Shown: positions 1 through 64,000 of the stretch, piece by piece
How positions within the stretch are numbered: the first letter of the stretch is position 1
How the letters are laid out: every line of letters starts with the position of its first letter
Source of the DNA: a virus
Virus genome (UHGV): UHGV-0084588
Length of the DNA stretch: 64,000 nucleotides
Reading direction: 5' to 3' (one strand)
Made by a program: the position numbers and the translations under genes
Notes under the pieces: generated by a model
The model's database searches: none
Seen by the model: the letters and a program-made list of their open reading frames with translations, nothing else
Told to the model about the DNA's origin: nothing

Positions 1-106
1 GTCATGCGTGGCCTGATTACTGTCCCTGGACCACAACCCAGTCGTGGGACTGTGAAGCGTAAAGCTTCGTACAGTAACCTGCCGAGATGGTGGTCGTAGG
101 TATAAT

Positions 107-135
107 AAAAAGGGGTGCACCACCACCCCTTTTCA
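107..135. terminator. hairpin with flanking A-run and T-run (bidirectional terminator candidate)
   Basis: aaaaaGGGGTGcaccaCCACCCCtttt. Confidence 0.4.
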
Positions 136-433
136 TAGCTTTAACTTTTCCAAAGAGAAGTTAAAGCAGCAGAGACTGGCGGAACAGTCTCTGCTGTACG
201 GTGTCAACACATAAAGTTGTTGACGTTTTTACAACATTACGAAAGGTAATGAAAAATGAACGAATATCAAATACAGATGTTCAATACCGCGATGCGAAAT
301 CGTGAAAAACAAATTCAGTTTAACCAACGCATGGACGAATATGTTCGTCTCGGCCTCGTTGCGGCACCGAAAACGGTTAACAACCACAATGTTCAGCAAC
401 CATCTCTAAGGAGATAAGTTACTAACTAATAAA

Positions 434-454
434 GGGGGTGGTGACAACACCCCC
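434..454 (-). terminator. hairpin followed by a T-run on the minus strand, downstream of 559-2121
   Basis: GGGGGTGgtgacaaCACCCCC with aataaa upstream on plus (T-run on minus). Confidence 0.4.
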
Positions 455-558
455 TACTTAGTTCGGTAGTTGTTTTCCGTTCATAATTAATAGCCTTCTG
501 TTTTTTTTGCTTTTCGAGACGCATAAGGGGTTATAGGGGGAGCCGAAGCTCCCCAGAC

Positions 559-2121
559 TCAAAAGAGTTCGTCACCCATGCCGCCGGTAAATACGTTAAT
601 CGACGAGGCTGTTACAGTTTCTTCTTTATCACAATCCCATGGCAAAATGCCAACATCACGGAAAGGTATTACAGTATAATGATAAGCTTCTTTGGTATCA
701 ATAATGGTACGGTGTTTACCGCGTTGTACTTCTAAATAGCTGTGACCGTTGACGACACGTTTGTTAAAATACATCTCACCGTCAGCTTCGTTGTCTAAGC
801 TAGAGCAGTTGTCGTAAAGACCACGACCAGGTAAGTTCTTACAGAAACTCGCTGGGTCGAGTGCTTTTAATTTTTTGCCTTCTGGTGAGATTTGGTGTGG
901 TGCTAACAGGAAACCACGATTACGTACCACTTGGATGTTTCGTGCGATACGATAAATTTCTTTAATGTCGCTACCCGCAATGCCGTTACCGTGCCCTGCT
1001 TTGCTGATAGTACCGAAATAGTCTCCGCGTATTCCAGCTACATGATAACCTCGACGTTTTAAATCTAAAATCAAATCATTTAAATAGTGAATTTTAAAAT
1101 CGGAGTTTGTGTGTTTTTGGAAAATATACTCCCAACCGTTCGCCCGCATTTTACTACAGAGGTAGTCTGACATTTGTGCATTATGTGACGCTTTTTCTTC
1201 GTCAGTTGCGGTTTCTGGCGCAACCATTACCGGGGCTGTACCTTCAAAGTGTCCGTAAAGTGCCTGATACGCGTAAGCCAAGTTAACATCCAATTCGTTT
1301 TCTAAACTTAAATCTAGAATAACCGGTTGTAGATCACCTTTAACATTCGCCATCACCTTTTCTGGGGTGTTGAAAACAGGAATGCTAATAGAGAGCAATA
1401 AACTGAATAATGACTTACAGTTAAAGGGGAGAGCAGGCATCAGCCAGAGTTCTTCGGTGATCCCTTTGTTACAACCGAGCATCTGGTTAATTGCTTTCCA
1501 ACCTGTACGCAACCCGTTCCCTGCCGCTTTCTTACTGATAGAGTCGAAAACGTGTACGAAAGGTGCTTTATTGTCAGTAATCAATTCCCCTACCAGAGAA
1601 GGAATCTTATTATGAGAGCGTTCACTGAACGTGGATAAGGTATCCTTAAGGTCGTTGAGCGCCGTTTGTAAATCAACGCGCGTTTCGGTACCGTTCAGTG
1701 CGCCTAACGTACGACCCAATTTTTGTTTCAGTTGTACGCCTTGAATAGCTTGACGTAACTGAAAGTAGTATTGTGCTACTTGGCGATTAAGATGCTCGAT
1801 GCGTGCTTCTGGTTCTTCTGGAATATCATCTTCCAGGAATTTGGTAATCGTATCGTATAGAGGACGTATTTGCGTAGTGGCCAGTTTCAAACGTTTCATG
1901 ACGTTTGTGTGGTCGTAAGGCATACCGCCGTCTATGATGGATGTGATGATATCCTTGATTTCGACGAGGGCGGCACGTTCGTCACCTTCCTCTGCGTAAT
2001 CAGGAAGCTTAGCCTCTAACAGCACTTTTCTTATGATGTCGTGGTCCTTTTCAGGATCGGTCAGAAGACTTTCAGCGTATAATGTGGCTAAGGCGGTTAT
2101 CAACATCATTTTGTTATTCAT
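559..2121 (-). CDS. hypothetical protein (520 aa)
   Basis: Long uninterrupted ORF; minus-strand hairpin with T-run lies just downstream (434-454). No motif I can assign. Confidence 0.6.
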   Translation of the reverse strand: MNNKMMLITALATLYAESLLTDPEKDHDIIRKVLLEAKLPDYAEEGDERAALVEIKDIITSIIDGGMPYDHTNVMKRLKLATTQIRPLYDTITKFLEDDIPEEPEARIEHLNRQVAQYYFQLRQAIQGVQLKQKLGRTLGALNGTETRVDLQTALNDLKDTLSTFSERSHNKIPSLVGELITDNKAPFVHVFDSISKKAAGNGLRTGWKAINQMLGCNKGITEELWLMPALPFNCKSLFSLLLSISIPVFNTPEKVMANVKGDLQPVILDLSLENELDVNLAYAYQALYGHFEGTAPVMVAPETATDEEKASHNAQMSDYLCSKMRANGWEYIFQKHTNSDFKIHYLNDLILDLKRRGYHVAGIRGDYFGTISKAGHGNGIAGSDIKEIYRIARNIQVVRNRGFLLAPHQISPEGKKLKALDPASFCKNLPGRGLYDNCSSLDNEADGEMYFNKRVVNGHSYLEVQRGKHRTIIDTKEAYHYTVIPFRDVGILPWDCDKEETVTASSINVFTGGMGDELF

Positions 2122-2134
2122 GGAGCATCCTTAA

Positions 2135-2659
2135 ATGCAAATTCGTTTTAGTCCACCGTGGGAAGTTCAACCTAACATAGATAAAGGCGCTGCCGTTAAA
2201 AGTATAGAATTGCTCCAGGCAGGGTTCTTTAACTGGTTATATGACTGTCCGAATGGTTTCAGTTCTATCATCTTACCTGAAGTAAGTCGTTCTGCTATTT
2301 ATAAAGCACTGATGGCTCCGCCTGTGCTTCCAGGTAAATATTATGATCAGGTGTTACGTCTGGTCGAATCAGGCGAAAAGGTTTCCCTTGACGATTTATA
2401 TGGGGAAACAATTCCTTGTCGCGTACGTTGGGTGTTTACTCAACGTGGTGATACGATTGTGGCGTCATTTGCAGAAGCAAAGTCCGGTTCGGGTTTTTCT
2501 TCGGGTGAAGACCACGCTGCGAAAAAGATGTTCTGCGCAGAACTTTTTAAATATATGCGTACCAAGACTCGCGTCGTGGATGACTGCTTCAGTACCTCAA
2601 CGCAGTTTGCCGCTAACGAAGTGCTGACGCAATTATACGCATGTCATTTATCTCATTAA
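2135..2659 (+). CDS. hypothetical protein (174 aa)
   Basis: ORF whose ATG is 13 nt from the divergent start of 559-2121; sits immediately upstream of the capsid gene. Confidence 0.55.
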   Translation: MQIRFSPPWEVQPNIDKGAAVKSIELLQAGFFNWLYDCPNGFSSIILPEVSRSAIYKALMAPPVLPGKYYDQVLRLVESGEKVSLDDLYGETIPCRVRWVFTQRGDTIVASFAEAKSGSGFSSGEDHAAKKMFCAELFKYMRTKTRVVDDCFSTSTQFAANEVLTQLYACHLSH

Positions 2660-2671
2660 GGTATTAAACAA

Positions 2672-4966
2672 ATGAAAGATACCCGAATCTCTAATCTGGA
2701 GAAACTCGTACAAGCTGGTAACTCGCTGGTACAAAGCGTCATTAGTAACAACAGTGCTGGCGAAATGTGGAACACCATCGTTGCTGGTGAATCTGTACGT
2801 AGCAACACGAAAGTTTTTGGTACCCTGCGTGACGACGCTGCACAGCACTACGCAAACGCGTTTGCTGGCGGTAAGAAAATGTCCCACGCTGCGGAAGTTG
2901 CTTCTGCAATGATTCTGGGTGCTGCTGGTCACGGTATGGACCTGCAAGAAAAAGTAGCGCAAGAATACGCTAAACCAGAATTCCATAGCCGTTTTAACCT
3001 GGACGTTGCGATTCCTGGTTCCCAAGCTGGTAACGGCGACTGGGGCAAAGAGCGTATGGTTGTCGCTCAGGAATACTACACCAACAAAGACTACGACAAA
3101 AACCTGGGTCTGACCTGGACGCTGAACGTACGTGCTCTGGAAACTCAGTCTCGTTTCGCTGAGACTCTGTTCCCGACCATTACCGTTGACACCAACGATG
3201 TTGGTATTACCGTACGTACCAAAGTGACCACCGTTTCTCGCGGTGTAATGAACGCACTGCTGAGCAAAGACGTTGTTGAAGATCATCGTCGTCCGCTGCA
3301 CAACGCACTGACCGACCACACCGTTCTCCAGGACGAAGCGATCAACATCGTTCCTTACGTAATGGAAACCGGTGAAAACGCTGAATACTTCGTAAGCGAA
3401 GATCTGGTGCCGAACGAATCTGTTCGCCTGGGCCGTGTACCTCCGTACCCGACTAACTACCTGAGCTTTGCTAAAGACACTCTGAACCTGTTCCAGCTGT
3501 CTGCGCATCCGGGTATCGTTCAGGAAGGTTACGACGAAACTGATGAAATCGCACCGGGTTGTGCTCTGGGCAGCCTGCTGATTTCTGTACGTAAACCGAC
3601 CGAAGAAGCGAAAGCAGGTAAGTTCATCAAACTGCACGTTCGTGACATGCAGTTCGCAACCTTCCAGCGTCCTGCTGAAGGTGATGGCCGTGAGCTGGTA
3701 CTGCAATTCCGTCGTACTGCGTTCTCTCTGAACGCGAAAACTACCGACTGGACTGGTGCGGCTATTCCGGCACTGCAAGCGCTGGGTCAGAACTCTTACA
3801 CCCTGCGTTATGTGATCACCATCAACATGTCTCTGTTCACTACCGGTCAGTTCGGTGGTAAAGTTGACATCGCTGGTCACAAACTGGAAATCGAAGGTCT
3901 GTACGACGCTACCGGTAACAAAGTTGATACCAAATCTGGTACCGGCAAAGTTATCCTGGACGGTCTGAAACTTGAACTGATGGGCTGGCGCTTCGATGGT
4001 ACTCGTACCAACGAAAACCGTCGTACCCAGGGTCTGCTGCTTGACCCAATCTGGGAACAAGAAAACTACAAACTGCAATACGGTTCTCCGATTCTGACCA
4101 AGTCTCCGGTTGGCGTTGAATACGACGACACCGAACGTCTGGACGACCTGATTTCCGCAGTTAACATCCGTAACGAACAGCTGGCTATCACTCAGACGCT
4201 GTCTTACACCGAAGCGGTACGTAACGCTGCTGCAAGCATGATCACTCCGTGGGACAAACCGGCCATTCGTGGTCTGGGCCGTCACTGGGTTGCTCCGTGG
4301 TTCAAAGAGTCTGACTACAACGTTGATGAAGTTGTACAGTCCCTGGATACCAAAGATGCACTGATCAACGCTCGTCAGGGCCTGGTACAGCGTATCGGTA
4401 ATCAGGTAACTCAGGCTATCCAGGAATCTCGCTTCATTCCTGCGCTGCGTCTGTACACCGCCGATCCGGACATTCTGCCGAAAGTTGTTATTGCAACTGA
4501 CGAACCGACTGCATCTATGCTGCTGCTGGTACAGGGCGACCAACGTCTGCTGGGCGATCGCTACGAATACGAAGTGATCACCACCAACGATGACCGCTGG
4601 CGTATCTACAACGCAGCTGACGGTTCCTGGACTCGTCGTCTGCAATGGTTCCTGAAAGTTCCGACTGCGGACGATGGTTCCTACAACGTGCTGAACTGGG
4701 GTAACCACTTCTGGTCTCCGATCATGGTTACTAACATCAACATTCAGCGTAACGGCTCTACCTCTAAAGAGCTGGCCGTACAGCCGCGCAACGCACACAT
4801 CTGCCACTGCCCGATCACTGGTCTGATCTGGGTTAAAGGCATCACCAAACTGGTTGAAGAAAAACTGGCTTACAATGTTTCTGTTGAACAGAACGGTCAG
4901 AAGCAAACCGACGGTGGTGTAGCAGGTAACGTTGCTGGCGATGGCAAAGCTGCTGCTGGTAAGTAA
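2672..4966 (+). CDS. putative major capsid protein (764 aa, jumbo-phage size class)
   Basis: Strongest codon bias in the window (ctg, cgt, ggt, gaa, aaa dominate), SD taagg upstream, strong terminator directly downstream. Size matches phiKZ-type capsid proteins; homology was not verified. Confidence 0.5.
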   Translation: MKDTRISNLEKLVQAGNSLVQSVISNNSAGEMWNTIVAGESVRSNTKVFGTLRDDAAQHYANAFAGGKKMSHAAEVASAMILGAAGHGMDLQEKVAQEYAKPEFHSRFNLDVAIPGSQAGNGDWGKERMVVAQEYYTNKDYDKNLGLTWTLNVRALETQSRFAETLFPTITVDTNDVGITVRTKVTTVSRGVMNALLSKDVVEDHRRPLHNALTDHTVLQDEAINIVPYVMETGENAEYFVSEDLVPNESVRLGRVPPYPTNYLSFAKDTLNLFQLSAHPGIVQEGYDETDEIAPGCALGSLLISVRKPTEEAKAGKFIKLHVRDMQFATFQRPAEGDGRELVLQFRRTAFSLNAKTTDWTGAAIPALQALGQNSYTLRYVITINMSLFTTGQFGGKVDIAGHKLEIEGLYDATGNKVDTKSGTGKVILDGLKLELMGWRFDGTRTNENRRTQGLLLDPIWEQENYKLQYGSPILTKSPVGVEYDDTERLDDLISAVNIRNEQLAITQTLSYTEAVRNAAASMITPWDKPAIRGLGRHWVAPWFKESDYNVDEVVQSLDTKDALINARQGLVQRIGNQVTQAIQESRFIPALRLYTADPDILPKVVIATDEPTASMLLLVQGDQRLLGDRYEYEVITTNDDRWRIYNAADGSWTRRLQWFLKVPTADDGSYNVLNWGNHFWSPIMVTNINIQRNGSTSKELAVQPRNAHICHCPITGLIWVKGITKLVEEKLAYNVSVEQNGQKQTDGGVAGNVAGDGKAAAGK

Positions 4967-4981
4967 TCTTGCTTAAAAAGA

Positions 4982-5022
4982 GTCTAAGCCCTTCGGGGCT
5001 TAGACCTTTTATTTTTTTTTCT
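4982..5022 (+). terminator. rho-independent terminator after the capsid gene
   Basis: GTCTAAGCCC-ttcg-GGGCTTAGAC followed by ccttttattttttttt. Confidence 0.8.
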
Positions 5023-5149
5023 TTCTATTATTTTTTGGATAGATATTATTAAAGGGAGACAGTCAGTTGGTTTTAAAGGAGTATGTATGGAAAAAATACA
5101 GTTTAAACTAAAGATATGTATCATCATTAAAATTTAGCTTGGGTCACCC

Positions 5150-6160
5150 ATGAAACGTCTTGATATTGATGTGGTGCCCAGTATCTCTGAACGCTCGTTG
5201 TATCAAACGTCAGGATTGAGGAAACTTGTTACGTTTGAAAATAACACTGGCGTACCTATTCACGTCACTGAAACCAGTGGCGGTAGCTTTATTTTAAATG
5301 CTTCGAAAAACCCCGCTGATGAGCATGGGGTTATCGTTTACGTAACGTATCAATCGTACGGAAGATGCGCGAATCTCAATGGGTTTGCTGAGCTGATGCC
5401 GGGAAAACATTTTTCTCGCTTTTGCGACCAATTGAAAGAAAAAGGGGAGGTAACGTTAGAGTATGCAGTAAACGATGTTGGCGCGTTGCTGCGAGGAGAT
5501 TTGGTTGTACTAAAGCAATTAGGGTTTGCTTTCTCAACAACACCTATACGCTTAGATAGTAAACCCCCAACTATGCGCCCTGGAGGTGAGCGCACTGAAT
5601 TTACATTGGGTGTTGTTGTTGTGCAGCGCTACGATGAGCCCGACAATTATCGGTGGCTACGTTTCTACGGTACGAAAATGAAAATCGAACCAATAACGTC
5701 ACGCTATTATGATCCGGGTGTTTACATGATAATAGGAGGTGGTACGAGGGTGGAAGGGAGTCGTATGATTCATTTTGAATTCGACGACATTACTTCACCG
5801 TTTAGATTATTTAAGGATGAGGCATCGGCGGACGCGTTTCGATGGCAAGAAGCAGTTCCCGGTCTTTATGAGATTAAGCAGCGTTTAGAGGAGCAGTACA
5901 AAGAAAAATTAGAAAGCTTGGATTCGGCAAAAGACAAGCTAGAATTGGAACACAAGAAACAACTACAGAGTATGGCTTTAGAAAAGGAGCGATTGACTTT
6001 AGCATTCAAACAACAGGAATTGGAAGCGAAGTCGCGGGCTGAGGCGCGTAAAGAATTCTACGAGACGCGTTCTTACATTCGTAAGGACGGCTCAGACCTA
6101 TTTAAATCTGTCCCTGCGTATTTGGCGGCGGGTGTCGCATTTATAGGGATGCTAACGTAA
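5150..6160 (+). CDS. hypothetical protein with C-terminal coiled-coil (336 aa)
   Basis: ORF after the capsid terminator; C-terminal third is E/K/L-rich heptad-like; ends in a hydrophobic segment. Confidence 0.55.
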   Translation: MKRLDIDVVPSISERSLYQTSGLRKLVTFENNTGVPIHVTETSGGSFILNASKNPADEHGVIVYVTYQSYGRCANLNGFAELMPGKHFSRFCDQLKEKGEVTLEYAVNDVGALLRGDLVVLKQLGFAFSTTPIRLDSKPPTMRPGGERTEFTLGVVVVQRYDEPDNYRWLRFYGTKMKIEPITSRYYDPGVYMIIGGGTRVEGSRMIHFEFDDITSPFRLFKDEASADAFRWQEAVPGLYEIKQRLEEQYKEKLESLDSAKDKLELEHKKQLQSMALEKERLTLAFKQQELEAKSRAEARKEFYETRSYIRKDGSDLFKSVPAYLAAGVAFIGMLT

Positions 6161-6170
6161 GGAGCATGGC

Positions 6171-7946
6171 GTGTTTAAAGATGCAATCAAAAAGCTTAAA
6201 GAGAGTGGTAAAATAGTACCCTTTAACCGTGCGATTGCGGAAGGAGTCGGTTATACGCAAGCCAAAGATGGTATTCATGATCGCGTTCATCGAATCTTGA
6301 AACGTGAGCTAGATTACCATCCTGTAGAGAACCCTCGTGTTCCTGAAGGCTTGGCCGTGTTGGGTGTTCGTTTAATGTCGCCGTTCGAAACTTTTATCTA
6401 TAAGTTGTCTCGCTCAGAGAGCAGCAGAATGGATAAGCGTCGCGGGGTGATGTCTATCGCGAATACCGATGCGTATATGGTCATGTCGTCGTTCCGTATT
6501 CCTGGAGACTCAAGACCAATCTCAAGACCGATTAACTTGCCATTCATTCGTCGTGGTGGGTTGATGAACTATTACGGGACAACGTACCACGTTGCACCTG
6601 TTATTCATCAGCCGGGTATCTGTCGTGAGCATGGCGGGGTGTTTGTTAATTTTGACTTTAAACGTAAAGCGTCATTAAAATTCTGTAAGCATCCAGTACG
6701 TATTTTAGTGAATGGGAAGAAAGAAGAGTTGTTCTTGCCCGGAACAAACAATTTGTTTAAAGCCAAAAACGCCACACATCCTGACACGGACGAAAAACCG
6801 TTAATGTACTGGTTATTCGGACGTTATGGATTTAAGGAAGCCATCAAACGTTATACTGGCGTGGATGTGGAGATATATCCTGCATTCAAAGTACCTGAAA
6901 TCGATCTCGATAAAAAAGTAGTAATCGGTTCAGGTGAGCCTAAACATAATCGGTCGATTATGTACGTAGTGACGGTTCCTGCAGAGGCTTTACCGAATCT
7001 CGATAAAGCAGGATGGGATCAAAACGAGCACTTATTACTCGTGGCGATTTCTGCATTCTTTAAAGCAGCGCACTATTATTGCGGAAAGCAAGCGATTAAA
7101 AACGGCAACGTTGTTCCTTTACCGCCGTTGTTTACCGCTATTAACGAACTTGCAATGGAGGACGATGTTCTAAACCTGAATTCCTCCGCAATTTGGCGGG
7201 AGATTTTGGGGAGAAGTATTGTTGGACTTAAACCGTCTGATATTGAACTGGCACACAGCATGACGAAACACTATACGGAGTGTGAACGCTACGTTAACTC
7301 AACATTCCGTGGCGAGTTAATGATGTCAGATCCCGATATCCCAGACGATATGGATATGTTTGATTTCTTCTGGTACGCGACGAAGTTGATGGTGAGAACG
7401 CGCCTCACGAAACAAGGCGATATTCCGTCAATGTATGGAAAACGTCTGACCGTAACAGATTACCTGTTATTAGGTGAGCGTGGCTTTACACCTACCATTG
7501 CTGCGATTCGTTTTCACTTGGGACAAACGGAGAATAGAACACCGGAGTCTTGTGCGAACATGATACGCAGTGCGTTGAATAAAGACATTGTAACCAGCCT
7601 GGTATTGCGCAACATTACCGGTAACGGCGGTGTAAGTTATTTCAACGCTTCTACAGAGTCTATGGTGCTGGGGGTTTCAACCCATGCTATCAGCCAGACA
7701 GAAACAGAATCAAAACGTAGCAGCAAGGGCGGTAAGACGGTTAACCTTAACGACCGGACAAAACATGCCTCTGCATCTCATCTGGAATGTGGTAACGTGT
7801 ATTACATTCCGAAATCATCACCGTTCAAATCGGGCATTCTCAATCCGTATATGAAGACGAATACCCAACTGGTGATGGTGCGTAATCCAAAACTCAACGA
7901 CTTGATCCAAGCAACTGAAGAAGACATTGCGAAGATTGGCCGTTAA
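6171..7946 (+). CDS. hypothetical protein (591 aa)
   Basis: Long ORF, 10 nt after the previous stop, same strand. Confidence 0.65.
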   Translation: MFKDAIKKLKESGKIVPFNRAIAEGVGYTQAKDGIHDRVHRILKRELDYHPVENPRVPEGLAVLGVRLMSPFETFIYKLSRSESSRMDKRRGVMSIANTDAYMVMSSFRIPGDSRPISRPINLPFIRRGGLMNYYGTTYHVAPVIHQPGICREHGGVFVNFDFKRKASLKFCKHPVRILVNGKKEELFLPGTNNLFKAKNATHPDTDEKPLMYWLFGRYGFKEAIKRYTGVDVEIYPAFKVPEIDLDKKVVIGSGEPKHNRSIMYVVTVPAEALPNLDKAGWDQNEHLLLVAISAFFKAAHYYCGKQAIKNGNVVPLPPLFTAINELAMEDDVLNLNSSAIWREILGRSIVGLKPSDIELAHSMTKHYTECERYVNSTFRGELMMSDPDIPDDMDMFDFFWYATKLMVRTRLTKQGDIPSMYGKRLTVTDYLLLGERGFTPTIAAIRFHLGQTENRTPESCANMIRSALNKDIVTSLVLRNITGNGGVSYFNASTESMVLGVSTHAISQTETESKRSSKGGKTVNLNDRTKHASASHLECGNVYYIPKSSPFKSGILNPYMKTNTQLVMVRNPKLNDLIQATEEDIAKIGR

Positions 7947-7985
7947 CGAATTAAATTATAGAAAAGACGTAACAGGAGTATAATA

Positions 7986-9638
7986 ATGGCAACTGTCAAT
8001 AAAGACGTAATTCGTAATCACATCTATAGCACAATCTCTAGTGGCCGCGACGAACTTTTATCATACCTTTGTAATCAAGCACGTGCTGCCGGATTGAATG
8101 ACGACAAATACATGGATAATGCCGTTACCGTCGCCACGTGGTTTGTATACAACCGTCGTCCAGATAACGAAACTGCATCGGCGATTCTGGCAACATTTAA
8201 ATCGACGCTGTATAGTGACTTACTGGGGCGTGGTATGCAGCCATTGGACCCGCGTATTCACAGCCAGCTGGAACAGGAATTCCGTACGGCGAATCAGTAT
8301 GCGGTACAAGCTAAACAGCTTATGGCGCAATCAAACACATTCGGTGGTCCAGCAATGGGCGGGTCGCCGAGCTTAGCGATGCCCGCGTCTGGCTTTCCAG
8401 GCAACGGCTATGGTAGCCCGCAACCAACGCCTGCGGTACAAGGGGGTTCTATCCCAATGTCAACTTACGATCCGCGCACAGCGGCACAGAAGCAAACAGC
8501 GCAACCGCAAGGTAACTTCGGTCAGCCTGCACAACAGCCTGCACAACAACCCGTGCAACAGGCACAGCCACAACCGACTGTTTCGCAGTCTATGGTGGAA
8601 GCTAACAAGCCGCGTGAGCTCGACGAGAAAACCATCGAAGAACTTGTCGAACGTTACAATAAACCTATCATCGACCATTTCCGGGTAGAAATTGTGGAAG
8701 ACTATTTAGATCACGAACTCAGAGAACAGATTAAGAAAAATATTCTTACGCCAAAAGAACTCAACGAACGCATCAAAAATTCACCGTATTCAAGCCACCA
8801 CAATTGGTCTGAAAAGGTTGACGAAATCATCGATAATGAAGACGTCGATTATTGCGTCTATGATGAAGCGGACGTGATGGTGAAAACCGAAAGTGAGTAT
8901 AAATTGTTCCCGATGGTAAGTACGGACTCGAGCAAAACTTACCTTCAAGAATTTTATACTGCCACCCGCCAGGCAATTGATGGTATTGAAGACATTCGCG
9001 ATATTGACGATCCAGAAGAGATGCTGAAGCGTACGATCGATGAGGTGTTCCGCATCCGTAAAATGTCTGAACGCCTACTGCAATATTTCAATACTCAGGC
9101 AGAAGAGCCGGATACACTGAAACAAAGTTGTGTGGAGTTCTGTCAACAGTTTAACGCAACACTCACTGTTTTGGTTCACAACGCGATTGCTGTTGCGACA
9201 AACTACGGTAAAGGTATTCCAGGTACGAAATTTGTGCAATTCGATTGCAACTTAAGCGATCTCGAATATTTCCGTGACACTCTGTTCCCGCGCACTATCG
9301 GTGAAAATGGCGTAACCACGGCTGCGGATTTCTTCCGCGAACTGTGCTTGCTGGTTGCACGTTCTGTTCGTAAGCTGCATTTCCGTCTGAAATCTAACGA
9401 TCGTGCTATTGAAATTTGCCGCGTAACATACACCATTCAACTGCCTGCGGATTATCCGTCTGCGAAAGGACGCAATATCGTAGAGATTTCCTCATTCGGT
9501 AATGCGTTTGAACCTATCGTCGGTATCTATGAAGCAATTAACCAACGCGCACCTGAAGCTATTGTGAAGCTGGCTACGCCGTCGGCATCGTACACGCTGC
9601 TTAGCAATGGTGAAATTACCGCGCCGGTGCGTTACTAA
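7986..9638 (+). CDS. hypothetical protein with Gln/Pro-rich low-complexity linker (550 aa)
   Basis: Long ORF with SD aggag upstream; internal QPQ/AQQP low-complexity stretch. Confidence 0.65.
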   Translation: MATVNKDVIRNHIYSTISSGRDELLSYLCNQARAAGLNDDKYMDNAVTVATWFVYNRRPDNETASAILATFKSTLYSDLLGRGMQPLDPRIHSQLEQEFRTANQYAVQAKQLMAQSNTFGGPAMGGSPSLAMPASGFPGNGYGSPQPTPAVQGGSIPMSTYDPRTAAQKQTAQPQGNFGQPAQQPAQQPVQQAQPQPTVSQSMVEANKPRELDEKTIEELVERYNKPIIDHFRVEIVEDYLDHELREQIKKNILTPKELNERIKNSPYSSHHNWSEKVDEIIDNEDVDYCVYDEADVMVKTESEYKLFPMVSTDSSKTYLQEFYTATRQAIDGIEDIRDIDDPEEMLKRTIDEVFRIRKMSERLLQYFNTQAEEPDTLKQSCVEFCQQFNATLTVLVHNAIAVATNYGKGIPGTKFVQFDCNLSDLEYFRDTLFPRTIGENGVTTAADFFRELCLLVARSVRKLHFRLKSNDRAIEICRVTYTIQLPADYPSAKGRNIVEISSFGNAFEPIVGIYEAINQRAPEAIVKLATPSASYTLLSNGEITAPVRY

Positions 9639-9653
9639 GGGGCTTCGTGCCCC
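9639..9653 (+). terminator. short GC hairpin after 7986-9638 (weak terminator or RNA-stabilising stem)
   Basis: GGGGC-ttcgt-GCCCC, with only a weak T tract after it. Confidence 0.3.
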
Positions 9654-9682
9654 CTAATCTATAGACACCACAGGACAGTATC

Positions 9683-9931
9683 ATGGCAGCCTATGTTGAT
9701 TATAGTAAAACAAAAATTGAGTTAAAGGAGATTGATACCGCCGCTCGTTTAAAACAACAACTTAATCTGGAGTTATACCAACTCCAAGTTCGGATGCACG
9801 AACGCGAACAGCTCATTGAAAAACGCCCAATTTTCATTGACGAGCGCCAAGTGAAACTGATCACTGCGGAACTGGAGGTAATGGCCGCAGAGAAATTGTT
9901 GTTAGAAGAACGCATTGCCGCTATTGTTTAA
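9683..9931 (+). CDS. small coiled-coil protein (82 aa)
   Basis: ORF flanked by hairpins at 9639-9653 and 9943-9975; heptad-like L/E/K-rich sequence. Confidence 0.45.
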   Translation: MAAYVDYSKTKIELKEIDTAARLKQQLNLELYQLQVRMHEREQLIEKRPIFIDERQVKLITAELEVMAAEKLLLEERIAAIV

Positions 9932-9942
9932 TCGCCCCCACA

Positions 9943-9975
9943 GGAGAGCTTCGGCTCTCCTCCTTTATTTTTATT
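9943..9975 (+). terminator. rho-independent terminator
   Basis: GGAGAGC-ttcg-GCTCTCC followed by tcctttatttttatt. Confidence 0.65.
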
Positions 9976-10019
9976 CCCCAATTTATTATAGCCGCCCACT
10001 ATAGTGAGGGAATGAGGAA

Positions 10020-10319
10020 ATGATTAAATATGTTGTTATTAATGTAAACTACGAACGTAGCCCACGTTTTCGCTTCGAATTACCTGAAACCGAAGCAACC
10101 ATGGAGTTTAATCGCTATTTATTAGAACATTCAAACACCAAAATTAATCACGGTAGATACTGGCTTATCTACTATAATGCCCGTAATGAATTACTGAAAG
10201 CCGTCAAGAAATCAGGTCAGTCGGAGCTGTTAGCGAAACTGATGGCGTACGATAACGATCCCTTAGCAATAGGAGTTATGTTAGACCTTGTTATTAAGAA
10301 AGATGAAATAGCGTGGTGA
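10020..10319 (+). CDS. hypothetical protein (99 aa)
   Basis: ORF with SD gaggaa upstream; ends at a bidirectional terminator. Confidence 0.5.
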   Translation: MIKYVVINVNYERSPRFRFELPETEATMEFNRYLLEHSNTKINHGRYWLIYYNARNELLKAVKKSGQSELLAKLMAYDNDPLAIGVMLDLVIKKDEIAW

Positions 10320-10332
10320 AAAAAGAAAAGCT

Positions 10333-10357
10333 ACTCCGACCCCAGAAGGGTCGGAGT
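10333..10357. terminator. bidirectional terminator between convergent genes
   Basis: ACTCCGACCC-caga-aGGGTCGGAGT flanked by an A-run upstream and ttatttttttttt downstream; lies between 10020-10319 (+) and 10384-13101 (-). Confidence 0.65.
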
Positions 10358-10383
10358 AAGCTCGAATTATTTTTTTTTGCTAT

Positions 10384-13101
10384 TTAGAGGGTTTCATCGG
10401 CGTTGTCGTCTGTACCGGTATCCGTCTCGTCTGTGCCTTCAGCAGAAACGTCTTCTTCCGTTGTCGTATCGGTTTCCGTCGTTTCATCATCAGACATGTC
10501 CAAGTCTTCATCACCGCCCATATCGTCACCTCCTAAGTCCTCATCGCCCCCTAAGCCGCCGTCGTCTTCAGACCCGCCACTGTAGTCACTACCGCCACCG
10601 AAGTTATTGGCGTCCTCAGGATTCAAATCAGCCGCTTTTGCCAAGGTTTCAACTTTACCTGTTGCACGCTTTGCTAACTGAATCAACGTTTTAGATGCTG
10701 ATGCGATTTCATCAGAAATCATCTTGACGTTTTCGCCACGTTTATCTTCGTCGTAGATCAAATCAAACAGATCGGTTTCGATGCCCTGATTGCGTAGCCA
10801 GTTACGCGTATAGAACGATTTAATCATCGTCTTGAGATCATCAGGCTGCATTTCGATACCTTCATTCTGAAGCATATTTGAAATGTCGTCGGTAACAACC
10901 AGATCCGCCAGTTTCTCAATGAACTCATAGCGTTTATCGAACAGATCCGCTTGTGAAGAAGAAGCTGATGTGTCTGGTGGTGGTAAGGTGACTTTCATGC
11001 CATTGATGAACTTCGCCAGATACTCTGACGTTTGCTTGGTCAAGTCTTCACTTGTTACGTTAGGATTTTGATTGCGAATATACTCAACGATAATACGAAT
11101 CAATTCTGCTTGTAACTTAGGAGAGGCTTGCAAACTGTTTGTCACGTAGCGTGTTAACGGCGTAGACAGGATTTCTTGTTTCTTCACGATTTGCTGAGTA
11201 ACCAGCAGTGACTTGGAATAAATCTGCGAAGCAAATTCCAGGTTTTCTGGGGTCAAAACAAGATCCGGGTCTACACACGCGATGTGGCAAGTACGGCGGA
11301 GTAAGTTTTCATCGATTTGCTGATCGGGCACTTTATACTCAGGCGTTGTGTCCGAAACGGACACTTTATGACTGGCGTAGTATTCGTTACCCGTCACGTT
11401 AAATGCAATCCCGGCATTAGCCCCCATTGACCAGGCATCGTTGATATCGCCCCACATCGGTAAACGACGATTATAGGAGTTGAGGATATCCGATTTAACT
11501 TGGTCAACTGTTTTCTGACCGTTCATATCGTCCGGCGATAACTCAATGTCATATTGCATGTGACGCGCTGAGTTCAACACTGAAGAGTTCATTGTTGCGA
11601 ACAACAGCGCCATCCTGACCGTAGAGATGATAAAGGAACGTTCGGTGATAGACACCCCGATACCATCTTCGTTAAAGTCCGTTGCAAAGTAGCATAAGTT
11701 ATTAACCGGGATATAGACAACCTGTGTGTGACGTTTTGCGAGATGACGTGCCAGTAGAATACGACCGAAGGTTTCGGTAATTTTCATGCTGATTTCGGCA
11801 CCACCCAACGCCTGACTTAAAGCGCGGGTAAATTCGTTCTCAGCAATCTCGCTGCAACGTGCGCTTAAACGGTTGGCGATTTCAGGCGTTATACGAGAGG
11901 TATTACCCAAGCCTAAATTAGAGCGGTTGATAATACTGTCTGTCATGCCATCGTTATTAAGGTAGTTCATAAAGTTCGCGTCCCCGTAGAGTGAGGAACG
12001 TGAGTTGATGAAGTTACCCATATCGTCAATAATGGTCAGAAACCCAATAGGGTTACGAACGTCGTCACCAATAACCAACGGGGCGGTAGACTCAGCAGGG
12101 AGTAAGCATTCGAAATAGTCGATCTGGTTGTTTTCATCCATCGAAATAATCGGGATGTTACCATAAAGCTGAGTTTTTGGTGTACTTTTGTACGCTTCGT
12201 TCAGATCACCTAAGTTAATGAAACCTTTTTCAGCCGCATCACGCTGACGATCGTTAAACTGTTGATTAACTTCGTACGGCGCAGCACCTGTCGGTGTGGC
12301 TGGCTTTTCATATGCGGCTTGCTCTAATTGGCCGTAGAGACCAGTACGTGCGTTCTCATGCGCGATTCGACGATAAGCATGGGGCAGTAACGTGATACGT
12401 GGGTTGTCGGTAATCGAGATGTCCATTTCGAACTTATCTGAGAACATCTTATCATGGTTACTGAAATTGATTTTCAGTGATTGTGGTCCTTTAACAGGTC
12501 CACGGACACGGCTCAGAATAGATTCCACACCCACCCGTTGTCCGTCTTCTTGCGCGTTAATTGGGCCGAGAATACCGAGTTGTTCTTCGAAATAGGCGGC
12601 TTGAGAACGACGCATGGATTCGGTAGCGACTTTGGTGTCTAAACCGAATAGCTGGTCAAATCCATTGTCCGAGATTATCATCACTGGACTTGCGCCTTTT
12701 GTTTTTAACGCGTCGTAAATCCACTGATATAATTTCTTAGGTAATTGACGTACGTTATCATGGTAATCGCGCGTTGGCGTCAGTAAGTCATTACGTAAGT
12801 CAATTGGAATGTCTGCGATGTTGTCGTAAATCAACGTGGTGTTGATTAAGTCTTTTGTCGACAGCAAGCTCGAAGTTGCAATGGTAACAATCGTTTCGAG
12901 TTCAGGTAACGCATCAAAGATACGTTCCGCGCTTTTGATAGTACGAATACGCGAACTTACAATTCCTGCAAGTTCTTGACGTGTTGGCGTAGAACCACCC
13001 TCGCTACGCGTACCGCGTTGTTGCTGGGGTGCTGGGCCCGTAGTTTTACGAAGAATTGCAGCTACGGCGGGGTCGCCCGTTAATTTACTAATATCGTCCA
13101 T
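10384..13101 (-). CDS. large hypothetical protein with acidic Gly/Asp/Glu/Thr-rich C-terminal tail (905 aa), possibly virion-associated
   Basis: Long minus-strand ORF; last 90 aa are poly-acidic low complexity. A portal-like role is a guess from size only. Confidence 0.6.
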   Translation of the reverse strand: MDDISKLTGDPAVAAILRKTTGPAPQQQRGTRSEGGSTPTRQELAGIVSSRIRTIKSAERIFDALPELETIVTIATSSLLSTKDLINTTLIYDNIADIPIDLRNDLLTPTRDYHDNVRQLPKKLYQWIYDALKTKGASPVMIISDNGFDQLFGLDTKVATESMRRSQAAYFEEQLGILGPINAQEDGQRVGVESILSRVRGPVKGPQSLKINFSNHDKMFSDKFEMDISITDNPRITLLPHAYRRIAHENARTGLYGQLEQAAYEKPATPTGAAPYEVNQQFNDRQRDAAEKGFINLGDLNEAYKSTPKTQLYGNIPIISMDENNQIDYFECLLPAESTAPLVIGDDVRNPIGFLTIIDDMGNFINSRSSLYGDANFMNYLNNDGMTDSIINRSNLGLGNTSRITPEIANRLSARCSEIAENEFTRALSQALGGAEISMKITETFGRILLARHLAKRHTQVVYIPVNNLCYFATDFNEDGIGVSITERSFIISTVRMALLFATMNSSVLNSARHMQYDIELSPDDMNGQKTVDQVKSDILNSYNRRLPMWGDINDAWSMGANAGIAFNVTGNEYYASHKVSVSDTTPEYKVPDQQIDENLLRRTCHIACVDPDLVLTPENLEFASQIYSKSLLVTQQIVKKQEILSTPLTRYVTNSLQASPKLQAELIRIIVEYIRNQNPNVTSEDLTKQTSEYLAKFINGMKVTLPPPDTSASSSQADLFDKRYEFIEKLADLVVTDDISNMLQNEGIEMQPDDLKTMIKSFYTRNWLRNQGIETDLFDLIYDEDKRGENVKMISDEIASASKTLIQLAKRATGKVETLAKAADLNPEDANNFGGGSDYSGGSEDDGGLGGDEDLGGDDMGGDEDLDMSDDETTETDTTTEEDVSAEGTDETDTGTDDNADETL

Positions 13102-13112
13102 TGGGGTCTCCG

Positions 13113-15296
13113 ATGCAGAGATTTAACATATTTCGTGATCAGAACATCGCGTTGGCGAAATCACTGATTATTAAATCAGAATCAATCGCGCAACAGATGA
13201 ATCTGGCAATAACCGAGAACGGCGGTTTCGTTTCCGATAACCGTAGTACGTGGCGATACTACCTGCATTTAGCAGGACAACGTCACGAAATGGATAAACC
13301 CATTTACATAACGTCGCTCGACACGCAAGAGCAGATAGAATTAACGACAGCCAACCTGTCCCGTCATAAAAAGACCTCTAACGTTTTTCGTTCGAATGCT
13401 GAGTATATTGAGGCATTGATCGCAACTTATCCTGAATACGCGATTTATATTCGCGGCGTCTTTACGCCAATCGATTTAAACTACGCGTTACGTGTAGACG
13501 ACTGTTCTATTTTGTACTACGACAGTTCGTTGGTAGAATCACAAGAGACGTCCTTGATTAGCCGTCTGGAGGCGAGAATTCGTGCAGCCCACGTCCGTTA
13601 CATGGCTGAGGGTTGGAAGGTCCACAACGACGCGTTTGTGTTAGCTTTCTATTGCATGTTGTTTCCGCAGCTACCAGGCATAATTGGCTATATTCGTTCT
13701 TCTTTACAGCATACGACAGAAACACACTCTTTCTTCGTTACCGAATTTTTAGCTTCGCATCAGGAACTGCACGAGTTTATGCCGTACCTGACTCAGAAAC
13801 AAAAATTCATTCTTTATCGAAATATTCGATACTGGGAACGTAACTCAGGGAAAGAAGAGATCTTCGATTGGCAAATCGATGCGCTACTGACAGGTTGGGG
13901 AATGCCTGCGGTCGGGTATAATGTTGCGCAGCAGATTCACGAACCGAAAGATAACGATGATAATTCCTTAACACCGTTGCCTATCGGTTATCAGCAATCT
14001 TTAAACTACACAGAGAAAGACTCTGGACGCGATTTGGATATTGTTACTACTACGGACATAATCCAAAAAGAGGTGGGGTTAGCGTATAATAACCCGGCGT
14101 ACGAACCGGAGTATCAAGAAGACCTAGACACACGGCTGAGTCTGACACAGTATCCCAACTTAACGACGAAGCTCGTAGAAGTAACCGCCGTTGACCCAGA
14201 AGCTATTGAGCGTTTTGAATACACACATAACCTCTTTAATGAATGGGTACATTTGGTAGCGAAGGGAAAATACAGCATCTACCACGAGATTCTTAACCCG
14301 ACAAACGGCGACACGTTAAAACTGAGTTCGAAAGAGCTGTTGGCGCTGTTTTTGTACGCGACGTATAAAGGTTACTCCGATGTTGCACTTGAAGAAATCC
14401 CCGTATTTAACGTTTTTGATGTCTTGATTAAACGTTGGGTTTCGTTCGATGAAATGGAACAACATCTTATCCCGAGTTGGGAACACCGTTTCGACGCACT
14501 GATTAACTATTACACCGACACCCACACCGAAGTGGTCGGAACGATTCTCAGTGCCGATGAACTTTACGACACGGTTAATGAAATTATCTTACAGAAACGC
14601 CGTCGTTGGCGTTATAGTCAAAACCGTCGTAAGATTCCCGACCGTGCTGCGGGTTTAATGTTGTTCGATTACCACTATCGCGATTACCGATGCGATTTAA
14701 AGTTAAAGTATCGTAACTACGACGAGTTCTTTAAGACCTTCGGTTTAGACTACACACTGGTCTCCGCAGAAACGTGGCAAGATATCGCAGTCGATGCATT
14801 GAACACCGCAACAAACCTTGAAACGCGTGCAACTATTTCGCAATCTGAAATACAGCGTGCGATGGTCCGATTAATGACCAAGCTTTCGTCGTATACCGTA
14901 CATTTTGCTGCGCGGATGGGGTCAGATTCTTACGACGTTATGGACCCGCTTTGTCCGATCTTAGGGGATATCCCTATGAGTGGGGAGGGTACAGTTACCA
15001 TCATTGAACCTCTCTTAGGCGTACAGTCAGTTACGCGACACCAATACATGACGACGGACAAAGTGCTCCCCGCAGCGCCGGTGATTAAAGAGCTGTCCAT
15101 GCCGCAACACATCAAACTACGGATGAACATTTACATGGGTATCCGTGTGAGAGTGAATCAGCAAGTCGTGGTGGATATTAATGAACCGACCACCGGGGTT
15201 GTTAAGGTCAAGTCTTCACTTGACGACTGGGCGTTAAACGAACAGGTGAAAATTAACGATCTCGAAGGGTTTACGTTAGACCAGCTACCTAAGTGA
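13113..15296 (+). CDS. hypothetical protein (about 727 aa)
   Basis: Long ORF; I prefer the ATG at 13113 over the TTG at 13101 given by the track. No Walker A motif seen, so I do not call it a terminase. Confidence 0.6.
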   Translation: MQRFNIFRDQNIALAKSLIIKSESIAQQMNLAITENGGFVSDNRSTWRYYLHLAGQRHEMDKPIYITSLDTQEQIELTTANLSRHKKTSNVFRSNAEYIEALIATYPEYAIYIRGVFTPIDLNYALRVDDCSILYYDSSLVESQETSLISRLEARIRAAHVRYMAEGWKVHNDAFVLAFYCMLFPQLPGIIGYIRSSLQHTTETHSFFVTEFLASHQELHEFMPYLTQKQKFILYRNIRYWERNSGKEEIFDWQIDALLTGWGMPAVGYNVAQQIHEPKDNDDNSLTPLPIGYQQSLNYTEKDSGRDLDIVTTTDIIQKEVGLAYNNPAYEPEYQEDLDTRLSLTQYPNLTTKLVEVTAVDPEAIERFEYTHNLFNEWVHLVAKGKYSIYHEILNPTNGDTLKLSSKELLALFLYATYKGYSDVALEEIPVFNVFDVLIKRWVSFDEMEQHLIPSWEHRFDALINYYTDTHTEVVGTILSADELYDTVNEIILQKRRRWRYSQNRRKIPDRAAGLMLFDYHYRDYRCDLKLKYRNYDEFFKTFGLDYTLVSAETWQDIAVDALNTATNLETRATISQSEIQRAMVRLMTKLSSYTVHFAARMGSDSYDVMDPLCPILGDIPMSGEGTVTIIEPLLGVQSVTRHQYMTTDKVLPAAPVIKELSMPQHIKLRMNIYMGIRVRVNQQVVVDINEPTTGVVKVKSSLDDWALNEQVKINDLEGFTLDQLPK

Positions 15297-15303
15297 GAAA
15301 ACC

Positions 15304-15831
15304 ATGGCATATCGTGTCGATTTAACGAAAGCACCTAAACAAATTTTAGTAGACCGGATTAACTACGTATTTAGTCTATCCTATACTGCTGATAACATCG
15401 AGTTTAACGCAAACGGCGTTCAACCACTAACTTTAGCAGAACGTCAACGTTACGGGCTAGAATCAAAGGTTGCTGCCGTCTTCCGTAACGGCGTTGTCGG
15501 AAACCAGGAATTCATTTTAACTCGCGTTGATTTGGCAACGTTCCTGGCCGATGAACCGGTGAGTGTACCGAAAGGCGCAGTAACGTCCAGCGAAGAGTTG
15601 GCCGATTATATCGTTGCGCAAACAGGGATTGACCTGCGTGCCGACGACATTATGATTGAGCCGATTTCAGAGGAGCTGGATTCTTATGATGTTCGTCTCG
15701 TCCCGAATCATTTGTCTTTTAAAGGAACGATTCCGGTCGTATTTACTGATTCCACTCCACGCAAATTGGCGTCTCTTGTGACGAAATTGGCGTTGGATGG
15801 GTTCCGCCCAGGAGAATTAATCAATGTCTAA
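15304..15831 (+). CDS. hypothetical protein (175 aa)
   Basis: ORF 8 nt after the previous stop, same strand. Confidence 0.55.
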   Translation: MAYRVDLTKAPKQILVDRINYVFSLSYTADNIEFNANGVQPLTLAERQRYGLESKVAAVFRNGVVGNQEFILTRVDLATFLADEPVSVPKGAVTSSEELADYIVAQTGIDLRADDIMIEPISEELDSYDVRLVPNHLSFKGTIPVVFTDSTPRKLASLVTKLALDGFRPGELINV

Positions 15832-16711
15832 TGTCAAAGTTTACGACGGTAAACTCTCGACGGTAACGCTTAATGCGATGCGTTTGGCTACCGCATTAAT
15901 TACCGGTGCTGACGTGCAATACCCACAAAAATCCACACTGAATGAGTTCTATAAACTCATGCAAACACCAGTGCCGGACGGTAAAGCGCGTCCTCATTTG
16001 CAGTACATGGCAATTGGTAACCGTGGCCATATGGTCGACACCTCTGATGTGGTGGCTGACGTTGTGCCTGTAGGTAAAGAGCCCATTGCTTCCGGGATGT
16101 TTTCCCGCGTTCCGTTTGTCCTGCGTACAAAAGACAATGATCTGTCTGACGAACAACGTCGAAACTATGCTTTTCGTACTTTGGAAACGTTTAACAAACG
16201 CGAATACTGGGCGTATTACTTAAAACGCATCGATATGCGCGCTGTAAAAACCACCGATTACGATATCAAGCGTGAGAACGGTGTTGAGACTGTCGAAGAC
16301 TTTGTATACACCGACACGGAGTTAAACCCCGTGCCGAAAGTATTGCCTGATTACGATTACGACGACGATGGCACCGTTGCAATTCCAGACGGACGTTATG
16401 TCGAATCGGGTGCTGACCTGGTTATTCCGTGGACAGACTTCGATGTTCAGGAATATATGAACGTAACGAGCATTATGCGTGGCAGCCCGCGTAGTTCAAT
16501 CATCTCTGAACTGGCACTCTGCTCAGGGTTAGACCAGGTAGCGTCCGGGGACTCTGCAACTGGGTCTAAATTCAGTTATAACGAGGCGATTGGGGTCCAG
16601 GCGCTGTACTATATTTCGATGTTTACCAACCTGGCACAGACGAATGACAAACTGTCTTTGACCATTCGCATCGGACAACCTGCGCCGTTCTTCCTGGGGA
16701 CTGCTAACTGA
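15824..16711 (+). CDS. hypothetical protein (295 aa)
   Basis: ORF overlapping the upstream stop by 8 nt (operon-like coupling). Confidence 0.55.
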   Translation: MSNVKVYDGKLSTVTLNAMRLATALITGADVQYPQKSTLNEFYKLMQTPVPDGKARPHLQYMAIGNRGHMVDTSDVVADVVPVGKEPIASGMFSRVPFVLRTKDNDLSDEQRRNYAFRTLETFNKREYWAYYLKRIDMRAVKTTDYDIKRENGVETVEDFVYTDTELNPVPKVLPDYDYDDDGTVAIPDGRYVESGADLVIPWTDFDVQEYMNVTSIMRGSPRSSIISELALCSGLDQVASGDSATGSKFSYNEAIGVQALYYISMFTNLAQTNDKLSLTIRIGQPAPFFLGTAN

Positions 16712-17355
16712 TGTTGATACCCGAGCCGAGACTTCCAGATAAGATGGTAAGAATCGCGGCAATAGACCCCGGTACGAGCCATCTTGGTATGGCAGTATTG
16801 GATTGGGAATACGGCAGCGATCAAGCCGAAGTGGTTTGGGCTGATACCATGCATGTATTAGACCCAACGCATCCAAATGCGTTCGCAGAGTGTGTCGGTA
16901 AACGTGACGATCGTTTAGTTAAGCTCGAAGCTTGTTACCGTGAATTTCTTCGGATTGCCTGCCCAACTTTCGTTGCAACTGAGACACCGTTCATGCGGAG
17001 AGCAAAACTCTCCGCTTATGAATCTGGCGTCGAACTACAATTAATGTTGCGACGTACTTTGTGGGATATTTACCCGGAGAAAATTTTACACGGCTTCAAT
17101 CCTATCATTGTAAAATCATTCGTTGGGGTGGAGGCGAAGGGGACGGATAAAACCGATATGTTTCGGGCCGTGACCAAACTCTACCGTGAACATGCTTTGT
17201 TTGATATTACAACGTTAGATGAGCACAGCATTGATGCTGTGGCGGTGGGAAATATTTTCGTCAGGGTAAATCTGTTAAACTTAAACAGCTTGCTACCGCC
17301 TAAACAAAAGTCGACCAAGACCTCCAGGCGGAGAAGGCGTCGGAGAAAACGTTAA
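16711..17355 (+). CDS. RuvC-like Holliday junction resolvase with poly-Arg C-terminal tail
   Basis: N-terminal IAAIDPGTSHLGMAV resembles the RuvC catalytic Asp motif; later ETPF and HSIDAVAVG acidic motifs fit the RuvC fold; C-terminus KSTKTSRRRRRRRKR. Confidence 0.65.
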   Translation: MLIPEPRLPDKMVRIAAIDPGTSHLGMAVLDWEYGSDQAEVVWADTMHVLDPTHPNAFAECVGKRDDRLVKLEACYREFLRIACPTFVATETPFMRRAKLSAYESGVELQLMLRRTLWDIYPEKILHGFNPIIVKSFVGVEAKGTDKTDMFRAVTKLYREHALFDITTLDEHSIDAVAVGNIFVRVNLLNLNSLLPPKQKSTKTSRRRRRRRKR

Positions 17356-17933
17356 TGGAACCAAGCACACAAGCAATACCCACCGAAATACTTGACTTAC
17401 TGATTCAAGCTGGAAACAGAAAGTTAAGTAAAGAACAGTCTGAACAGTTAACGAAACTCTTGAAAGCGGCGTATGGGGATGAAGTCGATGTTGACGTCAC
17501 CCGTTCGGGAACAAAGATTCTTTCCGATCTACGACCGACGCTAATCGATAATTTAGGCAAAATATCAGAACAATTCCATCAGCAGGCAACCGATGCTGTG
17601 GAATCTCTCGGGGATGAGATTAGCAAAGAAACCATGCTAACCTTGTGGCCGAAATTAGCCGCTCCTCAGAAGTTCATTATTGCCCTCTTGACATTGGCGA
17701 CGGTTATTGTAACCGGATTCTTGGGTTACGACACGCACCAACATTTTCCAGAAGACAGTCTAGACGTTCTGATTGTGACGTTGGTACCGTTCTTTGCATT
17801 GGTTGTTTTTGCGACTTGGCCGATTAAAACGTTGGCTTATAAGTCTCTTGAGATAGCCACAAAAGTTGTTGAGAAGAAGCTTGAGAAATCAGGCCAGCTT
17901 AAGTCGAAGACAGAAAGCCCAGCAACGAAATAA
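17355..17933 (+). CDS. membrane protein (two predicted TM helices)
   Basis: Two hydrophobic segments (FIIALLTLATVIVTGFLGY and VLIVTLVPFFALVVFATWPI); terminator downstream. Confidence 0.55.
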   Translation: MEPSTQAIPTEILDLLIQAGNRKLSKEQSEQLTKLLKAAYGDEVDVDVTRSGTKILSDLRPTLIDNLGKISEQFHQQATDAVESLGDEISKETMLTLWPKLAAPQKFIIALLTLATVIVTGFLGYDTHQHFPEDSLDVLIVTLVPFFALVVFATWPIKTLAYKSLEIATKVVEKKLEKSGQLKSKTESPATK

Positions 17934-17937
17934 TATT

Positions 17938-17977
17938 AACCTCTACCTTCGGGTAGAGGTTACTTCTTTTTATTTTT
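17938..17977 (+). terminator. rho-independent terminator
   Basis: AACCTCTACC-ttcg-GGTAGAGGTT followed by acttctttttattttt. Confidence 0.7.
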
Positions 17978-18023
17978 ACAATTTTTAAACATAGTGTGAG
18001 ACTTAAAAGAAGGAGTGTTAATT

Positions 18024-18677
18024 GTGGAACCGTTACGCTTAATGACCAGAACGTTGCTGATACCTATTCAAGAGCTGAAGGTTGGGCCGTTGGTCGCCTC
18101 TAATGGGGAAATTGTTGATTTCGTTAAAGAAGAAAAAATTGTTACGACCGCTTTCCAAGAGACGGTTCATCGCTATTATCATGCAGTACCCTTATCGGGC
18201 AGTTTAGATTGCCCTGGTGTGGAGGGGAGTACATCTGCGTTAATAGTGGAGCACTTAGAAAAGAAAGGGTTTGGAGTTGGGAAGGGGCAGGTTTTTGTAG
18301 ACATCTCTAAACTGAACGAGTATCAGAAAGACCTAACGTTTCAGATAAGAAGATTACTTACCCGCTACGGTCTTTTCTCGATTAATTGTAAGTTCGACGA
18401 CGTTCGGATGTTAGACCACGGTTTTACTACCGCCCTTAAAATCTATCGCGGTAAAAGATACATTCAGTTTGCTTGGTGGGTGCCGACCCTGCGAGGTGAG
18501 AGAAAAACGGTGGAAGGGTTGTACGGTTGGGCTTTATGGAGCGAAGTTCCAGTAACGAAACTCGATGCAATTATTCCACAACATCGAAACGTTCCACTTA
18601 GCAGTTTATTTACTTCTGGTGGGAACACCACGTGGGATGAATTTGTTAAAAATGTTTTATCGATAGGGGAACAATAA
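18024..18677 (+). CDS. hypothetical protein
   Basis: ORF in track from 18015; GTG at 18024 has better spacing to SD aaggag (18009-18014). Confidence 0.5.
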   Translation: MEPLRLMTRTLLIPIQELKVGPLVASNGEIVDFVKEEKIVTTAFQETVHRYYHAVPLSGSLDCPGVEGSTSALIVEHLEKKGFGVGKGQVFVDISKLNEYQKDLTFQIRRLLTRYGLFSINCKFDDVRMLDHGFTTALKIYRGKRYIQFAWWVPTLRGERKTVEGLYGWALWSEVPVTKLDAIIPQHRNVPLSSLFTSGGNTTWDEFVKNVLSIGEQ

Positions 18678-19153
18678 TGCAACAGCTAGATATCACCGAA
18701 GACAAAATCTCCGCTAAATTTCCTGAATTACGTGAATATGTGAAAGATTTAAATTCGATTCGAGAAACGCCGGTTAGAATCACTTTGGCCGTTGAAGACG
18801 ATATTACACATGGGGTTGCAATCTGGGAACCGGGGAACCTTATTTATCTGGTGGTGGCCGAGGGTTCTCGTCGCAGCGGTGTAGGTTCCTTTTTACTGAA
18901 ATACGTTCAACTCAATTCAGATCGTCAAATGGTGATGTGTCGTGTTCATCCTTCAAACATCGACGGGCTGTGTTTCTTTTCCAAAAAAGGCTTCCAAATA
19001 GACCGATGGTTTATTGCCAGTGACTCCCGTCGGTATTTTCGTATGACGAACAGTAACGTTGATTCGTCATACGCCCCGCCGGAAGAAGGATATTTGGTGG
19101 ATTTTATTGAAAACACCCCCATCTTTCTCTCTGTTGCGGATAAGATTTATTAG
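18677..19153 (+). CDS. GNAT-family N-acetyltransferase (158 aa)
   Basis: Acetyl-CoA binding-like motif RRSGVGSFLLKYV with the expected preceding beta-strand pattern. Confidence 0.5.
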   Translation: MQQLDITEDKISAKFPELREYVKDLNSIRETPVRITLAVEDDITHGVAIWEPGNLIYLVVAEGSRRSGVGSFLLKYVQLNSDRQMVMCRVHPSNIDGLCFFSKKGFQIDRWFIASDSRRYFRMTNSNVDSSYAPPEEGYLVDFIENTPIFLSVADKIY

Positions 19154-19172
19154 AAACAGTTGAGAGCCCAAA

Positions 19173-19649
19173 ATGATTCGTGTCGAATATGAGACGCGGT
19201 GCTTGGAAGGCAATAAAGCAAAAGTGTTACGTTGCGTTGAAGTTATCCCCGCACACGAGGTTGATTTATGTACAGGTCGTGTTCGGGGTGTTCCTGTAAC
19301 GATAATACAGCATAATCCTTGTTCGCAATTTAAAGAGAAGGCAACTCCAGCAGTACGTTCTCGTCGACGAGAGGACTTTTCTGATCTCCGCAAATCTTTT
19401 ACACGGCACTACCGACGCAGTAAATGGAAAGTGCTGGTATTAATTTTAGTGGATGATTTTATTAAAGACCTGGTTTGGGAGGAGGTGCTAAAAGAGCGCG
19501 GTTTTACACCCAAACCTTTCTCGTATCACTGGGAACGTTTCAAAAAGAAATATCGTGAAGCGTTATGGTTTTCGCCTAACACACGGAACATGATTCCGCG
19601 TTTAGAGTCGATGCCATGGCTACGCGATCATCTTGATGAGGTAGACTGA
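19173..19649 (+). CDS. hypothetical basic protein (158 aa)
   Basis: ORF, same strand, Arg/Lys-rich. Confidence 0.5.
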   Translation: MIRVEYETRCLEGNKAKVLRCVEVIPAHEVDLCTGRVRGVPVTIIQHNPCSQFKEKATPAVRSRRREDFSDLRKSFTRHYRRSKWKVLVLILVDDFIKDLVWEEVLKERGFTPKPFSYHWERFKKKYREALWFSPNTRNMIPRLESMPWLRDHLDEVD

Positions 19650-20041
19650 TGAAACGAACTGTCATTACCCTATTTCTAACGTTACTTTCATTTTCCGCGT
19701 TAGCGGAATTTAAACCGCACGATATTAGTCGTTTTGAACCTACGGTGCCAGGCGATAAACCTGTTGTATTTAAACCCACAGACGATCCAGTCGTTGCAGT
19801 TCAAAACGACGAGTTTGCCACGGTAAATTATGGCAAAACCGAACTGTGCCCAGCGGGTGGCTTCTATTTGGTAAATATCAAGCGTCGTACATATCAGTTT
19901 GTTGATCCTGGAAGCTGTTCTGCCAGTGTAAAGGTAACGTTAGAAACTGTACCCTATGCAAATAAAAGTATTAATATTCAACGTTTAACTTTTTATGTTG
20001 GTGATGAGATCACCGCACGCTACCCGTTATACGGGTATTAG
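19649..20041 (+). CDS. secreted protein (signal peptide)
   Basis: N-terminus MKRTVITLFLTLLSFSALA is a typical Sec signal peptide. Confidence 0.55.
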   Translation: MKRTVITLFLTLLSFSALAEFKPHDISRFEPTVPGDKPVVFKPTDDPVVAVQNDEFATVNYGKTELCPAGGFYLVNIKRRTYQFVDPGSCSASVKVTLETVPYANKSINIQRLTFYVGDEITARYPLYGY

Positions 20042-20064
20042 CGATTAACCCCCGCGGAGTTTGT

Positions 20065-20703
20065 ATGTCTTTTGTAATTGATTTTGAAGTTGGCCATAGA
20101 CAGAACTTACTCAACCTCGTCAGTTACTGTAATAGCGGCAGTGTACGTAAAAAGCTTTCGGCTGAGAAAGTGGATGTTTCTTTAATAGGCGCACCCACAC
20201 CGGAAGGTCGGTATCGGGTAAAGTTAACTAACCGCAACGATATTAACGACGCGGTGATGGTATCTTACACGAAGCTTCAATTGAACGACTTTCTTGATAT
20301 TCCCGGTAAGTATCTGGATTGGTTCGATTTCGAAAACGGCCAACCGAAAAATTACGATAAATGGGCAGAGTCCGCGAAAGCGTCAGTAGAGAAGACGTGT
20401 CAGGATCGTGGTATGGTTTTGTCACGTGCATGGGATACTGGCTCGCAGTGCCATGTTGAGTATGATGAAGATCTCGAGCGCTATGCGGTAATTTACGAAT
20501 GTGATTCGTTTATTTATAGCGCACGAAATCGATTTATTCTACCGCTTCATATTGGGCAAATTATTACGAATAAAACCCTTGACGGACTTAACTACAACAA
20601 CGAACTGAATAAACGTCCTTTAGGGAGTGTAGATGGTGAGTTGGATGTCTGGATGGGCAAAGCGTTACTCGAAACTGTTGTTTTAAGTGGTTTAGAAGAG
20701 TGA
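20065..20703 (+). CDS. hypothetical protein (212 aa)
   Basis: ORF followed by a strong terminator. Confidence 0.55.
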   Translation: MSFVIDFEVGHRQNLLNLVSYCNSGSVRKKLSAEKVDVSLIGAPTPEGRYRVKLTNRNDINDAVMVSYTKLQLNDFLDIPGKYLDWFDFENGQPKNYDKWAESAKASVEKTCQDRGMVLSRAWDTGSQCHVEYDEDLERYAVIYECDSFIYSARNRFILPLHIGQIITNKTLDGLNYNNELNKRPLGSVDGELDVWMGKALLETVVLSGLEE

Positions 20704-20716
20704 TGACGTTGGCGAT

Positions 20717-20762
20717 AGGAGAGAACCTTTTCGGGGTTCTCTCCTGCTTTCTTTTTTTTTCG
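20717..20762 (+). terminator. rho-independent terminator
   Basis: AGGAGAGAACC-loop-GGTTCTCTCCT followed by gctttcttttttttt. Confidence 0.65.
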
Positions 20763-20790
20763 CTTCACAACTTCAGTATGGAGGTGACAA

Positions 20791-21339
20791 ATGTATAAAA
20801 TTGCTATTATTGGTTCTCGAGAAACGCCCGAAGACACGATGCAAGAAATGTTGGACGTGTTGCAACGTGGATTCAAAATTCTTCGTAATAAACAGCACAA
20901 TATCGAAACCCGATCGGGGGGTTGTTATAAAGGACCAGACCAATTACAGTTTATGTTAGCACGCACTGAACCAGGTCCACACATTTGCTATTTACCTGAC
21001 GATCGTAAGTTGTGGTTACGTAAGTTACATCCGAACGTGGATTTTCGCGTTATCCCTCAAGACATTCGTTATCGTGGGATTGTGGCATCGCTTCACCCTA
21101 ATCCTGATAAGCTATCGGACATAGCTTGGGCACTGCATGGACGAAACTTAAATATTGTGTCAGGTGATTCTTTGGACGACCATGTAGACGCCGTTTATTA
21201 TTACGCCGAACACGATAAAAAGGGAAATCCAAAGGGTGGGACAGCGATGGGTGTCCGTTATGCGCAGTCGCTGAACATCCCTTGCTACTATCATGTTACC
21301 GACGCATCTAAGTGGTTAGAAGACCTACGCTTATTATGA
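20791..21339 (+). CDS. SLOG-superfamily Rossmann-like protein (DprA/DUF2493-like)
   Basis: IAIIGSRETP followed by a SGG..G.D-like motif and a C-terminal GGTA.G motif resemble the DprA/SLOG nucleotide-binding fold; weak by-eye call. Confidence 0.35.
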   Translation: MYKIAIIGSRETPEDTMQEMLDVLQRGFKILRNKQHNIETRSGGCYKGPDQLQFMLARTEPGPHICYLPDDRKLWLRKLHPNVDFRVIPQDIRYRGIVASLHPNPDKLSDIAWALHGRNLNIVSGDSLDDHVDAVYYYAEHDKKGNPKGGTAMGVRYAQSLNIPCYYHVTDASKWLEDLRLL

Positions 21340-21389
21340 AGTTAGTCAGGGCGGGCTTCTCCCCGCTTTAGCTTAAAATGGGGTAAAGG

Positions 21390-22523
21390 ATGTCAACATT
21401 AGATTCCGATTTAGAAGTCCTTTGCGATGACTACGATCGATTGGTCGCGTTAGAATCGCTTAATGTTAAAGACAATTATCCGACGGTTGTCGCTATCCGA
21501 AAACGGTGGGCTTTAGATGATGTCCACGTTGCGCTGGAGTCTGCAGCGATGATGGAACGCGCGCAATTTGTTGCGGACACCGAGCCTTACGCAGGGGTAG
21601 GTAAAGCGGTCGCACGCGCGACAGGCAGAGCGGTTAAAGGAGTTGGACGCGTTGCTGGAAAAGCAGCGGTGGCAGGAGCCAAAGCGTCTGGAAAAGTCGC
21701 AGGTAAACATTCTAAGCAGCTGGCGTTACGTTTTATCGACTTCGCGGAAGCCGCCGGTAAAGAAGTTATTAATGAACTGAAAGAAGCGACGTCCAAAGCA
21801 TCGTCGTTAGAGCGCAAGCTACAGAAGTTAGAAGCACGTTTAAGTTTACTCGGTATCAAGGACACTTTAAAACCGGTTGACTGTGACACGGGAAGTTGGA
21901 CAACCAAAGTTTGTTTAGAAGACAAACCTAACGTAAAAGCATGTATTGAGTTCAGTAAGAACCTGAGCGCAATGGATGCGATGGTCAACGAGTATACCGT
22001 TAAAACACGTACGTTAATCGGTAAGAGCAAGAAAGTTACCGAAAGCGGTTTGGAGAAAGTGGGTCGGTCAACGAACTGGGCGATTAAACGAAGCGCAGGG
22101 CTGTTCGGTATTATCGATCCGTTTAAAACGGTGAAAGCATATCCGTGGCCAGGTAACGTGGTGGTCGTTGAACACGACAGCGGTAAGATTGAGTGGGCGA
22201 TTGCCCGTGACGGTGATTTTGGTCACACGATCAAATCTCTGAACTTGCACGAAATCGGTTCAGCTCTTGATGCTGTTAGAAACATTATCCGGGCGTTACG
22301 TCAGCGTGGTACGAAACGACGTAGCGTTGGGTATACAGGAATTTATGATGAAATTCAACGTATGCGTAAGGAACTTAAGTCGCTTGAAGGGCGGGAGTTA
22401 CGCGACGCTACCGTACGTTATAAAAACGCACTGCGTTTAGAAGATGCGTTTACTACCTCGTTAGTGCGCGTTGCGGAAGGATTACTGGAATGGTGCAGGT
22501 TGTCGCTGATTGAGGTTAAATAA
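21390..22523 (+). CDS. hypothetical protein with Ala/Gly/Lys-rich repeat region (377 aa)
   Basis: ORF with internal low-complexity segment (GVGKAVARATGRAVKGVGRVAGKAAVAGAKASGKVAGK). Confidence 0.55.
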   Translation: MSTLDSDLEVLCDDYDRLVALESLNVKDNYPTVVAIRKRWALDDVHVALESAAMMERAQFVADTEPYAGVGKAVARATGRAVKGVGRVAGKAAVAGAKASGKVAGKHSKQLALRFIDFAEAAGKEVINELKEATSKASSLERKLQKLEARLSLLGIKDTLKPVDCDTGSWTTKVCLEDKPNVKACIEFSKNLSAMDAMVNEYTVKTRTLIGKSKKVTESGLEKVGRSTNWAIKRSAGLFGIIDPFKTVKAYPWPGNVVVVEHDSGKIEWAIARDGDFGHTIKSLNLHEIGSALDAVRNIIRALRQRGTKRRSVGYTGIYDEIQRMRKELKSLEGRELRDATVRYKNALRLEDAFTTSLVRVAEGLLEWCRLSLIEVK

Positions 22524-22990
22524 TGCGTATCACTATTATTCTCAAACCCGACAGTAAATACGGAAAGTTATATGGCGACCAGGTACTCAAACTGCACAAC
22601 ATGTTGTTCGCAGAAGAGAAGGTTCGTATTAGTCAGTTAACCGGTCGCGACACGTTCAACCCAATTGAGCACCTAGAAGAGATTTGGCCTCAAGATTATC
22701 TCTGTGCGTGTGCGGTGGACGACAACGAACAACTTTTGGGTTTCATGACGTTTTCAATGGGTTCTTGCTCAAAGGACACATTTGTTTATATTGGGAACTA
22801 CTACGTGATTCCCGAAGCGCGTTCTCAAGGAGTAGGACGTGCGCTTATGGACAAAGTCCGTGAATACGGAAAGTCCAAAGGTTGTGGTTGGATGAGTTTG
22901 GATGTGTTAGACAACAACGTTAAAGCTATCTCCTTGTATGAGAAAATGGGATTCCGTACCGAATGCAGGGAAATGATAAAGGAAATCTAA
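22523..22990 (+). CDS. GNAT-family N-acetyltransferase (155 aa)
   Basis: Motif ARSQGVGRALMDKV..G matches the GNAT acetyl-CoA binding loop; start overlaps the upstream stop (TAATG). Confidence 0.65.
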   Translation: MRITIILKPDSKYGKLYGDQVLKLHNMLFAEEKVRISQLTGRDTFNPIEHLEEIWPQDYLCACAVDDNEQLLGFMTFSMGSCSKDTFVYIGNYYVIPEARSQGVGRALMDKVREYGKSKGCGWMSLDVLDNNVKAISLYEKMGFRTECREMIKEI

Positions 22991-22991
22991 A

Positions 22992-23624
22992 ATGGCTGCA
23001 AGATTCGTACCGTTTCACGACGGGTCTAGATATACTTTTGGTGTAGAGCGTTACGCTGTGGGTTTTCGTCCTGGTTGGCGAGTGGTACGAATCGATAAGG
23101 CGTGTTGGTGTTTACCGACGGGCATTTTTGATTACTTTACACCTGAAGCTTTAACGCGGTTTGTTTCTCTGGGTTCGCCCACCCAACGTGCTGCGTGGGA
23201 AAAGAATATTCGTTGTCGTTATTTAGGTAAAACACGAAACGCCACAGCACGGGCTGTTTATCACGTTGGGAGTCGTTGGTTGCATGTCGAACCGACACAC
23301 CCACGATGTGCAGTGACGCCCTTTAATGGGGAGTATAAAGGTCAGGTATACACAGGGTTGCATTTTGCTTTTCCAGACAACCCCGAACTGAATTACTTTT
23401 TAGCCACCCCGAAGGACGTTACGTTAGCTACGTTCTATAAATACCTTTTGTTCTATCCTGCGTATGTCGTTGCAGAATTTGAACACAAAGCATTTCCTCT
23501 GCCATACGGTAGAGACAGGAGATTAGCAGGATGTTCTATCGAGAACTTCAGCAATACACCGACGCTCTCCGAAAAGCGACCATCGATGCAGACAACAACC
23601 TCAGAGATGTCGTTAGCGCTATAG
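22992..23624 (+). CDS. hypothetical protein (210 aa)
   Basis: ORF 2 nt after the previous stop. Confidence 0.5.
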   Translation: MAARFVPFHDGSRYTFGVERYAVGFRPGWRVVRIDKACWCLPTGIFDYFTPEALTRFVSLGSPTQRAAWEKNIRCRYLGKTRNATARAVYHVGSRWLHVEPTHPRCAVTPFNGEYKGQVYTGLHFAFPDNPELNYFLATPKDVTLATFYKYLLFYPAYVVAEFEHKAFPLPYGRDRRLAGCSIENFSNTPTLSEKRPSMQTTTSEMSLAL

Positions 23625-23902
23625 AACAGTGTTCGGATGTATTGTATGCGGAAACGATTGAATCGCCAACTCACGATGGTGTGAAATCGCTCCAGCTACA
23701 CGTTTGTAGTAAGCACGGTAGTCTGTCGTTAAACTTCCGTGTAGGTTTAGATTATTACATGGTTCGTAAGAGCTATTTAAGTTGTGACGGCGACCTCTAT
23801 CCGGTTGTCTGGAACAACGATTATTCTAAGTTTGTTTATCCGCTTGAAGAACACCGACGCACGGTTTACGAATTTGTGAAAGCTGTTCTTGAGGGGTTCT
23901 AA
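23531..23902 (+). CDS. hypothetical protein (123 aa)
   Basis: ORF with SD aggaga before the ATG; overlaps the upstream gene by 94 nt in another frame. Confidence 0.4.
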   Translation: MFYRELQQYTDALRKATIDADNNLRDVVSAIEQCSDVLYAETIESPTHDGVKSLQLHVCSKHGSLSLNFRVGLDYYMVRKSYLSCDGDLYPVVWNNDYSKFVYPLEEHRRTVYEFVKAVLEGF

Positions 23903-23916
23903 GAGAGGGCCTTGTA

Positions 23917-24522
23917 ATGTCAGAGATGATTCTCGATTCATTACTATTGATTACAGTATCGTACATCAACAAAACGGGCAAGTTGCCTAAACGTGGCGTT
24001 ACTATCGAACGTGACGGGTTTAAACACCGCTACCCCTTAACGAAAATTTTGGATTTAGCTGCACGTTTAGCCAAGATGCGTCGACCAAATAGCGAAGCGG
24101 CACCGAAATACGTTTTGCTGGTTTTACAACGTGCGATTTCTGAGGTGCGTCGTAAACGCCGCCGCGCCGCGTTTCGATTTTATCCAAACTCGACGCAACA
24201 AGTGGTGGGGGAATATAACGATATGGTTGTTGATCTTCGTGCAGGTCGGAGTAATGTAACCGGGCTGGCGTATAACCGCCTTAAACGCATTCTGGACGAC
24301 AGTGATGCTTTAACCACACCACAGGAGGGGCAAGCGGCTCTAACGCTTCTACGTGGCGCTGAGCTCGTTATTGTAGACACCGCCGTGCAGGCAGCAAGAA
24401 TGCAACATTATCTTGCTAAACAAGGGCTAGTCTTGCTCTGCGTAACATCCGCACAGGCTGCTAACCTTACCACGCCGGAAACGTCGGAAGTGTGGAGTGA
24501 TCCGATTGTTGATCATCAATAA
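23917..24522 (+). CDS. hypothetical protein (201 aa)
   Basis: ORF followed by a terminator at 24530-24565. Confidence 0.5.
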   Translation: MSEMILDSLLLITVSYINKTGKLPKRGVTIERDGFKHRYPLTKILDLAARLAKMRRPNSEAAPKYVLLVLQRAISEVRRKRRRAAFRFYPNSTQQVVGEYNDMVVDLRAGRSNVTGLAYNRLKRILDDSDALTTPQEGQAALTLLRGAELVIVDTAVQAARMQHYLAKQGLVLLCVTSAQAANLTTPETSEVWSDPIVDHQ

Positions 24523-24529
24523 AACCTTA

Positions 24530-24565
24530 CCCCTACTTAACGGTAGGGGCGGGTTTCTTTTTTAT
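24530..24565 (+). terminator. rho-independent terminator
   Basis: CCCCTAC-ttaacg-GTAGGGG followed by cgggtttcttttttatt. Confidence 0.6.
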
Positions 24566-24614
24566 TGTAAATTATTACAACTGTTACTCTCATTGTGAGA
24601 GGTTTCACTTAACG
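24566..24614 (+). promoter_or_regulatory. promoter-like AT-rich motif plus palindrome (variant copy)
   Basis: aaATTATTACaactgttaCTCTCAttgTGAGAGgtttCACTTAACg upstream of the kinase-like gene at 24637. Confidence 0.35.
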
Positions 24615-24636
24615 TGCGTAAAAAGGTAAAACTATA

Positions 24637-25260
24637 ATGCTTAAGACAGTATCTATTGATGGTCCTGATTTTTCTGGGAAATCAACGTTGTGTAAAATGG
24701 TAAAAGCGATGTTGGAGTCCGCAGGATTAAAAGTGTGTATTCGGAACCATCCGACGTCTGAAACCGAGGCGGGCATTCGTGCACGTAGCTTGGTTGTACA
24801 GTCTGCTTCGAAAACAAAAATTGCTGAAGCAATGTGTGATGATTTCCTTCACACGTTGGACCATGTTGTTGACGAGTACGATGTCGTTATTTTCGATCGC
24901 TTCTGTCCTTCAACGATCGTTTATCAGGGGACAGATGGTAAGGATGTGGTTTTCCAACGTAAACTAACTCGTCATTTCCACACTCCTGACCTTTATGTTT
25001 GGACAGATGTTGATTACCCAACAGCGTTAGCGCGATTTAAGAAACGCGTAGAAGAACAAGGTAAGAATTGGGATGATGAGGTACTTACTGTTAAGTATCT
25101 AAAGGACAACCAATGTTGGGATGGCTTACGCGACCATTATCGTTTCGCACATCACATCTTAACAGAAGGCGGTTGTCTTCACACGTTATTACCGGTAACG
25201 CAGAATGACGATTACCGTTTGAAAGCTGCAGAGATTGTTACGCATATTTTAGCAAACTAA
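24637..25260 (+). CDS. P-loop nucleotide kinase, thymidylate/dNMP kinase-like
   Basis: N-terminal P-loop IDGPDFSGKST and a DRF..ST.VYQG motif reminiscent of the thymidylate kinase DR(Y/F) motif. Confidence 0.5.
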   Translation: MLKTVSIDGPDFSGKSTLCKMVKAMLESAGLKVCIRNHPTSETEAGIRARSLVVQSASKTKIAEAMCDDFLHTLDHVVDEYDVVIFDRFCPSTIVYQGTDGKDVVFQRKLTRHFHTPDLYVWTDVDYPTALARFKKRVEEQGKNWDDEVLTVKYLKDNQCWDGLRDHYRFAHHILTEGGCLHTLLPVTQNDDYRLKAAEIVTHILAN

Positions 25261-25268
25261 CCGCTTAG

Positions 25269-25304
25269 GTACCACCCAACGGTGGTGCCTATATTTTATT
25301 TTTT
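25269..25304 (+). terminator. rho-independent terminator, immediately upstream of a promoter-like element
   Basis: GGTACCACC-caac-GGTGGTGCC followed by tatattttatttttt. Confidence 0.55.
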
Positions 25305-25350
25305 CTCAGATATATATTACTTAAGTGAGAGTTACAATTAACTCTTTACA
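25305..25350 (+). promoter_or_regulatory. conserved promoter-like element with downstream inverted repeat
   Basis: CTCAGATATATATTACttaaGTGAGAGTT...AACTCT, 45-75 nt upstream of the HTH gene. Confidence 0.45.
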
Positions 25351-25379
25351 CTGAGTTGTTAACCTAAAGGAGTATTACC

Positions 25380-25739
25380 ATGGCTTACAATCACAATTCC
25401 ATCGTTCTGACAAAACGTAAATTCGGTCTTCACTTGTCTTACGTAATTCGTCATTTGACCACGAAAGATATTACTCAGCGTGAGCTTGCCCAGCTTGCGA
25501 AAGTTTCACAACCCGTTATCTCATCTATTAAGAACGATCACTCAGAACGTTTAAGCTTACCGATTATGATGAAAGTTGCTGATGCGATTCGTTTGAAGTA
25601 TCAGATTAGTTTTAATTCCGTTAAGGGTCGTTGCTCAGTAACTGTCCACGTAGAGTCCGCATTGGACTACGTTGCAAACACCTCCATTAAACGCACCACG
25701 AAGAATGTGCGTTTTATCACTAACACCGCAGCACACTAA
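25380..25739 (+). CDS. XRE-family helix-turn-helix DNA-binding protein
   Basis: ITQRELAQLAKVSQPVISSIKN matches the Cro/C1-type HTH pattern; a promoter-like element lies directly upstream. Confidence 0.5.
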   Translation: MAYNHNSIVLTKRKFGLHLSYVIRHLTTKDITQRELAQLAKVSQPVISSIKNDHSERLSLPIMMKVADAIRLKYQISFNSVKGRCSVTVHVESALDYVANTSIKRTTKNVRFITNTAAH

Positions 25740-25760
25740 TCAACCTGAAGGAGTATTATC

Positions 25761-26432
25761 ATGCCACCGAAAATTGGTAAAACCGTAATTGAAGAAACTG
25801 TAAAGAACGAGACTAAAGCCAACGAAGTTCAACATGCTGCGAAGGTTGAACTTTTACCCTGCGTTAATGAAATACTCGGGGTGAAATTCTTAACTTTTAG
25901 CCCGTATACTGACCTGGTTTTCGATTTTTATCAAGACCAGCCTTTCAACCTATTCACACTTGTCTGCACTTATAATGGCGATGTTCTGGCAGTTGCTCCT
26001 GGTCTTAATAGAGACAAGTTACTTACAGGTACGGTTATTACTGAAATTCTTCTGCGGTTAATGCATAAGTTTGAAGGACCTGAACTTGACAAAATTGCTG
26101 TTAAGTTAGCTGACTTACTAATCAATGCTGTCACCTGGTTGAGTTTTAACCCTTCTATCTATTTCCATTTCAATACAAATATTCTTCACGCCGTAACAGA
26201 CGATGGTAAAAAGTATCGCATCTTAATTAAGGGTGGGGTGCAACAACCTTTGTTCTCTAGACAAAACTGCCATATTAAGTTTTCGCCTGACTTGGTAGAA
26301 GTTTACGGCCAGCGAGTAGCGGCTGGCCACTACGATACCCATCTCAGATTTTTCAATTACCTGTATGAAAAATTAGGGAAAGCTGGCTTGACACCCAATC
26401 TTGCTTTCACAAGTTCTGCCCCTTTTGCGTGA
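25761..26432 (+). CDS. hypothetical protein (223 aa)
   Basis: ORF with SD gaaggag; terminator downstream. Confidence 0.55.
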   Translation: MPPKIGKTVIEETVKNETKANEVQHAAKVELLPCVNEILGVKFLTFSPYTDLVFDFYQDQPFNLFTLVCTYNGDVLAVAPGLNRDKLLTGTVITEILLRLMHKFEGPELDKIAVKLADLLINAVTWLSFNPSIYFHFNTNILHAVTDDGKKYRILIKGGVQQPLFSRQNCHIKFSPDLVEVYGQRVAAGHYDTHLRFFNYLYEKLGKAGLTPNLAFTSSAPFA

Positions 26433-26444
26433 TGTTTAATAATT

Positions 26445-26478
26445 GGGGAACTTCGGTTCCCCTTTCTTTTTTGTTTTT
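26445..26478 (+). terminator. rho-independent terminator
   Basis: GGGGAAC-ttcg-GTTCCCC followed by tttcttttttgttttt. Confidence 0.65.
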
Positions 26479-26526
26479 ACAGCTTTAGCGTATTGTTTTG
26501 AGACGACCTTTTAAGGAGTAATTAAC

Positions 26527-27525
26527 ATGGCTTTTAGGAAGACTATAGAACGTACCGCCACGGATTTAACAGTAGGTCGGTTGGCACGTAGAGATATTCG
26601 CAACCCTCAACTTCAGGCTTGTTTATCGGGTCCTAACGGTGCGGTGATTCGTGAGGCGTTGTGCAATAGTGAACTGAATACGTTCTCTTTACAAAAAGGA
26701 AAAACAATTCAAGGGTTTATCATCACAAAACACATTTACGGCGACCCAACGTTACACTGCTTGTATATGCATGAGATTGTACCGGGTTGTTTGAACAAAC
26801 TGAACCTACTACTGGTACTCGACTATACCGGTTTTACGTACCTTAACCGAATTGCCAGTGGTGTAGAAGAAATCGCTGAGCTTAATGACCTGGGATTTAG
26901 ACACGCCCACTCTACGTACCGTTTAGGCACACGTAAGTTACTGGATGTCGCACTACCAACGAACGTGAAGAACATCTCTGGCGATTTTTATAAAGAGTTA
27001 ACTGCCACACAACGCGAACAGCTTATGTTGCTTTTGGGTACGAGCGTCGTTGAAAACATCAACGCTGACCCTGTGGGCCGCACACGACAAATCATGCCAC
27101 AAGTCGAAACGTTGGTGGAATTAGTACGTCACGTCAACCACCACACCTACGTTTGGATGGACGGCAACGATGTTGTGGGCGTGGTGCAAGTTAAATTGCG
27201 TAATCTTAACGAGTGTGAATTAAAAGCCATTGCGGTGAGTGAAACACACCGGGGGCGTGGTATCGGACGGACTTTGTTATACCGTGCTCTGCAGATTGCA
27301 TCGACAACAGCGGCACCATTGGAGATAGGGTGTTTCAATAACAACCCTGCATTTAGACACCTGGTCGTCGAATTATTTAAATTTCGGCCCTACGATTACG
27401 AATTTGTTTTAGTGCGCGACGATGACGTCGTCAGTTGGGAGCGTCGGAAAAATCGTGTCGAGTTGGTGTTAGGCGACGAAGTGTCATCGTTACAAGGCGG
27501 ATATAATGCGGAAACCAATTATTAA
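26527..27525 (+). CDS. protein with C-terminal GNAT acetyltransferase domain (332 aa)
   Basis: C-terminal AIAVSETHRGRGIGRTLLYRALQIA matches the GNAT acetyl-CoA binding motif; N-terminal half unassigned. Confidence 0.55.
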   Translation: MAFRKTIERTATDLTVGRLARRDIRNPQLQACLSGPNGAVIREALCNSELNTFSLQKGKTIQGFIITKHIYGDPTLHCLYMHEIVPGCLNKLNLLLVLDYTGFTYLNRIASGVEEIAELNDLGFRHAHSTYRLGTRKLLDVALPTNVKNISGDFYKELTATQREQLMLLLGTSVVENINADPVGRTRQIMPQVETLVELVRHVNHHTYVWMDGNDVVGVVQVKLRNLNECELKAIAVSETHRGRGIGRTLLYRALQIASTTAAPLEIGCFNNNPAFRHLVVELFKFRPYDYEFVLVRDDDVVSWERRKNRVELVLGDEVSSLQGGYNAETNY

Positions 27526-28321
27526 GTGGATGGGTGGGAAAACACGTGTTTTAGGGGAATTACAAAAGGTCTTACCTAAACGTACAACCTTTGTAGAACC
27601 GTTTGTGGGTGCAGGGTCTGTTTTCCTAAATACGAACTACAGCCGGTATATTTTATCGGATTCTAACCCTGATTTGATACGCTTACTTTGCGTTGCGCGT
27701 GAACAGCCTGAAGAACTGATCGCTGCGTCGCAGCCGTTGTTCTTAGACGGTAATACCACTGTAAAGTATATGGAGCGTCGTGAGCTGTTTAATAGCGGTA
27801 AAACAATGTCAGAAGTTGAACGGGCAGCGATGTTTTTATACTTAATGCGTCACGGTTATAACGGGATGTGTCGTTATAACGGTAGCGGTGGGTTCAATGT
27901 TCCGTTTGGACGTTACCCGAATGGGGTTTATTATCCGTTAGAAGAAATTCGGGATTGGGCTAAACGTTGCGCAGAAGTCGACTATCTGGAGATTGTTTGT
28001 GAGGACTTTCGTTCCGTATTAGCACGGACGCCTGAGGATGCTGTGATTTATGCTGATCCTCCGTATATTCCGTTATCGGATACCGCGAAACATGCGCAAT
28101 ACCACCGTAAAGAATTCTCACAAACGGATCATCGAGAATTAGCCAAGTTACTACAGCAGCAGGTGGAACGTGGCAACAGTGTCGTGTTGTCAAATGCAGA
28201 CACCCTGCTCACCCGAGAAATTTATTACGGTTTTGAGTGGCGCAGTATTGAGGTCGGTCGCTATATGGGTGCGTCTGGCGCTGCTCGGAAAACGGTGACT
28301 GAATTACTGGGAGTGCTCTAA
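27506..28321 (+). CDS. dam: DNA adenine methyltransferase (Dam-type, GATC N6-adenine MTase)
   Basis: Near collinear with E. coli Dam as I recall it: KWMGGK, VEPFVGAGSVFLNT..SRYIL, FLYLMRHGYNGMCRYN, catalytic DPPY, TREIY. Confidence 0.95.
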   Translation: MRKPIIKWMGGKTRVLGELQKVLPKRTTFVEPFVGAGSVFLNTNYSRYILSDSNPDLIRLLCVAREQPEELIAASQPLFLDGNTTVKYMERRELFNSGKTMSEVERAAMFLYLMRHGYNGMCRYNGSGGFNVPFGRYPNGVYYPLEEIRDWAKRCAEVDYLEIVCEDFRSVLARTPEDAVIYADPPYIPLSDTAKHAQYHRKEFSQTDHRELAKLLQQQVERGNSVVLSNADTLLTREIYYGFEWRSIEVGRYMGASGAARKTVTELLGVL

Positions 28322-29094
28322 TGCGCATAGTGGATATTCACGATTATCGTAATGACCATTTAGCAATTGGTGTCGACGGGAAAATGGTTTCACTAACCCG
28401 TGTACGGAAAGGGTTACTGGAAAAGGACGTCATTCGCGAGTCTGAAGATCCGACCTTTATCATTCTTTCGAACACGAATCAGCTACAAGGAATCTTCTCC
28501 GGTCGTGTCGATGGTAAGTTTTTCTACATGTCGGCAATCGTTGTGTTTGCGAAGAAGAAAATTAATTTCGCACAACTCAAACGTTTGTTAAAAGTGGAGA
28601 TGTTTGATGTCACATACCCTGCCAACGACCTAAAACGTCGTGACCAGTTAATGGTGTATTTGGGTATGCAGCCGACGTCTATCGACTATGACCTGACGTT
28701 TACTGAAGAACCTGAAGTTCGCACCGATTTACCTGATGTAGATGATATTGAATCTCTAACGTTAGAAGAAACGTTTACGATCCCTAAGGTGGTTAATGTC
28801 AGTTTAGATACATACTGTCTGGGATTGTTAGCTATTGGGGCTGCTGAAGGGCTGTGCTGTCGTAAAGACGGTAAAGTTGAAGGTATCTTAGTCTATTCGA
28901 AAATCAACGAAAAGACGTTTGCAACCGAAGGTTTCTTTTATAACGACTGTACTTACGGGATTGCGCTCTTGACCACATACTACCGTATTGCGTATTTAAA
29001 GGGTGCAACCGTGCGTCTTACTTTTCCATACTCAGCACCTCCAGCAATGTCTGGTGTTGAGGTAGAAGCATTAACTGGCCATTTTATCTTTTAA
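28321..29094 (+). CDS. hypothetical protein (257 aa)
   Basis: ORF start overlaps the Dam stop (TAATG). Confidence 0.55.
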   Translation: MRIVDIHDYRNDHLAIGVDGKMVSLTRVRKGLLEKDVIRESEDPTFIILSNTNQLQGIFSGRVDGKFFYMSAIVVFAKKKINFAQLKRLLKVEMFDVTYPANDLKRRDQLMVYLGMQPTSIDYDLTFTEEPEVRTDLPDVDDIESLTLEETFTIPKVVNVSLDTYCLGLLAIGAAEGLCCRKDGKVEGILVYSKINEKTFATEGFFYNDCTYGIALLTTYYRIAYLKGATVRLTFPYSAPPAMSGVEVEALTGHFIF

Positions 29095-29103
29095 GGACAT
29101 TGA

Positions 29104-29331
29104 ATGGAAATCAAGCGTATTGTAACCAAAGACAAAAAGATTACTTATGTCGCAGGTGATAACGAATTCTCGGCGGTTATTAATGACGAGAACGTGCTGA
29201 TTATCGGTTATCCGGGTAAAGTTATTACCCGCAGTCATCAGCGCGTGATTGACAAGCTTATCGCCAAAGCAAAAGCGCGCGACGGTGTTGGTTCAGTACA
29301 AACCCATACCGGGTTAACGTTGGCTCTCTAG
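29104..29331 (+). CDS. hypothetical small protein (75 aa)
   Basis: Short ORF in operon context. Confidence 0.4.
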   Translation: MEIKRIVTKDKKITYVAGDNEFSAVINDENVLIIGYPGKVITRSHQRVIDKLIAKAKARDGVGSVQTHTGLTLAL

Positions 29332-29369
29332 CCAGCAGGTAATATGACCTCTTAACTGGAGACTTAGAG

Positions 29370-29876
29370 ATGAAAGAGACTCTGGATTTTAATCAGCTGG
29401 AGCAGCACGATTTTGATCTCGGTGTTCGCGACTTAGAAACTGACTACGAAACACGTTGTAAAGAATTCTTTAATCGCTACGGGCAATTGATTACCGGGGC
29501 ATCTGAAGACACCGAATTCTCGTTAGACGATTTCGAAAAGATTCTGTCTTGCTTTATCACCGACAGCTTAGCGAAACAGGCATTGCTGGTAGAACAGAAC
29601 CTGCAAATGGTGGAGCCTACAGATGCTCACGCTGTGCTAAAAGAATCCATTATTCCGAACGACGAAATTATGGATGCGGTAGCAGGTATTCGTGGTACGT
29701 TCGACACAGCCGTAGAAGACTATGCCGAACAGCTTCGTGAGTCTGGGCTAACGTTGTGTGCGCCTGCGGGCGAACAGCTACCTTCTGAAGAAGAAACGGA
29801 AGAAGCACGTAATCGCTTAGCGCGTTATGTGATTACTTCTGTGTTAGTAGACGATCGCGAAGAAAACGTACTGTAA
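29370..29876 (+). CDS. highly acidic protein (168 aa)
   Basis: Asp/Glu-rich throughout; terminator downstream. Confidence 0.5.
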   Translation: MKETLDFNQLEQHDFDLGVRDLETDYETRCKEFFNRYGQLITGASEDTEFSLDDFEKILSCFITDSLAKQALLVEQNLQMVEPTDAHAVLKESIIPNDEIMDAVAGIRGTFDTAVEDYAEQLRESGLTLCAPAGEQLPSEEETEEARNRLARYVITSVLVDDREENVL

Positions 29877-29881
29877 ACCTT

Positions 29882-29918
29882 CCCTCTCTCCGTTTGGAGA
29901 GAGGGAGTATTTATTTTT
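29882..29918 (+). terminator. rho-independent terminator (hairpin copy 1)
   Basis: CCCTCTCTCC-gttt-GGAGAGAGGG followed by agtatttattttt; same hairpin as 30929-30952. Confidence 0.65.
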
Positions 29919-29974
29919 ACGCTTTCGCGTCTAATTATGCACACGTAAACAAAATTAATTGAGGAACAGCTTAA

Positions 29975-30292
29975 ATGTGGTTAAGTGCGATTCACCGTGA
30001 TTTACCAAAACAAGAAATGGTATTTACCGTTGGGGAACCAGCAACTGTAGTAGGTGTTGCTAAGTTCGAAAGGGTGGAAGAAGGTCAATTCGTCGTAGTA
30101 GACGACAACGAGAACGAATTCATGTTGTTCCACCCTGAGGTCGATACCTCTGAAATCTGTGAGGGTTCTCTTCTGTTGTCCTGGCAAAACCCTGAAACCG
30201 GTGCATGGATGTGGTGTGTTGCTAAACCGACAAATGAAGCCGGAACCGCATACGTGTTTGGGGAAACTTATGTCGAGCCAAAACCACACTAA
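29975..30292 (+). CDS. hypothetical protein (105 aa)
   Basis: ORF after a terminator. Confidence 0.45.
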   Translation: MWLSAIHRDLPKQEMVFTVGEPATVVGVAKFERVEEGQFVVVDDNENEFMLFHPEVDTSEICEGSLLLSWQNPETGAWMWCVAKPTNEAGTAYVFGETYVEPKPH

Positions 30293-30578
30293 TACCGACG
30301 AAACGAATTTACAGCGCTTGCAACGGGCACTAACTGCACCGCTAGGTGGCGAGATTCACGAACGTTGGGTAATTGCGAGGGTGGTAGAAATTGACTATTC
30401 TCAGGATCAGTTGCTGTTAAATAACTGCTCGTCGAACGTGCCTTTCACGTTACCGCGTGCTGTATTCCGCCTTACCCCCAACGTTGATGAAATACTGACT
30501 ATTGACAGGAAACTTCTATCGATAGAACTTCAGCATTTCCCGCTACCTGGTAAGTCGGTTAATATTGCGCTGTGTTAA
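30270..30578 (+). CDS. hypothetical protein (about 102 aa)
   Basis: Track ORF 30159-30578 trimmed to the in-frame ATG at 30270, which overlaps the upstream stop by 23 nt. Confidence 0.4.
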   Translation: MSSQNHTNTDETNLQRLQRALTAPLGGEIHERWVIARVVEIDYSQDQLLLNNCSSNVPFTLPRAVFRLTPNVDEILTIDRKLLSIELQHFPLPGKSVNIALC

Positions 30579-30597
30579 TGACAGTCTAAAAAACTTA

Positions 30598-30632
30598 AGA
30601 TATATTTCATCTATGTGAGAATTCTCACTTAA
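30598..30632 (+). promoter_or_regulatory. promoter-like AT-rich motif plus palindrome (variant copy)
   Basis: GATATATTTCATctatGTGAGAattCTCACTTAAC upstream of 30652. Confidence 0.35.
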
Positions 30633-30651
30633 CTAAATGGAGTAATCTAAA

Positions 30652-30921
30652 ATGGCTAAGATTTACATTGTTGAGAAACGTGCGGGTAATGTTCTTTCTT
30701 ATTACGAAGAAGGTAAGCCTGAGAAAATCAAAACACTCAAACTCGACGGGTACGATGTGAAGAGTTTACGTAAGGGTGTGAAGATTACCTTTAAAGGTCT
30801 GGTTCGCGCAGGTAACCTACACATTGTTAAGACTGACGGTACGATGGCTGCGTTAGCACCTGTCAGTGCTGCGAAAACGACAGCAGGTCGTGGCTGCTAC
30901 GGTAGCAGTCGTAAGATTTAA
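30652..30921 (+). CDS. hypothetical basic small protein (89 aa)
   Basis: ORF preceded by a promoter-like element and SD aatggag; terminator downstream. Confidence 0.45.
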   Translation: MAKIYIVEKRAGNVLSYYEEGKPEKIKTLKLDGYDVKSLRKGVKITFKGLVRAGNLHIVKTDGTMAALAPVSAAKTTAGRGCYGSSRKI

Positions 30922-30928
30922 GCAGTGC

Positions 30929-30968
30929 CCCTCTCTCCGTTTGGAGAGAGGGTACTTTTATTTTTCTT
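30929..30968 (+). terminator. rho-independent terminator (hairpin copy 2)
   Basis: CCCTCTCTCC-gttt-GGAGAGAGGG followed by tacttttatttttcttc. Confidence 0.65.
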
Positions 30969-30979
30969 CGAGGTGTGTG

Positions 30980-31468
30980 ATGACAACGGTATTAGTAACA
31001 AAGGATTACATTTTAGCTGACCGACTTGTGGATTATGGTGGCACGGTTAAAGAATTGCCCAAACTGCACAAACACAAAAACAAGTTTGTTTTCTACACGG
31101 GAGAACGTGTACTGGACACCGAATTTTGGAAAATATCGATTACCGCTGCTATAGAAGAATATTTAGACGAGGATAAACGTCAGAAAGTTGAGCCCTTGCT
31201 TGCAGATCTTTTCGAAAAAGAGCGAATATTCGATCAAATCGTCATTTTTACGGCTAGAGAAACACATTGGTTGACATTAGTGGCAGATAAGTTTAAAACG
31301 TTTGTAATAAATAAAAATGCGGTTTGGGCAACGGGTTCTGGTGGAGGATTTGCGCGGGCTGCTTGGGCAACTGGAATATCAGAAAAGAAAATTATGCCAT
31401 TGGTAGGTTCTATTGATCCGTCTAGCTCGACCACTTACGACTTGTTTTACAGGAAGGGTTTACGATGA
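30980..31468 (+). CDS. hypothetical protein (about 162 aa)
   Basis: Track ORF 30866-31468 trimmed to the ATG at 30980, downstream of the 30929-30968 terminator. Confidence 0.5.
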   Translation: MTTVLVTKDYILADRLVDYGGTVKELPKLHKHKNKFVFYTGERVLDTEFWKISITAAIEEYLDEDKRQKVEPLLADLFEKERIFDQIVIFTARETHWLTLVADKFKTFVINKNAVWATGSGGGFARAAWATGISEKKIMPLVGSIDPSSSTTYDLFYRKGLR

Positions 31469-31986
31469 AGATAAATGCGGTTTTAATCGGCGATGAAATA
31501 TTCGTGAATACAAAAACACAATATTTGTATTACGAAGGTATTACTGTAATAGACGATTATTACGGTAAATACGGTTGGTGGATTCCGTCCCCTAACTCTT
31601 TACGATTAGAAGATGCATTAACCGCCGAAAAGAACAAATTGGATACCGATTGGACTTATATCAGTTCCGTAATTGACGCCAGTGGCCGAATTAAAGATGT
31701 CTACTGGACTAAGGAGTCAGGTTGGCGCGTTACGCTTCATCAACCCGCACCGGTAAGAGTGCTGTACGATCACTCGGACAGTTCAGAATTAGCGTTTACC
31801 ATTGAGACGCTCTCGCTACGTAAAGATTTAGATAACGTAGGTAAAGGGAAGTGGTCGATTGAGCGTGTAGAGGAGATTCTCAGTCACTTTAAAGCCAACA
31901 ACAAATTTAAACGTTGGTGTACATTACCTGAGCTAGTAGAGGAGTTGAAAAAGCGGGGTTGCAAGCCGCTACCTTTTAATCCGTAG
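31465..31986 (+). CDS. hypothetical protein (173 aa)
   Basis: ORF start overlaps the upstream stop (ATGA). Confidence 0.5.
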   Translation: MKINAVLIGDEIFVNTKTQYLYYEGITVIDDYYGKYGWWIPSPNSLRLEDALTAEKNKLDTDWTYISSVIDASGRIKDVYWTKESGWRVTLHQPAPVRVLYDHSDSSELAFTIETLSLRKDLDNVGKGKWSIERVEEILSHFKANNKFKRWCTLPELVEELKKRGCKPLPFNP

Positions 31987-32032
31987 TCTTTTTTACAACT
32001 GCGGCTATTCTAATGATTAGGAGAATATAGAG

Positions 32033-32428
32033 ATGACCGCAATATTAGGTATAATGTCAAGAAAAGCTGATGCCATTACGACATTTATTGACCAATATAA
32101 CAACTCACCGTATACACGTCTTAGATTGCGTAAACCCCAGAATAGTACAGAATGGGTTCGCTGGTTTAATATTTGGGATAAAACAATAAGTAAAATCAAT
32201 CCGTTATTCAGAATTAGGGTTGAGCCTGCTTATTGGATTGTAATGGAAATATCGCTATTACGTATTATCGAAAAACGTCCTATAGACGTAAAGACGATGT
32301 TTGGGGTAGATACGTATAAAATGTTGAACAATGGTTTTGTGGGTAATGGGGAACACACGTTGTATCAAGCGATGCTGGAAATGTGTTTGTTCGATTTAGT
32401 TACTTACGAATTGGGGATTTCAAAATGA
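32033..32428 (+). CDS. hypothetical protein (131 aa)
   Basis: ORF with SD aggaga upstream. Confidence 0.45.
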   Translation: MTAILGIMSRKADAITTFIDQYNNSPYTRLRLRKPQNSTEWVRWFNIWDKTISKINPLFRIRVEPAYWIVMEISLLRIIEKRPIDVKTMFGVDTYKMLNNGFVGNGEHTLYQAMLEMCLFDLVTYELGISK

Positions 32429-32889
32429 ATTGCTTCGAATCTAAAGAAATTGTTGAGTTGTTTAAGCAGCGTGAGAAAACCGCTTTCCGTGACCTGTACG
32501 ATTCTGATTATCGTCCACTGTTTGCGGTATTAATGCGACTGGATAAAGAACCCGAAGTCGCGTTAGCAGAGGTACAGCACCACCACGTCAGTTTCGTATT
32601 AACCGAAAACATGAGCCGGTGGGTAGATGCTATGCTGATCCGTATTGGGCTCTTGGAAACACCACACCGTTGGGAAGTGGTTATTCAGAAATCATTATTC
32701 CCACGGGAAGACATTTTCAACAACTATCGTCCGAAACAGTATTACAACCACGACGGGTCGCCGAAACGTGCTTTTCTGGCACCGCAACACTTCGTAACCT
32801 ACGTAACGTTGCGTTACAAAGACACCGTGGTGCCGTTTGACACCTACCTGGAAATGCGTGAGATAATTTTAGGGAAGAATCCGTCATGA
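32425..32889 (+). CDS. hypothetical protein (about 154 aa)
   Basis: Track ORF 32383-32889 trimmed to the ATG at 32425, which overlaps the upstream stop. Confidence 0.45.
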   Translation: MNCFESKEIVELFKQREKTAFRDLYDSDYRPLFAVLMRLDKEPEVALAEVQHHHVSFVLTENMSRWVDAMLIRIGLLETPHRWEVVIQKSLFPREDIFNNYRPKQYYNHDGSPKRAFLAPQHFVTYVTLRYKDTVVPFDTYLEMREIILGKNPS

Positions 32890-33368
32890 TTCAATTTTCC
32901 GTTGATGCAGAAAGATTGGCGTCATTTAAAGAGCGTGCTCAGCTTGCAATCAAAAACGGCTATATTGAAAAAGGAGTTCGTGACACCTGTAAGCTAATCA
33001 ACGACCATCCACATTTGGCGACAATGTGGAGTTGTGAAGGCCACGGTATGTATTCTAAGTCACCTGGAAATCTGCATATCGTTTTTGCAACAGACGCTAT
33101 TGGAAGTCAGATTCCAATGCAGATTATGTCTATACTTGCAAAATCGGATTTACCGAATTTCTGGAATCTTAGTTTGTGTCGTCTTTATATACCAGATGCG
33201 TACACGGATTTGGTATATCTTGAACCTGACTACGGATTAAATACCGACGACACTTCTTACTGGTCTTGGAAAATCGGATACATGTGCTTGATTAATCGCC
33301 CTGCGTTAGTTGAGACACGTCAAGCTCTTTATAAAGCATTTCACACAGTATTAGTTGAGAATAAATAA
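32886..33368 (+). CDS. hypothetical protein (160 aa)
   Basis: ORF start overlaps the upstream stop (ATGA). Confidence 0.5.
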   Translation: MIQFSVDAERLASFKERAQLAIKNGYIEKGVRDTCKLINDHPHLATMWSCEGHGMYSKSPGNLHIVFATDAIGSQIPMQIMSILAKSDLPNFWNLSLCRLYIPDAYTDLVYLEPDYGLNTDDTSYWSWKIGYMCLINRPALVETRQALYKAFHTVLVENK

Positions 33369-34060
33369 TGGCTACCAAACAAAAGAAACCTCGTAACAAA
33401 AAGTATAACCCGAAAGCAGCTGCTAACCGTACCGCGCACACCATCGCTGAAAATGCGTTAAACCGCATTACTTTCGTCGGTAGCTCTATTCGTCCTATCG
33501 GTCCGTACGCAGGTCGTGGTTTCCAGTTTACAACGTCACCGCGTATGCGCATGGCAGCGACTGATATGTTAATCGGTGGTCTGTTTGACGAACCGCGTAA
33601 CTGGAAACTTTGGGTTGCGCATCTCTACGAAACAGATAATGGTGTACAGGCAGAAACCATCGTTGCAACGCTTGACGACTACACGTTAAGTGATTTCTGT
33701 CAGCACGGTGACAAAATCATTAAATCGCTACGTGAGACAGAAGAAAACTACTTCGGTTACGCTTTCGTTGCTGCACCTAACGAACGTTATGATTTTGACC
33801 AGGGAGAAGAACGCTTACTGGAAAACTTCATGCATTCTGGACTGTTAGACAAATCCCTACACTTACCTGAAGAAGAACTGATGGTTACGCGTAAGGATAT
33901 GGTAACGTTGCTGTTAGCCGATCGTGGTCGTTTTGATGTTACCGAATCCCATGTACGTAAAGTACAGAAGCTCGTGGATAAGGTCGACGAAACTGACCTG
34001 GACACTAGTGAAGTCGCAACGCGTATCCAATCGGTAGTCAATCAGGAAGAGGATTACTAA
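33368..34060 (+). CDS. hypothetical protein with basic N-terminus (230 aa)
   Basis: ORF; N-terminus KQKKPRNKKYNPK is Lys/Arg-rich. Confidence 0.5.
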   Translation: MATKQKKPRNKKYNPKAAANRTAHTIAENALNRITFVGSSIRPIGPYAGRGFQFTTSPRMRMAATDMLIGGLFDEPRNWKLWVAHLYETDNGVQAETIVATLDDYTLSDFCQHGDKIIKSLRETEENYFGYAFVAAPNERYDFDQGEERLLENFMHSGLLDKSLHLPEEELMVTRKDMVTLLLADRGRFDVTESHVRKVQKLVDKVDETDLDTSEVATRIQSVVNQEEDY

Positions 34061-34062
34061 AC

Positions 34063-34593
34063 GTGATAGCGCGACTTGCGAGTCGGTTTAAGCAACGTCG
34101 GGCAAAGGCGGTCGAATGGCCGCCTATTACGCATGACGAGAAAGTAGTTTCTTTTTTGGAATATAACAAAGACCTGAAAAGATTAGGTGAGTTAATGCAC
34201 TTAACGGAACGTCAGGTTTTTGCTAAGATTTCAAGTAGTGTTTTACGTAAACAGGTAATTCCACACCTATCCTTTTCAGGGCAGGTTTTTGCAATAGCGA
34301 CAGAGGAATTTTTATCGATAGCGGGGAATGAAACCCCACGTATACGGTACTCAGTTACAGGTTCATCAGATGCGGTTGGTACAGTTGATTTCGGACGGTT
34401 GTATCAGAGCATTAAAAGTACGGGCCATATACATGTTAAACGGGTATCAGAAACTTCTGTAGTGATTTATCACCGTACTGAGAATGATTTGTTCGGGCGT
34501 GTTATAAGGCTAACAAACTTACGCAGTTTTTACGTTGATTTGCTTACAGAGTTTTATCCAGAACCATGGTGCTTTATAGATGAAAATAAATGA
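34063..34593 (+). CDS. hypothetical protein (176 aa, GTG start)
   Basis: GTG start with SD aggaagagg upstream. Confidence 0.5.
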   Translation: MIARLASRFKQRRAKAVEWPPITHDEKVVSFLEYNKDLKRLGELMHLTERQVFAKISSSVLRKQVIPHLSFSGQVFAIATEEFLSIAGNETPRIRYSVTGSSDAVGTVDFGRLYQSIKSTGHIHVKRVSETSVVIYHRTENDLFGRVIRLTNLRSFYVDLLTEFYPEPWCFIDENK

Positions 34594-34792
34594 CGGATAT
34601 ATCATCACGGCAATTGTTTCAACTGCGCTGATTGTAACAATGTTGATGTTCTACGTTAAGACTTCCGACGAATCACGTAAAGAATCTCTTTATCGTGAAT
34701 GTATGGCAGGTACTACGGTAGATAATCCACGCTACGCTGAATTGGTAATGGCGTGTACGGATTACGCTAAACGAATGGGAGGTGGAGGATGA
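34580..34792 (+). CDS. small membrane protein (70 aa, one TM, two Cys)
   Basis: N-terminal hydrophobic helix YIITAIVSTALIVTMLMFYV; paralog of the next ORF. Confidence 0.4.
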   Translation: MKINDGYIITAIVSTALIVTMLMFYVKTSDESRKESLYRECMAGTTVDNPRYAELVMACTDYAKRMGGGG

Positions 34793-34986
34793 AAATTTGG
34801 TTACCGATTCTAGTTTTTATCCTTATCGCAGGAGCACTAGCAAGTGCTGAGTACGATAATCGTGTTCTAGAAACAAAGCGCGAACTGTATCAGGACTGTA
34901 TAAAGGATTACACACCGGGTACAGAGCTTCATGCACAGGCTGTAAAAAGTTGTGCACTGATGGCCGAATCGCAGACTCGTTCCTAA
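34789..34986 (+). CDS. small membrane or secreted protein (65 aa), paralog of 34580-34792
   Basis: N-terminal hydrophobic segment WLPILVFILIAGALASA; shares the LY..C...T......A....C pattern with the upstream ORF. Confidence 0.4.
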   Translation: MKIWLPILVFILIAGALASAEYDNRVLETKRELYQDCIKDYTPGTELHAQAVKSCALMAESQTRS

Positions 34987-35360
34987 TGCGAATCTGGACG
35001 CTACAACTCGCTAAGTGGCGATTAGCTAAGCAGAAAGGATTTCGCGCAGTGGATATCACTGTGAAGTCAGGGCGAAAGGAACTCGCCCCAGACTGGGATT
35101 TCCTAATGGCGTATAAAAACTCTGCCCAAGACGCCGCCGCTGAGCGTGAATACACGATAAAGTATTTGTACAAACTCGAACGACTGTTAGATACCGATGC
35201 CGAAACGTTGGTCTCGTTGCTTAGACACGAAGATTTGGTTTTGATGTGCTATTGTCCCGCAGGTAAGTTTTGTCATCGTCACCTACTGGCGAACAAACTT
35301 CAAGAAGTGGGAATGACGTTCGGTATCGATGTTGAGTTATGTGGAGAACTAACGGTCTGA
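34986..35360 (+). CDS. hypothetical protein (about 124 aa)
   Basis: Track ORF 34950-35360 trimmed to the ATG at 34986 (TAATG overlap with upstream stop); terminator downstream. Confidence 0.45.
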   Translation: MRIWTLQLAKWRLAKQKGFRAVDITVKSGRKELAPDWDFLMAYKNSAQDAAAEREYTIKYLYKLERLLDTDAETLVSLLRHEDLVLMCYCPAGKFCHRHLLANKLQEVGMTFGIDVELCGELTV

Positions 35361-35386
35361 TTTGATATTTAGCTGCAAAATGACCG

Positions 35387-35431
35387 CCTACCGCCCGATT
35401 CTATGGGCGGTAGGTGTTTTTATTTTTTTTT
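35387..35431 (+). terminator. rho-independent terminator before the fibre module
   Basis: CCTACCGCCC-gattctat-GGGCGGTAGG followed by tgtttttattttttttt. Confidence 0.65.
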
Positions 35432-35447
35432 GATCTGGGAGGTTTTA

Positions 35448-36008
35448 GTGACTGCTTACGTACCTGATTTAAGTTTGTCCTCAGCCGAACTAGTGGTCGC
35501 TTTAATCAACCACGATAACGGTTCACGGTTGTCTCTAAGCGAAATCCGTATTAGCAACACTACGGCAAACCCATCCCCGACCACTTCGCGTCGTAACACA
35601 CTGACAGAGATTACAAAAATCAGGAAACCTGATGGTGCTTCTGTAGTTGTTTATTACGACCGTTTGGATGCGGACGAAGTGTTAGCGTCTGAACCTATTT
35701 TGATTTCGTTAGATGGTACTGAAGACAACCTTCGTGACATTTTAGGTGTTGTAAATGAATTCTGCGGAACGAACTTACAACCCGAGGATTTACGTGCTTC
35801 AGATATCACCTTAGGTAAAGAACCCATTGCTGTCAACGTTGCTGACGATTCCCCTGCGTGGATGAATGCGTTTATGGTGACGTTATTTGATACAACCGAA
35901 CGGGCATTGGCAAACGAAGAAGATGCAATCTTCTGTATTGATGATGAGGCCGTTCTTACCTTTGAGGTTCCAGATGACGGTACGGCTGAAGAAAATCCGG
36001 CTATATGA
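35448..36008 (+). CDS. fibre-module accessory protein, member of a six-copy paralogous family
   Basis: GTG at 35448 preceded by gggagg; the track start at 35403 falls inside the terminator hairpin. Paralog of 42163-42678. Confidence 0.5.
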   Translation: MTAYVPDLSLSSAELVVALINHDNGSRLSLSEIRISNTTANPSPTTSRRNTLTEITKIRKPDGASVVVYYDRLDADEVLASEPILISLDGTEDNLRDILGVVNEFCGTNLQPEDLRASDITLGKEPIAVNVADDSPAWMNAFMVTLFDTTERALANEEDAIFCIDDEAVLTFEVPDDGTAEENPAI

Positions 36009-36212
36009 GCTTGACGCTTTTACTGGTAATGGAGGCCAAAGTAAACTTTTATCAAGACTTAGTAAACCCAGATCATGAGAACGCGGAATTGGACATCACT
36101 TTCACGTTAGAAGTTGATGGATTAAAACCAGTATAATAATCCGCTTATAAAAATGTTGGGGAGGTGCTTTACCTCCCCAGATCTTTTAGCTCCAGATAGA
36201 GAATTAAATATC

Positions 36213-39200
36213 ATGGCTAAAGCGGTAAAGAAAATACGTTTACACGATTTGCGTCCATACACCGGGGATATCGGTGAAGGCGTTTTACTTTTTTCGAAAG
36301 ACGAAAAAGATTATAAGTTACCCGTCCGCGAAATCGTTGCGGATATTGACACCGTCAGAAACGCGGTTGCTGATGCACAAACAGCTGCAGCCAAATCGCA
36401 GCAGTCTGCAACAGAAGCTACGCAAGCAAAAAATTTAGCGGAAACCGCGAAGCAACAAACTGACACGTTAGCTTCCACAGTCAGTGAGCAAGCGGGAACC
36501 GTTGCCACTAAAACTGCTGAAGTTAACAAAAAACACGCTGAAGTTTTAGCAGCGAAAACTGCCGTAGATACTGTTTCACAATCAGTAAATGAGAAGGCTC
36601 AAGCTGTCGCCACATCCGAACAATCTGTGACGGCTACGGCGGCTGATGTAACTAAGAAAGCAGAAACGGTTACGCAACAGGCCGGACAAGTTCAACAGAC
36701 GGCTACCAGCGTTGAAAATACCGCAGCTTCAGTCGAGGCCAGTAAAGGTGCAGTGGAGAAAATCGCTGCACAGGTCGCGAAAGATAAAGAAAGCTCAGAA
36801 GGGGCAGCTACGCGTTCGGAGTCAGCTGCCCTACGTGCGGAGAAAATCGCTGCCCAAGGATTAGTTGACGCTACTACAACCGGTAAAGGTATTGTTAAAC
36901 TTAACGATACCCTGACAAGCGATTCCGTGACTGAGGCTGCTACACCGTCCACGGTTAAACAGCTGAACGACGATTTACAGTTAAAAGCCAATAAACATTC
37001 GCCGAATTTTACGGGTAACCCGACATCCCCAAAACCGCCGAAGGACTCGAATGACACGAGTATCTCCACAACGTCCTGGGTGCGTGACGCGATTGCGGAA
37101 TTGGTTGGTTCTTCACCCGAGACGCTAAATACCTTAGCGGAATTAGCTGAGGCGTTAGGTAATGACCCTAACTTCGCAACAACGATCACTGAGGAACTTG
37201 CGCAGAAACAACCTCTCAGCCCGTTACTCACCGCTATTGCCGCAGTCACCACAGCGGCAAACAAACTCATGTATTTCACCGGCAGTAATAAAGTCGGATT
37301 AACAGATTTTACAGAAACGGCCAGATCCTTGTTAGCGAAAGGGTCAACTGCGGATATCATTAACTTCCTGGGTTTGAAACCCACCGTTGATAAAGCAAAC
37401 GGCGCATTACAGAAAAACTCTAACGGTGCTGATATCCCAAATAAAGAAACTTTTGCTCGCAACATCGGCCTATCTCCTGATACCTATCTGCGTTTCCGTG
37501 GCGAAATGCCTGTAGATGCTGATATTAACACATTTGCTCCAGATGCTAATTACACAGGAACATGGTCCAAGTCGACATCAACCAATGCGTCGATGGCAAA
37601 ACACTTCCCAGAAGACGGTGCAGTCGGTTATCTGGAAGTGTATAAAGCGGGCAACTACAGTGGAGCGCAACGTTTTACCTGCCGTAATGGTAACGTGTAC
37701 AACCGTATGTTGTCAGGTGCGTGGAACGGAACTAATGGCCCGTGGTCACCGTGGAGAATGGTAACTACCGGTGTACGTCCGTTATCTACATCGATCGATC
37801 TGAACTCCTTAGGCGGCGCTGAGCACATGGGTAACTGGCGTAACTCGTCCAGTTCGTTAGCGGTGTTCGACAGACATTATCCTGAAGAGGGCGGTAATGC
37901 GCAAGGCGTATTAGAAGTCATGGAAGGCGGTCTTTATGGACGGTTGCAACGATACACCACACGACATGGTACGATGTATGTCCGTGGTTTGACTGCGACT
38001 TGGGATTCTTCTAATCCGCAGTGGGAAGATTGGATTCAGGTTGGGTATCAGGTAGACGGTGCCTACTATAAGGGTAGCTTTAACGACTTAACTAAACCGG
38101 GCCGCTTTAGTGTTACCGGTGAGGCTACAGACAGTCCGTTAACAGACTCTGCTGGCGCAACCTTGCTAGGTGTTTGCGAAGTTACCTTACGCTTAGACGG
38201 TTCAGGCGTTGAACAAAATTATACCACATACGGTACAGGCGCAACTTCGAAAGGTCGCAAGTTCCAACGAATTCGTACAGGAAACGCCTGGAGCGAATGG
38301 CGAGAGATTTTCACATCCTATTCACTCCCGTTGACTTTAGGGATCGGTGGGGTTGCTGCTAAGGTCGATCCGTTAGACTGGCAAACATTCGACTTCGTTC
38401 CTGGCCAGATGATAAGTACACCGTTGAATACCATGAAAAATATTCCTGCGGGAATGGATTGGGGTGTTATCGACGGTAACTTGGTCACTATTCTTGTAGG
38501 GGCGTCGGAGGACACCGGTACTGGCCGGAGTATGTTGGTCTGGCGTGGTACAGTGTCTACTGCTAACTATCGCTTCTTTGCTGTTCGCGTCGCTGGTGAA
38601 AAGGGTAAACGTACTATTACTAGCCGCCAGATGCCCGTATTGAATGCAGCGCATACGTGGGCAGAAAAACAGACCTTTGCAAAAGGGTTATCGGGCGAAT
38701 TGACAGGTAATGCGTCAACGGCAACAAAACTGAAAACAGCCCGTTTAATCGGCGGTGTAAGTTTCGACGGTAGCGGCGACATTAGCCTCCCTGGTGTGAA
38801 CCAACAGGGTAATCAAAACACCTCTGGGAACGCGGGAACCGCAACCAAATTACAAACGGCTCGAAACATCAACGGTGTGAAATTTGATGGGTCTAGAGAC
38901 ATCAATATCAACACGTTGGTAGGACGTGGACGTGTTACTGCACTGTCTGGTTCAAACAAAGGTACACCCGGTATTCAGATGTACGAAGTTTACAATAACG
39001 GTTATCCAACCGCTTATGGTAACTTACTGCATTTGGGTGGCGCTACTGCGCTAGGTGAAGGCGAGCTGTTAATCGGATGGCCGGGGACGAGCGGTGCGCA
39101 CGCGCCTGTTTATATTCGTAGTCGACGTGATACGGCTGATGCACCGTGGTCAGATTGGGCACAAGTTTACACTGCCCGTGACAGCATTCCTGGCGTAAAT

Positions 39201-40655
39201 GCCACCGGTAATCAAGATACTACCGGCAACGCCGCTACCGCGACGAAACTGAAAACCGCTCGCAGGATCGGAGGCGTTACCTTTGACGGTACAGGTGATA
39301 TCAATTTACCGGGCGTTAACCAGCAAGGCAACCAGAATACGACAGGTAATGCAGCGACCGCTACTAAGTTACAAACCGCACGTAAGATCGGCGGTGTGCT
39401 TTTCGATGGGACAAAAGACGTTAATCTTCCTGGCGTAAACCAAACCGGTAACCAATCGACTACGGGGAATGCGGCGACAGCGACTAAGCTCCAGACTGCG
39501 CGAAATATAGGTGGTGTAGCTTTTGATGGTACTAAAGACATCAGTTTACCTGGAGTAAACCAAACAGGTAATCAGGCGACTACCGGAAACGCAGCCACGG
39601 CAACAAAGTTGCAAACCGCAAGAACCATTAACGGTATCGCATTTGACGGCACTAGAAATATATCGTTAGGACCTGCCGATATAGGTTGTCCGGCATCGCC
39701 TAGTGGTTGGTTAGAAACTGGCAAAGATGGCGGCGCAATAACTACAGCACAGCTAGTGACGTTATTGAAAAATAACGGCGCATTTACCACAAGATCGTGG
39801 GTTGCTCGCTGTGCATGGGCTTATGCCGCTAGTGCGTCCATACCACACAGCGAGACGGGTTGTGGTGTTATTCCGTTAGCTGGGGCCGTTATAGAAGTGA
39901 TTAGTAACGGTAATAGCACAAACAACTACACGATCCGTATAACGACTGCCACAACGGCGAGCGTCGGTGGCGCACTCACTAATGCGGAGTTTATCTACGT
40001 ATTTAACGGCGATACATACTCACCAGGCTGGCGTCGTGCTTACAATACGAGAAACAAGCCAACTGCTGCAGAAGTGGGTGCACTACCTTCGGGGGGCGGT
40101 ACTATAGGCGGCGATTTAACCGTTAACGGTAAATTGGCCACTAAATACCCTGATTTTCGAATCGCTTACGGTACCTACGGTTTTATTTTACGTAACGACG
40201 GTGCCAATACCTATTTCTTAGTAACCGACGCCGGACAAGCCGCAACGGGTTCCTGGAACGGATTACGCCCGTTGTCTTTTAATAATTCTAACGGCCAAGT
40301 AAACTTTGGACATAACGTTACTGGCAACGGTAACGGTTCGTTTAACGACGTACAGATTCGTTCTGACCGTCGTAACAAACGTAATCTGGTGAAGCTGGAT
40401 AAAGCTTTGGATCGGTTAGAGTTACTAACCGGTTATTTGTACGAAATTCAGCATCCGGATGACGGCTGGCAGACTTCTGTAGGTCTAATTGCTCAGGACG
40501 CATTAGAAGCGTTACCTGAACTTGTGTCTGAGGATGATGATGCCATTTCAGGCGAAAAACGTTTACGTCTAAACTACAATGGCGTTATTGCGCTGTTAGT
40601 AGAGGGTATGAAAGCGTTGCGTCAAGAGGTTAACGAAATTAAAGGAAGATCCTAA
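36213..40655 (+). CDS. tail fibre protein with Ala-rich coiled coil, 40-aa tandem repeats and C-terminal intramolecular chaperone (S74-like) domain
   Basis: 1480-aa ORF; repeats GNAATATKLQTAR.IGGV.FDGT.DI.LPGVNQ.GNQ.TT; C-terminal SDRRNKRN...GLIAQD...YNGVIALLVEGMKALRQE resembles the self-cleaving chaperone domain of tail fibres and tailspikes. Start moved from 36153 to 36213 by paralogy with 42678. Confidence 0.85.
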   Translation: MAKAVKKIRLHDLRPYTGDIGEGVLLFSKDEKDYKLPVREIVADIDTVRNAVADAQTAAAKSQQSATEATQAKNLAETAKQQTDTLASTVSEQAGTVATKTAEVNKKHAEVLAAKTAVDTVSQSVNEKAQAVATSEQSVTATAADVTKKAETVTQQAGQVQQTATSVENTAASVEASKGAVEKIAAQVAKDKESSEGAATRSESAALRAEKIAAQGLVDATTTGKGIVKLNDTLTSDSVTEAATPSTVKQLNDDLQLKANKHSPNFTGNPTSPKPPKDSNDTSISTTSWVRDAIAELVGSSPETLNTLAELAEALGNDPNFATTITEELAQKQPLSPLLTAIAAVTTAANKLMYFTGSNKVGLTDFTETARSLLAKGSTADIINFLGLKPTVDKANGALQKNSNGADIPNKETFARNIGLSPDTYLRFRGEMPVDADINTFAPDANYTGTWSKSTSTNASMAKHFPEDGAVGYLEVYKAGNYSGAQRFTCRNGNVYNRMLSGAWNGTNGPWSPWRMVTTGVRPLSTSIDLNSLGGAEHMGNWRNSSSSLAVFDRHYPEEGGNAQGVLEVMEGGLYGRLQRYTTRHGTMYVRGLTATWDSSNPQWEDWIQVGYQVDGAYYKGSFNDLTKPGRFSVTGEATDSPLTDSAGATLLGVCEVTLRLDGSGVEQNYTTYGTGATSKGRKFQRIRTGNAWSEWREIFTSYSLPLTLGIGGVAAKVDPLDWQTFDFVPGQMISTPLNTMKNIPAGMDWGVIDGNLVTILVGASEDTGTGRSMLVWRGTVSTANYRFFAVRVAGEKGKRTITSRQMPVLNAAHTWAEKQTFAKGLSGELTGNASTATKLKTARLIGGVSFDGSGDISLPGVNQQGNQNTSGNAGTATKLQTARNINGVKFDGSRDININTLVGRGRVTALSGSNKGTPGIQMYEVYNNGYPTAYGNLLHLGGATALGEGELLIGWPGTSGAHAPVYIRSRRDTADAPWSDWAQVYTARDSIPGVNATGNQDTTGNAATATKLKTARRIGGVTFDGTGDINLPGVNQQGNQNTTGNAATATKLQTARKIGGVLFDGTKDVNLPGVNQTGNQSTTGNAATATKLQTARNIGGVAFDGTKDISLPGVNQTGNQATTGNAATATKLQTARTINGIAFDGTRNISLGPADIGCPASPSGWLETGKDGGAITTAQLVTLLKNNGAFTTRSWVARCAWAYAASASIPHSETGCGVIPLAGAVIEVISNGNSTNNYTIRITTATTASVGGALTNAEFIYVFNGDTYSPGWRRAYNTRNKPTAAEVGALPSGGGTIGGDLTVNGKLATKYPDFRIAYGTYGFILRNDGANTYFLVTDAGQAATGSWNGLRPLSFNNSNGQVNFGHNVTGNGNGSFNDVQIRSDRRNKRNLVKLDKALDRLELLTGYLYEIQHPDDGWQTSVGLIAQDALEALPELVSEDDDAISGEKRLRLNYNGVIALLVEGMKALRQEVNEIKGRS
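38706..38912 (+). repeat. two tandem copies of a 120-bp (40-aa) fibre repeat inside the tail fibre gene
   Basis: Encodes GNASTATKLKTARLIGGVSFDGSGDISLPGVNQQGNQNTS followed by a diverged copy. Confidence 0.7.
39225..39680 (+). repeat. four tandem copies of the 120-bp (40-aa) fibre repeat inside the tail fibre gene
   Basis: Copies begin at 39225, 39345, 39465 and 39585; each encodes GNAATATKLQTAR.IGGV.FDGT.DI.LPGVNQ.GNQ.TT with synonymous codon drift. Confidence 0.8.
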
Positions 40656-41437
40656 TGGCAGTTGTCGGCGTAGGTGGTTGGATTGGTTCTTCAGCAAAAG
40701 CTGAAGCTGGTAACGAATGGATGTCTGGCGCGATGCGCACACTTGGTGTGCCGGTTCCAGGCTGGATGTCGCAATTGGCGGGAAAATCAAAAGAGGTCCA
40801 TTATTCTATTGGTGCTAACCATAGCTATAATAAGGATACTCTTATTAACTATTTACGTTCTTTAGGCTCTACTGCTGTCGTTGTGACTATTACGGGGGAT
40901 TTAGTGTCCCATAGTAGCACGGTTCCTTGTTTAGAATTCCCTAGCAATCTTCCAAATTCGTATATTACCCTCATCATCAATCCTGGGGTTACAGTATACG
41001 GCAGAGGAGGCAACGGCGGTTCTAACTCACCAGGCGGTGCAGGTGGAACCGCAATACAGAACGGAATAGGAAACAGACTGCGTATAACCAACCGTGGCGC
41101 TATTGCCGGAGGCGGTGGCGGCGGTGGCGGCGGTAACAGGGGTAGACTAACATTTGGTGGTGGCGGTGGTCGCCCATTCGGTGCTGGTGGGTCTTCCTCT
41201 CATATGAGTTCCGGTGCGGCTGCTGGTACTATTTCCGCTCCTGGTAGAGGATCTGTTGGTGAGGGGTCTCTTAGTGCATATACAGGCGGTTCGGGTGGTA
41301 ATGTCGGTGCTGCTGGAGGAAGATGTAATACTCATGGTAACGGTACAGAATATAACGGCGGAGCAGCTGGTAAAGCTGTTACTGGTAATGCGCCAAGATG
41401 GGACGCAGTAGGTGCAATATATGGTTCACGTGTTTAA
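40655..41437 (+). CDS. glycine-rich protein (260 aa), likely fibre-associated
   Basis: Start overlaps the fibre gene stop (TAATG); contains GGGGGGGGGNRGRLTFGGGGGRPFGAGGSS. Confidence 0.6.
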   Translation: MAVVGVGGWIGSSAKAEAGNEWMSGAMRTLGVPVPGWMSQLAGKSKEVHYSIGANHSYNKDTLINYLRSLGSTAVVVTITGDLVSHSSTVPCLEFPSNLPNSYITLIINPGVTVYGRGGNGGSNSPGGAGGTAIQNGIGNRLRITNRGAIAGGGGGGGGGNRGRLTFGGGGGRPFGAGGSSSHMSSGAAAGTISAPGRGSVGEGSLSAYTGGSGGNVGAAGGRCNTHGNGTEYNGGAAGKAVTGNAPRWDAVGAIYGSRV

Positions 41438-41497
41438 TTTGAAAAAGTATGGGGGTACTCACTCCCCTCCTCGCATCTTTCAAAAGGTGGGGGTAAA

Positions 41498-42010
41498 ATG
41501 GCGGTAGCATCAGGATGGGTCGGATCTTCAGCTAAGAATGAAACTGGCGAACAATGGATGAGCGCTGCGGGTAGTAAATTAGGATTGGGTAGACCATTTA
41601 TGATGAGTCAAATGGTGGGCCGATCTACGGGTTGTAAAATTGCGACCGCTTACTACAAAGGGAATCCTCCTGATAAAGTTGAAAACTGGGGGGCCGTAGG
41701 TTCAGATTGGCCATTGGCTGAAAAGAACAAAGGCACAATTACTGGTGCTTCGAGCTGTGGTTTAGGTCGTTTAGTGGGGATCGTACTTACGCAAGCTCAC
41801 TACATTTCTGGTGTTCCACCCACTGCGGCTTTATACATCGCAGGAGGAAGGGCAAGTAATATTACAGTAACAGTTGGTGGGGTCTCACAAGTTTTCACCT
41901 ATAATAGTGTTATTAACGGTTTTCACTATTACTGGCAAGGAACACCTAGTTCGGCCTTTATAGCAGCAATGAAGAGAACGGGTGTTACACAAGATTTGAA
42001 AATTAGTTAA
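41498..42010 (+). CDS. paralog of the glycine-rich protein (N-terminal domain only, 170 aa)
   Basis: N-terminus MAVASGWVGSSAKNETGEQWMSAA aligns with MAVVGVGGWIGSSAKAEAGNEWMSGA of 40655-41437. Confidence 0.55.
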   Translation: MAVASGWVGSSAKNETGEQWMSAAGSKLGLGRPFMMSQMVGRSTGCKIATAYYKGNPPDKVENWGAVGSDWPLAEKNKGTITGASSCGLGRLVGIVLTQAHYISGVPPTAALYIAGGRASNITVTVGGVSQVFTYNSVINGFHYYWQGTPSSAFIAAMKRTGVTQDLKIS

Positions 42011-42162
42011 CTAATTGGGGTAAAACGACAACTAATGCTAGTAAAATAAGAGTTAGTGAATTCGTAATTCAATAATTTTTTATAGAAAGGCTGATTTATT
42101 AGAATCGGAGGGGGTAAGATGTTGCTAGAAACATTTCACCCCCTACCATAGGGAGTAAGCTT

Positions 42163-42678
42163 ATGGGGCAATTCGTGCCGGATTTGTCGTTAACTTCACT
42201 TAACATGGTTATTTCACTGGTTAACCATGACCTCCAGCTCGACTTGCAAGAGAACGAGGTTGAAGTCAGCGACGTAAAGACCAGTAACGAAATGGATCGT
42301 GACACCACTGCTGTTGTAAAGATAAAACGTCCGGACAACAGAACGTTGCAGATATATTACAACCGTTTAACCGCAGAGCGGTGGTTAAACCAGCAACCTA
42401 TCCTAGTAAAGGTTTCCGGTAATGGCTTTACCGCACACGATCTAATCGACGGAATTAACGCGGCTTGTGGTTGTAATTTACAACCCGACGATCTTACCGA
42501 CGAATCATTTACCGTAGGGAAAGACGCTGTAACGTTACAGGTTTCACCCAACTCGTTAGGTTATAAAGGCCAATTCTCCGTTCTGGTTTTCGGTAACGAT
42601 GAAGAAGCTGCTGTAGTAAAAGACAACGATTTAATCGTTACCGCAGATAACCGTGTCTTAACATTCGGAGGCCGCTAA
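42163..42678 (+). CDS. fibre-module accessory protein, paralog of 35448-36008
   Basis: Shares PDLSL..., IYYNRLTA and CGCNLQPDDL motifs with 35448-36008; SD gggag upstream. Confidence 0.55.
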   Translation: MGQFVPDLSLTSLNMVISLVNHDLQLDLQENEVEVSDVKTSNEMDRDTTAVVKIKRPDNRTLQIYYNRLTAERWLNQQPILVKVSGNGFTAHDLIDGINAACGCNLQPDDLTDESFTVGKDAVTLQVSPNSLGYKGQFSVLVFGNDEEAAVVKDNDLIVTADNRVLTFGGR

Positions 42679-43298
42679 TGGCTGAACTGGTAGGAAAGGT
42701 GCGCATTCATGAACTGGAGACACTTTCAGAAGACATCACGGGTGTAGTAGTCTTAGCGTCTAAGGAACAAACTGAATACCAACTCCCGATTGAGAAATTA
42801 GGGGGTACCGAGGTTACAGTGAGTCCGTCAGCGAATAACATCCTTAAGTCTAACAACGATGGGTTGTTTGTTGACGGCACTCATCCGATTATACCAAAAA
42901 TGGATGCAAAAACCTTATCGGGAAATATGGTGGTAGAAAAAACGTTGACAGGTGGTGCGGTAATCTGCAAAACAACAGTTGACGTTAATAATAGACTGGG
43001 GGTTTCGCAATTATCTGGAGTGTCAATTTATAGCCAGTGTCTGTTGGAAAATAAATTGGTTTATCTGGGAGAAGACGGCAGTATTATTGATGCGTACTTC
43101 TACATTAGTAATACAAAGACCACAGCCAGTACAATAACCCACACCATTCGTGTTGTTTTAGCGAAGATACCCTCTAAAGTTATCGATATCACCGATTTGT
43201 CTGAAACCGAAGTACAATACGAGAATAGTAATTTACCTGTTAAGATCGTTATTAAACATCTTGCAGGGACAACACTTTCCCAGAACGGAATGAAATAA
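42678..43298 (+). CDS. putative second receptor-binding or fibre protein sharing the N-terminal domain of the 1480-aa fibre (206 aa)
   Basis: N-terminus MAELVGKVRIHELETLSEDITGVVVLASKEQTEYQLPIEKL aligns with MAKAVKKIRLHDLRPYTGDIGEGVLLFSKDEKDYKLPVREI of 36213; terminator downstream. Confidence 0.5.
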   Translation: MAELVGKVRIHELETLSEDITGVVVLASKEQTEYQLPIEKLGGTEVTVSPSANNILKSNNDGLFVDGTHPIIPKMDAKTLSGNMVVEKTLTGGAVICKTTVDVNNRLGVSQLSGVSIYSQCLLENKLVYLGEDGSIIDAYFYISNTKTTASTITHTIRVVLAKIPSKVIDITDLSETEVQYENSNLPVKIVIKHLAGTTLSQNGMK

Positions 43299-43304
43299 AT
43301 TTTA

Positions 43305-43352
43305 GGTAGTAGGGGCTTAAGCCCCTACTACCTTTTCTTTTTTTTATTTTTT
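43305..43352 (+). terminator. rho-independent terminator after the fibre module
   Basis: GGTAGTAGGGGC-ttaa-GCCCCTACTACC followed by ttttcttttttttatttttt. Confidence 0.7.
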
Positions 43353-43398
43353 CTCAGATATATATTACCTAGGGGAGAGTGAAATTTACATTCACTCC
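43353..43398 (+). promoter_or_regulatory. conserved promoter-like element with downstream inverted repeat
   Basis: CTCAGATATATATTACCTAGGgGAGAGTGAAatttacaTTCACTCC upstream of 43426. Confidence 0.45.
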
Positions 43399-43425
43399 AT
43401 TAGTTATAGCCGAAAGGAGGATTAG

Positions 43426-44277
43426 ATGTATCACCCGTATTATCTCCCGCGTATTCTAGCAAATAGGGACCCTGGTTATTACTACGAACAAACAAAGGGG
43501 TCTTTTAATCGACTTTACATTCGTGAATTTAATACCGACGAAATGACCGATGACCAGTATCTGGAGTATCTAAAAGACCTTTACAGTTTTTCAAAATCGA
43601 ATAAAGATGGCTTTGGACGTTCCGCAGTCATTAGAGATGGTGAATATCGCCATTTGGCTAAGCCTGTTACGTACCCTATTGTTACGCGAGCTTATACGTC
43701 GGATAGGCAATATATTGCTGAACTAAAATTTCCTTTACGGATAGACGGGCCTCAAATTAGCGCTATAGAAGTAGAAATTCAACCAATTGCTGAAAACTAT
43801 ATTGAGGACTACTTCAAGAAAGCTAAAGACGTACTCGACGAGGGTTTAAGTTACTCTGAAGAAGGCACGATTTGTCTTCTCTCGTTACTCACGAAGACTT
43901 ACGTCACGGCAAATTTCCGTGTCTCTGATTCCAGTAACTACAATACACTTACTCCCTCTAAGACAAAATCGGTTTATTGGGACGATCGGTTAGTCGACAG
44001 ACAACGCTGGCTTACTATCTTAGATAGAGTAAAATTCGAACCCCCTAAACACACCGAAGACAATTTTATTTTATTGCACAACTTCGAACCAATTTATATT
44101 CCAACGCATTTTGATCAAGCCTTACGTCATCGGTTGAAGTATGTGTTGGAATTACGGTACGGAAAGATAAACGGACTAACCTGTTCCGGTGAATTGGGTG
44201 AAGAAGAACGCGAGAAGATAAAAATCGTGTTTGATAAGTTGGTTGAAGATTACATTAAGAAGGAAGGGCAATTATGA
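43426..44277 (+). CDS. hypothetical protein (283 aa)
   Basis: ORF preceded by a promoter-like element and SD aaggagg. Confidence 0.5.
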   Translation: MYHPYYLPRILANRDPGYYYEQTKGSFNRLYIREFNTDEMTDDQYLEYLKDLYSFSKSNKDGFGRSAVIRDGEYRHLAKPVTYPIVTRAYTSDRQYIAELKFPLRIDGPQISAIEVEIQPIAENYIEDYFKKAKDVLDEGLSYSEEGTICLLSLLTKTYVTANFRVSDSSNYNTLTPSKTKSVYWDDRLVDRQRWLTILDRVKFEPPKHTEDNFILLHNFEPIYIPTHFDQALRHRLKYVLELRYGKINGLTCSGELGEEEREKIKIVFDKLVEDYIKKEGQL

Positions 44278-44717
44278 AACCAAATACTACTAACGGCATT
44301 ATGCTACTTTGTGATTCTGAAACGTTAGCAAATCGCATTCGTGGTTTGATGCAAGTACGTTGGCGGCAGAAAGTTCTCGTGGATTACGATGCACCGTTTG
44401 TTCACATTACCTGGCTGCCAGAAGCTAGTGATTTCAAAGAACGTATAACCACGAGAAGAATTAAAGAATGGTTATCGGCAATCATTAATAAACAGATTAC
44501 CGTTATCAATTTCCAACTTTTCGGTACCGCTGAAGAACATGAAATCTTGAAGCAGTGTTTAAGAGACTTGGGTCTTTCCTCTTCTGTTCGTGGTAGCTGC
44601 TACACGGCTTACTTTATCGGTTCACTTGAACTGTTTAAGAATACACTAATGCTTCAACTAAAAGACGACTACAAACTTTTAGATAAAATCGATTTCGAAT
44701 TCCCAGGCATGATTTAA
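44274..44717 (+). CDS. hypothetical protein (147 aa)
   Basis: ORF start overlaps the upstream stop (ATGA). Confidence 0.5.
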   Translation: MKPNTTNGIMLLCDSETLANRIRGLMQVRWRQKVLVDYDAPFVHITWLPEASDFKERITTRRIKEWLSAIINKQITVINFQLFGTAEEHEILKQCLRDLGLSSSVRGSCYTAYFIGSLELFKNTLMLQLKDDYKLLDKIDFEFPGMI

Positions 44718-44763
44718 GGAATCATAGCTTAATCACCCCACCATTTACCTAAAGGAGCATTAA

Positions 44764-45279
44764 ATGTCAGTAAATATTAACATGAATCTTTATACTAAAC
44801 GTGAACGTCAGATTCTGGCGAATCAACCTGGTGTTACGACTATCGACGGTAAACCTATTGACCGTTTAAAAGTTATCGTTGCGCGAAATTGTCATGAACA
44901 CGATTGGGACATTACCTACTTCCGTTGTTGTTCGGTCGCAAATGCGCTTACTCAACTCTCTAACTACCACTCAGGACCGCTATTAAAAGACTGGGTTTGG
45001 TTAGTGCCAAGAACACCCACAGCAATTGAGTATCCCGCTGGACTAGTTTATATTCGACCTGTCGCTTATCCAGAGCGTCTGAAAGAATATCTTGAAGTTA
45101 TCTGGAACCGTCCTCGTAAAGAGCTGGTGACGATTATTAATTTACTGCAGCAGATCGAAATCCCCGGCGTTTCGAATTTGAAACTCACGTCTCGCGATAT
45201 TAACCAGGCTTACTGGGAACTGGAGTGGACAGAACCGAAATTCGAAAACACTAACCGTATTTTCTTGCACCGGGGGTAA
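44764..45279 (+). CDS. hypothetical protein (171 aa)
   Basis: ORF with conserved leader acctaaaggagcatta upstream. Confidence 0.5.
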   Translation: MSVNINMNLYTKRERQILANQPGVTTIDGKPIDRLKVIVARNCHEHDWDITYFRCCSVANALTQLSNYHSGPLLKDWVWLVPRTPTAIEYPAGLVYIRPVAYPERLKEYLEVIWNRPRKELVTIINLLQQIEIPGVSNLKLTSRDINQAYWELEWTEPKFENTNRIFLHRG

Positions 45280-45281
45280 AA

Positions 45282-45563
45282 ATGTTAGATTGGTTGTTGG
45301 GTTTAATTAACACACGTCAACAGGAGCTTTATAAAGAAAACACGCGATTACGGCAGGAGCTTAGTAACAATCGTCAGACCAAACGACAATTAATTCGGAT
45401 GGTAAAACAACAGGCGCGTTGTATACGTGATATCGATTATCAGTATCACCGTCTGAATACCTTAGACCCAACAACAAAAGCCCTCGGTGGGACAATCGGA
45501 CACGCACGTAAAGTCAGTCACGATGCGTTAGTTCGATTAGATACAATAGAAGAGAAACTGTGA
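45282..45563 (+). CDS. small coiled-coil protein (93 aa)
   Basis: ORF with basic heptad-like sequence; hairpin 45578-45604 downstream. Confidence 0.45.
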   Translation: MLDWLLGLINTRQQELYKENTRLRQELSNNRQTKRQLIRMVKQQARCIRDIDYQYHRLNTLDPTTKALGGTIGHARKVSHDALVRLDTIEEKL

Positions 45564-45605
45564 TATAACCCCTCTCAGGAAATCCTGAGAGGGGGGAGTA
45601 ACGAT

Positions 45606-45980
45606 ATGTCATTACTGTTATACAAATTCAGATGTTGGCTAGACACTTCGTTTAAAACCTGGGCTTGCGGCAAGAATGTCACAACGGTAGTTAAATCGGG
45701 TGACTGGTATACGGAAATTATTACATTAGCAAATGGAGGATTGCAAAACGTACAAGTTCGTAACGTAGTTGTTAGAATAGGACGTGAAGGAGGTGCAATC
45801 TTCAACTCTGAATACTATCAAGTTTCTGCCCTGGAGTTAAAAAACGGTCCGATTTTATTTATCGGTACAGCACAACACCTTTACGATACAGTTGTTAAGT
45901 TTGCTGAAAGGGTAAAACGTTTAAATGATTCGCTTAGTAAGTTTATTAAAGAAACTGAACGAACTACGGTGGAGATTTAA
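45606..45980 (+). CDS. hypothetical protein, tandem paralog A (124 aa)
   Basis: Shares W.CGK.V..VVK.GDWYTE..T..NG.L.NV..R.V.V..GR.GG..F.SE with the next ORF. Confidence 0.5.
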   Translation: MSLLLYKFRCWLDTSFKTWACGKNVTTVVKSGDWYTEIITLANGGLQNVQVRNVVVRIGREGGAIFNSEYYQVSALELKNGPILFIGTAQHLYDTVVKFAERVKRLNDSLSKFIKETERTTVEI

Positions 45981-45983
45981 AAG

Positions 45984-46370
45984 ATGCGTTTATTTTACTT
46001 AAAAAGGCGTTTGTCATTAAAAGCCCAACTGTTTGTTAACGAGAAAGTTAAAAACTGGCTGTGCGGTAAAAGGGTACAATATGTCGTTAAAGAAGGAGAC
46101 TGGTATACGGAGGTTGTGACTTCCCCTAACGGTGAACTTATAAACGTTACTATTCGTGACGTTATGGTTAAGGTTGGTAGGGGTGGCGGTCGGTTGTTTG
46201 AATCGGAAACTATAAGAGTCGCTGCTAAACAATTGAAAGATGGTCGAGTTTTATTCAATGTTACCGCCCAGAAATACTACGACAATTTATTCGAGTGTCA
46301 ACGAGCAATGGACAGAATGACCCGTGAGATGCGAAGAATGCACATTACGGAGATCACAATAGGAGTTTAA
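45984..46370 (+). CDS. hypothetical protein, tandem paralog B (128 aa)
   Basis: See 45606-45980. Confidence 0.5.
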   Translation: MRLFYLKRRLSLKAQLFVNEKVKNWLCGKRVQYVVKEGDWYTEVVTSPNGELINVTIRDVMVKVGRGGGRLFESETIRVAAKQLKDGRVLFNVTAQKYYDNLFECQRAMDRMTREMRRMHITEITIGV

Positions 46371-46681
46371 TGATGGAAAATAAAATCGCGAACACATCGG
46401 CACCTGAGAACATTGTCAATTATATTCTCAGAGGCGGGTTATTAGAAGACAACAAAGAAACGTGCGATAAACTCGTTTCTCAACTACTGCCTATTCGTTC
46501 AGAATACTGCGAAATCGTTATCTTAGGTTCCGAGTATTGTGTACGCTCTTACTGCCGACGTTTCGAAGCCCTACGTGTACCTCGTACGTTAGGTGGTGTG
46601 ATCTTACTGATCTCATCTTTTCAAGACGCCCATGTGCGTGTGGCGACCTGGATTGCCAGAGGAGGTAACAGTGGTTTTTAA
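46370..46681 (+). CDS. hypothetical protein (103 aa)
   Basis: ORF start overlaps the upstream stop. Confidence 0.45.
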   Translation: MMENKIANTSAPENIVNYILRGGLLEDNKETCDKLVSQLLPIRSEYCEIVILGSEYCVRSYCRRFEALRVPRTLGGVILLISSFQDAHVRVATWIARGGNSGF

Positions 46682-46979
46682 ATTGCTAGGTTTCGGAAAA
46701 TGCAAAGAGTGCGCAAAGCACGAAGAATTTATCAAGCTATTAGAAGAAACAGTTGAAACACAACAAGAACTCATTTCTGAATACCGTGCGAAAACTGGTT
46801 CAGTAGAATATCTGACCATCCTTGTTTGTGCTATTGCTGAGTTGGGTTGTGAGGGGGAATTGCCTAAAGAGGAGATATTAAAACTATTAAAAGAAAAAAC
46901 GTCGTTTTACCGTAAAGATATTGAAGCGTGTAAACGTGAGGTTAAAAGAGCTAACTGGGAGGTTATCAATGAAGCGTGA
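46671..46979 (+). CDS. hypothetical protein (about 102 aa, GTG start)
   Basis: Track ORF 46632-46979 trimmed to the GTG at 46671, which has SD ggaggt 5 nt upstream. Confidence 0.4.
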   Translation: MVFKLLGFGKCKECAKHEEFIKLLEETVETQQELISEYRAKTGSVEYLTILVCAIAELGCEGELPKEEILKLLKEKTSFYRKDIEACKREVKRANWEVINEA

Positions 46980-47250
46980 AACTATTGTATTTTGTCAAAA
47001 CGGTGATGTAAAACAATACCGGGGCAAGAAGTTAATTCGTACGTTAGATTATCGCGAAGCAAAACGTTTCGTTGAAGAGTGTGCGTGGTTAATGCATTAC
47101 GAAGGGAACTATCGCGCCATCTTAGAAGCACCGCGTTTAGAACGTGCAGTTGCGCAGATGGCAATAGGTAATCCTAAGAACTGTTACCTGGCCCGTAAGC
47201 CCAAATACCTACAGCGTGTCTCGCTAGGCAGTTTTATTGCGGGTTTTTAA
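46969..47250 (+). CDS. hypothetical protein (about 93 aa)
   Basis: Track ORF 46921-47250 trimmed to the ATG at 46969 with SD gggagg upstream. Confidence 0.4.
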   Translation: MKRETIVFCQNGDVKQYRGKKLIRTLDYREAKRFVEECAWLMHYEGNYRAILEAPRLERAVAQMAIGNPKNCYLARKPKYLQRVSLGSFIAGF

Positions 47251-47260
47251 TAAAAATATT

Positions 47261-47307
47261 TTCAGATATATATTACCTAGGTGAGAGTTCAGTTACTCTC
47301 ACTTAAC
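47261..47307 (+). promoter_or_regulatory. conserved promoter-like element with perfect palindrome
   Basis: TTCAGATATATATTACCTAGGTGAGAGTtcagttACTCTCACTTAACG upstream of 47332. Confidence 0.45.
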
Positions 47308-47331
47308 GAAACCATTTTAGGAGAATATACC

Positions 47332-47826
47332 ATGAACTTCACTAGACTTGATTACACTAACGAATTAGTCGACAAAGAAAAATACAAATTCACGATTGAC
47401 TTGGGTTACGGGCTGTGGGACGTAGAAAAAGATATTCTACACAAAGAATTCCGTGAGCAATTCGGTGCATTATTCTGCGCAGGATTCCGTAGAAATTCTA
47501 TTGATATCGGTTATGGTGCAACACCGTATAGCGACGAAGAAATGTTTACGCTGATAACACAGATTATCGGAACTCGTGTGGCTAAACGTTTTAATTATTC
47601 TAACGAACTTGTTTCGAAAGAACATTACAAGTTCACTGTTAGACTACCTGTTCCTCTCTTTAAAGAAGATAAGAATAGACTCTATAAAGCCCTACAAACC
47701 GAATTCGGTAAAACGCTCAAAATAGGGTTCCGCAGTCGTAGTATCGATATCGGAATTAGCGTAGACGTGTGCAGTGACGATGACCTTTACGAATTAGTTT
47801 CGGAAGTTATCGGAAAACACCTCTAA
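47332..47826 (+). CDS. protein built from two tandem copies of an 80-aa domain (about 164 aa)
   Basis: Halves align (Y.NELV.KE.YKFT..L...L......L.K.....FG.....GFR..SIDIG); track start 47281 lies inside the promoter-like palindrome, so the ATG at 47332 with SD aggag is preferred. Confidence 0.5.
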   Translation: MNFTRLDYTNELVDKEKYKFTIDLGYGLWDVEKDILHKEFREQFGALFCAGFRRNSIDIGYGATPYSDEEMFTLITQIIGTRVAKRFNYSNELVSKEHYKFTVRLPVPLFKEDKNRLYKALQTEFGKTLKIGFRSRSIDIGISVDVCSDDDLYELVSEVIGKHL

Positions 47827-47870
47827 GCGTAAATTAACGCTTCAGCTTGTAAAACCAAAAGGAAAATAAA

Positions 47871-48647
47871 ATGAAAACTATCGAGTTTAAGAATAGTAGT
47901 CTTTGGGCATACACGCACATCATTACGAGTTTCCTGAGAAACGTTACTCCACATCTTGCTTATCAGATTTATGGGAATGAGCTCACTATCGGTGGTTTTA
48001 ACGAGGATGAATTAAAACGAGCAAAAGAGTTCATTGACGATGTTCTTCGTGGTGAAGCAACGTGTTTAGTTGCAAGTTACGTTGCTAAAGACAAAGGAAG
48101 ATTAAACGTCATGGCAATTTTCAGATCGTTCTCCGAAAAAGTATACGAAGTTGAGAAGATTAGTCATACCGTTTATATTGTTTACTTTAAACGTTCGGCG
48201 GAGAAAAACGCTGATAAAATTCTGGAGTATTTCGACTGTAACCCGGGGGAAGGTATGGATGTCTATACGCTCGGTTACGATGGGGTACCTCACCGGAATA
48301 ACCTTATTCGCATTGACGAACCTTTTTCAGTCAATGACGATTCCTCGCCTATAGAGATGGTTCTGGTACACAAAGATCGTTTCGCGCATTACGACTCTGA
48401 TACTATTCAACGTGTCCTGAACAACGTTAATATACAGTTTTCACAAACCGAGCACTTAGTACGTGCATGTCTTAGGTCTAATGGCACAACATCATTTTTC
48501 TTCGAACGTCAAACCGTTTGGCAAACTTATCTGGCTCTGATGGAAGAACTTGATAGGATCGAGCCAGTTCAGGTTGGTGCAAATTGCTTATATTGGATAA
48601 AAACAAAAGGGTTCATGAATGAAAACGCTCAATTCAGATTTGCGTGA
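47871..48647 (+). CDS. hypothetical protein (258 aa)
   Basis: ORF with SD aaggaaa upstream. Confidence 0.5.
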   Translation: MKTIEFKNSSLWAYTHIITSFLRNVTPHLAYQIYGNELTIGGFNEDELKRAKEFIDDVLRGEATCLVASYVAKDKGRLNVMAIFRSFSEKVYEVEKISHTVYIVYFKRSAEKNADKILEYFDCNPGEGMDVYTLGYDGVPHRNNLIRIDEPFSVNDDSSPIEMVLVHKDRFAHYDSDTIQRVLNNVNIQFSQTEHLVRACLRSNGTTSFFFERQTVWQTYLALMEELDRIEPVQVGANCLYWIKTKGFMNENAQFRFA

Positions 48648-49047
48648 TTACATCCGTCAGTACCCAGCCAGTATTCCTGTACTGGCTTCACTTACGCTTT
48701 CAGGTACTGACGTTAACATCTTAACGGTGGAACAGTTCCACGAGATAATAAAAACCGCCTATAACTCCATTACCGCAACGTCAGTACGTAAACGTTGCGA
48801 TTATCCCGACGGGGATTTCGGCACCGAGATGTTTACCGATTACGCAGTTGCGTTTCTGTTAGGACGACACTGCCTCGATAAACTTAACACTGCAGTAGAA
48901 GGGGAAACAGTGACGGAAATAGTCAACGCTTGGCAGCAACGTATTCTGAGCGACCCTTACTGCCGCCAGGCGTTAAAACGAATGTCCACAACGGCGATTA
49001 CAAACGACCAGCGTGCTTTAGAGTTCTTTAAGCACAACTACAGCTAA
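48619..49047 (+). CDS. hypothetical protein, paralog of 49908-50339 (142 aa)
   Basis: N-terminal L.D.IR.YIR..P....VLA.....TD....L...E...EI..T.Y..I shared with 49908-50339. Confidence 0.5.
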   Translation: MKTLNSDLRDYIRQYPASIPVLASLTLSGTDVNILTVEQFHEIIKTAYNSITATSVRKRCDYPDGDFGTEMFTDYAVAFLLGRHCLDKLNTAVEGETVTEIVNAWQQRILSDPYCRQALKRMSTTAITNDQRALEFFKHNYS

Positions 49048-49069
49048 TTTACCAAAAGGAAAAAATGAC

Positions 49070-49831
49070 ATGTTTAATATCGAAATTACCCCGCTCGTTA
49101 AAACTGAAATCCGTCCGGTTCCTGAAGCACAGTTACTCGATCAACTTTATCGCATATTCCTGGATAAAGGTGTACATTTCCGTGTAGAGCAGGTCAACGA
49201 TGAAAGCATCGTATTCTACTGGACTCACTGCAACGATTATCTTTGCGACACTATTGCGAAAGAAATCGGTGAGTTACTCAACTCAGCAGAAGGTACCACG
49301 AACACTCGGGTGGAAACGACCGAGACTGAACAACCGAAAGTAGAAGAACAGCAGAAAGACGAACCACACGTCCTCTGGTACGAAGGTAAGAAGATTAAGG
49401 AAATTAAAGAAGCGTTAGAGACCCTCTATCCCGACGATTTAGGTATTTATTCGGATAACGATAAGATCGTCGTTCGATTGAAGAAAGACGATCGTAATCT
49501 CATGGAAGAAATTAGTTCCATCGCTGAGCTGATCGATAACGATGCCGTTCGACTTATTTCGATTCATGGTATCGGAAAAGATACCGCTGATGAACTCATG
49601 CGTGTGGCTGTGCACGAACACAAGGAGAAAATTCATCAATCCGTTTACAAAGGTGAAACACTCACCGTTTTGATCGACAACGATGTTGAGGTTTTCAAAT
49701 CATTAACGAACTTTTTGCGAATTGTTTCAACGGATTCTTATATCGAAAAAGCACGTGCCTTGGTTCTCGAAAAGCTTTTTAATATTTACAACAAAGATTG
49801 CGATTGTCCTAATTGTCAAAAACGTCGTTAA
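49070..49831 (+). CDS. hypothetical protein with C-terminal CDCPNC motif (253 aa)
   Basis: ORF with acidic mid-region and C-terminal Cys cluster. Confidence 0.5.
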   Translation: MFNIEITPLVKTEIRPVPEAQLLDQLYRIFLDKGVHFRVEQVNDESIVFYWTHCNDYLCDTIAKEIGELLNSAEGTTNTRVETTETEQPKVEEQQKDEPHVLWYEGKKIKEIKEALETLYPDDLGIYSDNDKIVVRLKKDDRNLMEEISSIAELIDNDAVRLISIHGIGKDTADELMRVAVHEHKEKIHQSVYKGETLTVLIDNDVEVFKSLTNFLRIVSTDSYIEKARALVLEKLFNIYNKDCDCPNCQKRR

Positions 49832-49907
49832 TTAACGACATTCTAAATTCAACCAAGGGGTGGTTTACCGCCCCTCTATTATTGTATTTACCTAAAGGAG
49901 TATTAAA

Positions 49908-50339
49908 ATGTTTTTCGTATTAAATGATGAAATCCGTAACTACATTCGTAACAATCCGATTGCTCTGGGCGTTTTAGCAGGTTTCTGTCGCCCAAATACT
50001 GACTTCGATTTAGTTAAGTTAGAAGAATATCAGGAAATTGTGAATACTAACTACATGCACATCTGTAGCTGGGGTAAACGTCCTCGTGAAGAGTACCCTG
50101 TAGGTGAGTTAGGTGACACTATGCATCGTGACCAGAATCTGATGCACGAATTCGTTGAATACACACTGGAAAATCTTAACTATCCGCTTCTGGTCGACAC
50201 TGTACCAGAAATGGTTGACGAATGGTTAAGTCGTGTTTACAATGACCCTACTACCAACAAGTTACTGAGTCAGATGTCGCAAACTTCTCGTGATATCGAC
50301 ACTCGCACCCTAATGTACTTAGCACACAACGTTCGCTAA
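49908..50339 (+). CDS. hypothetical protein, paralog of 48619-49047 (143 aa)
   Basis: See 48619-49047; conserved leader acctaaaggagtatta upstream; terminator downstream. Confidence 0.5.
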   Translation: MFFVLNDEIRNYIRNNPIALGVLAGFCRPNTDFDLVKLEEYQEIVNTNYMHICSWGKRPREEYPVGELGDTMHRDQNLMHEFVEYTLENLNYPLLVDTVPEMVDEWLSRVYNDPTTNKLLSQMSQTSRDIDTRTLMYLAHNVR

Positions 50340-50346
50340 CCTCACT

Positions 50347-50400
50347 CCGCTATAGACCGAAGTCTATAGCGGAATTAATTTTCTTTCCCTTTTCTTTTTT
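50347..50400 (+). terminator. rho-independent terminator
   Basis: CCGCTATAGAC-cgaa-GTCTATAGCGG followed by a T-rich tract. Confidence 0.6.
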
Positions 50401-50505
50401 GTTATTTTGACGCTACGTTACTTACCTTCTACTCGGCTATTCCTATGCTGGCTGAGGGATGTAAAACGACCTCTTAAACCTTTTTACTTATTGTGAGTTA
50501 ACGCG

Positions 50506-51354
50506 ATGTCTCTTACGTCAAAACAGAAACTGCTAAAACTCATCAACACTGAAAACAATATTGTTCCGCCATTGACCTTCAGTGATGTTGATATCGGCGA
50601 ACCTACTGGTACTGGGGTTGATACCCAGGTGGTTCTGACTTCTAAACTCAAAGGCGATGAGTCTACTACTTTAACGGTGACTTACCATCGTCGTAATTTG
50701 CCAGAATACCTAACAGGCGAGTTGGTATTCGGTAACGACGGTGTTGTAACTGCTGCAGATTTGCTTAATGCAATCAACGCAAAATACGATTTAAATATTC
50801 TGCCGTCAGATATCGTTGATGCGAAAGTTGAAGGTAAAACCCACCAACTTGCCGCTAACGAGAAATCCTACGAGTGGTGTGGCGAAGTGACACTTACGCT
50901 ACGCGATCCTATTGATCTGGCTAAACTGCTACCTGTTACTCAATTAGAAAACCTGGTAGAGTATCCGTCCACCAAGAAAGGTAACGCTGCGGTTTATTCT
51001 TATCCGATTGACTTCACCGCAGAAAAAGATTACCTTGATCCGATTACCATTAACGACACCGTAGACTTAGTAGAGTTAGCTACTAAACTGACTAACGTTG
51101 TTGACGAGAAATGGGTAAGCGTACCTAAGAACGCTGCTAATAACTTGTTCGGTGCTAAGGTTATCTACGATGGCCCTACCGCAGGTTTCGAAGGCGCAAA
51201 TGCGAAGTACACGCGTGTGCTGGTACTCGCCCTAAGCGGTATGTGTTCTAACCTGACCGGTAAACTGTTAATTCACTTTAACGGAACCGATCGTCCGAAG
51301 TCGAAGATTGAATTAGCCAAGACTAATTCGGTCTTACCGGGATTCTTAGATTAA
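50506..51354 (+). CDS. member of a six-copy paralogous protein family, possibly structural (282 aa)
   Basis: N-terminal pattern L..LIN..N......T..DV..GEP.....G..T.V.LT.........(Y/H).R shared with 51368, 54511, 55107, 35448 and 42163. Confidence 0.55.
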   Translation: MSLTSKQKLLKLINTENNIVPPLTFSDVDIGEPTGTGVDTQVVLTSKLKGDESTTLTVTYHRRNLPEYLTGELVFGNDGVVTAADLLNAINAKYDLNILPSDIVDAKVEGKTHQLAANEKSYEWCGEVTLTLRDPIDLAKLLPVTQLENLVEYPSTKKGNAAVYSYPIDFTAEKDYLDPITINDTVDLVELATKLTNVVDEKWVSVPKNAANNLFGAKVIYDGPTAGFEGANAKYTRVLVLALSGMCSNLTGKLLIHFNGTDRPKSKIELAKTNSVLPGFLD

Positions 51355-51367
51355 GAGGATTACAGTA

Positions 51368-51844
51368 ATGACCAGTCAAGAAACTATCTTCGACCTTATT
51401 AAAAAGGCTAACCCAGACGCCGAGCTCGACACCGCCAAAGTCACATTGGGTGAGCCCGTCGTAAGTACCGGTACGTACAACACCGAAATTACGGTTGCGC
51501 CGGTGAAGAATCTCGGTTATGTTAATAAGCAAACGTTCCAGTATAACCGCATTGATGCAGGTTTGTATTTCCTCAACGTATTGCCGAAACTGTTAGTTGA
51601 AACAGCCACCACGACTGCGGACTTGCTGCCTGTAATTAACGAGCAGTATGGCTTAACCCTTACCGAAGACGATGTGTGGGTAGAGCAGGTTGGTGCGTTA
51701 CCGCTAGACGGCAGTGCAATCGAGCACGGTATTTTCTTCCGCCCAGAGTGTCTAACCTGGGTCGGTGGTTTTACAGTGCGTGTTGCGCGTAAACCGTCTG
51801 TCGAGACACCGCCAGCTAAGCCATCGCGCGCTAAGAAGAAATAA
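51368..51844 (+). CDS. member of the same paralogous family (158 aa)
   Basis: Family pattern as above; terminator downstream. Confidence 0.55.
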   Translation: MTSQETIFDLIKKANPDAELDTAKVTLGEPVVSTGTYNTEITVAPVKNLGYVNKQTFQYNRIDAGLYFLNVLPKLLVETATTTADLLPVINEQYGLTLTEDDVWVEQVGALPLDGSAIEHGIFFRPECLTWVGGFTVRVARKPSVETPPAKPSRAKKK

Positions 51845-51848
51845 CTAC

Positions 51849-51884
51849 AGGGTGGGGTAATCCCACCCTCTTTTCTTTTTTTGT
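51849..51884 (+). terminator. rho-independent terminator before the lysis cassette
   Basis: GGGTGGGG-taat-CCCACCC followed by tcttttctttttttg. Confidence 0.5.
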
Positions 51885-51906
51885 GTAAAAAGAGGAGTTA
51901 AACAAA

Positions 51907-52497
51907 ATGGCCGAACGTTGGACTAAAGAAGGTATTATTGAATCAAAAACAGATTTAGAGGGTGGGTACGTGAACGACCCTGACGATAAAGGTGGGGAAA
52001 CCTGTCACGGGGTAACACTGACAACTGCACGCGAATACGGGTACAAAGGAAGAATGAAAGATCTGACCCGTGCGCAAGCGTTTGATATTTACGATCGTGG
52101 TTGGTGGAAGAAACTTAAACTCGATGAGATTTTCGCTATCTCGCCGATACTCGCAGACCGGATGTTTGATTTTGGTATTAACTCTGGCCGTGTTAACTGT
52201 GTGAAATCATTACAACGTATTCTCAACGTTTTAAATAACGAAGGGAAACTTTACGCAGATATTGACACCGACGGTGGCATGGGCCCTAAAACGCTAGGTG
52301 CCCTGAATGCTTATCTGAATTACCGTAAAGGCGAGGGATTAGGCATCTTAATCTTTGCGTTAATCTCACACCAGGTAACCTACTACACGGAAATCTCCGA
52401 AAAGCGTAAGAAGAATGAAAAATTCGCTTACGGCTGGTACGGACGCGTGTACAGGGAAATGCCGGATTATGTAGTGAAGGCGGGGTTAGTAAAATGA
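51907..52497 (+). CDS. endolysin, glycoside hydrolase family 108 muramidase with peptidoglycan-binding C-terminal domain
   Basis: N-terminal EGGYVNDPDDKGGETCHGVT is the hallmark GH108 motif; the C-terminal half resembles the associated PG-binding domain. Confidence 0.8.
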   Translation: MAERWTKEGIIESKTDLEGGYVNDPDDKGGETCHGVTLTTAREYGYKGRMKDLTRAQAFDIYDRGWWKKLKLDEIFAISPILADRMFDFGINSGRVNCVKSLQRILNVLNNEGKLYADIDTDGGMGPKTLGALNAYLNYRKGEGLGILIFALISHQVTYYTEISEKRKKNEKFAYGWYGRVYREMPDYVVKAGLVK

Positions 52498-52613
52498 ATT
52501 GGTTTGCTAAACTCTTAGCACTATTGTGGAAAGCGTTAACGTCTGGACGGAAACGTAAAGACGAAAAGCGTGGGTACGAATTTTTCTGGTTTCTATAAGG
52601 GAAGGTGTGGGTA

Positions 52614-53279
52614 ATGGAGAAGCTTCAATATAAACGTTTAGACAATAAGTGGTTTGTATTAACGGAGGATTACCATTATCCGTTTACGTTACGCGAGATT
52701 TATCACGACCACGTACACTTAGACCGTGCGGTTTATTTAACGGGTGTATTGCCTGACACGCAACTGTGGTTAACAGCACCGAAAGGGTTCGTTACCGATT
52801 TAGCGTCAATTCCTGATCACCTCCAGGGAATTTTCCATCCTGACGGACCGTGGGCACCTGCGGCCTGTATTCACGACTTACTCTATCAAAAATGCAACAC
52901 AGAGCGTAGCTATCCCATGACACCGGGTGGTAACGTTTCGCGTTTTATCGATAAAGAGTTCTCTGACTTAACTTTCCTGCGTATTATGCAGTCGTTGGAA
53001 ATCTCGCCTTATATCTGCCAAACATTTTATAAGGCTGTTGTTGAATTCGGCTGGGATGCCTACGTAGATCCTAATGCAAAGCCATCCTACAACACTAACG
53101 CGTTTCGTACGTTAGATTACAATCGAAACTATTTATTCGTTCGCGAGTTTAAGGAACCTGCAATCCCTGACCACGAACGTATTGATATCACCACAGATTG
53201 TCCCGTTAATGTCAAATACCTGAACATCAAACGGGCATTTCTGTCTGGGAGGGAAGATGTTTCATCCAAATCCGAGTAA
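52614..53279 (+). CDS. DUF1353-like phage protein
   Basis: GFVTDLASIP...HD.LY resembles the DUF1353 signature as I recall it; ATG at 52614 preferred over the track start 52605. Confidence 0.4.
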   Translation: MEKLQYKRLDNKWFVLTEDYHYPFTLREIYHDHVHLDRAVYLTGVLPDTQLWLTAPKGFVTDLASIPDHLQGIFHPDGPWAPAACIHDLLYQKCNTERSYPMTPGGNVSRFIDKEFSDLTFLRIMQSLEISPYICQTFYKAVVEFGWDAYVDPNAKPSYNTNAFRTLDYNRNYLFVREFKEPAIPDHERIDITTDCPVNVKYLNIKRAFLSGREDVSSKSE

Positions 53280-53772
53280 CTTTAAACTCAGAGAGTTAGT
53301 ACCACAGTCCTATATTGCCAAATACGGTGATTCCGCAATTCGGTTTATGAATCCGTTGTTAATGATTTCCCTACAACAGATTCGTAACCGTTTCGGTAGA
53401 ATGGTGATTAACTCAACTGCCGCACAACAGCGCGGACTAAGAACCTTAGATTTCTTTATTAATCAAGAAAAGCCTAAGGGTGGTAGTTATAAACAACGTG
53501 CGTTGCAGCTTTACGCCGATTCAGGAAGTCAACACAAATTCGGTAACGCTATTGATGCAACGTTGTTGGATAGCACCGTAAAACAGGTTCACGACTATAT
53601 CGCTGCTAACCCTGACGAGTTTCCGTTCATTCACTTTATTGAATGTGATATCAGTTGGTTACACATCGACGTTCGTAACCAACCTAACATTACTTTCTGG
53701 TCACCAAACCGTGGCACTGTGAAGGTTGTTAAGCAAAAGCCAATCGATTGGAGCGCCTTAGTCGAGATTTAA
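53257..53772 (+). CDS. peptidase M15-like cell-wall hydrolase
   Basis: SQHKFGNAIDA fits the S.H..G.A.D zinc-binding motif and WLHID fits the second His motif of M15/VanY-type peptidases. Confidence 0.55.
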   Translation: MFHPNPSNFKLRELVPQSYIAKYGDSAIRFMNPLLMISLQQIRNRFGRMVINSTAAQQRGLRTLDFFINQEKPKGGSYKQRALQLYADSGSQHKFGNAIDATLLDSTVKQVHDYIAANPDEFPFIHFIECDISWLHIDVRNQPNITFWSPNRGTVKVVKQKPIDWSALVEI

Positions 53773-53855
53773 CTATTTCTAAGGTGTTTATACCTTATTT
53801 TGTATAAAGACGCTTAGAATGCGTTTTACGCACGATTTGGCGGTTAAAATGAATA

Positions 53856-53892
53856 TACCCTACTCCCGTTAAGGAGTAGGGTACTTTTTATT
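53856..53892. terminator. bidirectional terminator between convergent genes
   Basis: TACCCTACTCC-cgttaa-GGAGTAGGGTA with a flanking A-run and ctttttattg; lies between 53257-53772 (+) and 53888-54379 (-). Confidence 0.65.
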
Positions 53893-54379
53893 GTTCCGCA
53901 GGATGGAGCATTGTTCCAGTGTCAGGCGCTACACCTTCTATACAGCGGAAGAAAGTAATGCCTTTACCATCGCCCGTTTTATATTCTAAAGTAGAATACG
54001 CAAATGTTGGTGTTTTTGAAAGCAAACCATTTACACGGTAGTAACGTTGTCCCGTGATAGGATCAATATTCCCATTAACTTTACCTAATAAATCTTTATA
54101 AAGTTGGGGCGACTCAATCTTACCATTTGGCCAAGTGGCTACCCAATTAGCACCAGTATCGACTACGGTTACTGAGCCTAACATTAGATTAGTCGAGCTG
54201 ACGACAGGTTTGTAATTTGCAAAATCTTGCTCTACACCCATGCAGGTGTAAATAACCATGTCGTGTGGCTCCACCGGCACAGTCGAGAATTGGCCGTTAC
54301 CATTTGGTTGTAAGGCACATCCTGCTAATGAAAAAACACCAAGCATAACGATAAGAAAACGCTTTATCATACTTTTCAC
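53888..54379 (-). CDS. lipoprotein (163 aa)
   Basis: Signal peptide with lipobox LAGC (MKSMIKRFLIVMLGVFSLAGCALQ); lone minus-strand gene between plus-strand genes; bidirectional terminator downstream. Confidence 0.65.
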   Translation of the reverse strand: MKSMIKRFLIVMLGVFSLAGCALQPNGNGQFSTVPVEPHDMVIYTCMGVEQDFANYKPVVSSTNLMLGSVTVVDTGANWVATWPNGKIESPQLYKDLLGKVNGNIDPITGQRYYRVNGLLSKTPTFAYSTLEYKTGDGKGITFFRCIEGVAPDTGTMLHPAEQ

Positions 54380-54434
54380 CTTTTTTATAAAAAGTTAAAA
54401 AAAATATTTTTACAGACAACCCTTACTGCCGACT

Positions 54435-54463
54435 GTCATAACAATTAACACCACTTCTATAAT
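54435..54463 (+). promoter_or_regulatory. sigma70-like promoter candidate
   Basis: Perfect -10 TATAAT (54458-54463) with a weak -35 gtcata at 17-bp spacing, about 45 nt upstream of 54511. Confidence 0.3.
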
Positions 54464-54510
54464 CCGAACAATACTATGCAATCCACCCTGCCAACCACGA
54501 GGTAAATACG

Positions 54511-55041
54511 ATGGCTAAAACCTTCCAACAGCAACTTATTGACGCTGTTAATACCAAAAACAGTACCCTGGACCCCGCACTCACCGTAGCTGATGTTGAC
54601 TTTGGTGCTGTTGCTGAGTTCACCGGAGAAGCTGGCCGCAACACTAAAATTACCCTGACCGCCAAGGAAGAAAGCCAGCACTTCAAGGGCGAGAAAGAAT
54701 TCCACTATACTCGTCTTTCATGCGACATCGTTGGTGAAGTTGAAGTAACTGCACCTGCTACCGATTTCGATTCAGCAGCGAAAATCCTGGCGAAAGTTAA
54801 CGCAGCCATGGCTGAGAAAGGGTACACCGATGACGAGTTCGGTGAAAACGACCTGCAAAGTATTTCTCGTGAAGAAGAAGGCAAAACCATTTACGTAGTA
54901 ACTGTTGTGGCCGGACACCTGAAGTTCCTGCCAGGCACTGTTGCAACGTATAAAGTTACTCCTCCGGCTCCTGAGAAAGTAGCACTGGACGGTCTGGAAG
55001 GTGAACTGGATAGCTTCACTGCACCGCTTCCTAAAGAGTAA
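54511..55041 (+). CDS. member of the six-copy paralogous family, codon-biased (176 aa)
   Basis: Family pattern; host-like codon bias suggests high expression; a sigma70-like -10 element lies upstream. Confidence 0.6.
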   Translation: MAKTFQQQLIDAVNTKNSTLDPALTVADVDFGAVAEFTGEAGRNTKITLTAKEESQHFKGEKEFHYTRLSCDIVGEVEVTAPATDFDSAAKILAKVNAAMAEKGYTDDEFGENDLQSISREEEGKTIYVVTVVAGHLKFLPGTVATYKVTPPAPEKVALDGLEGELDSFTAPLPKE

Positions 55042-55106
55042 TTGAACCGGGGGGGGGGTAACCTCCCCCGATATTTCTTTAACCCGCATTTTAAGGATTT
55101 AAGATA

Positions 55107-55637
55107 ATGGCCGCTACTAACCAGATGATGTTGGTCGCGCTTTATAATGCTGCTAACACTGAGCTACCACATCAGATTACTGATAAAGAAGTGTCCTTTG
55201 GTCTCCCTACTGCGCTGGAAGGCAAAAGTAAGAATACCAAAGTTACCATGACTGCACTACCGGGTTCTGAGAATTTCAAAGGCGCAATCGAGCTGCATTA
55301 CGATCGTCTGGAGCCGGGTGTTGTAGGACGTATTGAACTAACTGACGATTTGTCTCGTTGGGAAGATCAAAACGAATTGCGCGCATGGTTACAATATTAC
55401 ATCAACAAAGTAAAACCTGACGACGCTATCGCACCTGGTGACGTTGTGTACAGCACCGAAGACCAGAAAGACGAACATGATAACGTCACACTGCGTACGG
55501 TAACGTGCACCGTTACTGAAAAGAACCTCCGTTATAAACCGGGTGTAATGGCAACTTTCGTAATTACGCCGAAAGTTGTTGACAATCGTATTGACCTGGC
55601 CACTACCAACGGCGAGCTGGACGGCTTTACGTCCTAA
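55107..55637 (+). CDS. member of the six-copy paralogous family (176 aa)
   Basis: Family pattern; bidirectional terminator downstream. Confidence 0.6.
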   Translation: MAATNQMMLVALYNAANTELPHQITDKEVSFGLPTALEGKSKNTKVTMTALPGSENFKGAIELHYDRLEPGVVGRIELTDDLSRWEDQNELRAWLQYYINKVKPDDAIAPGDVVYSTEDQKDEHDNVTLRTVTCTVTEKNLRYKPGVMATFVITPKVVDNRIDLATTNGELDGFTS

Positions 55638-55638
55638 G

Positions 55639-55691
55639 AAAAATAAAAAAATACCTACCTCCCGTAATAGGAGGTAGGTATATCTTTTTTT
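55639..55691. terminator. bidirectional terminator between convergent blocks
   Basis: aaaaataaaaaaa-TACCTACCTCC-cgtaata-GGAGGTAGGTA-tatcttttttt; lies between 55107-55637 (+) and 55701-56372 (-). Confidence 0.65.
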
Positions 55692-55700
55692 CACTGTCGA

Positions 55701-56372
55701 TTACAGCCCTTGCTCTAACGCAAACGCTTTTATCGAATCGTAATCACGCGCCTCAGCCCAAGCCCTGACTTCTTTTTTCTGCTCAGACATTGCGTGGTGT
55801 AGTCTTTGATCACGCGCAACGATTGCTGCCATCAGCGCTTTGCACTGCTCTAACGAAAAAGGTTCGATGCGGGTGTTAGCCGTGTCCAACCAATAACTCG
55901 GTGCTGTTTCAGACTGGATATACTGGCCCAACATTTGACGAGACGTTTCGTCCGCTTGGAAGTAGCGACCATCGACTTCAATATATCCGTGGCGCTGATC
56001 TTCATAACGGTGTTCCATCTCCAACATGATTTTCTGGATATCGAGATAGATGTAACGCGCCGTCGAACGCATATTCGTTCGAATCTCTTCCAGGTTAATC
56101 TCCAGAACGTCAGTAATGAATTCTTTTGCTTTGTTCAGTGTAAACTTCGACTCGATAGGAGACATTTCGTAAGTTTTCATCTGGGCTAAAGCTTCTTCAT
56201 CACTCATCCCTTCAATCAACTTGTAGTGCAGTAATGCACAGAACCCCGTACGTCCACGGTCTTCGTTACCTACACGTTCCATGTAGTTACCATGGCGGTC
56301 AATTGGTAGATCGTGCGCGAAATAACGTGCGCGAATCTCTTCTTTCGTTAAGCTTTTGTTAGAAGCAGACAT
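55701..56372 (-). CDS. hypothetical protein, last gene of the radical SAM operon (223 aa)
   Basis: ORF overlapping the upstream gene; HD..H-like motif near the N-terminus is too weak to call. Confidence 0.5.
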   Translation of the reverse strand: MSASNKSLTKEEIRARYFAHDLPIDRHGNYMERVGNEDRGRTGFCALLHYKLIEGMSDEEALAQMKTYEMSPIESKFTLNKAKEFITDVLEINLEEIRTNMRSTARYIYLDIQKIMLEMEHRYEDQRHGYIEVDGRYFQADETSRQMLGQYIQSETAPSYWLDTANTRIEPFSLEQCKALMAAIVARDQRLHHAMSEQKKEVRAWAEARDYDSIKAFALEQGL

Positions 56373-56938
56373 TCTTCTTCTCCAACCATACCTAATTCTT
56401 GCAGCAAGCCAAAATCAATCAACTGGAAGGTTTCAGAGAGATCGTTTGACCACACCACGTTTGCAATGTCGCGTTCTTCATCGGATAATTGCGGTAACAC
56501 ATTTTCGTTGAACGTCTGATGCTCTACGTAATAAGCATCGTAGATAGACGTAGAACGCAAGCAACGGATTGGCAGTCTTGGGAAAGACACCGCTAATGCA
56601 GCAATAGATGCGCTGCTCGGATTCTCCGCAGAATAGCGAAGCAATTCGATTTTGTGGCGCGGATAGTCCAGTACGCGTTGCTCGAAACCCGGATTACGTT
56701 TTTCGATTTCAACAACGGACTCATGACCTGTTTCTGTACAGTAAACGGGAATCATCACGTTTAGCCCGTACTTAATTAACAGAGGTTTAATCTCATCTGT
56801 AAAGTCTTCGCCAGGGATAATGGCGTGAACGTTATAGAGTTTATGTTTGCGCAGAAAACGCTCAACCAGATGGAGTTTACGCTTCGTAAAATTGTGGATC
56901 AGAATTGATTTCATTATTTGCCTCAGTAGGTTGTGCAT
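56348..56938 (-). CDS. hypothetical protein in the radical SAM operon (188-196 aa)
   Basis: ORF overlapping the rSAM gene stop; an alternative ATG at 56914 has SD gagg. Confidence 0.5.
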   Translation of the reverse strand: MHNLLRQIMKSILIHNFTKRKLHLVERFLRKHKLYNVHAIIPGEDFTDEIKPLLIKYGLNVMIPVYCTETGHESVVEIEKRNPGFEQRVLDYPRHKIELLRYSAENPSSASIAALAVSFPRLPIRCLRSTSIYDAYYVEHQTFNENVLPQLSDEERDIANVVWSNDLSETFQLIDFGLLQELGMVGEEECLLLTKA

Positions 56939-58211
56939 TTAAAGCACGTTTAGCTTGCTCACGCTCACGCGTACATTTCGGACAGTAACAAACAGACGAA
57001 TCGTGCAGTGACGATGCGTGGACGGTACCCGTACGTTGACGCCAGTATTCTGCTGCCATCAGTTTTGCGGTCGTCCAGCCACATTGACGACGTTCAGCGT
57101 GGTACGCCTTACGGTCTTCCAGTGTCCCTTCACCGTTTTCGTAGGAAGCAGCTGCACAGCTGCCACAACCGTGTTTCATCGGACAGCCTAAGCACGTTTC
57201 AGGGTAGTTAGTATATTGCGTCTGAATCTCTTCCAGCAGCTTCCCGTCATCTAAACTAACGAACTCGCGACCAACTAATTCAAACACCGCAGAACGTGAC
57301 GTTACCGTTGACATAAAACGGTTACAACCGTATACCTTGCGGTCAAAACCTAAACAGGTCATGAACGTTAACGTACCACAGAACGGACGTAGGCGATCTG
57401 GGTTATAACGATGCGTGTCGTCATACAGCAGCTTATCGCGCCAATCTGGGTCCCAAATCTGACGGAAATCCAGACCTTCGGGAATGATATGTGACAACAC
57501 GTTACGTGGATTGGTGTGCAACCCTTTCTCAATCCAATAATCCATCACGTCGATCATCTGCAACGCAATATCCGTTGCCATGCTCCGTGGAAGAATATCT
57601 TCGTACGTAACGTTACCTGAAATCGTACCGCCACCGGCAACATCGATTAGCGATTTCATACTCGCTGCATAATGCGGTAACGTTTCGGTCGTAAAGGTTG
57701 CCTTGATACCCAGTTCAGCAATACCGACTTCTTTTAAGTAGTTATAGCCACGAACAGCGGCTTCGTAAGAACCTTGACGCGTCGTGGTAAAGATACGATA
57801 GCGGTCATGGACTTCTGGTAAACCGTCGATAGAAACACCGATGGAGAGTTTGTCTTTCCAACGCTCAACAATCTCACGGTTTAACGGGCGATCTAACAAC
57901 GTACCGTTAGTTGAGATACTGAACATATACGGGCGATTGTGCTCCTTACACAACTGTTCTGCGGTTTCGAACGCCGCTAACAGCAGTTTCGGTTGCATAA
58001 AAGGCTCACCGCCGATGATATCAATAATGACGTCGATGTTCGGAATATCTTTATCGCGCTCAAAACACGCGTGTAAGAAATCCACGATATCCGCCGCTTT
58101 GTTATTACGCGGATACTTACGTTCGTAACAATACTCACAGTCTAAGTTACAAGACAGATTCGTTACCACCTGGTAAGTACGTTGAGAACGTGGTGCTTCA
58201 TTATTGCTCAT
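56877..58211 (-). CDS. radical SAM enzyme with C-terminal SPASM-like Cys-rich domain (444 aa), candidate peptide maturase
   Basis: Canonical CNLDCEYC (CxxxCxxC) near the N-terminus; C-terminal clusters FCGTLTFMTCLG...GCNRF and CLGCPMKHGCGSCAAA fit the auxiliary Fe-S pattern of SPASM/twitch domains. Confidence 0.75.
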   Translation of the reverse strand: MSNNEAPRSQRTYQVVTNLSCNLDCEYCYERKYPRNNKAADIVDFLHACFERDKDIPNIDVIIDIIGGEPFMQPKLLLAAFETAEQLCKEHNRPYMFSISTNGTLLDRPLNREIVERWKDKLSIGVSIDGLPEVHDRYRIFTTTRQGSYEAAVRGYNYLKEVGIAELGIKATFTTETLPHYAASMKSLIDVAGGGTISGNVTYEDILPRSMATDIALQMIDVMDYWIEKGLHTNPRNVLSHIIPEGLDFRQIWDPDWRDKLLYDDTHRYNPDRLRPFCGTLTFMTCLGFDRKVYGCNRFMSTVTSRSAVFELVGREFVSLDDGKLLEEIQTQYTNYPETCLGCPMKHGCGSCAAASYENGEGTLEDRKAYHAERRQCGWTTAKLMAAEYWRQRTGTVHASSLHDSSVCYCPKCTREREQAKRALNAQPTEANNEINSDPQFYEA

Positions 58212-59118
58212 CTTTGCTTATCCTTTTACGCTCTGCATAAATCACGCGTTTAATGTACTCGTAAGCACCTACTCCAATAGAGCAAGCGAGCTGATTGCAG
58301 CCACCGTTTAAGATAGCTGGGGCATTCTGAAGCTGATGTTCTGTTCCATCTGCGTTCAAATACAACTCTTCGCTACAAACATTACACTCGTTTTCGAAAA
58401 TCTTGCTGACAGACACGCCGCACGATTCTCCAGTTTGGACGTTCAACCGTTCCATATTCTCCTGAATTTTTAAATAGCCATAAACGAAGTTCATGACGTG
58501 ATCAGGAGACAATGGTTTTGGCATCTGCGCATCAAACATTAGAGAAAACGCACGGGGACGATAGTGGTACATCGCACGATGCAAATCCACAATATCTTCA
58601 TACCAGCGCTTATCCGCTAACTGGTCACGCGTAATCACAGCCCAGGTTTGGAAATTATCGAGTTCGTATAACGCTTCCAATGCTTCGTGGCTATCCTCTT
58701 CAATAAAGCGCATAAAAGGGCGCTCAGAACGCTTGTAGCCATCAATTGATACAAACACATGCTCAAAGTCTTTTAGCAGCGTAAGATGCGATTTACGCAG
58801 TTTTAAGCCGTTGGTATACAAGTGATGCTCAAGGTGCGGATGAGACACTTTCAATTCGTTAACGAAATCCTCAATCTTACGTTGGACGAGTAGCGGCTCG
58901 CCACCGGTCCAATGTATTTCCTTAATAGCCGGATTCTCTTGTAGTAATTCCAGGATACGTTCGCGTTGAAAAGCACGAGACGAATCTTCACGATTCATGT
59001 AGTAGGCTCCACCGCAGAAACTACAATCTAGGTTACACTTAGACGTCGTAACTACGGACAATATAGTGGGTTTATCGTACAACTTCGTCGAGATCCTGGA
59101 TTCCACATTGTCTATCAT
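58201..59118 (-). CDS. radical SAM enzyme (305 aa)
   Basis: CNLDCSFCGG (CxxxCxxC) motif; GGEPLL glycine-rich SAM motif; C-terminal CNVCSE...GGCNQLACS Cys cluster; overlaps the downstream rSAM gene by 11 nt. Confidence 0.7.
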   Translation of the reverse strand: MIDNVESRISTKLYDKPTILSVVTTSKCNLDCSFCGGAYYMNREDSSRAFQRERILELLQENPAIKEIHWTGGEPLLVQRKIEDFVNELKVSHPHLEHHLYTNGLKLRKSHLTLLKDFEHVFVSIDGYKRSERPFMRFIEEDSHEALEALYELDNFQTWAVITRDQLADKRWYEDIVDLHRAMYHYRPRAFSLMFDAQMPKPLSPDHVMNFVYGYLKIQENMERLNVQTGESCGVSVSKIFENECNVCSEELYLNADGTEHQLQNAPAILNGGCNQLACSIGVGAYEYIKRVIYAERKRISKDEQ

Positions 59119-59138
59119 TGCAGGTTGCTCCAGTATTT

Positions 59139-60026
59139 TTAAATATAATCGATGGCGAATAAAGGATCTTCGTCGAAGTTAACACCTGGTTTTAAAATCA
59201 GTGGTGAATTATACGCTTCCAGTAAACGGTTAAGTTCGTTGTAGCGGCTATTCATCCGTTTGAGGTCTTCTAAGGTTACAACACGGTCCAGCATCGGTTT
59301 AACCGCTGCGGCTTCCTCGTCAGTCAATTTAACTTTCGACAACAGGAAACTGACGAGTTTAGAAATGTCCGCTTCGGTGGCTGGACTCTGACCGAAACGT
59401 ACCTGAACCATGTGCTGCATCCACGGTTTACGAATGCGTTTCGTAATCACGTGTTCGTCAGTAATGGCTTTCCAAACCGAACGCTCACGAATCCATTCAA
59501 ACTTATAGCTGTACGCCATTAAGTCAGCCAGATGCGTAATTCCGAGTTCTTGATAACCTTCAATATCGATATACGGTTCCGTATCAAAATACTCTTTGGT
59601 ATCCTTTTCAACCAAAGCGTAGTAGTTAGGGAACGCACCCAGGTAGTCTGGGCTCCACCAACGACGGGCCATCGGTTTAGCATCGAGTTCTTCAAACGGC
59701 GTGAACATAAGTTCTAAGTCAACTGTATTATTTAACACACCGTCGCTAAAGAAATATTTGCCGTCGATAAGTTTACCGCGTTGTGAGTTATCACCGGTAA
59801 AGACAACAATGCTTTCGCCAACCATATCACGAATTTTAAACGTGTTCTCAACCGTAAAGTTGTCACGATTAGCGATATGACGGCCGCGCACTTTCGGCCA
59901 TTCCCCAGGAATCATGGCAATTAAACGTACGTCGTCGGCAAGATGGTGACGTACCGAATCAGGGGAAGAGATGTGAAGTGGATGATTGAACGTTGTCGTA
60001 TATGCAAGATGTAGATCGTTCTTCAT
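59139..60026 (-). CDS. hypothetical protein between the peptide genes and the rSAM genes (295 aa)
   Basis: ORF in operon; function unassigned (could be a leader-recognition or processing protein). Confidence 0.55.
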   Translation of the reverse strand: MKNDLHLAYTTTFNHPLHISSPDSVRHHLADDVRLIAMIPGEWPKVRGRHIANRDNFTVENTFKIRDMVGESIVVFTGDNSQRGKLIDGKYFFSDGVLNNTVDLELMFTPFEELDAKPMARRWWSPDYLGAFPNYYALVEKDTKEYFDTEPYIDIEGYQELGITHLADLMAYSYKFEWIRERSVWKAITDEHVITKRIRKPWMQHMVQVRFGQSPATEADISKLVSFLLSKVKLTDEEAAAVKPMLDRVVTLEDLKRMNSRYNELNRLLEAYNSPLILKPGVNFDEDPLFAIDYI

Positions 60027-60094
60027 TGATTACTCCAATTATTTCACGGTCAAACGGTCATTCAGGCTATAGAGTCTACCACTGGAGGGTTTAC

Positions 60095-60301
60095 TTACCT
60101 TCCCCCCGCACCTTTACTACAGCTACCACTGCACGCCCAGCTACAACTGCCGTTACAGTTATAGTGGGTTAATGGTAATCCTGCCAAGTTATTCGTCGTG
60201 GACACCGTACCTTGGTTAGCGATGTAGTTATTCGCGTCTGAGGTTTTGATGTAGCCTTCAACCTGACCGATTCTGTCTCGAATATTTTTGAGGGAAATCA
60301 C
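60095..60301 (-). CDS. Cys-rich peptide, short paralog (68 aa), candidate RiPP-type precursor
   Basis: GTG start with SD ggaggt; hydrophilic leader then core CNGSCSWACSGSCSKGAGGR. Confidence 0.55.
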   Translation of the reverse strand: MISLKNIRDRIGQVEGYIKTSDANNYIANQGTVSTTNNLAGLPLTHYNCNGSCSWACSGSCSKGAGGR

Positions 60302-60311
60302 TTCTCACCTC

Positions 60312-60707
60312 CTATCGTCCTGTACACGCTGAGCAACCGCCAGTACAGCTACTGGAACACGATGCTGTGCACCCGCCAGAACAAGTGCCTGAGCACAGGT
60401 TAGCACACCCACCTGAACAACTCCCCGAGCACCCTGAACACGAAGTGGAACACCCTGACGTACAGTTTGCAGAACATGAGGAACCACAACCGCCGGACGC
60501 GTTCCCAGTACACCCACCAGAACAACTCGAACAGGTAAACGAACACGTACCCGCACAGTCGTAATGCGCACGATTCTGACCGCCGAACAGGTCTGCGTTA
60601 TTCGTACCTTTATTGCGGATATAGTTCTGTACACCCGTGGTATTTTTCAGTGCGATACTATCGACGTTATTAAGACGTCTTACTAATTCAGATAAACCGA
60701 CTGCCAT
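60312..60707 (-). CDS. Cys-rich CXXX-repeat peptide (131 aa), candidate RiPP-type precursor
   Basis: ATG with SD gggggaag; about 50-aa leader then an 80-aa core with roughly 22 Cys at mostly 4-residue spacing in a Gly/Ser/Thr matrix. Confidence 0.6.
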   Translation of the reverse strand: MAVGLSELVRRLNNVDSIALKNTTGVQNYIRNKGTNNADLFGGQNRAHYDCAGTCSFTCSSCSGGCTGNASGGCGSSCSANCTSGCSTSCSGCSGSCSGGCANLCSGTCSGGCTASCSSSCTGGCSACTGR

Positions 60708-60716
60708 TTCTTCCCC

Positions 60717-61109
60717 CTATCGTCCAGAGCATCCGCCGGAGCAAGCACCCGAACAGTTATGCGAACAACGTCCAGTACAACTTCCGGTACAGGTACTTGT
60801 ACAACTGCTAGAACAACCGCCAGAACAGCCAGAGCATCCTGAACAGTTACCCCCACAGGACGAAGAACAGCTACCCACACAAGCGGCTGAACAGTTACCT
60901 GAACAGCTAGAGCAACCGTGACTACATCCGTTAGAACATGTCCACGAACACGTTCCTCCGCAGTCTAAACGTGAAGGTGTCCAACCAGAAAACGAATCTG
61001 CCGCGTTATGCGCTTTCGATGCGACCTGCGCATCGACACGAGGGCCGGTAGCGACTGTATTTTCTACTACGGTTAACCGATCGCGCATTTGTTTAACACT
61101 AATCGCCAT
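60717..61109 (-). CDS. Cys-rich CXXX-repeat peptide (130 aa), candidate RiPP-type precursor
   Basis: ATG with SD aggaag; leader then core CGGTCSWTCSNGCSHGCSSCSGNCSAAC... with roughly 21 Cys, ending GR. Confidence 0.6.
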   Translation of the reverse strand: MAISVKQMRDRLTVVENTVATGPRVDAQVASKAHNAADSFSGWTPSRLDCGGTCSWTCSNGCSHGCSSCSGNCSAACVGSCSSSCGGNCSGCSGCSGGCSSSCTSTCTGSCTGRCSHNCSGACSGGCSGR

Positions 61110-61174
61110 TACGCTTCCTTAAAATTAAAATAGAGGAGGAACCAGCCATAAGCATAGTTCCTCCTGTAATAAAA

Positions 61175-62374
61175 TTATCTCGTACCTGCTTCTGCCTGAA
61201 CGTCATCACGGGACGTCAAGTTAGCGTTAACGTGCACTGAAGCCTGAACCACACCGCCGTATTTCTTGTGCAGGTAACCTGTGTGTGGGTTATCCGCCGC
61301 AATATGGTTTTGTAGGTTCTGATTCGCCTGACTGATTGCGTTCGTGTTATTCGCAACCTGTTGTTTAAGCGCATCCAAGTTTTGTTGCAGATTATCAATT
61401 TTCTGATCGGTCTCATTACCCCGCTGTTCTAACGCAGCAATGCGCTGAATCGCTTGGTTGAGCTTGGTGTTCAGATCGTTGATATTTTTCTGTAACTGTA
61501 ACACTAACGAGTTTAGGTTCGCCAGTGCCAGTGCCATTTTCTGGTAGTTTTGTGCAACGACGTTAAGTTGGTCGTTCCACGCTTCCAGAGATTTGACAAC
61601 AGCATCAATACGTTTTCCTAACGCTTCGTCCGCTTTCTTCAATGCGTTGATTTCAGTAATCGTTGCATCAATGGCAGACTGCACGTCGCGGATAAGCGCA
61701 CGGATTTCCGTTTCCGTTAACCCGTTAACCTGATGAATATCCAGATGGTGGACATTACCAGTGGAGTTAATGTGCGCGTTCAGCGCGTCCAGGAAATCGT
61801 TTTTCAGGCTATCGAGAATCGCTTTGATGTTCTCAAGCTGTACAGCATCGCCCGCAGTTATCGCATCTTTAATACCGGCGAGCACTGTAATGATGTATTC
61901 GAAGCCGTAGATATCGCCGACGTCTTTATACGTTGGTGCCGAAGGAAACGTGTCCGGCACATTTCGCAAGTCTTTAAAGCCAACAGTTCGATTATCGAGA
62001 TTCAACTCGGCAATCGCTTGCTCAATCGCGGTCACAACTGCAGACTGTGGACCACCAACTACTTGCGCCGATACCGTGATATCGGTCGGAATCGCGGTGT
62101 TCGTTACAACAACCGCCATTACTACTTCCCGGTTCTTCGTCAATTTCTCGTAAGCCGGGTGTGCAAAAATCAGCTCATAGTCCGTTCCACGCTCATACGT
62201 CGCTCCAGGTCGATTGGCAACCCGCAAGCGGAACGTATCGGCATAAAACGGGCCATCAGGGAAAGCAAACGCACGGTTAACTTTACCTGTACCTAACGTA
62301 ATCTGACGCTCCACGGCGTTAGAGGTTAGGGTTCCCGTTAAATCTAAAGGGTATTGGTATACAATGGAGGCCAT
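61175..62374 (-). CDS. fibre-like protein with long coiled-coil segment (about 400 aa)
   Basis: Track ORF 61175-62482 trimmed to the ATG at 62374 (SD aaggagag); central Q/N/L/A-rich heptad region typical of fibrous phage proteins. Confidence 0.55.
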   Translation of the reverse strand: MASIVYQYPLDLTGTLTSNAVERQITLGTGKVNRAFAFPDGPFYADTFRLRVANRPGATYERGTDYELIFAHPAYEKLTKNREVVMAVVVTNTAIPTDITVSAQVVGGPQSAVVTAIEQAIAELNLDNRTVGFKDLRNVPDTFPSAPTYKDVGDIYGFEYIITVLAGIKDAITAGDAVQLENIKAILDSLKNDFLDALNAHINSTGNVHHLDIHQVNGLTETEIRALIRDVQSAIDATITEINALKKADEALGKRIDAVVKSLEAWNDQLNVVAQNYQKMALALANLNSLVLQLQKNINDLNTKLNQAIQRIAALEQRGNETDQKIDNLQQNLDALKQQVANNTNAISQANQNLQNHIAADNPHTGYLHKKYGGVVQASVHVNANLTSRDDVQAEAGTR

Positions 62375-62414
62375 GGCCACTCTCCTTAATCCGAGACGTC
62401 CTTGTCTCGTGGCG

Positions 62415-64000
62415 TTAAGATGTAAACATAAGATTGAACTGGAGCTTATCGATATCGCGAGTTTGTGCTGGGTTAACCGCATCGTACGTGGTTGCCACGT
62501 AGACCGTTAACGTGCCGTCAGAAAACGCGGTTTTCACCGGTGGTGTAGTCCCTGTCTGTCCATCAGTTACAATGACGACAGGTTGAGCCGGGAGTTGACG
62601 AAACTGACTCTTAACCGCTTTATACACCAAACCAGATTGTGCCGCTTGCTCTGTGGCGGTGTACACGATAAACGGTGTGTCGATATCTGTCTGTTTAATG
62701 ACAGTGTTCGTCTCAACGTCAATCAGCTGAACAGCACCAAATTTGGTCCGGTAACTATCGTATTCATTTTTTGGAATGACAAACGTAGCATGAAGGCGGA
62801 CTTCGGCGGCTGGCTTAAATCCCGCGTGTTCTTTTTCCAGGTAACTGTTAGCAGTTAGCGTTACTGTCTGTTCAGTCATCGTACCGCCAGACTGATTTAG
62901 CCCGTAACGAACTTGAGTTATACCTGTCGGGGCCGCAAGCCTGATTTTCAGTCGACGATTAGTAGTACCAGGATCGCCAGGTACTTTAACACGCAGACTC
63001 AATGCCAGATATGCATACTCGCCGGTAGTCGGTTTCGTATACGCACCCAACCACTTCATGTTCGCGGTTGCTGCTTGTTTGTTCTCAGAAGCAGTAGCCG
63101 CTGCAACGTTCGCAGCAACCGCTTTCTGCCAGAACTGGTCAGCGCAGTTCTCATACGCCACCCTGCTGATACTTTTATAACCTGAATAGGTTTCCTGTAC
63201 CGGCAACCTGGGCCGCGTTGCAATCCCGGACAACGTATTCCATTTCTGGCCATCGACATACCCAGCACCCTTGCTCGCAGATGCTGTAATGGCTTTAACG
63301 GGTTTATTAACCACTGTTAATAGTGGACCAGTTTTCCTGTCGAACGCCTGCGCCACATCGTGCTGATCAACAACCGAGGCATGATTTTCCAGCTCTTTTA
63401 CACGACCTAACCGTTTTACTTTATCGATACTGATATCCGTAATACGGTTCGAATCAGTGGTTACTGTCCCAACAAACAGTCTCGACGAGGTATCAGCTAA
63501 CTGCTCTAAACCGATGCGGTATTGGGCAGTAGAACCGACCACTTCAGCATAAACGTAGAATGTCTGGTTAGCGTGATTAGTCGGGAATTCATCGCTTAAA
63601 TCAACGGACCATCTTGGAACGGTATATCTTTTATTTCCAAAACTTAACTCGGTTTCCTCCGTCAGATAGAAATTCCAACCGCTCTGTGTTTGTACGCCGC
63701 CAATAATAATCTTATCGATAACAGTATATTTTTTGTTAAACAAATCAGAGATTCTATACTGTTCGCCACCGAGATACAACTCGTTTAAATCTTCCGAGTT
63801 ACAAGTCAATAGCGCGATGCCCGAGAGATCGGGTATATAGACTTCAGATGTATTATTCAGCGTATACGTATAGCCCCACGCCCGATGAATTTCGCCGGTA
63901 AACCATTCTCCTTTTTTAGTCAAGTTTATCCCAAAAGCAAAAGAAATCTCTGATCCTACAAGATTCCCGCCAACCAGGTTATGTATTGAGAATCTGAACT
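62415..64000 (-). CDS. large structural-type protein, 5' end outside the window (partial)
   Basis: Reading frame stays open from 62415 to the window edge; the TTG at 63923 given by the track is probably not the true start. Confidence 0.5.
   Translation of the reverse strand, partial: FRFSIHNLVGGNLVGSEISFAFGINLTKKGEWFTGEIHRAWGYTYTLNNTSEVYIPDLSGIALLTCNSEDLNELYLGGEQYRISDLFNKKYTVIDKIIIGGVQTQSGWNFYLTEETELSFGNKRYTVPRWSVDLSDEFPTNHANQTFYVYAEVVGSTAQYRIGLEQLADTSSRLFVGTVTTDSNRITDISIDKVKRLGRVKELENHASVVDQHDVAQAFDRKTGPLLTVVNKPVKAITASASKGAGYVDGQKWNTLSGIATRPRLPVQETYSGYKSISRVAYENCADQFWQKAVAANVAAATASENKQAATANMKWLGAYTKPTTGEYAYLALSLRVKVPGDPGTTNRRLKIRLAAPTGITQVRYGLNQSGGTMTEQTVTLTANSYLEKEHAGFKPAAEVRLHATFVIPKNEYDSYRTKFGAVQLIDVETNTVIKQTDIDTPFIVYTATEQAAQSGLVYKAVKSQFRQLPAQPVVIVTDGQTGTTPPVKTAFSDGTLTVYVATTYDAVNPAQTRDIDKLQFNLMFTS

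Follow-up and report, generated by a model that had tools for sequence, protein, structure and literature searches.

The locus examined here raises the question of whether a very short open reading frame (ORF), the start of which overlaps the stop codon of a phage endolysin gene, is itself a gene and, if so, whether its product takes part in lysis. The window, by which we mean the whole 64,000-nucleotide stretch of virus genome UHGV-0084588 that was analysed, contains on the + strand, at 52494..52598, an ORF of 34 codons with the translation MNWFAKLLALLWKALTSGRKRKDEKRGYEFFWFL, followed by a stop codon. It was found that this ORF agrees with the description in the first-pass annotation, which had claimed a 34-aa frame at 52494-52598, a start codon overlapping the endolysin stop and a hydrophobic N-terminus followed by a basic stretch: the ATG occupies 52494-52496 and the endolysin TGA 52495-52497, and 18 hydrophobic, amphipathic residues precede the sequence RKRK. 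We designate this small gene and its predicted peptide type A.

The size of the ORF alone is at the level expected by chance, as there are 76 ORFs of 25 aa or more that lie in or reach into the surrounding 7-kb stretch, and therefore the case for a gene rests on comparative evidence. Codon positions were analysed in nine related sequences, and also with a smaller set. In the ORF frame, the numbers of variable columns at the three codon positions were 3, 2 and 12 (P = 0.0019), so that third positions held 12/17 of the variable columns (a fraction of 0.71), compared to 0.76-0.86 in the flanking genes. Ten codons in the ORF frame carried only synonymous changes and four carried amino-acid changes, whereas the other two frames of the same nine sequences had 2-4 synonymous-only codons and 10-11 amino-acid-changing codons. 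Judged by these substitution patterns, the ORF is under purifying selection, and it is very probably a real protein-coding gene, the translation of which we infer.

The four nucleotides ATGA at 52494..52497 (+) join the start of the small gene to the stop of the endolysin gene, an arrangement that we regard as a translational coupling signal. In all nine of the peptide-bearing loci a start codon, ATG or GTG, overlaps the endolysin TGA, and in all five of the peptide-free loci the endolysin stop is TAA. The 3′ end of the endolysin gene also contains a purine-rich, Shine-Dalgarno (SD)-like stretch, GAAGGCGGGG (52476..52485, +), the GGGG run of which ends 8 nt 5′ of the ATG. The glycine codon at this stretch is GGG or GGA in all of the peptide loci and GGC in those peptide-free loci that keep the glycine, a pattern that may reflect an SD signal, although the clades are few and non-independent. 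An apparent translational link between the small gene and the endolysin gene is thus supported.

ORFs in the same position are present in Asesino (gp172), phiEaH2, SPN3US, phage 1252, SPAsTU and pEa_SNUABM_29, and have in common the motif NWF..L....[KR]AL....R[KR]KR. The window peptide conforms to this family motif (NWF-x3-L...[KR]AL...R[KR]KR) and to the family length of 33-37 aa, and in the alignment of the window peptide with the family the residues M1, N2, W3, F4, L7, A14, L15, R21 and K22 are invariant. When a search profile made from six Seoulvirus/Erskinevirus peptides, each taken from the position right after the endolysin, was run against the 1868 six-frame segments of the window, the ORF ranked first with an E value of 4.5e-4, and the runner-up had a value of 1.3. 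The HMM of phrog_25143, a family with the function label 'unknown function', matched the Asesino peptide (1.5e-26) and the SPN3US peptide (3.4e-12) and gave no match to the window peptide at E<=1; homology of the window peptide rests on our six-member profile together with synteny.

The resemblance to Asesino gp172 (YP_009290790.1), phiEaH2 gp076 and the SPN3US ORF extends to the position between a GH108 endolysin and DUF1353, the TGA start/stop overlap, the length (33-37 aa) and an N-terminal NWF-containing amphipathic helix followed by R[KR]KR. In contrast, identity between the window peptide and the family members is only 28-35%, the C-terminus is aromatic and hydrophobic (YEFFWFL) in the window peptide but polar and proline-rich in the family members, and the overlapping peptides of types B and C, which Erskinevirus and Seoulvirus have beside type A, are absent from the window clade. 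In the reading that we prefer, the ORF probably belongs, as a divergent member, to the uncharacterised family phrog_25143 (Asesino gp172), and the window represents a jumbo phage with a distant relationship to Seoulvirus (SPN3US).

Searches of Pfam and NCBIfam gave no match for the peptide; INPHARED contained no close DNA relatives of the window, and a tblastn search with the window peptide was likewise empty. A concatenate of three family members matched nothing in a large protein database, and an IMG/VR scan with the peptide alignment matched only four contigs of the window clade. The family was found in about 40 jumbo-phage records. Its members are labelled 'hypothetical protein' in Erskinevirus records, and the SPN3US homologue (136039-136140) is without annotation in RefSeq/GenBank, as are those in most SPN3US-like records. 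These comparisons show, at the level of sequence, a type-A gene that is conserved, selected and endolysin-coupled in about 40 jumbo phages and that the reference annotation of SPN3US omits.

The peptide may be divided into an amphipathic helix (residues 2-18), a polybasic, charged segment, RKRKDEKR (residues 19-26), and an aromatic, hydrophobic tail (residues 28-34); it has a net charge of +5 and contains no cysteine at all. The first 18 residues have a hydrophobic moment (muH) of 0.45 and a mean hydrophobicity of 0.39, and equal amphipathicity was reached in only 1/5000 shuffles of this part of the window peptide, the same test being weaker for the homologues (p 0.03-0.15). The polar face of the N-terminal helix is narrow (N2, K6, A9, K13, T16 and S17). 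AlphaFold2 predicted a single helix over residues 4-33, with a pLDDT of 74.5. No transmembrane (TM) segment was found in the peptide on the Kyte-Doolittle scale, and the summed Hessa dG of the best 19-residue window was +9.9 kcal/mol, with two lysines within the helix; on this value the helix would be interfacial and not transmembrane. These calculations support the view that the peptide is in physical terms like a cationic amphipathic helix of the membrane-binding type, and association with a membrane is likely. A signal peptide with cleavage after TSG was considered and rejected by inspection, because there is no positively charged n-region and RKRK directly after the TSG site would block export.

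The small gene belongs to a group of four genes on the + strand. The endolysin gene (51907..52497) encodes GH108 and PG_binding_3 domains (Pfam PF05838, E 3.7e-23, and PF09374, E 5.2e-16), is assigned to PHROG 315 'endolysin', and its product is 62-65% identical to endolysins of Asesino, SPN3US-like and Certrevirus phages. The translation contains no signal or SAR sequence, and the endolysin would therefore need a membrane lesion in order to reach the wall. The DUF1353 gene (52614..53279; Pfam PF07087, E 2.1e-14; phrog_1158) begins 15 nt past the stop codon of the small gene, has its own SD sequence, GGAAGG, at 52600-52605, and lies downstream as a conserved neighbour in all of the jumbo-phage loci examined. 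The last gene (53257..53772) encodes a LAS/M15-like peptidase of 171 aa, which matches phrog_894 'endolysin' (E 6.3e-28), contains the motifs SQHKFGNAID and HID in its translation, and is a homologue of SPN3US gp158 (78% identical). A terminator-like hairpin with a 9-bp stem, including six G-C pairs, followed by a T-run forms the 5′ boundary (51849..51869, +), and a bidirectional terminator-like hairpin with stems of 11-13 bp on both strands forms the 3′ boundary (53856..53883). The arrangement supports a predicted terminator-bounded unit of endolysin, peptide, DUF1353 and M15-like peptidase genes, with two peptidoglycan hydrolases. In the window clade the small gene and DUF1353 are in one frame with a single TAA between them; stop-codon read-through into DUF1353 was considered, and because the two genes are in different frames in Asesino, the shared frame was taken as a coincidence.

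Across the sister genera, the slot that follows the endolysin gene holds from zero to three small membrane peptides, the others being type B (an amphipathic helix followed by RR) and type C (a tail-anchored TM peptide, phrog_26367). Some close relatives have no peptide in the slot, one of them (L041) having only a terminator there, and so the function of the peptide would be accessory and dispensable. When the whole window was searched with profiles of types B and C, neither had a match (the best E values, 1.3-1.8, were at other positions). The possibility that the GYEFFWFL tail of the window peptide is a remnant of a type-B peptide (DSGFFKLLRAIF) was rejected, the A-versus-B profile comparison being insignificant, with a probability of 6%. 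At a distant GH108 locus (L025), the ORF directly 3′ of the endolysin encodes a GTA_holin_3TM holin.

The location of this holin beside a related GH108 endolysin is thus like that of the peptide gene, which also resembles the genes of lambda S105/S107, T4 T/RI/RIII and phiKZ gp142/gp143 in being endolysin-adjacent and in encoding a small, membrane-directed product with a highly charged C-terminal region. The peptide itself has two holin-like features, namely the charged C-terminal region RKRKDEKR and a gene start that overlaps the endolysin stop. Canonical holins, however, have a transmembrane helix, and the peptide differs from holins and antiholins in having none by hydropathy or on the Hessa scale and in matching no family; to our knowledge it is also far shorter than any characterised holin. 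The peptide is closer in design to melittin, a pore-forming lytic peptide of bee venom. In both, a hydrophobic/amphipathic stretch of some 18-20 helical residues precedes a KRKR-type cluster, and both have a net charge of +5, with similar values of muH and mean hydrophobicity when computed alongside each other. Melittin, of 26 aa, is not homologous to the peptide and lacks its additional acidic/aromatic C-terminal tail; moreover, the peptide, unlike melittin, would be made inside the cell on which it would act. The resemblance is therefore one of architecture only.

We propose the following model. The small gene would be cotranscribed with the endolysin gene, and ribosomes that end at the endolysin TGA would re-initiate at the overlapping ATG. 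Because it has no signal sequence, the 34-residue peptide would be made in the cytoplasm, and its amphipathic helix and RKRK cluster would attract it to the inner, anionic side of the cytoplasmic membrane. In this position it may act as an accessory lysis factor that perturbs or permeabilises the membrane, in the manner of melittin or by assisting a holin, and that thereby promotes or times the release of the signal-less endolysin; the outer membrane may possibly be attacked as well, after breakdown of the wall. We tentatively favour this overall reading, in which a coupled phrog_25143-like peptide serves as an accessory membrane-active lysis factor, while placing it slightly below an even chance; such a role is plausible but unproven. 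For a role of the peptide in lysis of any kind the balance appears to be even, and for permeabilisation of the membrane by the peptide itself, as opposed to regulation, it is clearly less favourable.

The peptide could instead be a regulator of lysis timing at the inner membrane face, which modulates a holin in an antiholin-like or pro-holin manner or tethers the endolysin until triggering. The coupling to the endolysin and the terminator-bounded context would fit this equally well, and a regulator is consistent with a peptide that has no transmembrane helix. In phiKZ, a gene beside that of the endolysin encodes a small cytoplasmic regulator of lysis, which has the holin as its target (PMC12894885), and T4 RIII and phiKZ gp143 would be the comparable cytoplasmic regulators; the variable presence of zero to three peptides in the slot is also easier to reconcile with tuning than with a core function. 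Yet such a regulator has no known partner, as a holin is not named in the stretches of SPN3US, Asesino and phiEaH2 examined or in the literature examined. The peptide has no sequence relation to known antiholins, and fusions to the peptide, which would have hinted at a physical partnership, were absent from all 81 endolysin homologues (169-213 aa). We consider a regulator rather improbable, and we judge equally improbable a small membrane-associated peptide unrelated to lysis, acting in superinfection exclusion, in takeover of the host envelope or in assembly with the DUF1353 protein, with the endolysin linkage being a matter of gene packing. It is the label of phrog_1158 (DUF1353), 'tail assembly chaperone', together with the placement of the unit among virion structural genes, where a long series of structural paralogues ends, that allows for a role outside lysis; the convergent neighbour of the unit is a lipoprotein gene, and dispensability of the slot in some relatives would agree with such a role. 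On the other hand, the start of the small gene overlaps the endolysin gene and not DUF1353, the overlap is present or absent together with the peptide, and two peptidoglycan hydrolases are predicted in the unit. Furthermore, SPN3US gp158, the homologue of the M15-like peptidase, probably does not belong to the true virion proteins (PMC5694885). In the supplements of the SPN3US virion paper, gp155-159 go unmentioned.

The peptide might also disrupt the outer membrane in place of spanins, as a 'disruptin' like phiKT gp28, a lysis peptide that is small, cationic and amphipathic and is produced without a signal sequence (10.1101/515445). The disruptin screen of Holt et al. called for fewer than 80 aa, a net charge of at least +4 and a predicted amphipathic helix (10.1101/515445), and the 34-aa peptide, with its charge of +5, its predicted helix and a gene that adjoins the endolysin gene, has these properties in common with gp28. 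However, gp28 has 56 aa, is hydrophilic and has no homologues, and phiKT has no spanin (10.1101/515445), whereas the helix of the window peptide is strongly hydrophobic, its sequence is unrelated to that of gp28 and its relatives have spanins. A two-component spanin (i-spanin and lipobox-bearing o-spanin) is predicted elsewhere in the genomes of peptide-bearing Seoulvirus and Erskinevirus, and the homologous pair of CR5 was catalogued by Kongari et al.; because of these pairs, spanin replacement cannot be the conserved function of the family. The peptide itself lacks the usual features of an i-, o- or unimolecular spanin, which are an N-terminal TM helix with a periplasmic coiled coil or a lipobox lipoprotein signal, as it has neither a TM helix nor any cysteine. 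No spanin homologues were found inside the 64-kb window, which corresponds to 100-146 kb of SPN3US, where the spanins lie at about 180 kb. Homologues of the pair are present in window-clade contigs, and the o-spanin homologue lacks the lipobox cysteine in 3/3 contigs examined, so that the canonical outer-membrane tether may be missing in this clade. We regard a spanin-replacing peptide as very improbable. The suggestion of the first-pass annotation that the ORF could encode a small membrane-active lysis peptide or lysis regulator thus holds in part: the gene appears selected and endolysin-linked and its product resembles a membrane helix, but the spanin-replacing version is not supported, as relatives carry predicted spanins.

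Least probable of all, in our estimation, is a non-functional frame kept open by mRNA structure, by the DUF1353 ribosome-binding site, by ribosome delivery, or as an extension of the endolysin through a -1 frameshift. The region does fold better than shuffled sequences (z = -2.89), and in the alignment fold the start codon and the DUF1353 SD sequence sit in hairpin loops, but compensatory change was found at only 2/47 predicted pairs. A search of known RNA families gave only a sub-threshold match, at the upstream terminator. A -1 slip is formally possible at the A AAA TGA junction of the window; nevertheless, this junction is present only in the window clade and in Asesino/EaH2, and the junctions of SPN3US-like phages, SPAsTU, pEa29 and locus L044 are C AAA, C AAG or T AAG, with no slippery context. 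A programmed frameshift was rejected for this reason, and the 0/81 count of natural endolysin-peptide fusions also speaks against it. In addition, it is only in the ORF frame that the third-position bias and the synonymous substitutions are seen, and the amino-acid motif is kept across genera despite nucleotide differences, an indel and a change of the start from ATG to GTG.

Returning to the accessory lysis factor, a stronger form of the model would make it a new kind of lysis effector, a cytoplasmic melittin-like peptide that is stoichiometrically coupled to a soluble endolysin and that opens the cytoplasmic membrane, finishes the outer membrane in a clade with a lipid-anchor-less o-spanin, or both. 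We think this form improbable, more so than a regulator. If it were true, the peptide would be the smallest and the first TM-less 'holin', and the A, B and C peptides of SPN3US-type phages would constitute an unrecognised modular small-peptide lysis cassette. A membrane-lytic peptide could provide a compact endolysin helper for engineered lysins against Gram-negative bacteria. If the peptide is not membrane-lytic, the gene would still correct the annotation and give SPN3US genetics, in which amber mutants are available, a definite candidate. Small genes of SPN3US-type jumbo phages are systematically overlooked by gene callers, which also failed to call this ORF in Logan contigs that belong to the window clade.

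The first-pass annotation had called a 34-aa ORF at 52494-52598 that overlaps the endolysin stop codon. We found this ORF on the + strand, with the translation MNWFAKLLALLWKALTSGRKRKDEKRGYEFFWFL, and its ATG does overlap the endolysin TGA, as ATGA (52494-52497). The length of the ORF is unremarkable alone, as the 7 kb around it are overlapped by 76 ORFs of 25 aa or more. In nine sequences of the window clade (the phages closest to the window), the frame was open in 9/9, two of which end at a contig edge before the last five codons. The variable columns were distributed 3, 2 and 12 over codon positions 1, 2 and 3 of the ORF frame (P = 0.0019 relative to one-third), and 10 codons had synonymous changes only, compared to 4 with amino acid changes. 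This pattern was gone in the other two frames (2-4 synonymous-only and 10-11 changing). The third-position fraction of 0.71 is a bias similar to those in the neighboring genes for the endolysin, DUF1353 and the peptidase (0.76-0.86). Judged by these substitutions, the small gene was shown to be under selection.

No close relative of the window was found in the GenBank phage collection. The distant DNA matches of the endolysin were jumbo phages, namely Erskinevirus (Asesino and phiEaH2), SPN3US-like Seoulvirus and Certrevirus, and from about 29 kb on (approximately its second half) the window has long ORFs that match SPN3US 100-146 kb colinearly, with amino acid identities of about 25-83%. Therefore, the window comes from a distant Seoulvirus relative. 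Several window-clade members in IMG/VR and Logan have endolysins of 90-97% identity, on contigs of up to 225 kb.

At the same position, Asesino encodes gp172 (MKTNWFVTLMRAVGRALLFALRRKRHEKPEGGKA, annotated as "hypothetical protein"), phiEaH2 encodes gp076, SPN3US and phage 1252 have an ORF without annotation that reads MKQNWFAALMKAIWRALVFAARRKRNDPPSNSA, and SPAsTU and pEa_SNUABM_29 have an ORF with a GTG start. We refer to these peptides as type A. The phrog_25143 profile matched the Asesino (1.5e-26) and SPN3US (3.4e-12) peptides; it gave no match to the window peptide. When our own profile of six Seoulvirus/Erskinevirus peptides was compared to every stop-to-stop segment in the six frames of the window (n = 1868), the window ORF ranked first (E 4.5e-4, 16.6 bits; next E 1.3). 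On the basis of this result together with the identical synteny, we accept the window ORF as a homologue of the type-A peptides. The family was found by tblastn in about 40 jumbo-phage records, most of which lack an annotated feature for it. As far as sequence comparison goes, the window gene is a divergent addition to an already existing peptide family. What this analysis newly demonstrates is the selection, the coupling to the endolysin, a variable cassette of A, B and C peptides, and the absence of the gene from reference annotations such as that of SPN3US.

The endolysin (51907-52497, +) has glycoside hydrolase 108 and PG_binding_3 domains (Pfam 3.7e-23 and 5.2e-16; phrog_315), and its hydrophilic N terminus indicates that it has no signal or SAR sequence. 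In 9/9 peptide-bearing loci from three clades, the endolysin gene ends in AA[AG] TGA with the stop codon overlapped by the peptide ATG or GTG, and a nearby Gly codon is GGG or GGA, so that a purine-rich stretch resembling an SD lies 7-8 nt upstream. In the peptide-less loci (n = 5), the stop codon is TAA, and the Gly codon is GGC where that Gly persists. Because few clades are involved, we treat this covariation of the TGA or TAA stop with the peptide as supportive and not as statistics. A conserved -1 frameshift from the endolysin into the peptide was excluded, since the junction is slippery in some clades only; an endolysin-peptide fusion was found in 0/81 endolysin homologues (169-213 aa).

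Terminator-like hairpins (51849-51869 and 53856-53883) flank a four-gene unit consisting of the endolysin, the peptide, DUF1353 (52614-53279, +; PF07087; phrog_1158, "tail assembly chaperone") and a 171-aa LAS/M15-like peptidase (53257-53772, +; phrog_894) with SxHxxGxAxD and HID motifs. In SPN3US, the homologue of this peptidase is gp158, which is unlikely to be a genuine virion protein (PMC5694885; compare PMC5105663). The small gene and DUF1353 share one frame, separated by a single TAA and 15 nt (52596-52616, TAA GGG AAG GTG TGG GTA ATG); this is probably a coincidence, because their Asesino counterparts sit in different frames. Directly after the unit lies a convergent 163-aa lipoprotein gene (53888-54379, -; MKSMIKRFLIVMLGVFSLAGC...; phrog_9559), conserved in SPN3US as gp159 and the sole lipobox ORF within the window. 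Having neither a C-terminal TM helix nor an i-spanin partner, it is no obvious spanin.

The window peptide has a net charge of +5 and is without a cysteine, lipobox or signal peptide. Residues 1-18 have a hydrophobic moment of 0.45 and a mean hydrophobicity of 0.39 (equally amphipathic shuffles, 1/5000), with N2, K6, A9, K13, T16 and S17 forming a narrow polar face inside about 100 degrees. Single-sequence AlphaFold2 predicted one helix, residues 4-33, with moderate confidence (pLDDT 74.5). The best 19-residue window has a summed Hessa dG of +9.9 kcal/mol, so this is no Sec-type transmembrane helix, and a holin identity was rejected because the defining TM helix is absent. The homologues are comparable (charge +6 to +7, muH 0.53-0.61, dG +6 to +8). 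Among the reference peptides computed, melittin was nearest in layout and numbers, whereas LL-37 is hydrophilic and unlike the window peptide.

We tentatively favor a scheme, somewhat short of an even proposition as a whole and inferred from translation onward, in which the peptide is a coupled accessory lysis factor. Its translation, in the cytoplasm, would be coupled to that of the endolysin. The amphipathic helix, together with the RKRK cluster, would drive the peptide to the cytoplasmic membrane, onto its inner leaflet, and the resulting perturbation would aid or time endolysin release. This would agree with the first-pass suggestion of a small membrane-active lysis peptide or lysis regulator. 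It is unlikely, but conceivable, that the peptide is a timing regulator or tether that does no damage; in phiKZ, a non-membrane lysis regulator is encoded beside the endolysin (PMC12894885). A membrane peptide with a role unrelated to lysis is similarly doubtful. That the ORF is a non-functional frame, a frameshift or an RNA element is highly improbable: the region has a more stable fold than its shuffled versions (z -2.89), and an alignment fold places the start codon and downstream SD in hairpin loops, but compensatory changes occur in 2/47 pairs only, both explained by one clade split, there is no Rfam family match, and the frame-specific synonymous change and cross-genus amino acid conservation would be left unexplained.

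In phage phiKT, spanins are replaced by the disruptin gp28, a cationic amphipathic peptide of 56 aa that lacks a signal sequence and whose gene lies between those for the holin and the endolysin; the study describing it proposed a screen of spanin-less phages for proteins <80 aa with a charge of at least +4 (10.1101/515445). The window peptide passes this screen. However, Kongari et al. (PMC6139136) catalogued CR5_183/184 as a pair of separated i- and o-spanins, and 62 jumbo-phage records contain i-spanin homologues, those of SPN3US, Asesino and phiEaH2 among them. In every genus examined, a coiled-coil protein with an N-terminal TM and a lipoprotein with a lipobox are flanked by a conserved structural gene on one side and a gene for an endodeoxyribonuclease on the other. 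Therefore, spanin replacement cannot be the conserved role of the family, and a spanin-replacing disruptin is very unlikely. In the window clade, the i-spanin homologue (167 aa) is intact, and the adjoining o-spanin homologue, located outside the 64-kb window on three IMG/VR contigs (L072:2513-2968, L073:2513-2968 and L084:2513-2971, all -), lacks the lipobox cysteine in 3/3 (MKSLLFIMILCVGLVSNGYGEPG..., MKMLLFIMVVFVGLVSNSYGDEV...), compared to its presence in 14/14 homologues from other genera (LLTGC, LLVGC, LAAC, LAGC, LMGC, LCSC). It looks like a signal-peptidase-I signal replaces the lipoprotein signal, in which case this o-spanin would have no outer-membrane anchor. A melittin-like lysis effector without a TM helix, possibly important where the o-spanin homologue lost its lipid anchor, is improbable.

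Sister groups vary in what the slot between endolysin and DUF1353 holds: the window clade has type A only, Erskinevirus has A with an overlapping type B, Seoulvirus has A, B and C, and Caitlin-, Huxley- and ChrisDB-like phages have C alone (38-52 aa, phrog_26367). Type B (27-50 aa) starts inside the A gene and has a polar N terminus followed by DSGF[FL]K[LM]LRAI[FL]xRRV; it is without annotation in Asesino, phiEaH2, SPN3US and phage 1252. Type C, otherwise about 30 aa, has an acidic N terminus and a TM helix. These conserved small ORFs follow type A in phage 1252/SPN3US (L006:2902-3073 and 3037-3129), Asesino (L005:3158-3241) and SPAsTU (L047:1577-1672 and 1669-1761), where the type C start overlaps the type B stop. 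Types B and C have no counterpart anywhere in the window, and the aromatic tail of the window peptide has no detectable relation to type B. The slot is empty in Certrevirus and two further loci, L041 and L042; in L041, whose endolysin is 67% identical, 37 nt separate the endolysin stop from the DUF1353 start, and a strong terminator hairpin (L041:3089-3125, CCGTACGGGGCTTCGGCCCCGTTTTTT) takes the place of the slot. At more distant GH108 loci, the endolysin is followed directly by a GTA_holin_3TM holin ORF (1.1e-11) in one case and by a lipoprotein-like ORF in another. The site 3′ of this endolysin family thus hosts membrane proteins repeatedly, some of them known lysis proteins, and by these comparisons the slot content is accessory and fast-evolving.

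Elsewhere in the window, a 192-aa ORF (17355-17933, +) without a significant Pfam match is predicted to have two transmembrane segments, near residues 101 and 133, and might be a candidate membrane protein of relevance to the missing holin. Adjacent 70- and 65-aa ORFs with a start/stop overlap (34580-34792 and 34789-34986, both +) had no Pfam match; both combine a hydrophobic helix or signal at the N terminus with a Cys-containing polar domain, and their products may be membrane or periplasmic proteins. Several paralogous ORFs lie around the lysis unit. The first two (50506-51354 and 51368-51844) match DUF7941, and their SPN3US counterparts belong to an extended array (118-135 kb) with virion structural protein annotations. 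The other two, of 176 aa each (54511-55041 and 55107-55637), are alike by eye, and both match SPN3US gp160 (138239-138766).

Follow-up and report, generated by a model that had tools for sequence, protein, structure and literature searches.

The operon at 55701-61109 of the window, a 64,000-nucleotide stretch from a giant Salmonella phage related to the jumbo phage SPN3US, is best interpreted, with a probability of about 0.6, as a module for a radical-SAM-cross-linked tail-fibre tip that this phage has divided among small subunits. Its Cys-repeat domain probably represents the tip of a fibre, modified by enzymes, and not a free peptide, since by sequence comparison the same repeat ends tail-fibre proteins in unrelated phages. 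This interpretation is based on the family of the SPASM enzyme, its pairing with Cys repeats, the fibre fusions, the contexts of true TIGR04115 enzymes and that of the window, and also on the absence of RiPP machinery, a conserved N-terminal region with a fibre junction motif and the lack of an autonomous fold in the core. The earlier note on this DNA had described a leader-plus-core, RiPP-like system; its observations largely stand, its framing is not supported, and a modified virion component, one of the products that it listed, is the option favoured by the evidence.

An ORF check recovered the eight genes of the operon, all on the minus strand, with the coordinates that had been given for them and in the order (5' to 3') pepA, pepB, pepC, orf295, rSAM1, rSAM2, orf196 and a DUF4376 gene, followed by the bidirectional intrinsic terminator at 55651-55681 (dG -24.4 kcal/mol, z -6.4) which closes the operon and had likewise been reported. 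A Shine-Dalgarno site, as previously noted, precedes each of the three small genes. The description of these as an N-terminal region of about 50 residues followed by about 20 Cys is accurate for pepA (60717-61109, minus strand; 130 aa), in which ~49 residues precede a 78-aa core with 21 Cys and the C-terminus CSGR, and for its paralogue pepB (60312-60707, minus strand; 131 aa) with 20 Cys, but not for the short paralogue pepC (60095-60301, minus strand; 68 aa), which has an N-terminal region of the same type and only 4 Cys, and of which no orthologue was found in the most divergent jumbo-phage loci (L014-L016). Cys-to-Cys gaps are exactly 4 in 17/20 cases in pepA, 15/19 in pepB and 3/3 in pepC, a periodicity that none of 100,000 shuffles matched for the pepA and pepB cores. 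PepA and pepC match phrog_6085 (2.7e-37 and 1.2e-25, respectively). The cores consist to ~95% of Cys, Ser, Gly, Thr, Ala and Asn, with ~27% Cys and neither Asp nor Glu.

The three genes are real. Among orthologues from ten related phages, dN/dS, calculated over the whole gene with leader and core together, was 0.07-0.19 (0.08-0.19 for pepA), synonymous sites were saturated and all Cys columns were conserved, evidencing that the Cys frame is the true one; the SPN3US records omit the Cys-rich genes or place them in a wrong frame. Alignments of the orthologues show the N-terminal regions, under purifying selection as part of the whole gene, to be by eye no less conserved than the cores. An AF2 model of pepB, from which the helix prediction for pepA is borrowed, predicted helices at residues 5-41 (pLDDT 50-68) and gave values <50 for the Cys core, suggesting that the core has no confident fold as a monomer.

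The second radical SAM gene, rSAM2 (56877-58211, minus strand; 444 aa), encodes a radical SAM/SPASM enzyme (Pfam Radical_SAM, 5e-14) with the motif CNLDCEYC and, as anticipated, a full set of C-terminal SPASM Cys (C278, C286, C296, C340, C343, C349, C352 and C377), all eight invariant or nearly so in 21 homologues. Its best NCBIfam family is the CXXX-repeat maturase TIGR04115 (6e-36; 124.7 bits against a 350-bit cutoff), followed by PapB (111.7 bits, far under its cutoff), and its closest solved structure is CteB (5WGG; 4.5e-36), a thioether-forming enzyme. The alignment covers CteB residues 104-427, and no RRE domain was found at the N-terminus of rSAM2. Based on these matches, rSAM2 is predicted to be a cross-linking maturase. 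Its scores far under the TIGR04115 and PapB cutoffs were counted against the fibre-tip interpretation, as were those of the peptides, which stay under the TIGR04114 cutoff of NCBIfam (pepA, 15.9 bits against 20 bits).

The link between the peptide genes and a radical SAM enzyme was borne out by comparison across genomes: a same-strand CXXX-repeat ORF lies beside the rSAM2-type enzyme in 77 of 87 sequences (the window, three SPN3US-type phage regions, three prophage loci and 80 viral-contig loci), while in a control of 80 loci, mostly with generic SPASM enzymes, true CXXX proteins were confined to the surroundings of the 7 most similar ones. The pairing recurs over jumbo, P2-like, lambda-like and other phages, and the Cys repeats are likely the substrate of the enzyme. 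It could be argued that the Cys-repeat proteins remain unmodified and serve as structural proteins that bind metal or form disulfides, in the manner of metallothionein or the metal-binding motifs of other phage fibres, and that the radical SAM enzymes are unrelated to them and perform nucleotide, cofactor or host-metabolism chemistry, as is assumed for the SPN3US group, whose radical SAM genes have been credited with enhancing host metabolism (PMC6614189). With so much Cys, the cores could coordinate metals or, once the cell has lysed, become oxidised, and the top matches of rSAM1 include MoaA, QueE and NrdG-type families, over the radical SAM core only. However, rSAM2 matches best, without exception, peptide maturases that have a full SPASM domain, and the recurrent pairing is absent at generic SPASM loci, which makes this explanation very unlikely.

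The other enzyme gene, rSAM1 (58201-59118, minus strand; 305 aa), encodes a short radical SAM protein (Pfam Radical_SAM, 8.5e-15) with the expected motif CNLDCSFC and three C-terminal Cys, conserved in the family alignment, that are consistent with a twitch-like domain holding one auxiliary cluster. The earlier note had placed both enzymes among peptide maturases; this applies to rSAM2, which groups with TIGR04115, PapB and CteB and not with nucleotide- or tRNA-modifying enzymes, but rSAM1 matches NCBIfam and PDB entries over the radical SAM core only and thus cannot be assigned to a maturase family by sequence. It is homologous to the short radical SAM proteins of prophage cassettes (1e-13 and 1e-5). 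The conserved accessory gene orf295 (59139-60026, minus strand) has a C-terminal half homologous to ~250-aa genes that lie in prophages between a Cys-tipped fibre and a radical SAM pair, and rSAM1 and orf295 may both be helpers in the modification of the repeat. Of the two downstream genes described as unassigned, orf196 (56348-56938, minus strand; phrog_7988 at 1.2e-77), which overlaps the end of rSAM2, indeed has no Pfam or NCBIfam match; it was seen only in SPN3US-type phages and is syntenic in SPN3US and an Erwinia phage. The other, the last gene of the operon (55701-56372, minus strand; 223 aa), encodes a DUF4376 protein (PF14301 at 3.9e-10; phrog_8169) with weaker matches to the tail or tail-fibre families phrog_2837 and phrog_1807, and a DUF4376 gene likewise lies 3' of the radical SAM pair in an unrelated 170-kb phage contig (L088).

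In several unrelated phages a tail-fibre protein carries, by sequence, the Cys repeat at its C-terminal end. A Campylobacter P2-like prophage encodes, between gpI and the sheath gene, a 384-aa fibre with a PF12571 N-domain and a C-terminal CXXX repeat; an orf295-like gene and two radical SAM genes come next. A Deferribacter lambda-like prophage has a 302-aa fibre-like protein with a CXXX tail of ~100 aa, together with an orf295 homologue (4e-12) and two radical SAM genes. Further cases are a 568-aa Cys-repeat fibre protein 3' of a baseplate-J-like gene (L018), a 212-aa mini-fibre carrying the repeat (P0173) and a small Cys ORF whose start coincides with the stop codon of a gene for a T7 fibre N-domain (L087). 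In viral contigs and Firmicutes prophages, cassettes with true TIGR04115 enzymes, including that of L030 (455 bits against the 350-bit cutoff), come after genes for baseplate J, gpI and fibres. The statement that such systems are rarely described in phages is correct for the literature but misleading as to their biology, as this family of enzymes and substrates is mostly phage- or prophage-borne and located in tail modules. The new point is this context, namely Cys repeats at fibre ends and cassettes in tail modules; a tail-fibre link of either the window-type or the classic cassette was mentioned in no paper found and in none of the family descriptions examined.

The same data bear on the proposal of a conventional RiPP system, in which leaders of ~50 aa would be removed and the cross-linked cores, not being parts of the virion, would be set free at lysis as diffusible toxins, signals or anti-defence effectors. 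Small precursor-like genes do lie directly 5' of a SPASM maturase whose relatives include ranthipeptide and SCIFF enzymes, and the core is preceded, at a constant position, by a Gly that is loosely reminiscent of double-glycine cleavage sites. Cys-repeat peptides of 59 and 65 aa, a radical SAM enzyme and an ABC exporter are encoded at a related locus from Ruminococcaceae (L103), indicating that such pairs can also belong to a locus with the appearance of a conventional system for a secreted RiPP; this locus was counted against the fibre-tip interpretation. Nevertheless, comparisons with Pfam, NCBIfam and PDB revealed neither a protease nor an exporter encoded here, and immunity gene and RRE are missing as well. 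The putative cleavage-site Gly also occurs inside full-length fibres, and the junction motif of pepB, NNADLFGGQNRAHYDC, is found in the fibres of L004 and L018. Furthermore, several unrelated phages carry the repeat within the fibre polypeptide itself, the structural tail module surrounds the operon, and the N-terminal regions are no less conserved than the cores. Released peptides are therefore considered unlikely. An HMM of the leader had a single match beyond the jumbo-phage group, the Deferribacter fibre, at a marginal E of 0.016 in 13,661 ORFs searched, and this marginal homology was also entered against the fibre-tip interpretation.

In the window the operon is placed between genes for virion proteins of the fibre or baseplate, of the gp167 and gp168 types, and genes of the DUF4376 and DUF1353 families. 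Immediately 5' of pepA lies the gene for a fibre-related coiled-coil virion protein (61175-62482, minus strand; true start probably at 62377; phrog_2163 at 5.4e-104), a homologue of SPN3US gp167, which belongs to the virion but not to its head; the protein could be the partner to which the Cys-repeat proteins attach. The phrog_2163 profile also matches the P2-type fibre of L021 (8.6e-14); pairwise BLASTP between the gp167-like protein and the single-chain fibres gave no significant similarity. A hairpin followed by a U tract between this gene and pepA (61134-61165, minus strand; dG -19.8, z -3.7) may be a terminator or an attenuator. Both the BLASTP result and this terminator-like hairpin were counted against the fibre-tip interpretation.

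The proximity of large fibre genes also suggests that the radical SAM enzymes could modify the gp167- or gp168-type proteins themselves, the Cys-repeat proteins being non-virion accessory factors such as assembly chaperones or sulfur or iron carriers. Consistent with a chaperone, gp161, the SPN3US homologue of the DUF4376 protein, was not detected in virions. This alternative is highly improbable, as in true TIGR04115 cassettes and prophages the Cys repeat is always beside the enzyme whatever the fibre type, and in several phages the repeat itself lies within the fibre polypeptide. None of gp161-gp166 is listed in the SPN3US virion proteome, which counts against a fibre tip; on the Cys-rich proteins it is uninformative, as these were absent from the annotation searched and have cores almost devoid of tryptic sites.

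Based on the fibre-tip interpretation, a model can be proposed in which pepA, pepB and pepC are small fibre subunits composed of an N-terminal helical fibre-junction segment and a (Cys-Ser/Thr-X-X)n domain, the domain that elsewhere makes up the distal C-terminus of single-chain fibres. In the infected cell rSAM2 would modify the repeat, aided by the twitch-like rSAM1 and by orf295, possibly a docking or scaffold protein that replaces the missing RRE domain. The likeliest modification would be a thioether ladder, intramolecular or inter-chain, from Cys sulfurs to carbons of neighbouring residues; the chemistry cannot be transferred from a known enzyme, as an acidic acceptor (Asp or Glu) such as PapB uses is missing from the cores, a point counted against the interpretation. 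Such cross-links would turn a sequence for which no fold is predicted into a covalently stapled, protease- and heat-resistant rod or knob, and the modified proteins would become part of the fibre or baseplate periphery of the virion, beside the gp167- and gp168-type proteins, serving as a receptor-binding or stabilising tip.

Among known systems, the closest is the CXXX-repeat system of NCBIfam, bioinformatically defined by the maturase TIGR04115, the targets TIGR04114/04117/04118 and the accessory TIGR04116; a literature search found no paper on it, and it is not known to have been characterised biochemically. As in that system, a target with Cys at every fourth residue adjoins a SPASM radical SAM enzyme, and true members (L030) occupy phage tail modules of this kind. 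However, rSAM2 is ~25-28% identical to true members, the window has a second, short radical SAM enzyme and a 295-aa accessory protein instead of one radical SAM enzyme with small genes of ~100-200 aa (among those scanned, one was a TIGR04116 match), and its targets lack the conserved N-domain of 105-125 aa of classic CXXX targets. CteB (5WGG/5WHY) and PapB, which install Cys thioethers in the SCIFF, ranthipeptide and freyrasin classes, share with rSAM2 a radical SAM core, a full SPASM domain and Cys-rich, regularly spaced substrates. In contrast to CteB, rSAM2 has no N-terminal RRE, and in contrast to PapB, whose substrate carries CxxxD motifs, no acidic acceptor is available in the cores; moreover, the substrates of CteB and PapB are 45-aa peptides, whereas pepA and pepB have at least 20 Cys and are fibre domains or homologues of such domains, and neither a leader protease nor an exporter is encoded with them.

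The His-Xaa-Ser system also combines a SPASM enzyme (HxsB) and a shorter radical SAM enzyme (HxsC) beside a short-period repeat target (rSAM2 against HxsB, 74.8 bits, cutoff 370; rSAM1 against HxsC, 47.2 bits, cutoff 268), but the repeat of the window is CXXX and not HXS and its context is a phage tail. QhpD/QhpC, which form Cys thioethers in the gamma subunit of quinohemoprotein amine dehydrogenase, a structural protein and not a secreted peptide, provide a conceptual precedent for SPASM cross-linking of a protein kept in a larger assembly, although homology is weak (rSAM2 against TIGR03906, 55.5 bits) and substrate, number of links and biological setting differ. Finally, the tips of the long and short tail fibres of T4 are stabilised by His-coordinated metal ions. 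[quoted passage not shown] Like the Cys repeat, these metal motifs are short-period, distal and confer stabilisation beyond ordinary folding; they act by non-covalent coordination with no dedicated enzyme, whereas the window encodes dedicated radical SAM enzymes.

The minus-strand gene list drawn up in the earlier note was borne out, the ORF listing being identical. Three Cys-repeat genes, pepA (60717-61109, 130 aa), pepB (60312-60707, 131 aa) and pepC (60095-60301, 68 aa), each with its own Shine-Dalgarno site, are followed by the accessory gene orf295 (59139-60026, 295 aa), by the genes of a short radical SAM enzyme, rSAM1 (58201-59118, 305 aa, motif CNLDCSFC), and of a SPASM radical SAM enzyme, rSAM2 (56877-58211, 444 aa, motif CNLDCEYC), by a second accessory gene, orf196 (56348-56938, 196 aa), and by a gene encoding a DUF4376 protein (55701-56372, 223 aa), all on the minus strand. 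A strong bidirectional terminator (55651-55681, dG -24.4 kcal/mol, z -6.4) closes the operon, and a hairpin followed by a U tract (61134-61165, dG -19.8, z -3.7) lies between pepA and the upstream gene, which encodes a homolog of gp167, a coiled-coil virion protein of the jumbo phage SPN3US. Virion proteins of the gp167 and gp168 types flank the operon on one side and the DUF4376 and DUF1353 genes on the other, and the pep genes are encoded inside a tail-fiber/baseplate gene module.

The DUF1353 protein is encoded at 52605-53279 (1.8e-14), and a DUF1353 gene is also found directly 3' of the rSAM pair in a Campylobacter P2-like prophage (L005 8068-8433); it may be a further common component of the fiber module. 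Two tandem DUF7941 genes (54511-55041 and 55107-55637) encode homologs of gp160, an abundant head protein of SPN3US; a single copy occupies this position in SPN3US and three similarly sized genes are found in the related Erwinia phage, and the copy number appears to be variable between these phages. The gp167-like ORF (61175-62482) has its mechanical start at 62482, which is probably over-extended since the Met of MASIVYQYPLDLTG (62377) is the start in the orthologs. Of the 1714 positions in the gp168-type profile phrog_7449, the 502-aa ORF upstream (62415-63923) matches the C-terminal 490 only, and its listed start is closely preceded by a stop codon, suggesting that a large fiber gene may be split in this phage or that its remainder may lie beyond the window.

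The earlier note had ascribed about 20 Cys to each of the three peptides, which holds for pepA (21 Cys) and pepB (20 Cys) but not for pepC, which has only 4. The gap from one Cys to the next is exactly 4 residues in 17 of 20 cases in pepA and in 15 of 19 in pepB, a periodicity matched by none of 100,000 shuffles, and these two genes provide a tandem Cys-Xaa-Xaa-Xaa target adjoining the rSAM enzymes. Ser or Thr directly follows 18 of the 21 Cys in pepA, and the repeat cores of pepA and pepB contain no Asp or Glu and almost no Lys or Arg. The TIGR04114 HMM scored the pep proteins at 15.9, 13.2 and 11.3 bits, all under its 20-bit cutoff. Since repeat-rich DNA leaves several frames open, a frame test was needed: compared with orthologs from ten related phages, the Cys frame gave dN/dS values of 0.07-0.19, with saturated synonymous sites, and all Cys columns were conserved. 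The three pep genes are real, selected protein-coding genes. Expansion of a DNA tandem repeat was rejected as the origin of the periodicity, as only short imperfect arrays of 9-24 nt were found, and the Cys spacing is upheld at the protein level. An AF2 monomer of pepB contained helices within residues 5-41 (pLDDT 50-68) and gave no confident fold for the Cys core (pLDDT <50).

SPN3US-type jumbo phages (genus Seoulvirus) and the Erwinia phage pEa_SNUABM_29 share this region with about 74% DNA identity and the same synteny, and pepA, pepB and pepC are conserved there too. In SPN3US, the annotated gene SPN3US_0166 (RefSeq ACQ60_gp100) is a wrong frame of the pepB ortholog (L001 10626-10961 in the fetched locus; NC_027402 143409-143744) and the pepA and pepC orthologs are unannotated; in the Erwinia phage record two opposite-strand ORFs were placed over the Cys-rich genes (L002 10618-10890 and 11125-11337). 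A database of 5.8 billion proteins held 9 relatives of pepA, yet more than 70 of the fetched loci encode such proteins, indicating that gene callers generally miss or mis-frame CXXX-repeat genes. Some pep relatives carry the recent, precomputed Pfam family PF27846, and so these proteins may already have been curated by others. Many SPN3US-type rSAM2 copies come from ~240-kb contigs that bear the label Salmonella or E. coli, and a 99%-identical match to the rSAM2 of the window (56877-58211, protein P0001) comes from a 226-kb contig labeled "Salmonella enterica serovar Chester"; SPN3US-type jumbo phages are common passengers in bacterial assemblies, via a carrier state or contamination.

In the virion proteome of SPN3US, gp167-gp173 were classified as non-head virion proteins (PMC5694885, Supplementary Table 1), gp168-170 being candidates for baseplate or tail-fiber components, and none of gp161-gp166 was detected (PMC5694885). 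This proteome is silent on the Cys-rich proteins because their ORFs were absent from the annotation used, and the near-absence of Lys and Arg in the cores further limits what it can say about them. In the literature on the SPN3US group, the rSAM genes have been regarded as helpers of host metabolism (PMC6614189).

The best NCBIfam match of rSAM2 is TIGR04115, "radical SAM peptide maturase, CXXX-repeat target family" (6e-36, 124.7 bits; cutoff 350), followed by PapB (111.7 bits), and peptide maturases also make up most of the other matches in the top 25. Membership of TIGR04115, PapB or Hxs was not accepted, as the scores are far under the curated cutoffs. The Pfam Radical_SAM domain was detected at 5e-14, and the CX3CX2C motif (CNLDCEYC, residues 21-28) is invariant in 21 homologs of 27-84% identity, as are C296, C340, C343, C349, C352 and C377, with C278 and C286 at least 90% conserved. 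With a C-terminal pattern of CX2CX5CX2C plus a distal Cys, the SPASM domain is complete, having the Cys set for two auxiliary [4Fe-4S] clusters. The solved structure nearest to the rSAM2-family profile is CteB (5WGG, a thioether-forming SCIFF maturase; 4.5e-36), followed by an anaerobic sulfatase maturase, and the alignment spans the SPASM region of CteB. As this alignment begins at CteB residue 104 and the cluster motif of rSAM2 is reached already at residue 21, rSAM2 is devoid of an N-terminal RRE. Among known families (NCBIfam, PDB), rSAM1 is matched over the radical SAM core alone; three C-terminal Cys are conserved in its family (C-x1-2-C-S … G-C), consistent with one twitch-type auxiliary cluster. 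A role of rSAM2 as a nucleotide, tRNA or cofactor enzyme was discarded, its best matches all being SPASM peptide maturases. The earlier note, which had proposed a RiPP-like operon, had named a grouping of the rSAM enzymes with nucleotide or tRNA modifiers as the outcome that would speak against it; rSAM2 does not group in this way, and rSAM1, with matches over the core only, could belong to either kind. Neither orf295 nor orf196 had a match in NCBIfam, TIGR04116 included. The place of orf295 between the substrate gene and the enzymes is conserved and, given this position and an rSAM2 without RRE, orf295 might act as a docking or scaffold protein.

Homologs of rSAM2 with 30-40% identity exist outside the jumbo phages, in consistent contexts. 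In a P2-like prophage of Campylobacter pinnipediorum (L005) the order is baseplate J, gpI, a 384-aa PF12571 fiber, a 250-aa gene, a long rSAM, a short rSAM, DUF1353, sheath and tube, and the fiber, which has the PF12571 domain at its N-terminus, terminates in the CXXX repeat ...GCNGCSGSCSGSCSSGCTACSGCSGSCSGKSDGCGCRHS. A lambda-like prophage of Deferribacter abyssi (L004) encodes, downstream of a GpJ-like gene, a 302-aa fiber-like protein whose last ~100 aa open with CSDCSWTCSSSCTGSC, the pepA counterpart being CGGTCSWTCSNGC; a 250-aa gene and two rSAMs come next. The C-terminal half of orf295 has homologs in the 250-aa genes of the prophages (4e-12 and 0.012), as rSAM1 has in their short rSAMs (1e-13 and 1e-5), and unrelated phage types thus have a conserved four-part cassette in common (Cys repeat, orf295-like protein, short rSAM and SPASM rSAM). 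In both prophages the tail fiber has the Cys repeat as its C-terminal end. Including the viral contig locus L018 and the protein P0173, the repeat domain is covalently joined to a fiber in four instances, in which the homology consists of the repeat and the junction motif that precedes it.

Viral contigs scanned with the rSAM2 alignment gave 80 loci. Together with three phage regions, three prophage loci and the window these make up 87 sequences, in 77 of which a same-strand CXXX-repeat ORF was found beside the rSAM. In the first class, that of the SPN3US-type jumbo phages, two Cys proteins of ~130 aa and usually a 68-aa pepC are accompanied by orf295 and two rSAMs. One locus, with an rSAM2 83% identical to that of the window (L017 3147-4935), has an extra short-type rSAM (3564-4475) between pepA and pepB and thus three rSAMs. 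The second class comprises fusions to full fibers with two or three rSAMs (L004, L005 and L018, the latter with a 568-aa Cys-repeat protein after a baseplate-J-like gene), to which P0173, a fused 212-aa mini-fiber, was assigned from the protein alone. The second class also takes in L087, described below, and a 170-kb phage contig (L088), where a 116-aa Cys-tipped protein is accompanied by two rSAMs as well as by an orf295-like and a DUF4376 gene. The third class is the classic cassette, in which a protein of 200-370 aa, having a conserved N-domain of 105-125 aa and as many as 64 Cys, is encoded together with one or two small genes and a single rSAM, a true TIGR04115 member (455 bits in L030, 309 bits in L033); TIGR04116 was matched by just one small gene in these distant loci (1.6e-22). 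These cassettes likewise follow baseplate J, gpI-like and P2-type fiber genes (e.g., L021), and the annotated PHROG families of the upstream neighbors are mostly tail fiber, tail collar fiber, baseplate and tail.

Two arrangements stand out. In L087 the stop of a 577-aa gene with a T7 fiber N-domain coincides almost exactly with the start of a small Cys-repeat ORF (4937-5248), which could represent translational coupling or a frameshift fusion. In the viral contig L065 (2976-5789) a 937-aa protein carries the Cys repeat in mid-chain (residues 270-461), and GTGTGTGPF repeats abound in the C-terminal domain of ~470 aa that follows it; the Cys repeat is not always terminal.

As a control for circularity, species-representative bacterial genomes were surveyed, the 80 loci taken among the matches listed being mostly generic SPASM enzymes and not a census. 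Among these, true CXXX proteins occurred only beside the 7 enzymes most like the query family, and six other loci gave short, dissimilar Cys-rich matches. The Firmicutes loci among the seven (L090-L092 and L097) have prophage tail neighbors, including gp25, baseplate J, P2 gpI, gpU, gpD, Mu gp48, the sheath initiator, Mtd_N, holin and amidase.

The N-terminal parts of the three pep proteins, regarded as leaders in the earlier note, are paralogous and visibly conserved between phages, starting with M-A-I-S-L-K-x-I/V-R-D-R-L and ending with N-N-x-D-L-F-G-G-Q-x-x-x-H-Y-[DN]-C. The junction motif also precedes the repeat in full-length fibers (TNADQLGGQAGSYYRC in L004, NAVTLGGQPPDFYTC in L018 and ENKAPDYYRC in P0173). 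When an HMM of the N-terminal region was run against the 13,661 ORFs of all loci after the Cys parts had been taken out, the sole match outside the jumbo-phage group was the pre-repeat part of the Deferribacter fiber (E = 0.016), a marginal, suggestive sign of leader-to-fiber homology.

It could be argued that this region is a leader that is removed to release a free modified peptide. A ribosomal precursor gene does adjoin a modifying enzyme, as in RiPP systems in the strict sense, and a Ruminococcaceae locus (L103 6851-14047) encodes Cys-repeat peptides of 59 and 65 aa together with a 738-aa rSAM and an ABC exporter, so that in at least one locus of a conventional RiPP-like kind Cys-repeat peptides go together with an rSAM; a secreted-RiPP form of the system is known from loci of this type. 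On the other hand, no protease domain, transporter or exporter domain or RRE was detected in the operon (Pfam, NCBIfam, PHROG and CteB-profile comparison), and the conserved Gly before the core is also present inside uncleaved full-length fibers. The residue preceding this Gly is S, G or A, and a double-glycine site was rejected as a sign of cleavage, as there is no C39 peptidase and the same motif occurs inside full-length fibers, leaving the operon without the protease, exporter or detectable cleavage site of a strict RiPP pathway. Release of a free peptide is considered improbable, and the remaining alternatives share the weight left by it and by the reading preferred here.

The reading preferred here, with a probability of roughly 0.6, is that the operon is a tail-fiber accessory module, in which the Cys-repeat proteins would be small fiber subunits and the rSAM enzymes would modify their repeat domain. 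The modification would most likely consist of thioether cross-links, because Cys thioethers are the product of all the nearest characterized relatives (CteB, PapB and, at a greater distance, QhpD); Asp or Glu could not be the acceptor since the cores contain none. Against the fiber module stand the family scores, all under their cutoffs, the weak resemblance of the leader to a fiber, the existence of the L103-type loci, and the hairpin between the upstream fiber gene and pepA. In addition, pairwise BLASTP of the gp167-like protein with the fibers of L004, L005 and L021 gave no significant match, and this protein is linked to the single-chain fibers by the phrog_2163 profile only; the gp167-like and pep proteins might together correspond, as a split fiber, to a single-chain fiber.

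A broader and more tentative proposal, to which somewhat less than even odds are given, is that the entire CXXX-repeat/SPASM "orphan RiPP" family is a phage tail-fiber technology, that of stapled fiber tips, and not a natural-product pathway. The rSAM enzymes would staple the Cys-repeat domain into a covalent thioether ladder forming the distal fiber tip, in jumbo, P2-like and lambda-like phages as well as in phages with a T7-type fiber, and the SPN3US-type version would rely on three separately encoded subunits, two rSAMs and a new-fold accessory protein. If true, phages would build part of their host-recognition apparatus by radical chemistry, this would be a new class of virion protein modification with possibly a very stable new fiber architecture, and the orphan family TIGR04114-04118 would be recast as a mobile structural module, changing both the expected product and where its function should be sought. 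As the Cys-repeat genes are systematically missed or mis-framed, proteomics and comparative work on these jumbo phages, which are candidates for therapy, has so far been blind to them. The hypothesis is directly testable in SPN3US, for which amber-mutant genetics and an established virion mass-spectrometry workflow are available and, were the chemistry confirmed, enzyme-stapled Cys-repeat rods could interest protein engineers.

To our knowledge, no virion structural protein has so far been described as a target of post-translational modification by a radical SAM enzyme, and no covalently cross-linked fiber fold of the thioether-ladder kind has been described either; a search of open-access papers and bioRxiv found no report linking rSAM enzymes, Cys repeats and tail fibers or of an rSAM acting on tail fibers. 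Compared with known systems, the His-Xaa-Ser pathway (HxsB/HxsC) has an HXS repeat as its target, whereas that of the window is CXXX, and rSAM2 and rSAM1 score 74.8 bits (cutoff 370) and 47.2 bits (cutoff 267.9), respectively, against its enzymes. CteB carries an N-terminal RRE/recognition domain, in contrast to rSAM2. With respect to the TIGR04115 system, rSAM2 reaches 124.7 bits vs 455 bits for the L030 enzyme (cutoff 350). The pairing of a CXXX-repeat target with a SPASM maturase is already known and has been defined bioinformatically (NCBIfam); the system of the window is a divergent variant of it, in which the target is split in three and is accompanied by two rSAMs and an accessory protein of a new fold.

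Follow-up and report, generated by a model that had tools for sequence, protein, structure and literature searches.

Overlapping radical SAM genes of an SPN3US-like jumbo phage point to a probable tail-fibre maturation module

Introduction

What do two overlapping radical SAM (rSAM) genes modify in a jumbo phage? The question is raised by a locus in the virus genome UHGV-0084588, of which a stretch of 64,000 nucleotides was analysed (the window). The genome is that of an SPN3US-like jumbo phage. Literature searches returned no paper on a link between tail fibres and radical SAM enzymes, nor one on the CXXX-repeat system. The reading that we favour, by a modest lean, is that the two enzymes are a maturase pair in a conserved phage tail-fibre module and would form thioether cross-links in it.

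Results

Two radical SAM enzymes of different kinds

The genes for the 305-aa and 444-aa proteins (Table 1) share 11 nt, as a preliminary description of this DNA had stated; locus L087 and Erwinia phage pEa_SNUABM_29 have the identical overlap. About 13 nt ahead of the downstream ATG, that of the 444-aa gene, stands an AAGGA, a position that would be compatible with coupled translation of this gene. In relatives the two genes stay adjacent, though their junction varies, with extremes of a 17-nt overlap and a 10-nt gap; a Campylobacter prophage has them in inverted order. At several related loci the SPASM enzyme occurs without a short rSAM partner, indicating a core role in maturation for the SPASM enzyme and an accessory role for the short one.

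Both proteins carry CxxxCxxC near the N-terminus, in agreement with the same description (C21/C25/C28, residues 21–28, in the 444-aa protein; C28/C32/C35, residues 28–35, in the 305-aa protein), and a SAM-binding GGEP motif (67–70 and 72–75, respectively). In the rSAM domain search that it had proposed, both passed Pfam PF04055 (53.3 bits, E = 5e-14, and 55.8 bits, E = 8.5e-15; cutoff 29.5), so that the radical SAM assignment is far beyond chance. The two enzymes are homologous over the core alone (hhalign, 23% identity, columns 7–191). Judged from sequence, they are radical SAM proteins of different kinds.

Eleven more cysteines follow in the 444-aa protein from residue 278 on. Nine of these fall within the last 150 residues, where at least seven had been noted, and eight are conserved in the family alignment (C278, C286, C296, C340, C343, C349, C352 and C377); a CxCxxC at 408–413 is confined to the jumbo-phage clade. 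The seven-cysteine SPASM motif CX9-15GX4C ... CX2CX5CX3C ... C, fit for two auxiliary clusters, was used as the reference. From this the region deviates in two spacings: the middle run is C340-x2-C343-x5-C349-x2-C352, ending in x2 rather than x3, and the Gly stands immediately before C296. The NCBIfam SPASM model TIGR04085 was matched over positions 1–86 of 93 (E = 1.5e-5) with 25.4 bits, 1.6 below its cutoff of 27, and Pfam SPASM PF13186 gave zero matches at E ≤ 10 with full-length proteins and isolated C-termini. The 444-aa family profile aligned to CteB residues 104–429 (E = 3e-36) and to anSME residues 14–327 (E = 5e-18), in both cases through the SPASM region, and these end-to-end alignments indicate a partial TIM-barrel fold. 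Because TIGR04085 came so near its cutoff and the alignment covered the SPASM domains of both CteB and anSME, the missing PF13186 match was not counted as a refutation. We infer that a SPASM-type auxiliary-cluster domain with predicted cluster binding is present in the 444-aa protein, as first suggested.

The best NCBIfam match of this protein was TIGR04115 (E = 6e-36, 124.7 bits, cutoff 350), followed by the PapB family NF047865 (E = 4e-32, 111.7 bits, cutoff 340). Its closest solved relative is the thioether-forming CteB, with anSME second. Weak matches included the cyclophane-forming maturases YhhB and GrrM/OscB, and sulfatase_rSAM was also matched.

The 305-aa protein has five C-terminal cysteines (233, 245, 248, 274 and 279), of which three (C245, C248 and C274) are conserved in family alignments and C233 and C279 are variable. 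In an AF2 model (pLDDT 88.7), strands 251–254 and 260–262 are followed by helices 275–304, and the conserved cysteines would surround this predicted hairpin and helix. The top Foldseek matches of the model were CteB, SuiB, anSME and TigE; viperin and MoaA were also matched, through the partial TIM-barrel fold, and the epimerase EpeE was among the fold matches. The C-terminus matched no profile in Pfam and NCBIfam searches. The twitch rSAM model NF033640 scored 40.8 bits against a cutoff of 170, with the alignment restricted to the core, and the protein's weak matches include MoaA, QueE, viperin and NrdG. The twitch-like character ascribed to this enzyme is matched by three conserved cysteines and a modelled hairpin and helix, and by no profile; we regard the C-terminus as possibly twitch-like, a weaker call than the SPASM domain. 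The annotation of the SPN3US orthologue gp164 omits its catalytic motif.

Cysteine-repeat proteins and other operon neighbours

Three paralogous repeat genes lie 1–2 kb upstream of the rSAM pair in the same operon. The 130-aa product has 21 cysteines, with 17 of the 20 spacings equal to four, an N-terminal helix and a fibre-like 'NAAD..sGW' motif; its TIGR04114 match is below the cutoff. The 131-aa product has 20 cysteines with the consensus C-[ST]-G-x. The 68-aa paralogue retains the N-terminal domain with just four cysteines, and is also kept in SPN3US and pEa_SNUABM_29. The first 45–50 residues of the repeat proteins are conserved and non-repetitive, ending near 'DCGG', and carry a tail-fibre-type 'NADxFGG' that also stands ahead of the repeats in the fibres of relatives. 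Residue counts gave zero Asp or Glu in the window's repeat regions, which are rich in Cys and Ser and almost without aromatic residues. They also contain nearly no Lys or Arg, and the proteins would therefore be invisible to tryptic proteomics. These small proteins are putative virion parts.

In SPN3US (locus L001) the counterparts of the repeat genes lie on the minus strand at 10045–10437, 9630–10034 and 9408–9614 and are unannotated or mis-framed. In dozens of GenBank records of jumbo phages, too, these presumed substrate genes are missing or called in a wrong frame. Together with the incomplete gp164 annotation, this would explain why a link between enzyme and fibre went unnoticed.

Table 1. 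Features of the window around the radical SAM gene pair. Strand is given as (-) or, for both strands, as a point.
Feature	Position	Strand	Basis and remarks
Bidirectional terminator-like hairpin	55651..55681	.	12–13 bp stem, T-runs on both strands; closes the (-) operon
DUF4376 protein, 223 aa	55701..56372	(-)	PF14301 3.9e-10; SPN3US gp161 orthologue; last operon gene
Protein of up to 196 aa	56348..56938	(-)	phrog_7988 1.2e-77; SPN3US gp162 orthologue; same operon
Long radical SAM/SPASM enzyme, 444 aa	56877..58211	(-)	SPN3US gp163 orthologue
11-nt overlap, 305-aa stop and 444-aa start	58201..58211	(-)	ORF coordinates
Short radical SAM enzyme, 305 aa	58201..59118	(-)	SPN3US gp164 orthologue
Accessory protein, 295 aa	59139..60026	(-)	phrog_8030; SPN3US gp165 orthologue; conserved third module component
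Cys-repeat paralogue, truncated, 68 aa	60095..60301	(-)	phrog_6085 1.2e-25; paralogue alignment
Cys-repeat protein, 131 aa, presumed substrate	60312..60707	(-)	phrog_6085 8.6e-43; weak TIGR04118 and TIGR04114 matches
Cys-repeat protein, 130 aa, presumed substrate	60717..61109	(-)	phrog_6085 2.7e-37; TIGR04114 repeat 0.013
Coiled-coil virion protein	61175..62374	(-)	phrog_2163 5.4e-104; SPN3US gp167 alignment
Large baseplate/tail-fibre candidate, C-terminal part	62415..64000	(-)	phrog_7449 1.5e-84; SPN3US gp168 orthologue

Upstream of the repeat genes lie orthologues of structural proteins: SPN3US gp167–170 are virion proteins by mass spectrometry (PMC5694885 supplement), and gp168 has been termed a baseplate/tail-fibre candidate (PMC5694885). 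Proteins gp162–166 are missing from the SPN3US virion tables (PMC5694885). The likely start of the gp167 orthologue is MASIVYQYPLD, although the mechanical ORF reaches 62482. The gp168 orthologue matches positions 1220–1708 of 1714 in phrog_7449, and its frame is open to base 64000, where the window cuts it.

The phrog_8030 protein is a possible chaperone or substrate-presenting factor. Synteny of the gp162 orthologue is common to SPN3US and pEa_SNUABM_29, and membership of this phrog_7988 protein in the module is uncertain. A DUF4376 gene also lies 3' of the rSAM pair at locus L110. As a part of the fibre module the DUF4376 gene was downgraded, since SPN3US gp161 belongs to paralog family B and is grouped among head proteins (PMC5694885); its product is probably outside the module.

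A promoter scan of the window gave fewer matches than the shuffled expectation and is uninformative for this phage; no tRNAs were found within the window. Searches of the nine to ten operon proteins against Pfam, NCBIfam and PHROG found no protease or transporter families. Both enzymes lack an N-terminal RRE: 20–27 residues precede CxxxCxxC, and CteB is aligned from residue 104 onward, past its own RRE. Judged by RRE, protease and/or exporter, the locus is not a classical RiPP cluster.

Enzyme and repeat occur together in very different phages

Related loci were collected by two scans. A contig scan with the whole-protein alignment picked up generic motifs and returned mostly unrelated rSAM/SPASM genes, from which L007, L009, L010, L013, L014 and L051 were kept. 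A second scan of viral contigs with the C-terminal alignment was successful. An ORF with CxxxC repeats was found within about 3 kb of the family member at 28 of 28 related loci inspected, which were drawn from 18 jumbo phages, L004, L005, L105–L110, the TIGR04115 members L007 and L009, and L013 (TIGR04115 score 206 bits, below the cutoff). Among 50,697 cultured-phage records, the enzyme was present in 63 and the repeat protein in 60, in identical genera. Carriers include jumbo myoviruses, P2-like and other myovirus-type prophages, GpJ-type siphovirus prophages and T7-fibre-type phages, and their hosts belong to at least five bacterial phyla.

In the small phages and prophages, proteins that profiles identify as tail fibres (PF12571 at 1.8e-40 for L005; PHROG tail-fibre families for L107 and L108) end in the repeat. 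The C-termini of these three fibres match phrog_6085, as do the repeat proteins of the window, and fusion of the repeat domain to real tail-fibre C-termini was seen in at least five unrelated phages or prophages. The one peptide family named in the preliminary description is, instead of a precursor set of the classical RiPP kind, three tail-fibre-type proteins, whose repeat domain forms the C-terminus of true fibres elsewhere.

Clade relatives of the 444-aa enzyme score 127–155 bits on TIGR04115 (125–155 for the clade as a whole), as against 372–489 bits for L007, L009, L010, L014 and L051. L007 (371.6 bits) and L009 (448.7 bits) are likewise bona fide members and lie in prophage tail regions, each beside a Cys-repeat protein, of 243 aa in the first and 156 aa in the second. 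At L014 and L051, the bona fide TIGR04115 enzyme adjoins CxxxC peptides of 53–66 aa.

Discussion

A proposed maturation module for tail fibres

The proposed module has three regular components and a frequent fourth. The first would be a domain of about 10–30 C-[ST]-G-x repeats, which in the window stands on three small fibre-type proteins and in other phages at the C-terminus of the tail fibre itself. With it would come an accessory protein of 250–300 aa (phrog_8030), a radical SAM/SPASM enzyme (the 444-aa protein of the window) and, frequently, a shorter rSAM enzyme with a three-cysteine, twitch-like C-terminus (the 305-aa protein). Inside the infected cell, SAM would be cleaved by the SPASM enzyme and a repeat residue would lose a hydrogen from one of its carbons; this carbon would then be bonded to the sulfur of a neighbouring cysteine while the auxiliary clusters hold the thiolate and accept an electron. 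Iterated along the repeats, this cross-linking would give a thioether ladder, and the fibre would carry at its distal end a rod or knob that is covalently stapled and very stable. The short enzyme may introduce a second type of modification or be dedicated to particular substrates. As neither enzyme has an RRE of its own, the accessory protein may present or fold the substrate. The enzymes, of a type hitherto known from peptide-antibiotic pathways, would themselves stay outside the virion.

There is precedent for such chemistry in both proteins and peptides: the rSAM/SPASM enzyme QhpD forms several Cys thioether cross-links within a protein subunit, and PapB does so in a peptide (PMC10114670). 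The thioether assignment is read solely from the nearest relatives, PapB and CteB. Counting against it, the repeats are without Asp and Glu, the acceptors in PapB and QhpD. The scores far under the TIGR04115 and PapB cutoffs and the unmatched PF13186 also weigh against our reading, as does the absence of the short enzyme from several related loci. For the wider claim, that an rSAM-cross-linked cysteine ladder is present in distal tail fibres across very different phage architectures, we put the chances at about even.

A different chemistry on the same Cys/Ser repeat targets, which would keep the link to fibres, has perhaps one chance in several. The products could be formylglycine, C–C cross-links, epimerised residues or Cys-derived heterocycles. 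This reading draws on anSME as the second-best solved relative, on the sulfatase_rSAM match and on repeats rich in Cys and Ser, the residues that anSME oxidises; the weak matches to YhhB and GrrM/OscB and the likeness of the short enzyme's fold to EpeE also speak for it. Yet the nearest curated and solved relatives, PapB and CteB, form thioethers, the anSME target motif C/S-x-P/A-x-R does not occur in the repeats, and the aromatic residues needed for cyclophane links are almost missing from them.

It is unlikely that the locus encodes a classical phage RiPP, in which leader-bearing Cys-rich precursors would be modified, cleaved and released, with a bacteriocin-like, signalling or anti-defence function and no role in the virion. 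The conserved N-terminal residues of the repeat proteins do resemble a leader, the closest enzyme families carry the names of RiPP maturases, and the short peptides beside the enzymes of L014 and L051 would suit such a system. That 'leader', however, contains the fibre-type 'NADxFGG' found in the same position in true fibres, to whose C-termini the repeat domain is fused in unrelated phages. The missing RRE, protease and exporter, and the virion fibre genes that flank the repeat genes, also argue against release.

Least probable, by a small margin of our judgement, is that the repeats are a metal- or Fe-S-binding fibre element and that the rSAM enzymes, linked to it by position only, act on a nucleotide, cofactor or host molecule: regular cysteine spacing would allow metal chelation, metal-binding repeats are known from trimeric fibre tips (T4 gp37 with its HxH iron sites), and the short enzyme weakly matches MoaA, QueE, viperin and NrdG, but the enzyme and the repeat are strictly found together in widely differing phage types and phyla, all relatives of the long enzyme are maturases of peptides or proteins, and the curated TIGR04115 family is defined by such Cys-repeat targets.

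If such a ladder is built into tail fibres, it would be, to our knowledge, the first case of a structural protein of the virion modified post-translationally by radical SAM chemistry, and radical-SAM/SPASM cross-linking would reach beyond small secreted peptides to proteins of the virion. The curated 'CXXX-repeat RiPP' family would then be in part a tail-fibre maturation system, which would give the uncharacterised TIGR04114 and TIGR04115 a biological role. Tail fibres set host range and must withstand harsh environments; enzymatic stapling of a Cys-rich tip would be a way of stabilising fibres or binding receptors that is new in principle. It would also open a new route to engineering phages for therapy, and SPN3US-type phages of Salmonella and Erwinia are biocontrol candidates. 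The idea is directly testable in SPN3US, for which amber-mutant genetics and a virion proteome exist.

Comparison with known systems

The nearest parallel is the CXXX-repeat system, which comprises the TIGR04115 rSAM maturase, the Cys-rich repeat targets TIGR04114 and TIGR04118, and the CXXX repeat peptide maturase domain TIGR04119. The likeness lies in a SPASM rSAM enzyme adjoining a target with a cysteine at every fourth residue. By its score and those of its clade, the window enzyme belongs to a divergent sister clade of TIGR04115 and is not a member. It lacks the TIGR04119 domain but is accompanied by a second rSAM enzyme and the phrog_8030 protein. The curated description of TIGR04115 is that of a peptide (RiPP) maturase. 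We know of no experimental characterisation of the TIGR04115 family.

The ranthipeptide maturases PapB (freyrasin) and CteB (SCIFF/thermocellin) are likewise rSAM/SPASM enzymes that form multiple Cys thioethers in Cys-rich repeats. The window enzyme differs in scoring under the family cutoffs and in lacking the N-terminal RRE of CteB, and its repeats lack the acceptor Asp of PapB's Cys-x3-Asp type of substrate. PapB and CteB act on short peptides, the window enzyme presumably on fibre proteins of at least 130 aa.

With anSME, in which eight cysteines ligate two auxiliary clusters, the window enzyme would share the character of a leader-independent rSAM/SPASM enzyme acting on a full-length protein. 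anSME, in contrast, makes formylglycine from one Cys or Ser of a sulfatase motif, and the window repeats lack this motif.

HxsB/HxsC resembles the locus in its arrangement, with a SPASM rSAM enzyme and a shorter non-SPASM one beside a short-period repeat target. HxsB matches the long enzyme (5.9e-21, 74.8 bits against 370) and HxsC the short one (1.3e-12, 47.2 against 267.9). The Hxs target is His-Xaa-Ser and that of the window Cys-based, and no counterpart of HxsD was found.

The QhpD model TIGR03906 matches the 444-aa protein at 3.7e-15. QhpD is a distant relative that matures the gamma-subunit of quinohemoprotein amine dehydrogenase, uses Asp and Glu of QhpC as acceptors and has no phage or fibre context. 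Its likeness to the proposed module lies in the type of target: an rSAM/SPASM enzyme forms multiple Cys thioethers within a protein, and that protein is a small subunit with a structural role, not a peptide for secretion (PMC10114670).

Gene organisation

As the preliminary description had it, two overlapping radical SAM ORFs with CxxxCxxC motifs are present, and this was correct: the 11 nt overlap lies at 58201-58211, and both proteins score well above the Pfam Radical_SAM threshold of 29.5 bits (55.8 for the short and 53.3 for the long enzyme). A further 11 Cys lie between residue 278 and the C-terminus of the long enzyme, and five at the C-terminus of the short enzyme. The minus-strand operon runs gp168-like, gp167-like, three Cys-rich, gp165-like, the two radical SAM genes, gp162-like and DUF4376. 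The gp168-like gene, a baseplate/tail-fibre candidate, is incomplete at the window end, and the gp167-like gene encodes a coiled-coil virion protein.

Features of the window around the radical SAM gene pair
Feature	Coordinates	Strand	Details
Plus-strand protein 1	50506-51354	plus	similar N-terminus
Plus-strand protein 2	51368-51844	plus	similar N-terminus
Endolysin-like, DUF1353-type and third gene	51907-53772	plus	196, 224 and 171 aa
Plus-strand protein 3	54511-55041	plus	similar N-terminus
Plus-strand protein 4	55107-55637	plus	similar N-terminus
Strong bidirectional terminator	55651-55681		closes minus-strand operon
Long radical SAM gene	56877-58211	minus	444 aa; CxxxCxxC C21/C25/C28 + GGEP
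Short radical SAM gene	58201-59118	minus	305 aa; CxxxCxxC C28/C32/C35 + GGEP
gp165-like gene	59139-60026	minus	295 aa; phrog_8030
Cys-repeat paralogue	60095-60301	minus	68 aa; phrog_6085
Cys-repeat protein	60312-60707	minus	131 aa; phrog_6085
Cys-repeat protein	60717-61109	minus	130 aa; phrog_6085

The region has about 74% DNA identity and the same gene order as Salmonella phage SPN3US and its Erwinia, Escherichia and Proteus relatives (Seoulvirus). The long protein also has a copy at 99% identity on contigs, the largest of 226 kb, that carry the label Salmonella enterica. Radical SAM annotation already exists in SPN3US-type phages, where gp164 and gp163, orthologues of the short and long genes, are 'putative radical SAM superfamily protein 2 and 1'. 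The SPASM/twitch-like nature of the enzymes, the unannotated presumed Cys-repeat substrates and the tail-fibre association across phages appear to be undescribed. The SPN3US genetic system allows direct testing.

In SPN3US the annotated gp164 (264 aa) begins at an internal Met and so lacks the CxxxCxxC; the full ORF (SPN3US NC_027402, L001 7562-8476) is 304 aa and aligns from residue 1 with the short enzyme of the window. The four plus-strand proteins of the table, with N-terminus '...LI..xN..N....P.lT..dV.fG.P...', look like a paralogous family around lysis and assembly genes, and the SPN3US counterpart of one, gp160, is an abundant virion protein. The DUF1353-type gene is annotated 'tail assembly chaperone' in SPN3US.

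Cys-repeat proteins

The three Cys-repeat genes, upstream of the radical SAM genes, are paralogues. Their N-terminal 50 or so residues are conserved in all three and include a helix 'ISLKxxRxRL' and the motif 'NNADxFGG...YDCGGTCSW'; in the two long proteins some 20 C-[ST]-G-[GST] repeats follow. These 130 and 131 aa proteins have their own ribosome-binding sites and contain 21 and 20 Cys, with a spacing of exactly 4 in 17/20 and 15/19 cases; over 78 residues there is no Asp or Glu and at most one Lys/Arg. SPN3US keeps all three ORFs (L001 9408-10437, equivalent to window 60095-61109), but its annotation misses them: gp166 (111 aa) is a wrong-frame call over a 134 aa Cys-repeat ORF, with no annotation for the remaining two. 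The position is also without any feature in many further jumbo-phage records of GenBank.

Association with tail fibres

In unrelated prophages, distant homologues of the long enzyme, at 31-39% identity, are encoded directly 3′ of tail-fibre genes. The fibre of a P2-like Campylobacter pinnipediorum prophage (PF12571, 1.8e-40) terminates in '...GCNGCSGSCSGSCSSGCTACSGCSGSCSG...' and is followed by a 250 aa protein, the long and short radical SAM genes and DUF1353 (L005 8068-8433, immediately after the pair). In a GpJ-type Deferribacter prophage, a 302 aa fibre with 29 Cys, 28 of them in a closely spaced C-terminal run, precedes a 250 aa protein homologous to the gp165-like protein (E 4e-12; phrog_8030), then the short and long radical SAM genes. 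Further loci comprised 22 from a viral-contig scan and two from additional look-ups (L109, L110), and at each of them a CxxxC-repeat ORF lies no more than about 3 kb away. At L105, L107 and L108 fibre-like proteins of 267-568 aa end in the repeat; at L109 a 76 aa CxxxC-repeat ORF missed by the gene caller (4021-4251) begins at the stop codon of a T7-type tail fibre, and its product could be a subunit of its own or arise as a fusion through recoding. phrog_6085 is matched by both the fibre C-termini and the small proteins of the window. Of 50,697 cultured-phage records, 63 contain the enzyme and 60 the repeat protein, and the genera are the same.

The genomic association of the enzyme with fibre Cys repeats is strict, which counts against the least likely alternative, a metal-binding repeat with no relation to the enzymes. 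In SPN3US, gp167-170 are virion proteins and gp162-166 are not in the virion tables (PMC5694885); the enzymes are non-virion, which fits enzymes and assembly factors working on structural proteins. Members of the gp165-like family are rare, forming 43 clusters at 50% identity in a set of 1.84 billion representatives, and about half of these clusters share the C-terminal helical part only.

One of the look-up loci, a 170 kb phage contig with the radical SAM pair, a Cys-repeat gene and a DUF4376 gene (L110 1234-3502), also carries two S-adenosylmethionine lyase genes a few kb upstream, which is odd since the phage's own enzymes need SAM. Campylobacter phages CP220 and CPt10 are reported to have 11-12 radical SAM genes each, regarded as unexplained by the authors (PMC2853527).

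Domains of the two enzymes

The reading of the pair as SPASM- and twitch-like was partly borne out. For the long enzyme the SPASM domain stands. Eight C-terminal Cys are conserved in an alignment of 23 homologues with identity down to 27%: C296, C340, C343, C349, C352 and C377 are invariant, and C278 and C286 occur in at least 90% of sequences. Their pattern, C-x7-C-x9-C ... C-x2-C-x5-C-x2-C ... C, corresponds to the SPASM motif. Pfam SPASM gave no match, and NCBIfam SPASM (TIGR04085) reached 25.4 bits, just under its cutoff of 27, over model positions 1-86 of 93. The long-enzyme family profile aligns to CteB residues 104-429 (E 3e-36) and anSME residues 14-327 (E 5e-18), SPASM regions included. 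Jumbo-phage members keep an extra C-terminal CxCxxC (C408, C410, C413), possibly a further metal site, which is not shared by the prophage homologues.

A twitch-like C-terminus in the short enzyme is reasonable but unproven, and no profile matched this C-terminus. C245, C248 and C274 are invariant in jumbo phages, where alone a word-based search found homologues; C248 and C274 stay invariant as far as the short radical SAM proteins of distant prophages, and C233 and C279 are not conserved. In the AF2 model (pLDDT 88.7) these Cys are surrounded by a hairpin (251-254, 260-262) and helices (275-304), and its top structural matches are CteB, SuiB, anSME and TigE, then viperin and MoaA. Homology between the two enzymes is confined to the core (hhalign, 23% identity, 164 columns).

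L007, L009, L013, L107 and L109 lack the short enzyme, whereas the close relatives L090 and L093 have it in duplicate. This third radical SAM gene (L090 3768-4679, L093 3769-4680; 303 aa, 52% identity to the short enzyme of the window) sits between the two Cys-repeat genes, which suggests that short enzymes are paired with particular substrates.

Relation to curated families

Among curated families the long enzyme matched TIGR04115, 'radical SAM peptide maturase, CXXX-repeat target family', best, at 124.7 bits for a cutoff of 350, followed by PapB at 111.7 bits for a cutoff of 340. Because TIGR04115 scores across its clade are 125-155 bits, the long enzyme belongs to a divergent sister clade outside the family. 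Bona fide TIGR04115 enzymes from genomes are of two kinds. In two Bacillota MAGs (L014 7851-10067, L051 7941-10121) the enzyme has a C-terminal fusion to TIGR04119, 'CXXX repeat peptide maturase', and adjoins tandem 53-66 aa CxxxC peptides; this looks like a classical RiPP cluster, unlike the phage-tail layout, and the unlikely alternative of a secreted RiPP as the product of the phage enzymes would find its parallel here. The second kind lies in prophage tail regions next to Cys-repeat proteins of 156-243 aa, among baseplate wedge and tail genes (L007) or between tail-fibre genes and an endolysin (L009), so the curated family is itself partly a phage-tail system. We found no paper placing the family in phage tails, nor experimental characterisation, in the limited literature searched, which is no proof of novelty.

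Proposed mechanism and comparison with known systems

The nearest characterised relatives, PapB and CteB, with QhpD more distant, all form a bond between a Cys sulfur and a carbon atom in a different residue, and QhpD makes several such links within one protein subunit (PMC10114670). From these activities we infer that several thioether cross-links would be made along the Cys repeat, giving a covalently stapled element at the distal fibre. A different chemistry on the same repeat target is the likeliest of the rivals, though an improbable one: it shares the fibre association and departs from the chemistry of these relatives. For thioether stapling, the short enzyme would be an accessory modifier.

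CteB has an N-terminal RRE, whereas the phage long enzyme has none, because the CteB alignment begins past the RRE and only 20 residues precede the cluster motif. The gp165-like protein might therefore be a chaperone or substrate presenter. In anSME the ligation pattern is that of two fully ligated clusters, and the predicted ligands of the long enzyme would likewise suffice for two. The pairing of a SPASM radical SAM enzyme with a shorter one resembles HxsB/HxsC, to which the matches are weak and whose target is different.
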